Part shown: positions 1 to 37,459 of the stretch, in pieces | Position numbering within the stretch: the first letter of the stretch is position 1 | Layout of the letters: each line of letters begins with the position of its first letter | Assembly: GCA_020056645.1 (NCBI GenBank) | Contig: JAGVHJ010000422.1 | Coordinates: 1-37,459 of the forward strand | Origin: Desulfobacterales bacterium | GTDB lineage: Bacteria > Desulfobacterota > Desulfobacteria > Desulfobacterales > JAHIVH01 | Direction of reading: 5' to 3' | DNA: 37,459 bases | Notes under the pieces: model-generated | Databases searched by the model: none | Seen by the model: only the letters and a program-made list of their open reading frames with translations | Told to the model about the DNA's origin: nothing | Position numbers and translations under genes: made by a program

Positions 1-1
1 C

Positions 2-130
2 CTGAAAGGGCATACGAGTTCGGTCGGCTCAGTTTCCATAACCCCAGACGCCCGGTTTGTGGTTTCTATGAGTTTGGATGACACCCTCCGCATCTGGTCC
101 CTGGTATGGGAGTTGGAATTTGATGCCTGA
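2..130 (+). CDS. WD40-repeat protein, C-terminal fragment (gene begins upstream of the window)
   Basis: The frame is open from the window edge: LKGHTSSVGSVSITPDARFVVSMSLDDTLRIWSLVWELEFDA, then TGA at 128-130. GH...D-D-T-L-R-I-W is the classic WD40 blade signature. It is absent from the ORF track because it has no start codon in the window. Confidence 0.6.
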   Translation: MKGHTSSVGSVSITPDARFVVSMSLDDTLRIWSLVWELEFDA

Positions 131-269
131 CCGCACCCAAAAAAAATTGCTTGCGCTTTTTGAAACCGCCCAATGTCCGTTCAGAAAGGAGATAGCGCAA
201 ATGATTGCCAGTGGCAGTATCCCCGGCCCCGTGTCCGGATAAACATTTTAAAAACCAAAGGATCGCCTC

Positions 270-3200
270 ATGCGAACATCTCCTTCACTTGAAGTCATTA
301 TGAACCTTGCGGCGTTTGAGACCGTTTCCGCCAATTTCGCAGACATTGAACCGGAACATATCCTGATGGGGGTTCTGAAGTTTTCCGAATTCGGGGACAT
401 CCCTGCAAATGCGTTGATAGGGGGCAGGACGGTGCAGGAAACATTTCAATCTGAAGTCCGGGACCTTCGCCGGACGTTGAATGACTATGGGATTGATTCC
501 ACCCAATTGAGACGCAAGTCAAGGGCGGTCATGGGAGACGGCGGATCGCCTTACAGAAACGGGGTGATCCACCGGTCGATGGAAGCGAAACGGATTTTTT
601 CATCAGCAAGCCAGATATGTATCGAGGAACGCGCGGGTGAGTTAAATTCAATCCACCTGCTCAAGGCTGTTATCGCCAACCCAACGGATCGCCTTGTTTC
701 TCTTGACCCGGTTCTGTTCAAAAATAAGGGGCGCACCGTTACCAGGCAGTACCCACCCCGCGACATGGATTCCCAAACATCGGATGAAAGGCCACTTGTC
801 CGGACGCCGGAAACTCTTATGAACCTGAGTTTGGCTATGAAAAAACTTCGGGAAAGACTCTCCTCTGCCATATACGGTCAGGATCATGCCATTGATGCCT
901 TTGTCGAAGGGATATTCAATTCTCAGATCCTTTCCGGCGCGGACAAGGATCGCAGAAAGCCCAAGGGGCTTTTTGTTCTGGCCGGGCCGCCGGGCGTGGG
1001 CAAGACTTATCTTGCAGAAACTTCCGCAGCAGCCCTGGAGCGCCCCTTTAAGCGTTTTGACATGAGCGCCTTTTCTGGCCACGAAGAGTCCTATTCCCTG
1101 ATCGGCATCCACAAAAGTTACAAGGAGGCCCACCCAGGGTTGCTCACGGGGTTTGTCGCGAACAATCCAGATGCGATTCTCTTGTTTGACGAAATTGAAA
1201 AGGCTCACCTGAATACCATCCACCTTTTCCTCCAGGTAATGGACATCGGCAGGCTTGAAGACAAGTACACGGAAAAAGAGGTGGACTTTAAAGAGACCAT
1301 CGTTATCTTCACAACCAATGCGGGAAAGGTCCTTTACGATGATCCGGACAATTCGGGGCTGGCGAAAATCCCCATGGTGTGGCATCGCAAGACCATCCTG
1401 AACGCCCTGGAAACCGAGATCGACCAGAGGACCGGAAAACCCTTTTTTCCGCAGGCCATCTGTTCCAGGATGGGGACCGGGTATCCGATCATGTTCAATC
1501 CGTTGAGCGCCCATGACCTTGAGGCCATTGTCCGTGCGGAGCTTGAAAAAACCGGGGGGATGATGGCTTCGGGATTGTCAAAGAAAACGGAATTCAGGCC
1601 CTTGATCCCCTTATGCATTCTGCTGCGCGAGGGTGCGTGGTCGGATGCGCGCACCATCTGCTCACAGGCCGCGACATTCTGCAAAACAGAAATTTTCAAG
1701 CTGGCGGGTTTATACCGGCCTGCCAGACTTGACGCTGTGTTCAGCAAGGCGGAAAAGATTATTTTTGATGTTGCCCCGGCAGACCGTCTGCCCGATGATG
1801 TCAGGCACATCCTGAAATCCGAAAAAAAACCATCGATCCTTTTAATTACCGAGGACTATCTGCACGAGATCTGGAAAGAGCGGATTCCCGATATGGAGTG
1901 GCATTATGCGGACAATGAATCAGATGCACTCAGTATTATCGGGACAAACCCCATTGATATGGTGTTGCTGGATCTGTGGATCGGTCATTCGTTCAGAACC
2001 CCCTCCCCTCCTTCCCTGGGAAAGACCGTCCTGCAGTTCGATTATCTGCCTGAGGCCGCATCGGACATTGCCGCCGGTCAGGAGATTCTGTTTAAAATAC
2101 GGGAACGATTTCCGGTCCAGCCCTGTTACCTGCTCTCGTTTGCCAAACAACAGGGCATCCCTGTTCTTGACGCCGAGCTTCTGGGCGCGTGCAATCGGTC
2201 AAAGGGCGCACGGGGGGTGATATCCACCCATTTCCTCTCCACCGACACCTCGTCCTGGGAGGAGGCCTGCAATGATCTGTCTATTGAACTCAAACAGACT
2301 GCGCAAAGGCTGTTTTATGAAAAAAAAGCGTCCGAGCTTGGGGCGGAACGTAAGACCCTTAGCTTTGAGACAGTGCCTTTGATTGAGGATGACGGGAAAA
2401 CCATTGTGTTTCAGCTGCGAAACCTCCGCTTTGTCCGCGCCATGGCCGCCGGGGATGTTTCCGAAGTTCTTCACGACGTGGAGCGTCCGAACATCCGTTT
2501 TTTGGATGTTTATGGCGCATCTGCGGCAAAGGAGGAACTGCGCTATATTGTCCAGTGGCTCAAAGATCCTGAATATTACAACAGTCTTGGGTTGCGTCCG
2601 CCTAAAGGCATTCTGCTCCACGGAGAGCCCGGCACGGGGAAGACCATGCTGGCCCGTGCTCTGGCGGGTGAATGCAAAGCATCGTTTCTGGTTGAATCCG
2701 CCACCAGTTTCGTCACGATCTGGCAGGGCAGCGGCCCGCAGAATATCCGGGACCTGTTTGCGCGGGCGCGGCGATATGCGCCTTCCATCCTGTTTATTGA
2801 TGAAATCGACGCCGTCGGGAAAAAAAGAAAAGGCGGCGGCGGGGCTGACACGGCTACGGAGCAGACCTTGAATGCGCTTCTGGTGGAAATGGATGGGTTT
2901 AAAAATTCCAATCAAAGGCCGGTTATTCTGGTCGCCGCAACCAATCTGGCCGAAACCCTGGATGATGCGCTCAGGCGAAGATTCGACAGGGAGGTGGAGG
3001 TGGACAAACCGGACAAGGCGGCACGGATGGCCTATTTGACCAAACGATTGACAGGCTCGCCCCATAAACAGGTTTCTTCAATGGTTATTGAACGAATGGC
3101 CGGTCAGTCCGTGAACCTAACCATTGCCGACCTTGAGCGGATTGTGGAACTGGCAGGACGAATGGCGACAAAGGCAGGCAACATAATAACAGACGCTATA

Positions 3201-3803
3201 GTTGAGGAGGCCTTTGAACGAACGCGCATGGGAGAAGCTCGACCGGAAACCGATCCGGAGACGCTGCTCCGGATTGCCCGCCATGAGGCCGGTCATTGCC
3301 TGATCGGATGGCTCAGGGGAGAAAAGCCGGTTCAGATTACCATTGTGGGCAGGGCAAAGGCGGGCGGTTTTGTGGAGCGGAGTGTTGAAGAAAATCAGAT
3401 GATTTTTACCCGGCCCCAAATAGAAGGTTTAATCCGGCAGACAATGGGCGGAAGGGCCTCAGAGATTGTCTTTTATGGCGCAGAACACGGCCTTTCATCC
3501 GGGGCGTCACAGGATATTCGCCAGGCAAGCCGTTACGCGGAAAAGATGATTACCGAATACGGTATGGACGAATCCATAGGGCCGATTCATATTGGTTCCG
3601 GCCAAATGGCTGACAGACCGCTTTTGTTGAAGGTTACCCAGTCCATCCGGAAAATCGTACATGCGCAACTCATCCAAGCCATTGAAGATCTCAAGGGAAA
3701 CTTGGATCTACTGAACCATCTGATCGATAAATTGATGGAAAAAAATCGCCTGACAACCAGTGAATTGGAGGAAATTCTGGGAACGAAACAGGGTCGTCAA
3801 TGA
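270..3803 (+). CDS. Multidomain AAA+ protease: Clp_N-like repeats + ClpA/B D2-type AAA + receiver-like domain + FtsH-type AAA + M41 zinc peptidase; no membrane anchor seen
   Basis: Clp_N-like: IEPEHILMGVLKF and LNSIHLLKAVIANP. ClpB-D2-like: IYGQDHAIDAFVEG, Walker A FVLAGPPGVGKTYLAE, FKRFDMSAFSGHEES, Walker B ILLFDEIEKAH, FLQVMDIGRLEDK, VIFTTNAG. REC-like: SILLITED...IDMVLLDLW...CYLLSFAKQ. FtsH-like: LLHGEPGTGKTMLARALAGE, ILFIDEIDAVG, ATNLAETLDDALRRRFDREVEV. M41: HEAGHCLIGW, MGGRASEIVFYG, SSGASQDIRQASRYAEKMITEYGM. Confidence 0.85.
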   Translation: MRTSPSLEVIMNLAAFETVSANFADIEPEHILMGVLKFSEFGDIPANALIGGRTVQETFQSEVRDLRRTLNDYGIDSTQLRRKSRAVMGDGGSPYRNGVIHRSMEAKRIFSSASQICIEERAGELNSIHLLKAVIANPTDRLVSLDPVLFKNKGRTVTRQYPPRDMDSQTSDERPLVRTPETLMNLSLAMKKLRERLSSAIYGQDHAIDAFVEGIFNSQILSGADKDRRKPKGLFVLAGPPGVGKTYLAETSAAALERPFKRFDMSAFSGHEESYSLIGIHKSYKEAHPGLLTGFVANNPDAILLFDEIEKAHLNTIHLFLQVMDIGRLEDKYTEKEVDFKETIVIFTTNAGKVLYDDPDNSGLAKIPMVWHRKTILNALETEIDQRTGKPFFPQAICSRMGTGYPIMFNPLSAHDLEAIVRAELEKTGGMMASGLSKKTEFRPLIPLCILLREGAWSDARTICSQAATFCKTEIFKLAGLYRPARLDAVFSKAEKIIFDVAPADRLPDDVRHILKSEKKPSILLITEDYLHEIWKERIPDMEWHYADNESDALSIIGTNPIDMVLLDLWIGHSFRTPSPPSLGKTVLQFDYLPEAASDIAAGQEILFKIRERFPVQPCYLLSFAKQQGIPVLDAELLGACNRSKGARGVISTHFLSTDTSSWEEACNDLSIELKQTAQRLFYEKKASELGAERKTLSFETVPLIEDDGKTIVFQLRNLRFVRAMAAGDVSEVLHDVERPNIRFLDVYGASAAKEELRYIVQWLKDPEYYNSLGLRPPKGILLHGEPGTGKTMLARALAGECKASFLVESATSFVTIWQGSGPQNIRDLFARARRYAPSILFIDEIDAVGKKRKGGGGADTATEQTLNALLVEMDGFKNSNQRPVILVAATNLAETLDDALRRRFDREVEVDKPDKAARMAYLTKRLTGSPHKQVSSMVIERMAGQSVNLTIADLERIVELAGRMATKAGNIITDAIVEEAFERTRMGEARPETDPETLLRIARHEAGHCLIGWLRGEKPVQITIVGRAKAGGFVERSVEENQMIFTRPQIEGLIRQTMGGRASEIVFYGAEHGLSSGASQDIRQASRYAEKMITEYGMDESIGPIHIGSGQMADRPLLLKVTQSIRKIVHAQLIQAIEDLKGNLDLLNHLIDKLMEKNRLTTSELEEILGTKQGRQ

Positions 3804-3921
3804 TTCACTGTATATAGGTTTATTATGATATAGCATCTGGGGTTGGTTTAAGTTGCCAAAGCGGCAAACAAGAAGATAAACCATGAGATACACGCCCATG
3901 AAAATCCGAACAGGAGATAAT

Positions 3922-5544
3922 ATGGAAAACATATCTGGCGAATATTACACTATTGTGGCGAAATGCGATCCTGAGAAAAAAGAGCTTCCAGATGAAAAGA
4001 GGCTCCAGGGTCTTTACAGGATCGGAGAACAACTTTTTACGATGATTGAGACCGATGAACTCATGGAGAACATTATCAGGCTGATCGCTGAATGTCTGCC
4101 CATGGAGCGCTGTATGATCGGCCGGTGCTTTGTTGATTCAAATGAAATAACGCCCATTAAACACAATCTGGAAAACCTGCCGGATCAATTCGAAGATTGG
4201 CCCATCAGCTGTTCTGTTATCAGAGAGGTCTTAAAAACCGGAAAAGCCATACTGGGCTGTAATACACAAAATGACCCCAAATTCATTAATGGTAGTTTCA
4301 TTATGAAAAAAATTCTTTCTTTCATCTGTGCGCCGCTTGGGACGAGGAACAGTGCGGGTGAAAGGTCATATGGTTTTATCTATGTGGACATTAGTTTCAA
4401 AAAAAATATCGAGTTTAACGAAAATGACCTTAAATTCCTTACAGCCCTAAGTCCTTATATCGAATTGGCCATGAAGAACGCCGAAAAATTGTCGGTTGAA
4501 AGAAATAAAAGGGAATCGGCCGAAAAAAATTACTTTGAAATAAAAGATGAGCTGATCAAAAACAACATCGTGGGAAGCTCGAAAAAACTCACCGATGCAT
4601 TTGGGCGGCTTAGGCGGGCCTCTGATTCCGATGTTTCAATTCTTCTTTTGGGAGAGAGAGGCACGGGCAAAGAGCTGTTTGCAAAGGCTTGCCATCAGCT
4701 CTGCGAAAAAAGCCGGAGGGGCGGATCTTTTGTGATAGAGAACGTTGCGGCCATACCTGAAAACATGATAGAAAGTTTACTTTTCGGATATGAGAAAGGC
4801 TCTTTTACCGGCGCTAACGAGGCCCATACCGGGGATTTCGAGCTTGCACACGGTGGCACCCTTTTTCTGGATGAAATCGGCGATATGCCCCATAACTTGC
4901 AGGCCAAACTTCTAAGAGTTCTTCAAGACAAATCTTTTCGAAGGCTCGGTGGGAAGGTGGATAAACAATCGGACTTCAGACTGATCTGCGCGACCAACAA
5001 GGACCTGAATCACATGGTTATGAAAAATAGATTCAAGCCGGATTTGCTGGATCGGATAAGTGATATCATTATCCATATTCCCCCTTTGCGGGAAAGAACG
5101 GAAGATATTCCGGAGCTGGTGGTGCACTTTACAAAAAAACTTGCTATGAAAAAGTGTTTCTCGGCAGAAGCCATGGCCTGTCTCAAAAGCCTTCCCTGGG
5201 CGGGCAACATCCGGCAATTGTATCAGGTGGTAAAAAGGATCGATGTTCTGTGTGATGAAGATGACATCCATGTAAAGGATATTTTGCCACATATAAAGGA
5301 CGTATCGCTGCACACTGACAGACCGAACGCCGATAATCCCCCGAAGCCCAAAGAGGATGCCACTGGGGATGCCGGACACAACGAAACCGGGTTGCCCCTT
5401 GCCGAAGTCGAAAAAAAACATATCATAAAAATCCTCAATGATACAAAAGGGCAAAAAAACAGCATTGAAATTGCCGCAACGATTCTCGGCGTTTCACGGG
5501 CGACGCTTTATAACAAGATAAAAAAATACGATCTTGAATACTAA
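3922..5544 (+). CDS. Sigma-54-dependent transcriptional activator (bEBP) with N-terminal GAF-like sensor, AAA+ core and C-terminal Fis-type HTH
   Basis: LLLGERGTGKELFAKACH (Walker A), ESLLFGYEKGSFTGA (GAFTGA-loop variant), GTLFLDEIGDM (Walker B), KLLRVLQDKSFRRLGG, RLICATNKDL, HTH AATILGVSRATLYNKIKKYDL. Start chosen at ATG 3922, preceded by AGGAG; an in-frame ATG at 3883 (the ORF-track start) is the alternative. Confidence 0.9.
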   Translation: MENISGEYYTIVAKCDPEKKELPDEKRLQGLYRIGEQLFTMIETDELMENIIRLIAECLPMERCMIGRCFVDSNEITPIKHNLENLPDQFEDWPISCSVIREVLKTGKAILGCNTQNDPKFINGSFIMKKILSFICAPLGTRNSAGERSYGFIYVDISFKKNIEFNENDLKFLTALSPYIELAMKNAEKLSVERNKRESAEKNYFEIKDELIKNNIVGSSKKLTDAFGRLRRASDSDVSILLLGERGTGKELFAKACHQLCEKSRRGGSFVIENVAAIPENMIESLLFGYEKGSFTGANEAHTGDFELAHGGTLFLDEIGDMPHNLQAKLLRVLQDKSFRRLGGKVDKQSDFRLICATNKDLNHMVMKNRFKPDLLDRISDIIIHIPPLRERTEDIPELVVHFTKKLAMKKCFSAEAMACLKSLPWAGNIRQLYQVVKRIDVLCDEDDIHVKDILPHIKDVSLHTDRPNADNPPKPKEDATGDAGHNETGLPLAEVEKKHIIKILNDTKGQKNSIEIAATILGVSRATLYNKIKKYDLEY

Positions 5545-5577
5545 CGGATATTGGCCAATTTTAAAGGAGGTCTCGCG

Positions 5578-5892
5578 ATGAAAATGAGCAGCAAATTTTC
5601 ACTCGGCCACGATGTGCTTCGAGCAATCAGTGAAGCCAAGAATGAATTCAAGACTGGCAATCAATTGCATAAACTGAAAACCCATGAAGGGACTGAATTA
5701 TGGAACATCGTGTGGCCGCGGCAGGGCGGCCAATTGCTCGAGTTTCAAGTGGGCAACGCCCACCAAGGGGATCCGCGCTCAAAGGGATCTCGCCGACTGG
5801 TACTTCTCATTGAGGCCGATCGTATCGAAAATATCTTCTTTTCAGAAGACCATTATCTGGCTGAATCGTGGCATCAAATTGTGGATTGGTAA
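5578..5892 (+). CDS. Small hypothetical protein (104 aa)
   Basis: ATG 5578 is preceded by AAAGGAGG (5562-5569), so the ORF-track TTG at 5551 is less likely. No family recognised. A terminator-like hairpin follows the stop codon. Confidence 0.45.
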   Translation: MKMSSKFSLGHDVLRAISEAKNEFKTGNQLHKLKTHEGTELWNIVWPRQGGQLLEFQVGNAHQGDPRSKGSRRLVLLIEADRIENIFFSEDHYLAESWHQIVDW

Positions 5893-5923
5893 ACCTCCTG
5901 GTCATTCTTTTAGGCCAGTGTAT

Positions 5924-5954
5924 TGTAGAGACGCCCAATTCGGGCATCTCTACA
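5924..5954 (+). terminator. Terminator-like hairpin after the small ORF
   Basis: TGTAGAGAcGCCCaattcGGGCaTCTCTACA gives 8+4 bp of pairing, followed by an A/T-rich run (tcaaaattttaaaattt). It lacks a clean U-tract. Confidence 0.35.
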
Positions 5955-6176
5955 TCAAAATTTTAAAATTTACCTTTTTGTTTGGCCCAAACGGTGATCA
6001 AAGCCAATTTTTAGACCAATTTTCTTCAAAAAATCCAAATTACTCTTGAAGTCCACCCTCCCCTCATTCTAAAAAATTATTTTTCAATATCTCCCGAAAT
6101 TTTAAATCCATCTAACAGTCTATAATTATTTATCAATCGACCCATTGAATTTTATCTTTTTCTTCTGAGGTCTTCC

Positions 6177-6192
6177 TGGCAACGCTGTTGCA
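6177..6192 (+). promoter_or_regulatory. Sigma-54 (-24/-12) promoter of the left-arm operon
   Basis: TGGCAAcgctgTTGCA matches TGGCAC-N5-TTGCW with exact GG-N10-GC spacing, about 135 nt upstream of ATG 6326. A homologous promoter plus leader is present in the right arm. Confidence 0.7.
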
Positions 6193-6325
6193 AAAGGGCA
6201 ACAACACATTGTGGATCACGAAGAGTTGGTAGGAAGCCTAAAAGTAGCGGGGTACCAGCAAGTCCGGTTTCTATTTTAGCTTTACCTGTAAACGCACCAT
6301 TAACAATCATTTAGAAGGAGGAATC

Positions 6326-6967
6326 ATGTCAAGAGGAATGAGATTGGGTAGGAATATCAGAATGAAACATATCCGTATGTTAATTGGCTTTCTGTGTGCC
6401 GTAACGTTGTCTGGATGTACATCCGTTATACGTCCACACGTTACAGAAGCCGAGTTTCTCACCGCTGAACCAAAAATCGCAGGCCATGCCGAACTCTATG
6501 TGTCGGAGGCATTTCGGACGCACACGGAAACAAAGACTGACCCGCTCGATTTCAAAAAATGGCAATTCGATTTAGGCCCGCTGGCGGTTGACACGTTCAA
6601 GTACTCGTTGGGAAGCCGTTTTGAGAAAGTTCACGTCAAGCTCGGCGAGCCTTCGTTTCCGCTGTCAGCCACCAACACCGAAGATCTCGTTGTGGCGATC
6701 GAGCCGGAATTCGCTGGTTTCAAGTCACATTGTCCGATCTTGTTCAAGTTTGAAACTTACGTTGTTCAGGTCTCGTTCAAGGTAAAAGCCTTTGATCAGA
6801 CCGGTAAAATACTGGTGGATAAAGTTTACCATGGCGTAGGAAAAAAACGCGGCGCCATTGGCCAGGCATCCTCTGGTCTCGATGCAAACCCTGTCGCAGC
6901 CCAATTGGCCTTAAAGGATGCTATAAATCAGGCCGTCACCGACATTCTGGTTGCTGTAAAAAAATAA
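6326..6967 (+). CDS. Lipoprotein of unknown function (213 aa)
   Basis: Signal peptide with lipobox LIGFLCAVTLSGC-TS. Strong RBS GAAGGAGG. Roughly four-fifths identical by eye to the product of 36084-36725(-). Confidence 0.75.
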   Translation: MSRGMRLGRNIRMKHIRMLIGFLCAVTLSGCTSVIRPHVTEAEFLTAEPKIAGHAELYVSEAFRTHTETKTDPLDFKKWQFDLGPLAVDTFKYSLGSRFEKVHVKLGEPSFPLSATNTEDLVVAIEPEFAGFKSHCPILFKFETYVVQVSFKVKAFDQTGKILVDKVYHGVGKKRGAIGQASSGLDANPVAAQLALKDAINQAVTDILVAVKK

Positions 6968-6979
6968 AAATCTGAAAAA

Positions 6980-7001
6980 GGCGGGGGCCGGACTACCCGC
7001 C
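6980..7001 (+). other. Conserved intercistronic stem-loop after the lipoprotein gene
   Basis: GGCGGGggccggactaCCCGCC, preceded by an A-run. The same GGCGGG/CCCGCC stem occupies the equivalent position in the right arm (36052-36073). Confidence 0.35.
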
Positions 7002-7057
7002 AAACCCTGGTATACCCAACATGAAATAATAAAAATTAAACAAAAAAGGAAAATATT

Positions 7058-7600
7058 ATGAATACAAAATCTTATCAATACTATTACTGTTTTCTCGCGA
7101 TTGTACTTGCACTATCATTGACCCGTCCCGCGTTGGCGCAAAGTAAAGGCCAATTGGGGCTGGGGGCCGGCATTGCCCATGGGATGCTTGGACTGAATGG
7201 GGAAATTTTATGCTGGGATCATTTAGGCCTGACCTTGGGTGCAGGATCTCTCGATGACTTTACGTGTTGGGCCGCCGGTGTCAGATATTATCTGAACAAA
7301 AGCGAAAGACGATGCCGACTGAGAGTCGGCTGTCTCTATGGGGTGGTTAATTATATTGAGGATATGGATATGAAAGAAACCATCGAAGGCCTGTTTCCTT
7401 TTGTTGGAGCGGATCTCAGATTGAATAAGCACATAGGGTTCAATGTTGATTTCGGCTATCGTATTCCCTCGAAAAATACGACCTCCTTACACGGTTCGGA
7501 AGGTTGGCAAAATAGTTATGAATACGTCTATTATGAAGAGGCCGAATTTAAAAATGAAAAAAGCGCCGCCATGAGCCTGGGACTGTCATACCATTTTTAG
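7058..7600 (+). CDS. Small outer-membrane beta-barrel protein (180 aa)
   Basis: Signal peptide ...LSLTRPALA-QSK. Alternating hydrophobic strands. C-terminal beta-signal ending LGLSYHF. Paralog of 34776-35315(-). Confidence 0.65.
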   Translation: MNTKSYQYYYCFLAIVLALSLTRPALAQSKGQLGLGAGIAHGMLGLNGEILCWDHLGLTLGAGSLDDFTCWAAGVRYYLNKSERRCRLRVGCLYGVVNYIEDMDMKETIEGLFPFVGADLRLNKHIGFNVDFGYRIPSKNTTSLHGSEGWQNSYEYVYYEEAEFKNEKSAAMSLGLSYHF

Positions 7601-7606
7601 CGAACA

Positions 7607-7648
7607 CCGCCGCTGTGCGTTGCATGTTTTATTCAAAAGCAGCGGCGG
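7607..7648 (+). other. Intercistronic stem-loop between the OM-barrel and coiled-coil genes
   Basis: CCGCCGCTG...(24 nt)...CAGCGGCGG, a 9-bp stem. The right-arm counterpart is CCGCTGCTG...CAGCAGCGG, where a C:G pair becomes T:A (compensatory change). Confidence 0.45.
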
Positions 7649-7668
7649 AACAATCATTGGAGGAAAAA

Positions 7669-9084
7669 ATGAGAATCGCAAACCAATTAAACAATGAGTT
7701 CCTGGAAATTGAAAATAATATATTTAATGAGCAAAACAAAAACGACATTTCATCCCCGAATGTTCAAGTGATCATGGCGCTCCAGAAGGAGAACAAAACT
7801 TTTATCGAAATTCTTGTGAGTGTTCTTGAAAAGGAATTTGAGGCGCTCGTTTTTTCAATGAAAAAGCCAATATCATTAATAAATAGCGAAGAAAATTCGG
7901 AGAGAGAATTGGATGATTACGAACGGATCAGCGTGAACCTTCGCCATTTTAAACCGGAAGCGGAGATTTTATTCGATGCCTTTGAATCCTGCGGAAAGGT
8001 CGCCACACAGGCTGGTTATACGGAAAAAACATTGGGTACGCTGATTTCTCAAATTGTAAACGCAGAACTGCATTTGTACGGCATCCCCAACCCTGCCATA
8101 TCCTGCTTCGAAGAACAGGAGCTGGCAATCACCAAAATGCTTCAGTCTTGCACCCAGGAAGAAAGAGACCAGTTTTGGACATGCCGTAATTCCTGCATCC
8201 ATCTCTATCGAGAGAAAGAGGCGCTTGAATATGAACTTTCTGAAATCGTTTTAGAAGTAAGCATTGCGGACACACAGCGGTTGAAGAAATTCGGGGATCT
8301 GTTAATCCAAAAAAAGGATCTCAGTTATAAGCTTGATGAATTATCCCTCAAGATTGATTTGAAAATCGAGAACCCTGATTTATCCTGGGAAGCACTTGAA
8401 ATTAAGGCAATTCAAATTTTAAGTATTCAAAATAAAAAAGAAGATGTAAAAAACAACCAACGCCGGTATAACGAATCGTTAAAGAATGGGCTCAGCCTGG
8501 CTGCGACCCAGGAGTCTGATGCAGAAATTGAAACCAAAAGAAGGATAGCCGTCCATAAACTAACCCTGAATATCAAGTCTTTAATCCACAACGATCGTAT
8601 CATTTTTCATCCCAATTACCACAAGCTCAGTGACAACGACAAAAAATTTCTTGAGGATTTGATCCGGGTACTGCCATCCGGAAAAGGAAAAAACCTTGAT
8701 TCGGCCCAACTGTTCCATGGGTATGACCTGCATTCGCCCACAGATTTGCAATTGATGGTTTACCGGGCGCAAGCGATACTAGACCATGCGGGGATCGAAA
8801 ATATAAAAAAAGACACGCTGATTCCAGGCGAGAGTATGAAGAAAAAGATAGAATTTCTCGATCTTGAAATTCTCCGGTTAAGGAAAATGATTGTATTTCT
8901 GAAAGCCCAGTTCAGCGCCCACAACGAGTATATAAGACGAGCAGAGAGCGCCTTGATGAACCCGGAGACTGAGAGAAAATCCCTCACGAACCAGATCCGC
9001 GTTTATCAGGAAAATATTATCGCGTTTGAAAAAACTTTACAGGAATTGTTTGAACCAGGGGCGGACAGCAAGGACGATCATTAA
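7669..9084 (+). CDS. Coiled-coil-rich protein, family member 1 of 3 (unknown function)
   Basis: ATG 7669 is preceded by GGAGG (7659-7663); the ORF-track start at 7615 lies inside the upstream hairpin. The sequence is E/K/L-rich and heptad-like. Paralogs are at 33187-34575(-) and 25335-26663(+). All three share an invariant IH-x-D-x4-HP motif. Confidence 0.7.
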   Translation: MRIANQLNNEFLEIENNIFNEQNKNDISSPNVQVIMALQKENKTFIEILVSVLEKEFEALVFSMKKPISLINSEENSERELDDYERISVNLRHFKPEAEILFDAFESCGKVATQAGYTEKTLGTLISQIVNAELHLYGIPNPAISCFEEQELAITKMLQSCTQEERDQFWTCRNSCIHLYREKEALEYELSEIVLEVSIADTQRLKKFGDLLIQKKDLSYKLDELSLKIDLKIENPDLSWEALEIKAIQILSIQNKKEDVKNNQRRYNESLKNGLSLAATQESDAEIETKRRIAVHKLTLNIKSLIHNDRIIFHPNYHKLSDNDKKFLEDLIRVLPSGKGKNLDSAQLFHGYDLHSPTDLQLMVYRAQAILDHAGIENIKKDTLIPGESMKKKIEFLDLEILRLRKMIVFLKAQFSAHNEYIRRAESALMNPETERKSLTNQIRVYQENIIAFEKTLQELFEPGADSKDDH

Positions 9085-9100
9085 AGAAGGAGGATGGCAA

Positions 9101-10456
9101 GTGCTCACAGACAAGAAAACATATCTTCCCTGCACCATTTTCTCCCGTGCAAAAAAGGGGGATGGCCTGGCGGCAGCGGAAACCGATGAATGGAAACATT
9201 TCATCAAGCAGGGTCTCCCGGTTTCCCCTATCGACCGCATCGGGGTATACGGCAATACCCTGGCGGTATCGACCCATGGAAAAAAGCATTTTACAAAGGT
9301 CTTCAGCCTTGAATCCGGAAACTGCCTCTTAAAATACAAAAACGCCACGATTACAAAACCCTATATTTTCCTTTCCAGAAGTCATTTTTTACTCTCCACC
9401 GACATGGATTGGCGTCAGGTTGAAATCCGCGATATCGGCGATGGGAAATATCTCTACACCCTGGAATTTCCATATGGGTTGCACTGCTTTTGTTTCAGCC
9501 ATGATGGAAGGCGGATGCTCACCGTCTCCGCCATCAATCTGTTCCGGGAGTGGGACCTTAAATCAGGTCAATGCCTTAATGAATACCGCCTTAAGAATTA
9601 TCCCACACCTGTAACGCACATTGACATTTTACCGGATGATATGCGCTTTCTTACCTTAAGCACAGATTCAGACACCGTGATTTGTCATGATTTGAAAACA
9701 GGGGGGGGGCTGGGGGCTTTTCGCGGTCAGACAAAAATGATCTACTATTTCAAGTTGTTTCCCGATGGTCAGTCTTTTGCGATCCGGGGCATTGAAAACA
9801 AAATCGAGATCATCCATATCAAAACCGGCGAATCTGAGAAACGATTTGACTGCAAGGATCACCATTCCAACACAATGTATGTATCGAAGGACGCCAGGAG
9901 CCTCATCAGTTTTATGAAAAACGGCGAAAATATCCTTGTCTGGGATACCAACAAGGAAACCTTTAAACCATTTTCTTCAAGGCATGTCACCACCCCCTAC
10001 CTATGCCGTTTTATAAATGAGAAGACACTATTCATAAGCGATGAACACGCCAAGCACAAATTGGTGTTCATCGACATCGCCACGGATACCCTTCTTGGAA
10101 CATTGCATAACTTTGAACAGCACTATTTATGGGAAACCACAGCGGATCAAACATGCGCCGAGGTCTTATTCTGGAGCGATAATATTGACGAAACCATAGA
10201 TGTCGTGGCGGAATCCCCACTCCCACCCCCTTCATCCGCACTGCCTGATAGAGATTATTATAAACGGAAATCTTATATTTTCGACCACCTTGATCAACAG
10301 GCTGTAATGGCAAGAATTCAAAACAAAAAGACAGAGTGCCAGTTCCACAGAAAACACTATCCGGAAATCAAGAATGACGCCACTCAGCGGCTTGAAAGCG
10401 ACTTATGTTCGAAACTTCTTTCAATGCCGGGTGGCGGCACAAAGGAGGCATTATGA
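9101..10456 (+). CDS. WD40-like beta-propeller protein, family member 1 of 3
   Basis: GTG 9101 is preceded by AAGGAGG (9087-9093), and this start aligns with the paralog N-terminus (LTDKKTYLPCTIF vs MSNEKYLPSNLIF). It contains repeated blades of about 40 aa, for example LFREWDLKSGQC, VICHDLKTGG, ILVWDTNKE. Confidence 0.75.
   Translation: MLTDKKTYLPCTIFSRAKKGDGLAAAETDEWKHFIKQGLPVSPIDRIGVYGNTLAVSTHGKKHFTKVFSLESGNCLLKYKNATITKPYIFLSRSHFLLSTDMDWRQVEIRDIGDGKYLYTLEFPYGLHCFCFSHDGRRMLTVSAINLFREWDLKSGQCLNEYRLKNYPTPVTHIDILPDDMRFLTLSTDSDTVICHDLKTGGGLGAFRGQTKMIYYFKLFPDGQSFAIRGIENKIEIIHIKTGESEKRFDCKDHHSNTMYVSKDARSLISFMKNGENILVWDTNKETFKPFSSRHVTTPYLCRFINEKTLFISDEHAKHKLVFIDIATDTLLGTLHNFEQHYLWETTADQTCAEVLFWSDNIDETIDVVAESPLPPPSSALPDRDYYKRKSYIFDHLDQQAVMARIQNKKTECQFHRKHYPEIKNDATQRLESDLCSKLLSMPGGGTKEAL
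9701..9709 (+). repeat. G9 homopolymer inside the propeller CDS (encodes GGG)
   Basis: aca ggg ggg ggg ctg. The tract is absent from both paralogous genes. Confidence 0.9.
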
Positions 10457-11967
10457 TGGATCGACAATGTTGCAGTTTCAGTGATGAATGTCTCGATATT
10501 GGGGAAAAGGAGATTTCATATCTTGCAGACAAGAGCCGCCATTTTAACCCATATGAAATCAATGTGAAGGAGAAATTTGGTGTCATTACCGATCGTTTTA
10601 TCGGGGAAGAAAACGGGCCGCTTGTTATCCACATCAAGGAGGGGCATTTCAACAAGGATTCCTTTGTATGCGGCGTGAAGCTGATTGAAGAAATTTTATC
10701 CGACTATGGAATCAATCTCATTCTGAAAGAGAGCAATTCAAAGGACGACATCCGGTACAACTATGAAAGGTATTGTTACACCAGGCAAAAAAAGGTAGAA
10801 ATGATGCAAAAGGATTTTGGAGAACACTCCTATTGGGCGGACAAGTACCTGTATACGATGTCCAGCTACCCCCTGGACTGCCGTGGTGTGGATAATCACC
10901 ACCTTCGCGATTCGTTGCTTCTTTGTTATGGCGTCTTAGACCCAATGCGACCCGCAGCCCGCCAATATCTGAACCGCTTAAAACAGGAGATCGAAGCAAT
11001 CAAGCCCTATTTTTACCACAAAGAGCTACAAAAATTCGAGCATATGAAAAGGAATTGCCATAATAAAACAATTTCCATTAACACCTGGGCCATGTTCCTG
11101 AAAAGGGCGACAAGGGGCTGTTCAAAAGATCTGGAAACACGCTATCCCAATTTTTGGCGTTTGCTCAAAGTCATTGATATGGAACAGGAGATATTTTTTC
11201 ATAGTATCGATGATGAACGCGATAGAGCGCTGTCGTATTTGAACAAGACCCGTGACAAAGAAAAAAGGCAAGAGATACACCTTGTGTATTCGGATTTTTC
11301 AAAAGGAAATATCCCGGCGGCAGAATTTTTCGCTTATCTGATGGCCCAATATGACAACCCGGAAACATCGGAAAGGAATCTGTTCTTATACACCCAATAC
11401 CTTCAGGAATTTCGATTGATAAATACAGTGGATCTGTTTGATGAAACAGCGGCCCTTGAGGAGGAGGTTTATCAACACTTATATGAGAATGACGACCAAA
11501 AAACCCTGAAAGAGATGGCGGAACGATGCGATCTTCTTCTGGATCTACTGGATTTTTCCCTTCAACCAAGAGACTATAATTTGTATATCAGCCACAGGGA
11601 AAAATTCGATATCGAGGCATGGCAACCCTTTCTCTCCGATAAATTAATAAAAATGGGTGGAAAGGAACTGATTCACCCCCCACCCGGTTACCAAAAAGAT
11701 GTTTATGACAAGTGTGCGGAATTCTATGCCATCTGTATTCGCCGGGCATACCATTTCGTCGATCGGACCCTGGCGCATATCGAACATTCCCGAAGTAACG
11801 CCGGGATTCTCGTAACAGGTGGATTTCACAGCTTTTCTATAACTCGGTTATTGAAGCAAAAAAATATTTCTTACGTTGTGATCAGCCCTCAGATCAAAAG
11901 TTATTCAGACGAAAACGTCAAAGACAAGGCTTTTCGCCGGGAGGCGAAAGAATTGGTTGAAGATTGA
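10453..11967 (+). CDS. ChaN/Tiki/erythromycin-esterase-superfamily-like protein, family member 1 of 3 (tentative)
   Basis: ATG 10453 overlaps the upstream stop (ATGA) and is preceded by AAGGAGG. Motifs: LVIHIKEGHFN (E-x-H), NLILKES, HIEHSRSNAGILVTGGFHS (G-x-x-H). The family assignment comes from motif memory only. Confidence 0.5.
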   Translation: MMDRQCCSFSDECLDIGEKEISYLADKSRHFNPYEINVKEKFGVITDRFIGEENGPLVIHIKEGHFNKDSFVCGVKLIEEILSDYGINLILKESNSKDDIRYNYERYCYTRQKKVEMMQKDFGEHSYWADKYLYTMSSYPLDCRGVDNHHLRDSLLLCYGVLDPMRPAARQYLNRLKQEIEAIKPYFYHKELQKFEHMKRNCHNKTISINTWAMFLKRATRGCSKDLETRYPNFWRLLKVIDMEQEIFFHSIDDERDRALSYLNKTRDKEKRQEIHLVYSDFSKGNIPAAEFFAYLMAQYDNPETSERNLFLYTQYLQEFRLINTVDLFDETAALEEEVYQHLYENDDQKTLKEMAERCDLLLDLLDFSLQPRDYNLYISHREKFDIEAWQPFLSDKLIKMGGKELIHPPPGYQKDVYDKCAEFYAICIRRAYHFVDRTLAHIEHSRSNAGILVTGGFHSFSITRLLKQKNISYVVISPQIKSYSDENVKDKAFRREAKELVED

Positions 11968-11974
11968 ACTGTTT

Positions 11975-11988
11975 CCCCCCCCCCCCCC
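11975..11988 (+). repeat. C14 homopolymeric tract (intergenic)
   Basis: Fourteen consecutive C residues, 8 nt after the stop at 11965-11967 and 87 nt before ATG 12075. Confidence 0.95.
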
Positions 11989-11997
11989 AATTTTTTC

Positions 11998-12025
11998 TTG
12001 ATCATTATTATCATCCATCTATATA
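11998..12025 (+). promoter_or_regulatory. Possible sigma-70-type promoter for the HEAT/FGE gene pair
   Basis: TTGATC - 16 nt - TATATA, immediately downstream of the C14 tract. This is a pattern match only. Confidence 0.25.
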
Positions 12026-12074
12026 CAAGCTTCAATATCCACTTAAAAAAGCACCACGGAAAAGGAGGCAGAGA

Positions 12075-14000
12075 ATGAATCTTCAGGAGGCGAAGAGCGG
12101 TCTTTTCACCAAGACATTTCTTCTTGGTCGGTTCAAACAGAATGCGGCATTAAAATATTTATCTGAAAGCAATGAACCGGGAGCCATTGATATTCTGGTG
12201 GAGGCCCTTGATCAGGGGCACCGGAGTAGGAAGATCAAGGATATCCTGTTGTCCGTTGAGGACCAGGCCAGGCTGGATCATCTCTGGGGCATCTGGTCAA
12301 AAAGCCGATCTGAGAAACTGGAAAACGTGTTGAAAAAGAAAAACGCGCCTGCCAGCGACGAAACCAATCGGGTACTGTCTCTTCTTAAAATCGGCAACAC
12401 GGCTGACATACCCACTGATAATGGTGGGATCCGTAAAGTACTCTCACTCATAAATGATCCTGACAAGAACATAAAAAAAGGTGTGATTGATTATGCCATG
12501 GGGCTGCCCCGGACCGATGAAGCATCGGATCACCTTTACAGGACATGGATAATGCTGAAATCACCCATGTTAGGGGCCGTTGTGCGGGATCAGAAACGAA
12601 CGTTGATTGATCCGTCATTAGAAACCATCGATATTCTATTGATAGCCCTTGAAAAAGGATACGAGAGCGAAGTAGTCAGTAACCTTCTTTTAAGTGTCAA
12701 AGATCCGGCCAAAACCGATCATCTCTGGGCAACCTGGTCAAAAAGCCGGTCTGAGAAACTGGAAAACGTGTTGAAAAAGAAAAACGCGCCTGCCAGCGAC
12801 GAAACCAATCGGGTACTGTCTCTTTTAAAAATCGGACGGACCGATGACGTGCCCCGGGACAGAGGCGGGATGCGAAAAGCCTTCCAACTGCTTGGTGATC
12901 GAGATAAAGAGGTTCAAAAAAGGGTGGTGGATTATGCCAGCCTCCTGCCCAGGACCGAAGACGCCGCAGACGAGATATACGGAGCCTGGCTTAAATTTGA
13001 ATCTGAGCCACTGGCTTCCGTGATCCGGAGTCAGGACCAAAAGCCCTCAAACCCCTCTCTGGAAGCCTTGTTTTTTCTTCTTGAAAACAAGGTAAAGGAG
13101 TATCTGACCCTTGAAAACGAGCGCGGAGAAAGGTTCCAGGAAGCCTTTGCCATGGCGCCCGAATCATTTCGGGAAAAGCTGAATAATGTGGTACTTAAAA
13201 GCGGCAGCAGACGGCTGACCGATGCCTATGAAAAAGCCATGGCGGCAAGAGGTGACTTAAGCAGTGATCTGGTTATCAATGCCAGAAAAACAGCGGGAGA
13301 TGACAACGGCCTTTTTGAAGCAGCCAAATACATGACCCTTACCGGGCTTCTCGATCTTTGCAAACGCTGGACCGACAATAAATGGCGACCCACGGAGCCC
13401 AGATATCGGGCGTTGGTGGAACGGGCCGTTACCGCATATACCCAGGTGGGCGACCTGAATATCGCCACAGACACTCCCGCACCCGAAGGGACCGTCGACC
13501 TGTTCGACGCCTTTCAAAACGACACCCTGAACGACAAACAGATTCTTGAAGGACTGGACGACCCCGACCCCTTTATCCGGATGCGCTCTGTTTACCTTGG
13601 CGTTCTTCGGAATCTTCTGCCTGCGGGACGACTTGAAAAAGCCGCCCAAAGCCAGGACTGGCCCGAACGTCTGGCCGCAAAATTATCACATCAGGTGACG
13701 ACAACAGAAAAAGACCCTGTGACATGGGTCAATGGCTGTACCGGAAGCGGAGGACTGTTAACCGCGCCGGTAAACTGCACGCCGGAGGAATACGATTATT
13801 TCGGACAGATCCTCCACAAAACCCCGTTAACCGCCAGTGGCTTTGCCGCAAAATACCGGGCACTGACGGAAATCCTTCACGCTTTTCAGTCTGTTCATGC
13901 AGCGGGCGGCATCGTTGCCGGGGACGATGACAGCGCCATGGAACCGGAGGCACTCCAGATGACCGAGGTCGAGGATGCTCCGGATGATATCGAATTTTAA
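12075..14000 (+). CDS. HEAT/PBS-lyase-like helical repeat protein with an internal 147-aa tandem duplication and an acidic C-terminal tail
   Basis: ATG 12075 is preceded by AAAGGAGG. Helical-repeat starts: AIDILVEALDQGH, TIDILLIALEKGY, LDDPDPFIRMRSVYLGV. C-terminus ...EVEDAPDDIEF. The ORF-track TTG at 11964 would read through the C14 tract, so it is considered unlikely. Confidence 0.65.
   Translation: MNLQEAKSGLFTKTFLLGRFKQNAALKYLSESNEPGAIDILVEALDQGHRSRKIKDILLSVEDQARLDHLWGIWSKSRSEKLENVLKKKNAPASDETNRVLSLLKIGNTADIPTDNGGIRKVLSLINDPDKNIKKGVIDYAMGLPRTDEASDHLYRTWIMLKSPMLGAVVRDQKRTLIDPSLETIDILLIALEKGYESEVVSNLLLSVKDPAKTDHLWATWSKSRSEKLENVLKKKNAPASDETNRVLSLLKIGRTDDVPRDRGGMRKAFQLLGDRDKEVQKRVVDYASLLPRTEDAADEIYGAWLKFESEPLASVIRSQDQKPSNPSLEALFFLLENKVKEYLTLENERGERFQEAFAMAPESFREKLNNVVLKSGSRRLTDAYEKAMAARGDLSSDLVINARKTAGDDNGLFEAAKYMTLTGLLDLCKRWTDNKWRPTEPRYRALVERAVTAYTQVGDLNIATDTPAPEGTVDLFDAFQNDTLNDKQILEGLDDPDPFIRMRSVYLGVLRNLLPAGRLEKAAQSQDWPERLAAKLSHQVTTTEKDPVTWVNGCTGSGGLLTAPVNCTPEEYDYFGQILHKTPLTASGFAAKYRALTEILHAFQSVHAAGGIVAGDDDSAMEPEALQMTEVEDAPDDIEF
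12183..13064 (+). repeat. In-frame tandem duplication, 2 x 441 nt, inside the HEAT-like gene
   Basis: Unit 1 is 12183-12623 and unit 2 is 12624-13064. The core 12293-12383 versus 12734-12824 differs at a single base, whereas the flanks are clearly diverged. Confidence 0.85.
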
Positions 14001-14036
14001 TGGTTGAGCCAGGAAGGCACCCACAGGAGACACATC

Positions 14037-14822
14037 ATGCCGATCATTCAGATAGAGACTCAGAATACCTGGCGGGCGATGTCGCCCTTGATCATAAACC
14101 AGAAAGACACCTCTCTTCTGGTGTGGATTCCACCCGGCGAGTTTGAGATGGGAGACGGGAAGGAAACTTCTTGCCCCAAGCACCGAGTCCATCTGGACGG
14201 GTATTACATGGGGGTGTACTGCGTAACGAACCGCCAGTATAAGGTTTTTGTGGATAAGACAGGTCATCGTCCACCGGACAATTCAAAGTGGGTGGCTCCG
14301 GAGTACGCAGATCATCCAGTGGTGTGCGTAAACTGGGAAGACGCTACAGCGTACTGTGCATGGGCAGGGTTGCAGTTGCCCACGGAAGCGCAGTGGGAGA
14401 AGTCGGCCCGGGGGCCTTCGGGATTTATTTATCCCTGGGGAAACGAGTGGGACCAAGCCCGGTGCCGGAACGACAAAAACAAGGGCGACCAGACCACCTG
14501 CCGGGTTTATGATTATCCTGAAGGGGTATCGGGGTGCGGGACTTACAACCAGAGCGGGAGTGTATGGGAGTGGTGCCAGGACTGGTATGAGAGTGATTAT
14601 TACAAAAAGAGTCCGCGAGAGAATCCTGCTGGCCCATCAACGGGCTCGGACCGCGTGATTCGCGGCGGCAGCTGGAACATCGACTTTGCCGGCCGCTATC
14701 GGGCCGCCCGCCGGATCAACGACGACCCGCCGTACCGGAGCGACAACGGCGGGTTCCGTGCTTGCCTGCCCCCAGGTCAGCGGCAGTCCGGTCAGGTCAG
14801 GCAGCGAAAGGCGCGGGGGTGA
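14037..14822 (+). CDS. FGE-sulfatase (SUMF1-like) fold protein, copy 1; lacks the catalytic Cys pair
   Basis: ATG 14037 is preceded by AGGAG. Motifs: WIPPGEFEMGDG, HRVHLDGYYMGVYCVTNRQYKVFV, HPVVCVNWEDATAYCAWAG, LPTEAQWEKSARG, GSVWEWCQDWY, RVIRGGSWN, GGFRACLP. There is no cysteine in the GGSWNIDFAGRYR segment, where true FGE carries C-x4-C. Confidence 0.85.
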   Translation: MPIIQIETQNTWRAMSPLIINQKDTSLLVWIPPGEFEMGDGKETSCPKHRVHLDGYYMGVYCVTNRQYKVFVDKTGHRPPDNSKWVAPEYADHPVVCVNWEDATAYCAWAGLQLPTEAQWEKSARGPSGFIYPWGNEWDQARCRNDKNKGDQTTCRVYDYPEGVSGCGTYNQSGSVWEWCQDWYESDYYKKSPRENPAGPSTGSDRVIRGGSWNIDFAGRYRAARRINDDPPYRSDNGGFRACLPPGQRQSGQVRQRKARG

Positions 14823-14885
14823 CCCGGTCAGGGGAGGCGGGAGCCGGACCTGACCGTGGGCACACCGGTGCCTTTCGCGGGGCCA
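14088..14885 (+). repeat. Dispersed direct repeat, copy A (FGE-fold gene body plus about 60 nt of 3' flank)
   Basis: Long runs are identical to 19659-20483, for example 65 nt ttgatcataaaccagaaagacacctctcttctggtgtggattccacccggcgagtttgagatggg. The similarity continues past the stop codon through ccggacctgaccgtgggcacaccg-tgcctttcgcggggcca. Confidence 0.85.
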
Positions 14886-14891
14886 GCGTAG

Positions 14892-14937
14892 GGGCAGGTT
14901 CCAAACCTGCCCGTTGAGGGCGGGTTTGGAACCTGCC
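14892..14937 (+). repeat. Pair of GC-rich palindromes (REP-like or terminator-like)
   Basis: GGGCAGGTTccaAACCTGCCC (14892-14912) and GGGCGGGTTTGGAACCTGCC (14918-14937). The second is nearly the reverse complement of the first. No U-tract follows. Confidence 0.5.
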
Positions 14938-15029
14938 ACTCCAAGAGGGCCTGACATAAGTCAACAGCATCGGACCTGACCGCAGGCATAAAAGAAACCA
15001 ACAGATAAAAAAACAAGTGGAGGTAACCC

Positions 15030-15590
15030 ATGACCACAAAACAGAACGGATTTTTTTCCAGGCTGTGTCAGGCAGCCGCAGCCCTTGGAGGCTCTCCGGA
15101 ACCGGAAAGCGCGGCGGGCACAACCCCCCCCGATGAGCCCTCTCGCCTCAAATCCCATATCCGAACCCTTGAGTTGGACATCGAAGAACGGGAGACCCGG
15201 ATCAAGACCATGCAGAAGGAGTTCGACCATTTCAGCCGTCAGGCAGAACGTGACAGGGAGGGCGCAGGGTCCGCAGAAATTCAGGCCCTTGCCAAGAGAC
15301 TTGCGCCGATCCTTTCCCAGGTTCCCACCATGCGGGCCATGCACGCCGAGGGCGCGCCCGTCCGGCAGGAAGATCTGCTCCGGCTGTTTGAAAAAGTGGA
15401 ACGGATTTTACAGGAAACAGGCCTTACGCCCATCGGCCAGGTGGGAGAGAGCGTCCGTTTTGACAGCCGTCTGCACCAGCGGATGAGCGGCGGAGACCTA
15501 AGCGACGGAGGGACCGTGCAGGTCCGGTTTGTGGGATACCACATAAACGATGTGATTCTGACCAAAGCCTTGGTCAGCAGAGAGGATTAA
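15030..15590 (+). CDS. GrpE-like nucleotide-exchange factor (186 aa)
   Basis: N-terminal coiled coil (IRTLELDIEERETRIKTMQKEF). C-terminal GrpE-type beta domain: GLTPIGQVGESVRFDSRLHQRM ... VQVRFVGYHINDVILTKALVS. RBS GGAGG. Confidence 0.7.
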   Translation: MTTKQNGFFSRLCQAAAALGGSPEPESAAGTTPPDEPSRLKSHIRTLELDIEERETRIKTMQKEFDHFSRQAERDREGAGSAEIQALAKRLAPILSQVPTMRAMHAEGAPVRQEDLLRLFEKVERILQETGLTPIGQVGESVRFDSRLHQRMSGGDLSDGGTVQVRFVGYHINDVILTKALVSRED

Positions 15591-15593
15591 CCC

Positions 15594-17210
15594 ATGGCCA
15601 TTGCCCTTGATTTCGGGACATGCAACACCGTCATCGCCCGTTGGAATGATACCCTTGAAACCGTCGAGTATATCCGGCTGGACTCCCTGACCCGGACCTT
15701 TACCTACCGGATTCCCGGAACCGGGACGGATAAAAAAGCCTATGTGGTCCCCTCCCTCATCCACTACGGTGAGGAGGACAGCTACCGGATCGGCGAACAG
15801 GTTCACGCCGCCGGACTGACCGCTGAAAAGGGCTCGTTTCGATGGGTCAAACTGGACATGCTCCAGGGCAACAGGAAAAGTCGGCGGATCAACGGAAAGA
15901 TGATCAGCTACACCGATGCCGCAACCGATCTTCTCAAGCAGATCCTCATGTTTACCGCAGGAAGCAGGGGCGCTGCCGAAGAAGACCTGATCATCACCGT
16001 TCCGGTTGAAGCCTACGACCATTACACAGAATGGATCAGGGACGTTGCAAGCAGCATCTTCACAAGGGACGTTCGGATACTGGATGAAGCCACCGCCTGT
16101 ATCCTGGGATATGCCGAGCGGGTCAAGGACGAAGAGATTTTCGCTGTCGTCGACTTTGGCGGCGGTACCCTGGACGTCTCCATCGTCAAAACCAATCTGA
16201 CCGCTGAAGGTCGTAACAAATGCCGTGTTCTCGGTCGCGCCGGAGAGGAAATCGGCGGCGTGCTGGTGGACAAGTGGATGATGGAGGACCTCAAAAACAA
16301 AGAGGGCATGGACGACCAGGACATCGCCGACATCGGCACCGCCCTCCTTCAGGATATTGAAAACGCCAAAATCGACCTGTCATCGGGGCAAAAGAGCGTG
16401 GACATCACCCGGTACAACGACATCAGCGGCAGACTCATCAGCCACACCTTCACCCAGTATGATCTGGCCCGGATACTTGCCGCAAACGCTGTCCAAAAAA
16501 CCGTTGCCCGAACCATCGAACGGGCCCTTGAGGCTGCCCAGGATAAATACGGAACCAAAAAATCCCAGATCAAGGGTGTGATGATGGCCGGAGGATCGAG
16601 CCTTCTTCTGGGCGTGACCGATACCGTCAAAACCTCTTTTCCGAGCAGTGACGTTTACTGCGACAGCCCCTTTGAAGCCATTGCCGGTGGGGCATGCCGG
16701 TTCATGGGCGAAGACCTGATTCCCACCCTGGTGCATGACTACTGTCTCAGGATATGGAACCGTGAACAGAAAGAATATGAACTGAAACCCGTGGTTTCAA
16801 AGGGAACCCAGTACCCCACCGAAAAGCCGGTTTCCGTAAAATACCTGAACGCCGCCTGCCATGGTGCAGACTGTCTGGGTATTGTCATCCACGAACGGTC
16901 TTACATGGTCAGGCCCGACAGCACCGTGACCGTGGATGCTTCCGGGAGGATACAGATACAAAAGATCGGAGAGACAGCCCATGAAAATGTCCGGCCCCTG
17001 AATCCCGAGGACCGGCAGTTTGTTTACGCCATCCCGCCGTGCGAACTGGACGACACCAAACGGTTTATCGCCGGATTCGGGGTGGACACGCACAAACGCC
17101 TGACCATTTCCATCAAGGACACCCGGGCGGAAAGCAAATCATACATCAAAACCCGGGCCGGAGAAAAATTTCCGTTACCCGTCAAAGATTTCCCAATAGT
17201 GAGGTTATAA
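15594..17210 (+). CDS. Hsp70-family ATPase (538 aa) with an SBD-beta-like region but apparently no helical lid
   Basis: Phosphate-1 IALDFGTCNTVIA, phosphate-2 AVVDFGGGTLDVSIV, adenosine motif VMMAGGSSLLLGV. The C-terminal LVHDYCLRIWN...VVSKGTQYPTEKPV resembles the DnaK SBD-beta start. It begins 3 nt after the GrpE-like stop. Confidence 0.9.
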   Translation: MAIALDFGTCNTVIARWNDTLETVEYIRLDSLTRTFTYRIPGTGTDKKAYVVPSLIHYGEEDSYRIGEQVHAAGLTAEKGSFRWVKLDMLQGNRKSRRINGKMISYTDAATDLLKQILMFTAGSRGAAEEDLIITVPVEAYDHYTEWIRDVASSIFTRDVRILDEATACILGYAERVKDEEIFAVVDFGGGTLDVSIVKTNLTAEGRNKCRVLGRAGEEIGGVLVDKWMMEDLKNKEGMDDQDIADIGTALLQDIENAKIDLSSGQKSVDITRYNDISGRLISHTFTQYDLARILAANAVQKTVARTIERALEAAQDKYGTKKSQIKGVMMAGGSSLLLGVTDTVKTSFPSSDVYCDSPFEAIAGGACRFMGEDLIPTLVHDYCLRIWNREQKEYELKPVVSKGTQYPTEKPVSVKYLNAACHGADCLGIVIHERSYMVRPDSTVTVDASGRIQIQKIGETAHENVRPLNPEDRQFVYAIPPCELDDTKRFIAGFGVDTHKRLTISIKDTRAESKSYIKTRAGEKFPLPVKDFPIVRL

Positions 17211-17212
17211 AC

Positions 17213-19546
17213 ATGGACTATGCAAGAGCCTTAAACCCGGAAGAAACTCTGGGCGTGTTTAAAATTGAAAAATTCCTGGGCCGGGGCAATTTCAAAAGCG
17301 TTTATCTGGCCCGGACCCAGGGAGAAGGAAAGTCGCGTTATCCCGATCACGTCGCCCTTTCTGTGCCCCACATCCAGGACAAGGAGAACTGGCGGCTCCT
17401 TGAAAACGAATACCGGATGATCAAGGGCCTGGATCATCCCGGCATCGTGAAAGCATACGGTCTTGAATCCGACAAGACTTGTTTTTTCATCGTCATGGAA
17501 GTCGTCGAAGGAGAAACTCTGGACCATCTTCTGGCCAGGAAGGGGGCTGCTCTTCCCCTGGATGAGGCGATATCAATCATTCGCAAGGCTGGGCTTGCTA
17601 TCGATTACGCCCATGAATGCCTGGCCATCCACCGGGACCTGAAACCCGAGAATATCATTGTTTGCCCGGACGGCGCGGTCAAACTTCTGGACTTCGGTCT
17701 CGCGCGGCTCATGGCCCATTCCAAATACAAGGCCGCAACCCGTGTGGGAACCATGGCTTATATGCCCCCTGAACAGTTCGAGGGCGCAGCGGGTCTGAAC
17801 GCCGATATTTGGTCCCTGGGCATGACCTTTTACCATCTGATCACCCGAACCCTCCCATTTACGTCCGACAATGAAGGCGCCTTGCTCTATCAGATCCTCA
17901 ATGCCCCCCCGAACATGGAGCCCATCGACCATCTCGGCCATGACCCCAGGCTTTCAGGCGTCATCAGTAAAGCCCTTTCCAAAGATCCGGAAAAACGGTA
18001 CATGAAAGCCGCCGCGTTTATCGAAGACCTGCAAGCCGTGGCCAGGCACGCAGCCGCCATCACCACCGCCGAAGGAGAAATCGAGGCCGTTCTTCGGGCA
18101 CATTTCCCCCTGATCTACATCCAGACCTTTGAAGAAGACCGCACCCTGGAATCCCTGGAACGGATCAGGCGTCTGATGTCCGGTGCCCGTGAGGTGGGGC
18201 TTTATATCTGGAGTGAAACCCGTGGATTAAGAGACTCGGAAGGACACGCCCTTGCTGCAGAAACCGCCGGCGACCCCCTTGTGGCTTTAAAACACGTTAT
18301 CCGTTCCGATGCCGAGGGGATTTACGTGTTTCTGGACATCCACCGCCATCTCACCCCTGTGGCCGTAAGGCTCGTGCGGGACGCCATCTGGTCCGTGAAA
18401 CGGCACCGGAAAAGCCTGGTGTTTCTCTCACCCGTCGTGACCATCCCCAAAGAGCTGGAATCGGACACCACCCTCATGTTCTATCACCTGCCCGACATGG
18501 AACAGCTGAAAGAACTCGCGATATTCCTTTCCCGTGAACAGAAAACACCCGATGGAACCGATCCGGGAGTCGTTTCCGAAGCCGTGGCCAGGGCGCTTCT
18601 CGGGCTCACCCGTGTTGAAGCCGAACGGGTGCTCAACCGAAGCATGATCAGAACCGGTGGGTTCAGCCAAGACTGCGTTCTTGAAGTTCTGGGAGAAAAA
18701 CAGCAGATCGTCCGCAAGGCGGGGCTTCTTGAATTTTACCCCCCAACCGTCGGATTTGACGACGTGGGCGGCCTGAACGGACTTAAAGAGTGGTTCGGCA
18801 AAAGACGCCAGGCCTTTACCGGATCAGGAAAGCTTTACGGTCTTCCCGCCCCCAAAGGCGTTGTGCTGGCAGGAGCCCCCGGATGCGGTAAGAGCCTCTC
18901 CGCCAAGGCCCTGGCCACGGAATGGGGCGTTCCCCTGCTCCGGCTTGACATGGGGCGGATCTACTCTTCTCTTCTGGGATCATCCGAAGCCAACCTCCGA
19001 AAAGCCCTCCACACCGCAGAAGCCGTGAGCCCTTGTATTCTCTGGATTGATGAATTGGAAAAAGCGTTCGGCAGCAGCGGGGCCGGACTTGACGGCGGCG
19101 TGGCCAAACGGGTGTTCGGCGCCTTTTTAAACTGGCTGGAAGAACGGACATCCCCCGTGTTCGTGGCCGCCACCGCCAACAGCATCACCCGGCTTCCTCC
19201 GGAATTCACCCGGAAAGGCCGGTTCGATGATGTGTTTTTCGTGGGACTTCCAGGCAAAGAGGAACGAAGGGCCATATTTTCTGTTCACCTTCGAAGGAAA
19301 GGACGCCAGGAGAAAGATTTTGATCTGGCCCTTCTTTCTGAAAAAAGCGATGGGTTTTCTGGAGCGGAGATCGAAGAATCCGTGATCTCCGCCCTGTATC
19401 AGGCCTTTGAAGAGGGGGAGCGGCCCCTTGGAACCGATGATATGCTGAACACCCTGGCCGCGACCGTTCCCATGTCCCGGTCGAGAAGCTGGGAAATGGA
19501 GGCGCTTCACCAGTGGGCAGCGGTGAACGCCCGGTCGGCGAAATAA
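17213..19546 (+). CDS. Hanks-type Ser/Thr protein kinase fused to a Ycf46-like AAA+ ATPase (777 aa)
   Basis: ATG 17213 lies 3 nt after the Hsp70 stop. Kinase: GRGNFKSVY, HRDLKPENI, DFGLARL, GTMAYMPPEQ, DIWSLGMTFYHL. Ycf46-like N-domain: FPLIYIQTFEEDRTLESLERI. AAA: [78 protein letters not shown]. Confidence 0.9.
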   Translation: MDYARALNPEETLGVFKIEKFLGRGNFKSVYLARTQGEGKSRYPDHVALSVPHIQDKENWRLLENEYRMIKGLDHPGIVKAYGLESDKTCFFIVMEVVEGETLDHLLARKGAALPLDEAISIIRKAGLAIDYAHECLAIHRDLKPENIIVCPDGAVKLLDFGLARLMAHSKYKAATRVGTMAYMPPEQFEGAAGLNADIWSLGMTFYHLITRTLPFTSDNEGALLYQILNAPPNMEPIDHLGHDPRLSGVISKALSKDPEKRYMKAAAFIEDLQAVARHAAAITTAEGEIEAVLRAHFPLIYIQTFEEDRTLESLERIRRLMSGAREVGLYIWSETRGLRDSEGHALAAETAGDPLVALKHVIRSDAEGIYVFLDIHRHLTPVAVRLVRDAIWSVKRHRKSLVFLSPVVTIPKELESDTTLMFYHLPDMEQLKELAIFLSREQKTPDGTDPGVVSEAVARALLGLTRVEAERVLNRSMIRTGGFSQDCVLEVLGEKQQIVRKAGLLEFYPPTVGFDDVGGLNGLKEWFGKRRQAFTGSGKLYGLPAPKGVVLAGAPGCGKSLSAKALATEWGVPLLRLDMGRIYSSLLGSSEANLRKALHTAEAVSPCILWIDELEKAFGSSGAGLDGGVAKRVFGAFLNWLEERTSPVFVAATANSITRLPPEFTRKGRFDDVFFVGLPGKEERRAIFSVHLRRKGRQEKDFDLALLSEKSDGFSGAEIEESVISALYQAFEEGERPLGTDDMLNTLAATVPMSRSRSWEMEALHQWAAVNARSAK

Positions 19547-19577
19547 GAGACCTATGTTGAATCAAGGAATCTGAATA

Positions 19578-20441
19578 ATGAATGGAAACGCAATTCCCAA
19601 AGGGCTTGAGTGGGTGAAATATTACAAACCGGAGATTCAACAGGTAGTACAGCACCCGTTGATCATAAACCAGAAAGACACCTCTCTTCTGGTGTGGATT
19701 CCACCCGGCGAGTTTGAGATGGGGGATGGGAAGGATAATGATTGTCCCAGACACCGGGTTCATCTGGATGGGTATTACATTGGCGTTTACTGCGTGACGA
19801 ACCGTCAGTACAAGGTCTTTGTGGATGAGACGGGACATCGTCCGCCGGACAAGACAGATTATGGAACCCCGATCTGGAAAGGCAAAAGTTACCCAACAGA
19901 GTACGCGGATCATCCAGTGGTGTGTGTAAGCTGGGAAGACGCCACAGCGTACTGTGCATGGGCAGGGTTGCAGTTACCCACGGAAGCGCAGTGGGAGAAT
20001 TCGGCCCGGGGGCCGTCTGGATTTATTTATCCCTGGGGAAGCGCGTGGGATGAAACCCGGTGCCGGAGCCACAAAAATAAGGCCACCCAGACCACCTGCC
20101 GGGTTTATGATTATCCTGAAGGGATATCGGGGTACGGTACCTACAACCAGAGCGGGAATGTATGGGAGTGGTGCCAGGACTGGTATGGTCCTGATCATTA
20201 TAACACCAGTCCGCGAGAAAATCCTGCTGGCCCATCAACGGGCTCGTACCGCGTGTGTCGCGGCGGCAGCTGGAACTGCGTCATTGCCGACGGCTTTCGG
20301 GCCGCCGACCGGTACAACCGCGACCCGGCGATCCGGTACGACTACTTCGGGTTCCGTGCTTGCCTGCCCCCAGGTCAGCGTCAGTCCGGTCAGGTCAGGC
20401 AGCAAAAGGCGCGGGTGTGGCCCTGGCAGGGGAGGCGGTAG
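19578..20441 (+). CDS. FGE-sulfatase (SUMF1-like) fold protein, copy 2; lacks the catalytic Cys pair
   Basis: Same motif set as copy 1 and long identical nucleotide runs. It has a 9-aa insertion (DKTDYGTPIWKGKSYP). GGSWNCVIADGFR carries one Cys but no C-x4-C. Confidence 0.85.
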   Translation: MNGNAIPKGLEWVKYYKPEIQQVVQHPLIINQKDTSLLVWIPPGEFEMGDGKDNDCPRHRVHLDGYYIGVYCVTNRQYKVFVDETGHRPPDKTDYGTPIWKGKSYPTEYADHPVVCVSWEDATAYCAWAGLQLPTEAQWENSARGPSGFIYPWGSAWDETRCRSHKNKATQTTCRVYDYPEGISGYGTYNQSGNVWEWCQDWYGPDHYNTSPRENPAGPSTGSYRVCRGGSWNCVIADGFRAADRYNRDPAIRYDYFGFRACLPPGQRQSGQVRQQKARVWPWQGRR

Positions 20442-20483
20442 CCGGACCTGACCGTGGGCACACCGATGCCTTTCGCGGGGCCA
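19659..20483 (+). repeat. Dispersed direct repeat, copy B (FGE-fold gene body plus 3' flank)
   Basis: Counterpart of 14088-14885, offset by 5571 nt at the left edge. It contains a 27-nt insertion relative to copy A. Confidence 0.85.
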
Positions 20484-20512
20484 AAAAAAATAAATAACAA
20501 GGAGAATCAACC

Positions 20513-20908
20513 ATGTCACACTTTACAACCATCAAAACCGTGATCAGAAATCAGGTGGTGCTGGAAGACACCTTGCGGTCTCTCCACTATAATTTCCAGT
20601 CCGGAGAATCGGTGCCCATAAGGGGGTATCAGGGGAACAGAACCACCGGCCAGGTGGTGATAAACACCGGGTCTGATTATGACATCGGCTTTCAGCGGCA
20701 GACGGATCAGACATTTGCCGTCTGCGCCGACTGGTGGGGTGTCCAAAAAAGCACCGCCATCCGCGAGGACGAATTCTTACGGGAAGTGAACCAGTCCTAT
20801 ACCCACCAGAACGTAAAACGGGAAGTGTTGGCGCTAGGGCATCTCATCGAATCCGAGAAAGTCCTTGAAAACGGTGAGATCGAAATCGTGGTCTGTGAAA
20901 GAATCTGA
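20513..20908 (+). CDS. DUF1257 (Ycf35-like) family protein (tentative)
   Basis: The N-terminus MSHFTTIKTVIRNQVVLEDTLRSL matches the characteristic MSHF-x-x-IKT start I associate with DUF1257/Ycf35 proteins. RBS AAGGAG. Confidence 0.55.
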   Translation: MSHFTTIKTVIRNQVVLEDTLRSLHYNFQSGESVPIRGYQGNRTTGQVVINTGSDYDIGFQRQTDQTFAVCADWWGVQKSTAIREDEFLREVNQSYTHQNVKREVLALGHLIESEKVLENGEIEIVVCERI

Positions 20909-20925
20909 CAAAAAGGAGTGAGGTC

Positions 20926-21132
20926 ATGAAAAAAATGCGAATCAGAATCGGTAAGGACGGAAAAGCGACCATCGCTGTTGAAGGGGCGGTGGGAACCACC
21001 TGTCTTGAATTTACAAAACAGGTGGAAGAGGCCCTGGGGAATGTGGATAAACGGGTTTACAGCGAAGCGTATCACCAGGACGAGCTGGTGGACACCCTGT
21101 CAGCCAATCTGACTCAGGAGGAATCGCTGTGA
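20926..21132 (+). CDS. DUF2997-like small protein (68 aa, tentative)
   Basis: IRIGKDGKATIAVEGAVGTTCLEFTKQVEEALGNV fits the DUF2997 pattern (DG-x-hydrophobic...G-x-x-G-x-x-C...ALG). The position between DUF1257 and an AAA gene is typical. RBS AAGGAG. Confidence 0.5.
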   Translation: MKKMRIRIGKDGKATIAVEGAVGTTCLEFTKQVEEALGNVDKRVYSEAYHQDELVDTLSANLTQEESL

Positions 21133-22748
21133 GCAAACCAGAAACAGGCGCCATCGGCGACGGGTTCGGCAGGGATCTGGCCGTGTATATCCGGGCGGGA
21201 TATCCGATCATCAATATTATTTCCAGCGAAGAGGACCGGGCTCTGGAGGTCATCGAGGAGATCCGAAAAGACCATACCCTCTGGAAACAGCCCCGTACCC
21301 TGTTTATCTGGACCATCTCCCGTGGGTTCGTGGACATCAACGGAGAGCCGGCCACCAAGGATAAAACCATTCTTCCCGAACAGGCCCTCATGTTCATGGC
21401 CAAGTACGACCAGGCGGCTATTTTCCTGTTCAAGGATTTTCATCCCTATCTCAAAGACGGCCAGCACAAGAACGCCTCCCTCATTGTCCGCATGGTCCGG
21501 GACTTGGTGGGAAGCCAGAAAAACCAGAGTAAAACCATGATCTGGGTCTCCCCCATGCTCCAGATTCCGCAGGAACTGGAAAAGGAGGTGACGGTGCTCG
21601 ATCTTCCGCTGCCCGGAGAAAACGAATACCGACGGATCCTCACGGGGTATATCGACCAGTACAAGGACAACCCCCGGGTCATGATCGATCTGGACGAAGA
21701 GGGCATCGACGGCATGGTCAAGGCCTGCCAGGGCCTCACCCTCTGTGAAGCGGAAAACGCCCTTGCCAAGGCCATCGTCAGCCGGGGGCGGCTGGACAGT
21801 CAGGACATCAAGACCATTTTAGCAGAAAAGGAACAAATCATCCGCAAATCGGGGATTCTGGAATATACCGCCACCGTTGATAATTTCGGCACTGTGGGGG
21901 GCCTGGGGAACCTCAAACTCTGGTTGAAACAGCGAAACCGGGCGTTTTCTCAAAAGGCCCGTGACTTTGGCCTTCCCCATCCCAGAGGTGTCATGCTGGT
22001 GGGCGTCCCCGGCTGCGGTAAAAGCCTCTGCGCCAAGGCTGTGGCCGCCGAATGGCAGAAACCTCTTTTAAAATTCGATCTGGGCCGTGTCTTTGGAAGC
22101 CTTGTGGGCGAGTCGGAAGAGCGGATGAGAAAGGCCCTGAAAACTGCGGAAGAGGTGGCCCCCGCCATTCTCTGGATCGACGAGCTTGAAAAAGGCCTTT
22201 CCGGAGCAGGCGGAAGCGTCGGCGACGGCGGCGTGGGCGCCAGGGTTTTCGGCAACCTTCTCACCTGGATGGAAGAAAAAACAAAACCGGTCTTTGTGGT
22301 GGCCACCGCCAACGACATCACAAGCCTGCCCCCTGAACTTCTCCGGAAAGGCAGGATGGACGAAATTTTTTTCGTTGATCTGCCCACTCCCCAGGAACGG
22401 GCGGAGATCCTGATGATCCATCTGTTCCGGCGCAGACGTGATCACGCCCAGTTTGACATCGCCCGTGTGGTTCACGCCACAGAGGGGTTTAATGGAGCCG
22501 AACTGGAGGAAATAGTTATCAGCGCCATGTATGAAGCCTTCTCCGAAACAGGAAAAGAGATGACAACCGACCATCTTTCCAAAGCCGCAAGTGAGATTGT
22601 TCCGCTGTCGCAATCACGACACCATGACATTGAAGCCCTTCGCCAATGGGCTAAGGCCAACTGCCGCCCCGCAGCGGAACAACCTGGCAAGACCGGAGAA
22701 AAGAGCGATTCGTTGACCGAACGGCGGACCCGTCTCCTGGATCTTTAA
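21129..22748 (+). CDS. Ycf46-like AAA+ ATPase, paralog 2 (539 aa)
   Basis: GTG start overlaps the upstream stop (GTGA). N-domain [21 protein letters not shown]. Walker [40 protein letters not shown]. Walker [40 protein letters not shown]. Confidence 0.9.
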
Positions 22749-22759
22749 GGAATAAAACC

Positions 22760-23398
22760 ATGACTGAAGTTCAAATCAGGATTCATCAGCAGACAGAACC
22801 GGAACCGATGGTGTCCGTTGCTGCGGTTCTTACCCGATCACGGGTGAACGGACCCTTTACCCGTGCGGTCCTCTGGGTGCAGGGCTGCCCCCGAAGGTGT
22901 TCCGGATGCTGCAATCCGTTGTTCCAGGAATTTACGGACCACGACCTGCGCACGCCTTTGGATGTGGCTGACATGCTTCTTACGGATCCGGCCATCGAGG
23001 GGATCACTTTTTCAGGTGGGGAACCCTTTTCCCAAGCTTCGGGCCTTGCCATTGTTGCGGAACAGGCCCAAAATACCGGGAAAGGGATGGTGATTTTTAC
23101 GGGCTTCACCTATGCCGAACTTCTTGCCAGCGAAGACCAAGGGATAAAATCGCTGCTTGGCCATACGGACATGCTTGTCGCCGGACCCTACCTGCGAGAT
23201 ATGCCATCCCCCCACCCGCTTCTTGCCAGCGCCAACCAGGAGATCGTTCATCTTACGGATCGCTACCGGAATTGGACGCCCAAGGCTGGAAAACGGGCGG
23301 AGTTTAAAATTAGCGGTGATGGCGCTGTTTTGACGACGGGCCTTGCGGTTTTGGAATTGTCAGGAAACCTGTCATCAGTCAACCTGTTTATAAAATGA
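22760..23398 (+). CDS. Small radical-SAM activating-enzyme-like protein (NrdG/PflA-type, 4Fe-4S single-cluster)
   Basis: SRVNGPFTRAVLWVQGCPRRCSGCCNP contains the C-x3-C-x2-C motif. GITFSGGEPF is a SAM-binding GGE motif. The short length (212 aa) is typical of glycyl-radical-enzyme activases. Confidence 0.75.
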   Translation: MTEVQIRIHQQTEPEPMVSVAAVLTRSRVNGPFTRAVLWVQGCPRRCSGCCNPLFQEFTDHDLRTPLDVADMLLTDPAIEGITFSGGEPFSQASGLAIVAEQAQNTGKGMVIFTGFTYAELLASEDQGIKSLLGHTDMLVAGPYLRDMPSPHPLLASANQEIVHLTDRYRNWTPKAGKRAEFKISGDGAVLTTGLAVLELSGNLSSVNLFIK

Positions 23399-23409
23399 AA
23401 GGAGAAACC

Positions 23410-24978
23410 ATGAATTTTACGGGAGAACTCGATCTGCTGTTAAAAGCAAGGATACCGGTGATCAACATCGTGGGTGGCGACGAATCAAGGATCATCCGGG
23501 GGATCGAATCCCTTGCGGCTTCCTCAAAATGGCCTGCGGGTGAGGGCCTTTATTCCTGGGATATCGCCGATCAGTTTGTCTGTCTTCGGAATGGGCATAC
23601 CCGCTTTGATGTTTCGACCAAGGCGACGCCAGACACCATTCTGGAAATGATCGATGGATTTCAGGGCGGAGCAACCTTCATCCTGAAAGACTTCCACCAT
23701 GTCTGGGAAGCCAAGAAAAGCGTTATCCGGAAACTCAGAAACCTGTCCCAGAAACTGGTGAGTTCCCAGATCCGGAAGAACATCGTGATCACCACCCCCG
23801 AATACAAGCTCCCCATTGAACTGAAAAATGATGTGGTCTATCTGGAGTGTCCCAAGCCGGATGCCACAGAGATTGCCGCACTGATCCGCAGGGTTTTCGG
23901 TGAAGATATGCTGCGCGGGGTGACCCAGGAGCTAAAGGATAAAATTATCGAGTCGGCGCTGGGTCTGTCAAGTTCCCAGGTCGAACGGGTTTTCAGGGTG
24001 GCCGCTGTTTCCGGGGGAAACGGACGACTGGATGAATCGTGCATCGATCTGGTCATCACTGAAAAATGCCGGATTATCCGGGAAAGCGGCGCTCTGGAAT
24101 TTATCACCTCCACGGAGAAACAGGAAAGTGTGGGTGGGCTGGAGGTTCTGAAACGATGGCTTGGCCAGCGGGCCGAATCATTTACGGAAGAAGCCCGGAT
24201 TTATGGTTTGGACCATCCCCGAGGGCTTGCGCTCATAGGTATCCCCGGAACCGGAAAAAGTCTTTGCGCCCGGCTGATCGCCGGAATGTGGAAACTTCCC
24301 CTTTTGAGGCTCGATATGGGAGCGGTGTTCGGCGGGCTTGTGGGGCTTTCTGAAAAAAACATCCGGGAGGCCATCCAGATTTCCGAGGTGATTTCGCCCT
24401 GTATCCTCTGGATTGACGAGATCGAAAAGGCGTTCGCCGGATCAGGCGGAGACAGCGGCACGGCTGCGCGGGTTCTGGCCACGTTTCTGACCTGGATGTC
24501 TGAAAAGCAGCATCCGGTCTTTGTGTTCGCAACGGCCAACAATATCGAACGGCTGCCACCGGAATTCTTGAGAAAAGGACGATTTGACGAGGTCTTTTTT
24601 CTCGATCTCCCCTCCCATGAAGAACGCCGAAAGATCCTTGAAGTGCATCTCAACAAGAAAAATTTCACGATGGTGTCTCAGAAATTTGATTTGAACCGGA
24701 TCGCCACGGCCACGGAAGGGTTTGTGGGGGCTGAACTGGAATCCATCGTCAAGGATGCCATGTTTCCGGCCTTTATGGACAATGAAAGAGAATTGGAAAC
24801 AGAAGACCTGTTCAAAAGTGCCAACGACATGGTGCCTCTTGCAAAATCCCATTCGAGAGTCGTAGAAGAACTGCGTGTACTGGTAACAAGCGGGCTGGCG
24901 CGGAACGCATCAAAAGTCGCTGAAGAAAAAGTGGTAAGACTGGATACAATCCCCGGTGTCAGACGTCTGGAGATTTAG
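23410..24978 (+). CDS. Ycf46-like AAA+ ATPase, paralog 3 (522 aa)
   Basis: ATG 23410 is preceded by AAAGGAG; an alternative ATG at 23395 overlaps the upstream stop. N-domain IPVINIVGGDESRIIRGIESL. Walker A LIGIPGTGKSLCARLIAGMW. PLLRLDMGAVFGGLVGLSE. Walker B ILWIDEIEKAF. ATANNIERLPPEFLRKGRFDEVFFLDLP. Confidence 0.9.
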   Translation: MNFTGELDLLLKARIPVINIVGGDESRIIRGIESLAASSKWPAGEGLYSWDIADQFVCLRNGHTRFDVSTKATPDTILEMIDGFQGGATFILKDFHHVWEAKKSVIRKLRNLSQKLVSSQIRKNIVITTPEYKLPIELKNDVVYLECPKPDATEIAALIRRVFGEDMLRGVTQELKDKIIESALGLSSSQVERVFRVAAVSGGNGRLDESCIDLVITEKCRIIRESGALEFITSTEKQESVGGLEVLKRWLGQRAESFTEEARIYGLDHPRGLALIGIPGTGKSLCARLIAGMWKLPLLRLDMGAVFGGLVGLSEKNIREAIQISEVISPCILWIDEIEKAFAGSGGDSGTAARVLATFLTWMSEKQHPVFVFATANNIERLPPEFLRKGRFDEVFFLDLPSHEERRKILEVHLNKKNFTMVSQKFDLNRIATATEGFVGAELESIVKDAMFPAFMDNERELETEDLFKSANDMVPLAKSHSRVVEELRVLVTSGLARNASKVAEEKVVRLDTIPGVRRLEI

Positions 24979-25223
24979 TGACAGATACGGGGATCTGGCG
25001 AATTCGAAAAATCGGAATTGAAGATGCGCGTGAAACAAACCTGAGGATAGCATTCGTCTAAATTCTGGACTAAATATCTGGTTGCGTCTTAATTTTTAAT
25101 CGTTTTGCCCCGGTGGCATCCGGTATCCCCCCAGTTAATACATTCCGTCCGCATTTTAAATTTTATCCATAACTATTTATAATAACATATAAATTAATCC
25201 ATATATCAATATTTTTTCCTGCC

Positions 25224-25239
25224 TGGCAACATTTTTGCG
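25224..25239 (+). promoter_or_regulatory. Sigma-54 (-24/-12) promoter of the third module
   Basis: TGGCAAcatttTTGCG has correct GG-N10-GC spacing and lies about 98 nt upstream of ATG 25335, in a 356-nt AT-rich intergenic region. Confidence 0.65.
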
Positions 25240-25334
25240 AAACAAGATTTTAAATTTATCCGGCGGATTGAACGGCCCTCACGGGCAATTGTAACTTAAA
25301 AGCATAGGTTTTCATTAACCAGAAGGAAACAATC

Positions 25335-26663
25335 ATGGATCATTTGAACTACGTCAAACAACTCATCGAAGACGCAAATACGCCTGTTCCCTTTCCGGAA
25401 CCCATGAGTGAAATGAAGGAACCATCCTTTTTTAAGTCCGTTCTCAGGCTGCTGAAACACGAATTTGAAACAATTTATGGTATCGAGAAAAACCTCGATC
25501 CACAAAAAGAGGATCTAAAGCCAGCTGAACTGAAACGGTTCAGCCTGCGTCGCTTCACGCCGGACGTTAAAAAAATCCATGCCGCCCTCGAAGCGGATGG
25601 CGGCCAGGCCACCGGGGCCGGTTTTAACAGTTTCACCTTTTCTGTCCTTCTGGAACAAATGATCGTGATGGATCTTCATTTTTTTTCTGTGGATGCGCCT
25701 GAAGTGCGTCATTTTGAAAGACGCCAATGGGAGATCCTGATGATGATTGAAAAAGCGGAAGAAGCGATGAAAACCGATTACTGGGAGTCCAAATCCACCT
25801 GGCTCCATCTGATGCGGGAATCCGGGAAACTGGGGGTGGACCTGGCGGAAGGAATTCTCAATACCGTCTATGACAATGAAATCTATATCGAGGAATTCGG
25901 GATGCTGCTCACCCAGTTGAATATCGCGTTCATGAAAAAAACAGAACTTTCCATCTACTACGACCTGAAGACCAGCCATCCTGAACTCAGCCGCGAGGAT
26001 CTCCAAATCATGGCCGCGAAAACGGAAAACCTGAAACAGAACGATCAAAGAGTTCAGGAAAACATCTCCCGGGAAATCGATCCAAAGATCATTGAGCATA
26101 AGGATCGTCCCAATACCAGCCGGAACAGCAAGGAGCGGGACAAGATCATTTTAACCCTGGCCAATGTGATCCATGACGACCACCTGGTACATCATCCCAG
26201 CTACAACTCTCTGAATGACGGCGCGAAACAATACCTCTCGGATTTTCTCGCGGCCCTTCTTTCCGCTAAAAAGCCCTCTCCCTTTTCCAGCCCCGTGATG
26301 TTCGACGGGTTCAACCTCTCATCCCTGGAAGGACTGGTTTCAGCAGCGGACCATGTGGCAATGATTTTGACGGATGCTGGGATTTCGGACCTCAAACTCA
26401 GCGCCCTAGAGCGGGGAAAGAGCGTGGAGGCGATCCTTGATTTTCTGCACCGCGACATCCTGAGGCTCCAGCAGTCCAACCTGGCCCTTCGGGGAAATAT
26501 CGTCGGCCATCTGCACCATTCCGCCATGCTGAAAAAGGCGATTTTAAATAAAGCGGTGGAGGAGGAGCGGCTGAAAACAGAAATCCGAAGGGTAAATGAT
26601 TCCATCAGCCTGCTTCAAAGCATGCTCGACGACCTTTTTTTAGAGGAGGTCCCCCATGAATGA
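25335..26663 (+). CDS. Coiled-coil-rich protein, family member 3 of 3
   Basis: Aligns with the other two copies: ILTLANVIHDDHLVHHPSYNSLNDGAKQYLSDFL, LDFLHRDILRLQQ. It is shorter at the N-terminus. Confidence 0.7.
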   Translation: MDHLNYVKQLIEDANTPVPFPEPMSEMKEPSFFKSVLRLLKHEFETIYGIEKNLDPQKEDLKPAELKRFSLRRFTPDVKKIHAALEADGGQATGAGFNSFTFSVLLEQMIVMDLHFFSVDAPEVRHFERRQWEILMMIEKAEEAMKTDYWESKSTWLHLMRESGKLGVDLAEGILNTVYDNEIYIEEFGMLLTQLNIAFMKKTELSIYYDLKTSHPELSREDLQIMAAKTENLKQNDQRVQENISREIDPKIIEHKDRPNTSRNSKERDKIILTLANVIHDDHLVHHPSYNSLNDGAKQYLSDFLAALLSAKKPSPFSSPVMFDGFNLSSLEGLVSAADHVAMILTDAGISDLKLSALERGKSVEAILDFLHRDILRLQQSNLALRGNIVGHLHHSAMLKKAILNKAVEEERLKTEIRRVNDSISLLQSMLDDLFLEEVPHE

Positions 26664-28011
26664 TGAGGCCATGCTTCCCGCACGCATCCCCAGGTTTATT
26701 CCGCCGAATGATAAACCGTTTGATCTTCAGCCTTTTCGAAAACAACTGTCCCACCGGCTGAAGAAAAAGAACAACCCAATACCGATTCGTAAATTATTCT
26801 TTGGGGACCGGTATTTCGCCGTTGGGACATTTACCGAACAGGGGGGTATCCGGGTTTTTGACTATCACACCGGGCAGCCCCTCTATTTCCTTAAAAATGA
26901 AACCATTTTTAAGCCTTCAGCAGCCCTTTTGGGAAAACACCATGCTCTTATATGGCCCCCCGATAGTTTCGCCTGCGAAATCCGGGAACTGGACACCGGA
27001 AAGTGTGTCAAGAGGATTCCTTTCAAAAGGTCGTTGCTTGCCCACGCCTACGATCCCTCCGGGAGGCTCTTCACAGCCTCTAAAACAAATCATCTCCAGG
27101 TTTTTGATGTGGCCACGGGCGAGTTGATCCGGGAAAAAAAACTCGATTGCCACCGGATGCCCATCTCTGTGATTGAATGTTCACCCGCAGGAAAATATTT
27201 ACTCACCCTTGGCGTTGACGACACCGAAATTTACCTGTGGGATGCGGCCACCCTGGATCTTCTGGAAACCATTCGCGATTGCGGGACAAAAGCAGTTTAT
27301 CGCTGCGCCTTCAACCCCTCCGCAAGCCATGTTTTTGTGCGCGGAATCGAAAACAGGATCGCCTGTATCCATCTGGCCTCGGGTAAGATGGAAAAAAGCC
27401 TTGATTGCGAAGAAGATTATCCGAATAAATTTTCTTTCACGGACGATGGCGCGCGGCTCGTCTCCTATTATACGGACGGAGGCATGGTGCGCATCTGGGA
27501 CATCGAAAAAGGAACATCGCGGAAATTTATGACAAAACATGTCAAGAGGCCACGATTTTTTAGCGTTCACCGGGGGAAAACCATGATCGTCGGCGATGAA
27601 ACAAGACTGGACCGGCTCACCTACATCGATATGGAAAAAGACACCCTTCTCGGGTGCTTTTATCACGGAAAAGATACTTTCCTTTGGGTCACACCGCCTC
27701 GGGGCCGAATCTGCCCGGCGCTCTTCTATACCGATGCACCAGAAAAATGGATCGATGTGTTCGAAAAAAAGGGTGAGAAATCAGCTCTTCTGAGGCTTTC
27801 CCCCGCTGATCCCGGTTGGGAGGCCCATGTCATGGAAAGACTTGACAGGCAAACGGTCATGAAACGAATGAACAACGACTTGGAGGCATCACTGCGGGAT
27901 TGGGTAAGTATTGAAGAAGGGGTTGCTTCAACGGCTAATACCTTGATAGCGCGACTTCTGGCCCCGTGTCTTCCTGAAACAAAACAGGTTACGAAGGAGA
28001 CAAACACATGA
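26656..28011 (+). CDS. WD40-like beta-propeller protein, family member 3 of 3
   Basis: Start overlaps the upstream stop (ATGAATGA) and has RBS GAGGAGG. Blades include LQVFDVATGE, IYLWDAATLD, VRIWDIEKGT. It is collinear with the other two propellers. Confidence 0.7.
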   Translation: MNDEAMLPARIPRFIPPNDKPFDLQPFRKQLSHRLKKKNNPIPIRKLFFGDRYFAVGTFTEQGGIRVFDYHTGQPLYFLKNETIFKPSAALLGKHHALIWPPDSFACEIRELDTGKCVKRIPFKRSLLAHAYDPSGRLFTASKTNHLQVFDVATGELIREKKLDCHRMPISVIECSPAGKYLLTLGVDDTEIYLWDAATLDLLETIRDCGTKAVYRCAFNPSASHVFVRGIENRIACIHLASGKMEKSLDCEEDYPNKFSFTDDGARLVSYYTDGGMVRIWDIEKGTSRKFMTKHVKRPRFFSVHRGKTMIVGDETRLDRLTYIDMEKDTLLGCFYHGKDTFLWVTPPRGRICPALFYTDAPEKWIDVFEKKGEKSALLRLSPADPGWEAHVMERLDRQTVMKRMNNDLEASLRDWVSIEEGVASTANTLIARLLAPCLPETKQVTKETNT

Positions 28012-29351
28012 AAAATGGAAACCGGTTGTCCGAAAATCCAGCTCATCCTCTTCACTGGTTGGGTTCAAGGGATCTTTCGACGCTCAAACTGGCCGACAAA
28101 AACCGGATGATATCCCCTAATGCAATCAAGATACCCAGACAATATGGATGGATCGATGAAACCTTCAAGGGTGGGTCGGAAAAACTAATCATCTATATCA
28201 AAGATGCCACAGCGAACCAGGATGCTTCTGTGAAACAGGCATATCTGGTTGAAAACCTGCTTTTTTCCTATGGAATCAACCTTGTTTTTCTGGAAGGGGG
28301 CTCCCACGACGGAATTGGCAATGTTGACAGCCGATTTCATATGACCCCCGGGCAAAGAATCGCCGATGCCAGGAAAAAATTTGACGAGGGGGAAACCCTT
28401 GGCGTTCATTTTTTGTATCGTATTACGGACTACCCCCTGGATATCCGGGGAATGGAAGACAGATCTCTTTATGAGGCGGTTAATTTCAGACTTTTTGGAA
28501 AAATTGACGCCATGCGACCTGATGCGCGGCGGACAATAGGCCTCCTGAAAAGGGAAATCGACCAGAAAATAAAATTGTTCTTCAATTCACGGCTTTGTCG
28601 ATGGATGGTTAATCGAAACAAATTCCATGAAAACGATAATCTTGATGAATACGGGATTGTTTTATTCGAGGAGGCGAACAATCTCAAGATAGACTTGAGC
28701 ACCTATCCCGACTTCAATCAGTTTTGCGAGGTGAATCGCATGGATAAACGGATACTTATATTTGATATGGACAGATACACAGCACTGTATAATCAATTGG
28801 ATTTTAAAATTATTTATAATCAAATTTGTGAACTGGAAGAAGAAATACATGGTCGGCTGATATCCGGAAAAGATGAGGAGCGGCTTGACACTTTCATGAA
28901 ACAAGTAACCCTGATAGACGATTTTATTTCCCTTGGTCTCACACCTGCGGAATATGAACACTATCTTTCCATTAGAAACGATATCAATGTGGCCGGATGG
29001 CCTGAATTTTTCAGGGAAATATTTCCCGGCGAGGTATTGGGGGATATCGATATTTCAAGTGTTGAAAATATCATTCCTGTGGTGGAAGAGCTCTATTATA
29101 TCTGTATCGAAAGAGCCCATGTCTTTGTGGAGCGGGCCATCGACCACATCGAAAACTCCCGCGGAAACTGCGGCATCATGGTGGCCGGCGGATTTCATGC
29201 ACCCACGTTGGGTAGGCTTTTGAGGAACAAGGACATCTCCTATGCGATGATTTCTCCCGTCATCCAGGCACCCACCCAACCTGGCATGATAGAAAAGGTA
29301 CTCCGCAAGGATATTCAGAATAAAATCAAGAATGATATCGGCGAGGTGTAG
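28008..29351 (+). CDS. ChaN/Tiki-superfamily-like protein, family member 3 of 3; N-terminal E-x-H motif degenerate
   Basis: ATGA overlap with the upstream gene. The C-terminal HIENSRGNCGIMVAGGFHA is conserved. The N-terminal motif reads IIYIKDATAN where the other copies have IHIKEGHFN / IHIQEAHFN. Confidence 0.5.
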   Translation: MKNGNRLSENPAHPLHWLGSRDLSTLKLADKNRMISPNAIKIPRQYGWIDETFKGGSEKLIIYIKDATANQDASVKQAYLVENLLFSYGINLVFLEGGSHDGIGNVDSRFHMTPGQRIADARKKFDEGETLGVHFLYRITDYPLDIRGMEDRSLYEAVNFRLFGKIDAMRPDARRTIGLLKREIDQKIKLFFNSRLCRWMVNRNKFHENDNLDEYGIVLFEEANNLKIDLSTYPDFNQFCEVNRMDKRILIFDMDRYTALYNQLDFKIIYNQICELEEEIHGRLISGKDEERLDTFMKQVTLIDDFISLGLTPAEYEHYLSIRNDINVAGWPEFFREIFPGEVLGDIDISSVENIIPVVEELYYICIERAHVFVERAIDHIENSRGNCGIMVAGGFHAPTLGRLLRNKDISYAMISPVIQAPTQPGMIEKVLRKDIQNKIKNDIGEV

Positions 29352-29363
29352 GATTTTAAAAAA

Positions 29364-29777
29364 TCAACTCAATGAATTGAAAGGGTTGCATATGCGCAGA
29401 CGATCTTCGATAACCATTCCGTCCTGCATATCTTCGGAGTACAAAATGCCGCACCCTCCATTCAGGGCAGCCGCAACAATCATGGCATCATAAACGCTCA
29501 ATCCGTAGCGTTCAGCAACCCACCTTCCCCGATCATGTGTGTCTGATGTCAAAGGGTCAACACGACACATAGACCTAATAATTGTCAAGACTTCATCGAT
29601 TTCTATCCATGACATGTCTAATTTACGTCGAGCAACGCTTAGAACCTCATTTAATACCTGCACACTAATCAGTCCCCCGGCACGCAGAATTGCCTCGGCT
29701 TGATCCGCTTTTTCTTTGTCCGCAGACAAGGTATAAAGCAAAATGTTGGTGTCTATGAAGACTTCAGAATCTATCAT
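29364..29777 (-). CDS. vapC: PIN-domain toxin (VapC-like)
   Basis: MIDSEVFIDTNILLY (first acidic residue), SVQVLNEV, DAMIVAAAL, ILYSEDMQDG. The start could instead be ATG 29786. It overlaps the antitoxin stop. Confidence 0.8.
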   Translation of the reverse strand: MIDSEVFIDTNILLYTLSADKEKADQAEAILRAGGLISVQVLNEVLSVARRKLDMSWIEIDEVLTIIRSMCRVDPLTSDTHDRGRWVAERYGLSVYDAMIVAAALNGGCGILYSEDMQDGMVIEDRLRICNPFNSLS

Positions 29778-29997
29778 TGGCGTCATCCCGGTCGAGCTTG
29801 AAATCGGAGGGTAATTTCCCACGAAACCGCCTTAACCGCTTCAACAACTCTTCTCTTTCAGGCTTCTTTTTTACATGAAAGGTTCTCTCGCCAGCAACCA
29901 CAATCTCAATATTATCGCCTTCTCGTAATTCAAGCGCTTTAATTACGGAAGCAGGCAACCTTATTGCCAAGCTGTTACCCCATTTTGAAACTTGCAT
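29764..29997 (-). CDS. vapB: AbrB/SpoVT-type antitoxin (VapB/MazE-like)
   Basis: MQVSKWGNSLAIRLPASVIKALELREGD is the canonical SpoVT/AbrB swapped-hairpin start. ATG 29997 is preferred over 30009 on RBS grounds (GGTGGA). Confidence 0.8.
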   Translation of the reverse strand: MQVSKWGNSLAIRLPASVIKALELREGDNIEIVVAGERTFHVKKKPEREELLKRLRRFRGKLPSDFKLDRDDANDRF

Positions 29998-30012
29998 AAT
30001 CCACCCCATTTA

Positions 30013-30037
30013 GATATACATTTTTATATTGTATATC
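30013..30037 (-). promoter_or_regulatory. Putative vapBC operator/promoter palindrome
   Basis: GATATAC-atttttatatt-GTATATC lies immediately upstream of the antitoxin start. It is AT-rich and resembles a -10 element. Confidence 0.4.
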
Positions 30038-30155
30038 ATCAGGCCGATTGGAGGTCAATTCGAAAAAAGTTCAAGAACACTAAAAAAAATCACCGGGAGT
30101 GCACAAACAGTTTTTTTCGTTTCCATTGATCATGGTGAATTCGCGACGAACCGGA

Positions 30156-30207
30156 ATTCAAAGTCAAAGCACTATAGGCTAAAGCCGATAGTGCTTTGAC
30201 TTTGAAT
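30156..30207. terminator. Near-perfect 52-nt palindrome (20-bp stem) between the right-arm operon end and vapBC
   Basis: ATTCAAAGTCAAAGCACTAT-aggctaaagccg-ATAGTGCTTTGACTTTGAAT, 45 nt downstream of the stop of the 30252-31769(-) gene. No clean U-tract on either strand. Confidence 0.55.
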
Positions 30208-30251
30208 CAAGGCGCTTTTCCATGTGTGAAACTTTAGTTACTGAATTGTTA

Positions 30252-31769
30252 TTATTCAAGCAGTCTTTTCGCCGCCTGACGAAAGGATTTGTCTTTGGCA
30301 GCATCGTCAGAATCACTGTTGATTCTTGGCGATATTACAACGTAACTGATTTTTTTTTGTTTGAGCAATCGTTTGATGGTGAAAGAGTGGAATCCACCAG
30401 TAATCAGAATGCCTGCGTTTGAGCGAGAGTGTTCGATATGCATTAAAGTGCGATCAACAAAGTGATATGCCCGTCGGATACATGTGTCGTAAAATTCTTG
30501 TAACTTGCTGAACACTTCCTTTTGATATCCGGCCGGGGGCCGGATAACTTCTTTCGAACCGATTTCCATTAAACTTTCGTTTAAGAAGGGAAGCCATGCA
30601 TCAATATCAAATGTTTCCCTTTGGCTCATGTAAAATTGATATGCTTTTGGCCCAAGGGCCAAATCGAGAAATTCTAAAAGAAGATCCACTCTCTCTGAAA
30701 TTTCTTTCAACATCTGCTGTTCTTTGTTTGTAATTAATTGTTGATAAACGCCCTGGGCAAAGTCATCAATTTCTTCAAATAAAGATATTGTGTTAATTAA
30801 GCTAAATTCAGTCAGATATTGGGTGTATAGAAATAAATTTTTGGTATTTTTTTCAGGGTTGTCACACTGGGAAAGAATATAGCTGTAAAATTCAACCGGC
30901 GGGATGTGCCCTTTTATAAAATTCTGACGCATATCAAAAAGAATCTGTTTCATTTGAGGGTTCAGCGTTTTGTTCAGGGTGGAAAGAACGTGTTCCCGCT
31001 CGCCATCAACATCAAAAAAAACAATCCTTTCTTCCATATCGATAGTGTTTAAGAAATGAAAAAAATTGGGGAAGCGTGTCTCAAGGTCTTTGGAGCGTTT
31101 TTTTCCACATTTTTTTTTTAAGAACTGGGCCCACGCATTTAAAGCGATTGAGGAATCCCTACATTTTTGTTTCATTAACTCAAATTCCAGCAATGCTTTA
31201 CAATAAATATGCTGTTTCAGATCTTCAATCTGCTGCTGTATTTCCCCCAAGTAGCGCCTGGCAGCAGGTCGCAGAGGATCAAAGTTTGCAAAACACAAAT
31301 AATTAGAATCGCGAAGCTTCTGATTATCAACACCGCGGCAATCAAGTGGATAGTCCGAGAAAATATATAGATATTTATCTGCTGAGTAAGTGTTATCATC
31401 TATATCATCTTGTATTTCTTTAATTTTTTGTTTATCTGAGTAGCAATACCGTTCAAAATAATTTCTTGAGTCCTCTCCTGAGTCGCTCTCTTTCAGTAAA
31501 AGGGTGATTCCTGTTTTGTGTATGAGTTCATCAATGATATTTATTACGGAAACATAGGAGTCCTGATTGAAATGTGCTTCCTGAATGTGTATAATGAGTG
31601 CTTCATTTGTCTCACCCACAAACCGGTCTGTGATAGTCCCAAATTTTTCATTCACCGAGATTTCATCCGGATGAAAAAAACGTGTCTTATCCGCCAGATA
31701 TGGGGTTGTTTTTTTCCCGACATTAAAAAGACTGGATTCTGGGAAATTTGAAAATTTGAGGTTGATCAT
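30252..31769 (-). CDS. ChaN/Tiki-superfamily-like protein, family member 2 of 3
   Basis: LIIHIQEAHFN, LLLKESDS, HIEHSRSNAGILITGGFHS. It is collinear with 10453-11967. The start overlaps the upstream stop (TAATG). Confidence 0.5.
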   Translation of the reverse strand: MINLKFSNFPESSLFNVGKKTTPYLADKTRFFHPDEISVNEKFGTITDRFVGETNEALIIHIQEAHFNQDSYVSVINIIDELIHKTGITLLLKESDSGEDSRNYFERYCYSDKQKIKEIQDDIDDNTYSADKYLYIFSDYPLDCRGVDNQKLRDSNYLCFANFDPLRPAARRYLGEIQQQIEDLKQHIYCKALLEFELMKQKCRDSSIALNAWAQFLKKKCGKKRSKDLETRFPNFFHFLNTIDMEERIVFFDVDGEREHVLSTLNKTLNPQMKQILFDMRQNFIKGHIPPVEFYSYILSQCDNPEKNTKNLFLYTQYLTEFSLINTISLFEEIDDFAQGVYQQLITNKEQQMLKEISERVDLLLEFLDLALGPKAYQFYMSQRETFDIDAWLPFLNESLMEIGSKEVIRPPAGYQKEVFSKLQEFYDTCIRRAYHFVDRTLMHIEHSRSNAGILITGGFHSFTIKRLLKQKKISYVVISPRINSDSDDAAKDKSFRQAAKRLLE

Positions 31770-33118
31770 TATTTTTCCTCCTTTTCCCTGGCAGGGAGGC
31801 TCAATTTTGCAGATAACCCCTCTTCGAGATGCATCATTGTAAGTTGTTTTATTTCATAATATAGCTGTCTGTGAACCCGGGATTCGTGTGTTTTGTTTTT
31901 AAGCCTTGCGATGACAGCCTCTCGGTCAAGATGATCCTGCAAATAGGCTTTGCGTCTGGAGTCCGTGTGTTTGAGCGGGGTATCCTTCAAACCACCTTGG
32001 TCGTCCAGTTCCGCCACATCAATGAGTTTGTCAATATCCTCGCCCCAGAACAATATATCATCGTCAGGGTTATCTGGCGCGGTTTCCCACAGAACTTCCT
32101 TTTGAAAGTTGTGAAGGATGCCCAGTAACCGGTCCGACTGGAGATCAATAAACACCAGTTTATGTTTTGCATCTTCATCAATTATGATGAGCGTATCCTC
32201 ATTCAGGAAACGGGCCCTGAAGGGCTTGACAATGTGTTTTGAAGAAAACTCTCTGCATGTCTCTTTCCCTATGTCCCAGATGAGCATGTTGGTACCTTTC
32301 CAGAGCAGGCTGACCAATTTCCTGGAGTCTTGAGAAATGTAGATCCGATTTGAAAAAGAATCCTTACAATCGAGTGTATGCCGGATTTCTCCTGTGGAAA
32401 GATCTACGACCTCTATTTTATTCTCAATTCCCCGGATGGCGATAGAGCGGCCATCTGGGAAAAGTTTAAAAAAATAGATCATCGGGGTTGTCCCTTTGTG
32501 TTGATTGATGACAGCGCCTGTTTTCAAATCATGCTCAAAAATATCGCCAAAGTCGGTGCAACACGTGAAAAAACTTTCTCCATTTTTATGAATACTTATC
32601 TGGGTTATGGGGGTTGGATAGCATTTCAAACGACACTCATTTACGGATTGTCCGGTTGACAGGTCCCACTCCTGAAAGACATTGATGTTTGATATGGTAA
32701 ATAAATGATTCCCATCGTGCGAAAAACAAAATGCCTGGAGCTCATAGGGAAAATCAATCGTTCCGACTGATTTCCTGGTTTGAGAGTTGTGGATTTGAAG
32801 TCGGTACCAATTTTGATCGGTAATCAACAGAAAATCGCTACTGGAAAGGACGGAATAAGGCTTTTTTTCCAATGTGTTTTTTATTTTGAACTGACAATTG
32901 CCAGTTTTAAGGTTTAGTACCTTTACAAAATGATCTTTTCCATGGGCCGCCAAGGCCAACGTATCCCCATTGGCATTAATTCCTAAACGCTCTATGGGGG
33001 AAATCGTGAGATCCGTACTGGGTTTATGCCCCAATTTCGGCAACTCTTTACTATTTACAAACACCCCCCTATGGCCATGAAAAATTAGGTTGCTGGGAAG
33101 ATATTTTTCGTTTGACAT
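31769..33118 (-). CDS. WD40-like beta-propeller protein, family member 2 of 3
   Basis: ATG 33118 is preceded by GAGGTGG; the ORF-track start at 33157 is an upstream extension. VFQEWDLSTGQS, MLIWDIGKE. Collinear with 9101-10456. Confidence 0.75.
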   Translation of the reverse strand: MSNEKYLPSNLIFHGHRGVFVNSKELPKLGHKPSTDLTISPIERLGINANGDTLALAAHGKDHFVKVLNLKTGNCQFKIKNTLEKKPYSVLSSSDFLLITDQNWYRLQIHNSQTRKSVGTIDFPYELQAFCFSHDGNHLFTISNINVFQEWDLSTGQSVNECRLKCYPTPITQISIHKNGESFFTCCTDFGDIFEHDLKTGAVINQHKGTTPMIYFFKLFPDGRSIAIRGIENKIEVVDLSTGEIRHTLDCKDSFSNRIYISQDSRKLVSLLWKGTNMLIWDIGKETCREFSSKHIVKPFRARFLNEDTLIIIDEDAKHKLVFIDLQSDRLLGILHNFQKEVLWETAPDNPDDDILFWGEDIDKLIDVAELDDQGGLKDTPLKHTDSRRKAYLQDHLDREAVIARLKNKTHESRVHRQLYYEIKQLTMMHLEEGLSAKLSLPAREKEEK

Positions 33119-33186
33119 TATCCACCTCTCAGTAACGTATCTGGAGAAAAATAACATACTTTCATCCAGATGCCGATGAATGATTG

Positions 33187-34575
33187 CTAATTGTCTTGTT
33201 CAGGCTCCTCTTCAAACAGCAACTGGAGCTCTTTTTCGAAAATCACAATATTTTCCCGGGTCGACTGGATCTTGTTCTGAAGCGATTCCTTTTCCGTTTC
33301 TGGGTCGGACAGAGCCTTTTCAATCTTGCGGATATGCTGCGTATGAGCTGAAAACTGAGCCCTCAAAAAAGGTAACAGTTTTTTCAAGCGAAGGATTTCC
33401 AAATTCAGGAATTCCAATTTTTCCTGCAGGGTTTCACCAAGGATCAAAGTCTCTGTTCTGACCATTTCGATCCCCGCGTTTTCAAGGATCGCTTTTGCCC
33501 TATAGACCATCAATCTCAAATCGTTGGGAGAGTACAGGTCATAGCCATGAAAAGGCTCTTTTGAATCACCATTTTTTTCGTTTGCGGATGGCAGTTGCTT
33601 GAGCAGTTCATCGAGGAACATCCTATCTTCTTCTGATAGCTTGTTAAAATTGGGGTGGTGAACAATATGATCATCGTGGATCAAACTCTTAAGGTCCAGT
33701 GTGAGTTTGTGAACAGTTTCACGCCTTTTTCTTTCAACTTCCTCTTCACTTTCCTGGGCTGTGGCCATACCGATGCCGCCCATTAACGCTTCACCATACC
33801 GGCGACACTTATTATTTAATTGTCCCTCTTTATTCTTTTGAAAGCTCAGGAGATTGGCCAACTCTAATTCGAGTTCTGCCATCGAGAGCTTCGGGTTTTC
33901 AGTTTTTAGATCGATTTTATGGCTCAGCTCATGGAGCTGATAGGTTAGTTTTGTATTTTCAATTAATAACTCACCGAATTCTTTGATGTATTTTTGATCA
34001 GCGATCCTGAGGTCCAAAACGATTCTTGCCAGTTCGAGTTCGATCCAGTCCTTATCTTTGTATAACTCAATGAACGACTGCCGGAAATTCCAGAATTGCC
34101 CTGTTTCCTCCTTTGAGCCAGATTTAAGCATTTCATTGATTTGATGTTCCTGAAGATCAAAGCTCAACACCGCTGAATTGGATTCGCCATACAAGTGTAG
34201 TTCGGCAATGATCATATGAGTGACCAGAATATTAAAAGTTTCCTCATTATAGCCATTAGCGATAGCCAAACCTGAAGAATCAATTTCATTGAACAATAAA
34301 GACATTTCAGGCTTAAAATGGCGGTTATTCAATTTTTTCTTTTCCAGTTCATCTAAGTTTCTTTTACAATTCTCGGCATCTGAATAGCCATCGACCATGG
34401 CATACACCTTTTCCATGGGGCCTATAAAGGCCTCGAATTTTTTTATTAGCAGGCTCACAAGGGTTTCGATCAATGACTTCTTTTTTTTTGGAAGATCCAT
34501 TACAAATTCAATATTAAGGGATGCCCCAAGGTCAATTTCGTGTTGTTCGTCTAATGCTATATTTTCTTCCATCAT
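33187..34575 (-). CDS. Coiled-coil-rich protein, family member 2 of 3
   Basis: RBS GGAGGG. KLTLDLKSLIHDDHIVHHPNFNKLSEEDRMFLDELL, LEFLNLEILRLKK. Collinear with 7669-9084. Confidence 0.7.
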   Translation of the reverse strand: MMEENIALDEQHEIDLGASLNIEFVMDLPKKKKSLIETLVSLLIKKFEAFIGPMEKVYAMVDGYSDAENCKRNLDELEKKKLNNRHFKPEMSLLFNEIDSSGLAIANGYNEETFNILVTHMIIAELHLYGESNSAVLSFDLQEHQINEMLKSGSKEETGQFWNFRQSFIELYKDKDWIELELARIVLDLRIADQKYIKEFGELLIENTKLTYQLHELSHKIDLKTENPKLSMAELELELANLLSFQKNKEGQLNNKCRRYGEALMGGIGMATAQESEEEVERKRRETVHKLTLDLKSLIHDDHIVHHPNFNKLSEEDRMFLDELLKQLPSANEKNGDSKEPFHGYDLYSPNDLRLMVYRAKAILENAGIEMVRTETLILGETLQEKLEFLNLEILRLKKLLPFLRAQFSAHTQHIRKIEKALSDPETEKESLQNKIQSTRENIVIFEKELQLLFEEEPEQDN

Positions 34576-34735
34576 TTTTACCCTCCATTTTTTCCCAGAT
34601 CAATTTTGATAAAACCGTTGGTATGGGTTATCTTGCAGCGAACGGACTCTCAGATCATTTTATCTTTCAGACCTTACTCAATCCCACAATTAATGACCGA
34701 CCGAATTGCCTCGTAACCTCTTCTTGCTGATTTAT

Positions 34736-34768
34736 CCGCTGCTGAAAAAAGGATAAATGCAGCAGCGG
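34736..34768 (-). other. Intercistronic stem-loop, right-arm counterpart
   Basis: CCGCTGCTG-15 nt-CAGCAGCGG. An alternative pairing, TTTATCC (34731-34737) with GGATAAA (34751-34757), overlaps it. Confidence 0.45.
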
Positions 34769-34775
34769 TTTTGGG

Positions 34776-35315
34776 TTAGAAATGGTAGGATAACCCCAGG
34801 CTAAAATCGACTCCCTTTTCATTGGTTATGATGGCTTCATTGAGATTGATGTATTCATTTTCGGTCCCGTGTAAAGTCGTTGTTTTACTTTCAGGGAGGC
34901 GATAGCCGATGTCACAGTTTAATCCAATATTTTTAGAAAACTTGAGGTCTGCACCAATAAAAGGGAAAAATCCTTTGACAACCGCCTTTTGTTCCATATC
35001 ATTGATGCCCGAAAATTGATAATCCACAACTCCATACACCGAGCCAATCCTTAATCTACATCGCCTTTCGCTTTTATTCAGATAATATCTGAATCCTGCT
35101 GTCCAACAATTCAAACCGGTTATGGAGCCTACACCCAGAGTCAAACCTAACCTATCAAAACATAAAATTTCTCCGTTTAAACCAATCATGCCATAAATCG
35201 GTCCCCCCCCTACCCCCAATTGGACTTTGTTTTTTGCTAACACAGGCTGGCTAAAGGTCAGGGCAATCACAATCACTAAAAGATTGTAGTAGTATTGATA
35301 AGGTTTCTTTTTCAT
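34776..35315 (-). CDS. Small outer-membrane beta-barrel protein, paralog
   Basis: Signal peptide ...LTFSQPVLA-KNK. C-terminal LGLSYHF. Collinear with 7058-7600. Confidence 0.65.
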   Translation of the reverse strand: MKKKPYQYYYNLLVIVIALTFSQPVLAKNKVQLGVGGGPIYGMIGLNGEILCFDRLGLTLGVGSITGLNCWTAGFRYYLNKSERRCRLRIGSVYGVVDYQFSGINDMEQKAVVKGFFPFIGADLKFSKNIGLNCDIGYRLPESKTTTLHGTENEYINLNEAIITNEKGVDFSLGLSYHF

Positions 35316-35346
35316 AATTTTCCCCTTTGTTTTTTTTCAGACTTTT

Positions 35347-35991
35347 TTATTTCAACAGATTCGTAATAAAACATCCACCCCCGCCATCGCCACCATCCTT
35401 TGATTTGATGGTAATACTTGATTCATAACCATCGGCAGTCATAATACTGACTTCATCATCATTATAACCAGATGAGGTCTTGGTTATTCTCAAAATCAGC
35501 TGGTCCCCAGATGTTGCATTCGGTTCTATTCCTGTTGTCTCACCCTCTACCAGCTGGTATAATCCAGATTCGGTGGTTGTCTGGCTTCCCCATGTTGCAA
35601 GAACAATTTCTCGGTCTTCTTGGCTTTTAAACAGAATAATTTCCACGCGAAAGCTGCTTTTAAGCGCGTATGCCCATATTGAAAATCTATAGGTGTCTCC
35701 TTCCAGGTTATCCGTCAGTCCAATACGCCATTCCGCAGTAGCCTCATAGGCATAAAGATTTTGGACTATTTGAGTATAGGGCTTTGAAAAAGGTATTGTT
35801 GTAAGTTGCTCACCTTCATTTAAATAGTATGTGACCTCAGCCTGGGCCAAATTGGTGACACAGAAAATACCAATCACCATCAAAACACTTGGGATGAAGC
35901 GGATCGCTCTGGTAATAGAGAAAAATCTTCTTCTGAAAAAAATTGATTGTTTTCGTCTGAATATAGAATCAGTCATATTGTTCACCTTCAT
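35347..35991 (-). CDS. Secreted protein of unknown function, found only in the right arm
   Basis: The N-terminus FRRKQSIFFRRRFFS...VIGIFCVTNLAQA-EV is Arg-rich and possibly Tat-like. The body is beta-rich. The C-terminus is KDGGDGGGGCFITNLLK. RBS GGGAG. Confidence 0.55.
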   Translation of the reverse strand: MKVNNMTDSIFRRKQSIFFRRRFFSITRAIRFIPSVLMVIGIFCVTNLAQAEVTYYLNEGEQLTTIPFSKPYTQIVQNLYAYEATAEWRIGLTDNLEGDTYRFSIWAYALKSSFRVEIILFKSQEDREIVLATWGSQTTTESGLYQLVEGETTGIEPNATSGDQLILRITKTSSGYNDDEVSIMTADGYESSITIKSKDGGDGGGGCFITNLLK

Positions 35992-36051
35992 ATTGCTCCC
36001 CTTATTTCTGGATGTTTATTTTATATTTTTATATTTAGTACTCTGGGTTTA

Positions 36052-36073
36052 GGCGGGTAATCCGTCACCCGCC
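36052..36073 (-). other. Conserved intercistronic stem-loop after the lipoprotein gene, right arm
   Basis: GGCGGGT-aatccgtc-ACCCGCC. The run of T follows on the + strand, which is antisense to the genes. Confidence 0.35.
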
Positions 36074-36083
36074 TTTTTTCTTT

Positions 36084-36725
36084 TTATTTTTTTACAGCAG
36101 CCAGAATGTCGGTGACTGCCTGACTTACGACATCCTTTAATGCCAATTGGGCTGCGACAGGGTTCGCATTAAGCCCAGAAGATGCTTGGCCAATAGAGCC
36201 GCGTTTTTTACCTTCTCCATGGTATAATTTATCAACCAGTATCTTACCGGACCGATTATAGGCTTTTACCTTTAAAGAGACTTGCACACTGTAAGTTTCG
36301 AACTTGAATAAAATCGGAAATTGCGACTTGAAACCTGCGAATTCGGGCTCTACTGCCACAACGAGATCCCCGGTGTTAATTGCTGGTAACGGAAACGATG
36401 GTGTACCGAGCTTGACGTCGACCTTTTCAAAGCGACTTCCCAACGCATACTTAAATGTGTCAACCGCTATTGGGCCTAAATCGAACTGCCATTTTTTTAA
36501 ATCTAAGGGGTCTATTTTTGTTTCGGTATGGGTTTTAAATTCCTCAGTCACATATAGACAAGCGTGGCCTGCCATCTTTGGTTCAGAAGTAAGAAACTCG
36601 GCCTCTGTAACGTGTGGTCTTATAACGGAAGTACATCCCGACAAGGTTACGAAACACAGAAGGCTGACCAGCATTTTGATATGTTTCACTCTGACACTTC
36701 TATCACTTCCCCCAATTATTGACAT
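36084..36725 (-). CDS. Lipoprotein of unknown function, paralog (213 aa)
   Basis: ATG 36725 is preceded by GGAGGG. Lipobox LLCFVTLSGC-TS. This start gives the same length as the left copy; the ORF-track start at 36839 would lie in the leader. Confidence 0.75.
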   Translation of the reverse strand: MSIIGGSDRSVRVKHIKMLVSLLCFVTLSGCTSVIRPHVTEAEFLTSEPKMAGHACLYVTEEFKTHTETKIDPLDLKKWQFDLGPIAVDTFKYALGSRFEKVDVKLGTPSFPLPAINTGDLVVAVEPEFAGFKSQFPILFKFETYSVQVSLKVKAYNRSGKILVDKLYHGEGKKRGSIGQASSGLNANPVAAQLALKDVVSQAVTDILAAVKK

Positions 36726-36873
36726 AATCCCTCCTAAACTTATTATTGGTATTATTAATTTTATTTGGCTTTGTGGATTGTCTATGTTGGTCAACACAAA
36801 GCTAATTTTCAGGTGGTTCCTATTTTGGACTGATATCAATCTTTTCGTGATTCACGATGTGTATCTCCTCTTT

Positions 36874-36889
36874 TGCAACATTATTGCCA
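36874..36889 (-). promoter_or_regulatory. Sigma-54 (-24/-12) promoter of the right-arm operon
   Basis: The minus strand reads TGGCAAtaatgTTGCA. The downstream leader is homologous to the left-arm leader. Confidence 0.7.
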
Positions 36890-37459
36890 GGAAGTAATTC
36901 AAATAAAAGAAACAAACCAGCACAATGAATTTATAAATGATTTGTGAGTGTTAGATATTTAGATGTAATTTCGAAGAGATTTAAAAACAATTTTCGTGAT
37001 AAAAAAGGCCGGTGAAATTATAGAGAAATTTAGATTTTTTAAAATAATTTAGACTAAGAACTTAGACTATTCTTTCAATCCCAAAACGCTTGTCTCTTAA
37101 TTTGAAATACTACGAATCCAAACCCAAATGTAATTTCTTTTGATTATCGATCTATTGGAATATAATGTTTAATTTCAATATGATAAAAAATCAGTCAGAT
37201 CATCATCAAAGACCACTTGGTTGACCCGAACTGTTCAGATCTTGCTTGGCTATTTCTGTTAAGGTTCCCCCTCCCCTATTACGTTTTCATTTTTTTTAAT
37301 GAAAACTATCTCTGATTTATTCTATGACCAATTTGAAAAAGTTTGTTTGTTGTTATTTTCCTGAAAATAGTTCTCTGGAGGGATAATATATACTATCATA
37401 ATTTTAGATATATAAAATAATTTCTGTTTTTTTGTAATAAATTATTCAATATAAAAAGG

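Follow-up and report, generated by a model that had tools for sequence, protein, structure and literature searches.

Here, we show that the window analysed in this study, a 37,459-nucleotide contig from a Desulfobacterales bacterium, carries a real unit of eleven genes, all on the + strand and extending over positions ~12075 to 24978. Judging from their substitution pattern, the two FGE-fold proteins of this unit are DGR variable proteins and constitute the organising principle of the system. We consider a cytoplasmic, DGR-diversified ligand-surveillance (conflict) system as its most likely function, with moderate confidence and with an output mechanism that we infer. The preliminary description had proposed a nine-gene cluster at 15030–24978, and its core interpretation, that the genes are co-conserved as a unit akin to NTPase-centred conflict systems, is supported. 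All nine ORFs were found at their coordinates on the + strand, and Pfam returned every domain that had been assigned to them (GrpE, HSP70 nucleotide-binding domain, Pkinase+AAA+AAA_lid_3, FGE-sulfatase, DUF1257, DUF2997, AAA, Fer4_12/Radical_SAM, AAA). The gene count did not stand, as the co-conserved unit comprises eleven genes, the upstream additions being a HEAT-like gene (11964/12075–14000) and a second FGE-fold gene (14004–14822). The features of the unit are as follows:

12075–14000, + strand: HEAT-like alpha-solenoid protein (weak HEAT_2 match; the ORF opens at 11964, likely start ATG 12075)
14004–14822, + strand: FGE-fold (C-type-lectin) variable protein A, FGE-A (PF03781, E = 9e-52; no catalytic Cys pair)
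14649–14749, + strand: predicted DGR-type variable region (VR) of FGE-A, from comparison with FGE-B; a near-invariant 3' tail lies behind it
15030–15590, + strand: GrpE-like nucleotide-exchange factor (PF01025, 42.4 bits vs a cut-off of 25.8)
15594–17210, + strand: lidless Hsp70 (intact nucleotide-binding domain and beta-sandwich substrate-binding domain)
17213–19546, + strand: Ser/Thr kinase fused to a complete Ycf46-type unit (N-domain and classic-clade AAA+)
19578–20441, + strand: FGE-fold (C-type-lectin) variable protein B, FGE-B (PF03781, E = 8e-53; paralog of 14004–14822)
20247–20347, + strand: predicted DGR-type VR of FGE-B, from comparison with FGE-A
20513–20908, + strand: DUF1257 (Ycf35-type) protein (PF06868; conserved partner of Ycf46-type AAA)
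20926–21132, + strand: DUF2997 small protein (PF11211; one invariant Cys)
21129–22748, + strand: AAA1, Ycf46-type AAA+ ATPase (Walker A/B, sensor 1 and Arg fingers intact)
22760–23398, + strand: small radical-SAM (rSAM) enzyme of the NrdG/PflA activase type (Fer4_12, E = 7e-24)
23395–24978, + strand: AAA2, Ycf46-type AAA+ ATPase (travels with the Hsp70/GrpE/rSAM module)

The 3-nt gap at 15590/15594 and the start/stop overlap at 21129 (4 nt shared with the preceding gene) were confirmed, as was a GC content above that of the surroundings (0.52–0.60 in the cluster vs 0.38–0.47). The genes meeting at 17210/17213 are adjacent, the 777-aa product from 17213 being the database protein P0001, and the gene at 23395 shares 4 nt with its predecessor. 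None of the eleven proteins contains a TM segment, and FGE-A, which also lacks a signal peptide, is cytoplasmic. Within our preferred explanation, the system is probably wholly cytoplasmic and horizontally mobile, and stand-alone FGE-fold proteins make up its variable part. The remaining genes, its constant part, fall into four modules: (a) the ancient ycf35/ycf46-type module DUF1257-DUF2997-AAA1, (b) the kinase::AAA fusion, with a WNK-like Ser/Thr kinase and an AAA of the type present in (a), (c) the HEAT-like protein, GrpE, lidless Hsp70 and AAA2, and (d) a radical-SAM enzyme, NrdG-like, that is coupled to AAA2.

A search for conserved neighbourhoods showed that the same 8–11 families recur, in shuffled gene order, in ~12 independent loci (the window, L001+L090, L003, L004, L006, L008, L009, L087, L088, L089, L091, L098 and a JGI contig) from Proteobacteria, Myxococcota, Acidobacteriota and unassigned metagenome contigs, with orthologs 30–69% identical. 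This co-conservation is far above chance. In Ferrigenium, the gene set is split into two operons ~10 kb apart (L001 and L090), AAA2 lying in a separate HEAT-GrpE-Hsp70-rSAM-AAA2-ferredoxin operon. Such a split, together with the independent occurrence of the AAA-DUF1257 and rSAM-AAA sub-modules elsewhere, is what might be seen if several unrelated units had come together by chance, but that explanation is contradicted by the co-occurrence data, with 8–11 families found together in ~12 loci of several phyla in different orders and both Ferrigenium operons within ~10 kb; we regard it as exceedingly improbable. Some loci adjoin integrases, relaxases, toxin-antitoxin pairs or the Ssp defence system (neighbours seen: SspB/SspC; integrase and PIN/MazE; relaxase/SSB/SNF2/DUF932; HipAB), a defence-island context that is anecdotal at four loci, and IMG/VR contains next to no instances of the system. 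The X-WD40-Y modules flanking the cluster do have sigma-54-like -24/-12 sites upstream, as previously described, but their proposed link to the cluster, and the membership of the bracketing Clp/FtsH fusion, were not upheld: since neither has counterparts beside the system at other loci, both represent local context and not satellites.

The FGE-fold protein had been described as non-catalytic, which agrees with the absence of the catalytic Cys pair in FGE-A, but its DGR nature had been overlooked. FGE-A and FGE-B share ~90% nucleotide identity outside the variable block. Within their C-terminal 120-nt block, the 24 differences fall at codon positions 1 (13) and 2 (11), with none at position 3; upstream of the block, 16 of 34 differences occupy position 3. 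The VR encodes the motif RGGSWN..A..RAA.R.N..P..R.D..GFR, and the two VRs of the window diverge as much (21 per 90 nt) as confirmed VRs of L009 do from one another. A reverse transcriptase (RT) is located in or beside the cluster in four homologous loci (L006, where it carries the IGNLTSQ motif, L009, L088 and L089). Mismatches between the template repeat (TR) and the VRs occur nearly exclusively at TR adenines, at both L009 (87/88 against four VRs) and L088 (39/42 against two VRs). There is no RT or TR in the window, and current diversification of FGE-A and FGE-B is therefore putative only; the assemblies compared were identical and exhibited no VR population variation.

The RT inside or beside the cluster in those 4 loci raises the question of whether the constant machinery serves the retroelement (cDNA synthesis, retrohoming or another nucleic-acid role) instead of a lectin read-out, as could also be argued from the HTH_17 gene before the kinase in 4 loci and from the helix-hairpin-helix DNA-binding protein preceding the rSAM-Ycf46 AAA pair in anaerobes. 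We deem this very unlikely, considering that, besides an RT and TR RNA, characterised DGRs need only an accessory protein (Avd or HRDC; PMC5758913), and that most loci, the window included, contain the machinery without an RT.

A receptor role for the FGE-fold proteins is in line with a published concept, in which FGS/C-lectin domains act as DGR-diversified intracellular invader sensors with NTPases and kinases (PMC7159879, PMC8195603, PMC10907252). Examples include the VMAP/iSTAND MoxR-vWA ternary systems and STAND-FGS (Kaur et al. 2020/2021, PMC7159879, PMC8195603), as well as the Thiohalocapsa DGR targets among FGS/C-type-lectin sensor systems (Dore et al. 2024, PMC10907252). Our cluster shares with these a DGR-diversified, intracellular FGE-sulfatase fold, the association with NTPases and sometimes S/T kinases, multiple paralogs and the predicted sensing of invaders. 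In contrast to them, the lectin here stands alone (~270 aa), without a STAND or vWA fusion partner, and MoxR, vWA, STAND, EAD/Death-like adaptor, caspase, TIR and trypsin domains are absent. The partners are instead classic-clade, p97-like Ycf46-type AAA, DUF1257, DUF2997, lidless Hsp70/GrpE and an NrdG-like rSAM, none of which is mentioned in the three papers, and no description of this gene set was found in the literature and catalogues searched.

The private Hsp70/GrpE pair without a J protein, as originally described, was recovered, with no J domain detected in the cluster proteins and GrpE paired with Hsp70 in L004, L006, L008, L089 and L090. The Hsp70 AF2 model (pLDDT 87) places the nucleotide-binding domain, whose motifs are intact, at residues 1–375, followed by an all-beta C-terminus, and its top Foldseek matches are DnaK structures including SBD-alpha deletion mutants (~550 aligned columns), which corroborates the predicted loss of the helical lid. 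Full-length family members measure ~540 aa (47–81% identity). The HEAT-like protein contains an internal duplication (12261–12548 / 12702–12989) and a conserved acidic C-terminal tail. Homologs occur in six other loci, opening the L088 cluster and lying upstream of GrpE/Hsp70 in L003, L008, L089, L090 and L091. The protein has no match in PDB or PADLOC and may serve the Hsp70 module as an adaptor or co-chaperone. As in DnaK-GrpE-ClpB, an Hsp70 and its exchange factor are encoded beside an AAA+ unfoldase, and as in p97/Cdc48 with its substrate adaptors, the AAA are nearest p97 D2 and have an N-domain free for adaptor binding. Unlike in either system, the Hsp70 here lacks a lid, a J protein is absent, the AAA forms a single ATPase ring with a non-aromatic pore loop, and a physical coupling is putative.

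Private chaperones and three unfoldase-type ATPases beside proteins with a randomised binding face, with FGE genes adjoining Hsp70/AAA2 in L004, L089 and L091, would also suit a folding or quality-control role, in which misfolded DGR variants are buffered or removed by Hsp70/GrpE together with the AAA unfoldases, and the real function is left to the lectins alone. This appears decidedly unlikely to us: C-lectin VR scaffolds of other DGRs are established to tolerate diversification without chaperones (PMC5758913), the kinase, rSAM and DUF1257/DUF2997 would be left unexplained, and, among the loci examined, AAA-DUF1257 and rSAM-AAA occur outside the system without a detected FGE or RT.

The presence of three paralogous Ycf46-type AAA, one kinase-fused and two free, was likewise verified; the two free copies and the last 490 aa of the kinase fusion align with Ycf46 over its full length (39–44% identity), and the ATPase motifs are intact in all three. 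AAA1, which comes after DUF1257/DUF2997 in most loci with all three genes, has its best PDB matches in the p97/Cdc48 D2 domain, and its pore loop 1 reads L-V-G, without the aromatic residue usual in AAA pore loops. In the kinase, HRD and DFG are intact and the catalytic Lys is placed WNK-like, being invariant in the Gly-loop (~90 full-length kinase::AAA homologs, 45–71% identity). PADLOC yielded generic kinase and AAA matches only, and nothing for FGE, DUF1257, DUF2997, rSAM, Hsp70, GrpE or the HEAT-like protein. The kinase domain matches the PD-T4-6 and MADS mad6 models (E about 1e-64) and the AAA domains match Iet IetA (E 1e-21 to 1e-27), but matches to these systems and to BREX PglW cover generic catalytic domains only, their partners (IetS protease, methyltransferases, PglX/Z) are absent here, and NCBIfam scores are far below equivalog cut-offs. 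A classical toxic effector (nuclease, TIR, pore-former or protease) is not among the conserved members of the set, which is atypical for abortive-infection defence.

The radical-SAM enzyme resembles NrdG and PflA activases in its small size, CX3CX2C cluster motif (CPRRCSGC) and GGE SAM motif (GGEP). NrdG is the best-scoring model, although the score (74 bits) remains below its cut-off (126). Unlike those activases, its constant partner is an AAA+ ATPase, with no glycyl-radical enzyme or RVxG motif in the cluster; rSAM-AAA adjacency is recurrent in anaerobes.

Taken as a ligand-surveillance system, the unit could operate as follows. The C-terminal binding surface of the FGE fold would be rewritten by the DGR, and we thus propose that the FGE proteins form a diversified repertoire of receptors for ligands. 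A lectin-fold receptor would 1) bind an intracellular macromolecule, probably a foreign one, and 2) act as an adaptor that brings substrate to the p97-like AAA rings via the Ycf46 N-domains and DUF1257/DUF2997, while 3) lidless Hsp70/GrpE may help to pass the substrate on, in the way that DnaK assists ClpB. Engagement would 4) switch on the ring-tethered kinase, after which the radical-SAM enzyme might act on the unfolded substrate, and 5) the target would be neutralised or growth arrested as a result.

DUF1257 is always 131 aa long and 62–80% identical across phyla, and its N-terminal MSHF, RGY, YDxG and DxWG motifs are common to cyanobacterial Ycf35; neither its AF2 model (pLDDT 85) nor DUF2997 found a match in PDB. 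These motifs and the full-length Ycf46 alignment relate the module to Ycf46/Ycf35 (DUF1257)/DUF2997 of cyanobacteria and red-lineage plastids, for whose function in cyanobacteria the literature offers gene lists only. In cyanobacterial loci, AAA and DUF1257 are almost always adjacent; beside the pairs examined, a kinase fusion, system-type Hsp70/GrpE, rSAM, RT or FGE homolog was not detected. Because DUF1257/DUF2997/Ycf46 are housekeeping-like in cyanobacteria and the DUF1257-DUF2997-AAA module occurs in phages too, the machinery is not intrinsically defensive.

The system might accordingly be regulatory and not immune, with diversified lectins sensing endogenous or environmental ligands and the kinase::AAA and chaperones tuning physiology ('DGR-based regulatory pathway tuning'). 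Such a role would fit the status of Ycf46/Ycf35 as a core gene pair of cyanobacteria and plastids, an output domain that is a signalling kinase while a toxic effector is not conserved, the GGDEF, RelA/SpoT and hemerythrin genes flanked by the two Ferrigenium operons, and a DGR survey that leaves room for cellular targets in 'microbial cell regulation'. We nevertheless consider it rather unlikely, given that the system is patchy across phyla yet highly conserved and is found in islands with integrases, relaxases, TA pairs and Ssp adjoining, and that the massive FGE paralog expansion in some loci better fits an arms race. The JGI contig harbours 16 annotated FGE genes or fragments.

Eleven genes on the forward strand make up the system. 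All nine open reading frames of the cluster set out in the preliminary description are present with their tight junctions, and each of its nine domain calls was confirmed by Pfam, but the unit is larger by two genes, for a HEAT-like protein and a second FGE-fold protein, which lie directly upstream on the same strand.

Genes of the system in the window (coordinates, strand, product)
ORF from 11964, probable start 12075 (homolog alignment), +, HEAT-like protein, 678 aa
14004-14822, +, second FGE-sulfatase gene (FGE-A)
15030-15590, +, GrpE (Pfam, above threshold)
15594-17210, +, HSP70 nucleotide-binding domain (Pfam)
17213-19546, +, Pkinase, AAA and AAA_lid_3, the kinase fusion Kin::AAA (Pfam)
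19578-20441, +, FGE-sulfatase, PF03781 (Pfam; FGE-B)
20513-20908, +, DUF1257 (Pfam)
20926-21132, +, DUF2997 (Pfam)
21129-22748, +, AAA, here AAA1 (Pfam)
22760-23398, +, Fer4_12/Radical_SAM (Pfam; rSAM)
23395-24978, +, AAA, here AAA2 (Pfam)

The block is GC-richer than its surroundings, as had been remarked (0.52-0.60 versus 0.38-0.47). Membrane segments were found in 0/11 of the system proteins, and all eleven products are cytoplasmic. None of the eleven exceeded an NCBIfam equivalog cut-off, and profiles of the HEAT-like protein and DUF2997 retrieved nothing significant from PDB sequences. The HEAT-like proteins share a conserved acidic C-terminal tail, EVEDAPD..F (13960-14000 in the window; family alignment A8), reminiscent of chaperone-docking C-terminal tails.

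We show that these eleven genes are a conserved system and not a juxtaposition. Loci of Kin::AAA relatives, three genome loci, Hsp70-anchored loci and one metagenome locus were all scanned alike by phmmer, the proteins of the window serving as queries, and the same gene families occurred together, in differing order, in about 12 independent loci; a DUF1257-anchored metagenome scan gave at least 7 loci. The cluster thus stands as a conserved unit, and we give hardly any credence to its having been assembled by chance. One compared locus (L089) reads reverse transcriptase (RT)-HEAT-GrpE-Hsp70-FGE-AAA2-DUF1257-DUF2997-AAA1-FGE-Kin::AAA-FGE-rSAM, another (L004) reads GrpE-Hsp70-FGE-AAA2-DUF1257-DUF2997-AAA1-FGE-Kin::AAA-rSAM, and other permutations are found at L003, L006, L008, L009, L087, L088 and L098. 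In Ca. Ferrigenium straubiae the set is divided between two operons separated by about 10 kb, HEAT-GrpE-Hsp70-rSAM-AAA2-ferredoxin and Kin::AAA-DUF1257-FGE-DUF2997-AAA1. Orthologs share 30-69% identity with the window proteins, and Kin::AAA has about 90 full-length relatives (45-71% identity). Named hosts of whole loci are Gallionellaceae, Polyangiaceae and Acidobacteriia, protein names indicate Lamprocystis and Chlorobium phaeobacteroides as hosts, and single-protein homologs occur in Accumulibacter, Pirellulaceae, Planctomycetaceae, Lentisphaeria, Oligosphaeraceae and Verrucomicrobiota. Among IMG/VR viral contigs the system is essentially absent.

Some loci have neighbouring genes of the kind found on mobile or defence islands, namely an integrase and PIN/MazE at L003, relaxase/SSB/SNF2/DUF932 at L004, SspB/SspC at L006 and HipAB at L091. 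On one JGI contig the system machinery is surrounded by 16 annotated FGE genes or fragments. Comparisons within the pairs L001/L002 and L004/L005 were uninformative on population variation because the paired sequences are identical. Two homologous clusters contain DUF559/MTES_1575 endonuclease-like genes as inserts, one contains a DUF433 and DUF5615 (PIN-like) pair (insert coordinates: L003, 12387-12803; L006, 7903-8580 and 13142-13747), and a small HTH_17 gene stands just upstream of the kinase in L003, L006, L087 and L088; the window has none of these inserts.

The pattern of variation in the FGE-fold genes points to a diversity-generating retroelement (DGR). In both window proteins PF03781 spans residues 38-260, with a variable block 25-40 residues from the C-terminus and a nearly invariant tail 3' of it. 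FGE-A and FGE-B share about 90% of their nucleotides; the 120-nt block spanning both variable regions (VRs; 14649-14749 and 20247-20347) holds 24 differences, with 13 at first, 11 at second and 0 at third codon positions, as expected if adenines of AAY-type codons template the variable sites, while 16 of the 34 differences in the 348 nt upstream fall at codon position 3. The two VRs diverge from each other at 21 per 90 nt, just as the confirmed VRs of L009 do, and the protein motif, RGGSWN..A..RAA.R.N..P..R.D..GFR, is a classic C-lectin VR.

The retroelement parts themselves were recovered from homologous clusters. HRDC and RVT_1 genes lie inside or beside the cluster at L006 and L088, an RT lies inside it at L009 and beside it at L089, and the L006 RT carries IGNLTSQ, a match to [LIV]GxxxSQ, the motif characteristic of DGR RTs. 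NCBIfam holds no DGR-specific RT model, and the system RTs score as group-II-intron-like, below cut-off. At L009, a 124-nt, AAC-codon-rich non-coding repeat can be aligned to four FGE genes at their 3' ends, and 87 of the 88 mismatches between this template repeat (TR) and the four VRs fall at TR adenines; at L088, a repeat that follows directly on the RT compares likewise with two FGE gene ends (39/42 mismatches at its adenines). Judged by this adenine bias, both are textbook TR/VR pairs, and we infer that the FGE-fold proteins of the system are DGR variable proteins. A third repeat at L006 (12945-13008) resembled a TR at first but was ruled out as one by alignment, and a hairpin 3' of the VRs proved no better than shuffled sequence.

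Cognate TR and RT lie inside the homologous clusters L009 and L088, and the window contig holds neither: a scan of both strands at up to 35% mismatch matched the two VRs only, and no RT or HRDC homolog was found in the 37 kb. Because both parts are missing here, the DGR serving the window genes must presumably lie elsewhere in the genome or have been lost. The RTs at homologous clusters raise the reading that the constant genes are helper machinery of the retroelement; with the machinery and its two lectins standing here apart from TR and RT, we hold this to be very unlikely.

Catalytic FGE has a conserved Cys pair at its copper/active site, within the C-terminal motif GGS(F/Y)xCHxSYCxRYR. The corresponding stretches of the two window proteins are RGGSWNIDFAGRYRAARR and RGGSWNCVIADGFRAADR, with variable codons in place of the Cys pair, and NCBIfam enzyme models score far below their cut-offs; the proteins do not qualify as catalytic formylglycine-generating enzymes. 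The first reading had called the protein non-catalytic, but it missed the DGR-variable nature.

As had been proposed, the AAA module fused to the kinase and the two free AAA proteins are paralogs, with 38-44% mutual identity end to end. All three carry an N-domain of roughly 250 aa, which in the fusion sits between kinase and AAA, and Walker A (GxPGCGKS), Walker B (ILWIDE), sensor 1 and the Arg fingers are kept in 3/3. Pore loop 1 is a non-aromatic L-L/V-G, and the nearest relative of the AAA module is the p97/Cdc48 D2 domain. Residues 289-776 of Kin::AAA match cyanobacterial Ycf46 genes at 39-44% identity, and, judging from this full-length homology and from adjacency to DUF1257, the AAA family of the system is Ycf46.

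Gene context resolves ancient sub-modules. AAA is followed by DUF1257 (ycf46-ycf35) in nearly every cyanobacterial locus, AAA, DUF1257 and DUF2997 form a row in Thermodesulfobacteriota and Myxococcales MAGs, and the rSAM-AAA pair occurs alone also in Firmicutes. The window therefore holds both partnerships, DUF1257-DUF2997-AAA1, with a 4-nt DUF2997/AAA1 overlap, and rSAM-AAA2, likewise with a 4-nt overlap. The three AAA proteins are p97-like ATPases, catalytically competent by their motifs, with distinct conserved partners, and the activase-like rSAM is translationally coupled to AAA2. The triad also travels in phages: Rhizobium phage RHph_I4 (L100, MN988552: 60899-64221) has AAA, DUF1257 and DUF2997 in a gene row, PHROGs families exist for all three, and Ycf46-type AAA was found in 57 phage records, with 80% or more of its length covered in 56. 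The 57 come from Mycobacterium Corndogvirus-type, Pseudomonas, Rhizobium and Rhodobacter phages and from a Streptococcus satellite.

DUF1257 homologs (62-80% identity) are always 131 aa long and share with Ycf35 the motifs MSHF, RGY, YDxG and DxWG. A DUF1257 model (pLDDT 85) had no fold match in the PDB by Foldseek (best E = 0.44), and its sole significant BFVD match was an unnamed viral protein (E = 4e-8, TM 0.69). In cyanobacteria, DUF2997-ycf35 has been reported beside the ferredoxin gene fed7 (PMC4284462). At the Ferrigenium locus (L090), a 2Fe-2S thioredoxin-like ferredoxin (14209-14532) follows rSAM-AAA2. Such ferredoxin neighbours may mean that the module is linked to redox chemistry or to an electron donor.

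The Hsp70 matches the DnaK nucleotide-binding domain (E = 3e-14) and has DFGTCNT (phosphate-1), DFGGGTLD (phosphate-2) and AGGSS (adenosine). Its C-terminus (380-538), a beta-sandwich domain, is modelled as all-beta with no alpha-helical lid and aligns with lid-deleted DnaK, in agreement with the lidless form noticed earlier. The absence of a canonical J-protein from the cluster is also borne out, with neither a DnaJ Pfam match nor an HPD motif in the 11 system proteins; one may be encoded elsewhere. A private chaperone pair and three AAA paralogs alongside diversified lectins could also serve for quality control of the hypervariable proteins themselves, which we consider unlikely.

The rSAM carries CPRRCSGC (CX3CX2C) and GGEP and had no match among PDB sequences. 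NrdG was its best model, at 74 bits against a cut-off of 126, and the glycyl-radical substrate motif RVxG[FYW] is absent from the cluster; on these two grounds a glycyl-radical-enzyme activase (NrdG/PflA) was rejected. Melainabacteria, a rumen bacterium, Methanomethylophilaceae and Microbacterium have a separate conserved operon of HHH_3 (ComEA-like helix-hairpin-helix), NrdG-like rSAM, Ycf46-type AAA and an unknown protein, of which no description was found (L045, L063, L066 and L082, at about 8400-12900 in every case).

The kinase domain (17213-18100) keeps HRD and DFG. The beta-3 (VAIK) Lys is missing in 15/15 family kinases (VAxC/S/A/G/W; family alignment A3), and a Lys within the Gly-rich loop (GRGxFKxVY) is invariant in the same number. 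A catalytic Lys in the Gly loop without the beta-3 Lys is the defining arrangement of eukaryotic WNK kinases, and the domain aligns motif for motif with a WNK1 sequence. Because its best PDB matches are PknB-type kinases, we do not claim membership of the WNK family; the likeness is one of arrangement only, and the AAA-tethered kinase looks active.

No system-specific model in PADLOC-DB v2.0.0 matched the non-generic components: FGE, DUF1257, DUF2997, rSAM and the HEAT-like protein had no match, GrpE and Hsp70 had chance-level matches only, and the kinase (PD-T4-6, mad6) and AAA (IetA) had generic ones only. Likewise, literature on DUF1257/DUF2997, Ycf46/Ycf35 and DGRs with Hsp70/GrpE/AAA/kinase/radical SAM yielded no description of the system. 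The first judgement, of an NTPase-centred combination that is not a described one, is accordingly supported for the catalogue and literature searched, and the DGR link and the resolution into modules give it a sharper form. To our knowledge, the only architectures with which DGR-lectin sensors have so far been connected are STAND, MoxR-vWA or fused effectors, and we know of no such system that has been experimentally tested. As the nearest published concept, the FGS/C-lectin domain has been described as a DGR-diversified intracellular invader sensor on STAND, MoxR-vWA and kinase modules (PMC7159879, PMC8195603, PMC10907252). The MoxR-vWA ternary and STAND-FGS systems (Kaur et al.) have the FGS sensor and DGR in common with ours, whereas their MoxR, vWA, STAND and EAD domains are absent from the eleven genes. 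Because the published DGR-lectin systems have sensor and DGR but none of the present constant machinery, the sensor-diversifier theme is established and the AAA/Hsp70/kinase/rSAM machinery is undescribed.

Among bacterial proteins, the closest analogue of an antigen receptor is the DGR-diversified lectin-fold sensor, and here such sensors are coupled to wholly different machinery: classic AAA+ unfoldases, a private Hsp70/GrpE, a kinase and an rSAM. A link from DGR receptors to Ycf46-type AAA, a private lidless Hsp70 and an rSAM would surprise a specialist. We tentatively propose, as a possibility, an unrecognised class of prokaryotic adaptive-like immunity, in which hypermutated stand-alone lectins act as programmable adaptors directing a p97-like AAA+/lidless-Hsp70 unfolding machine, a ring-tethered WNK-like kinase and an rSAM onto arbitrary intracellular (viral) proteins. 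In the mechanism that we think most likely, the lectins would bind an intracellular, probably foreign, macromolecule and, as adaptors, feed it to the AAA rings via the N-domains and DUF1257/DUF2997, helped by the Hsp70/GrpE/HEAT module much as ClpB is helped by DnaK. Engagement would switch the kinase on, possibly with rSAM chemistry on the unfolded substrate, and the target would be neutralised or growth arrested. A classical abortive-infection reading is opposed by the lack of a conserved toxic effector in the set and by the DUF1257/DUF2997/AAA triad, which is housekeeping-like in cyanobacteria and also present in phages. The same lectins and active-looking kinase could instead form a non-immune regulatory sensor, a reading we find doubtful given island-type neighbours at some loci. 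If adaptive-like immunity is the true reading, it would be the first functional context for ycf46, ycf35 and DUF2997. The orphan Ycf46, Ycf35/DUF1257 and DUF2997, found from cyanobacteria to plastids and in phages, gain a link to a testable molecular role, a conserved rSAM-AAA partnership is revealed, and the set, being compact, soluble and conserved, could be moved into a model host.

Other genes of the window flank the system.

Flanking genes and modules (coordinates, strand, content)
270-3803, +, Clp-type AAA_2, classic AAA and M41 (FtsH) peptidase fusion, 1177 aa
3883-5544, GAF/sigma-54 activator, following the Clp/FtsH fusion
6316-11967, +, X-WD40-Y module 1
25335-29351, +, X-WD40-Y module 2
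36839-30252, -, X-WD40-Y module 3

The three X-WD40-Y triplets are paralogous, as had been claimed, and their X and Y proteins have no Pfam match. Modules 1 and 3, together with the two small genes upstream of each, form closely similar inverted copies that bracket the central region (proteins 226-620 bits; DNA arm of 655 nt at 80%). Plausible sigma-54-like -24/-12 sites lie upstream of the modules at 6177, 25224 and 36874; in total such sites are no more numerous than expected by chance, and 0 lie before the central cluster. The Clp/FtsH fusion gave generic matches to the PADLOC models IetA, DolB and PDC-M37B. The part of the earlier claim that made these genes satellites of the system did not hold: X, WD40, Y, the small genes and Clp/FtsH have no specific homologs in the other system loci, and the modules and the fusion are local context in a lower-GC genome. 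A stand-alone PIN-domain gene, for which no antitoxin was identified, lies between modules 2 and 3 at 29364-29822 (-).
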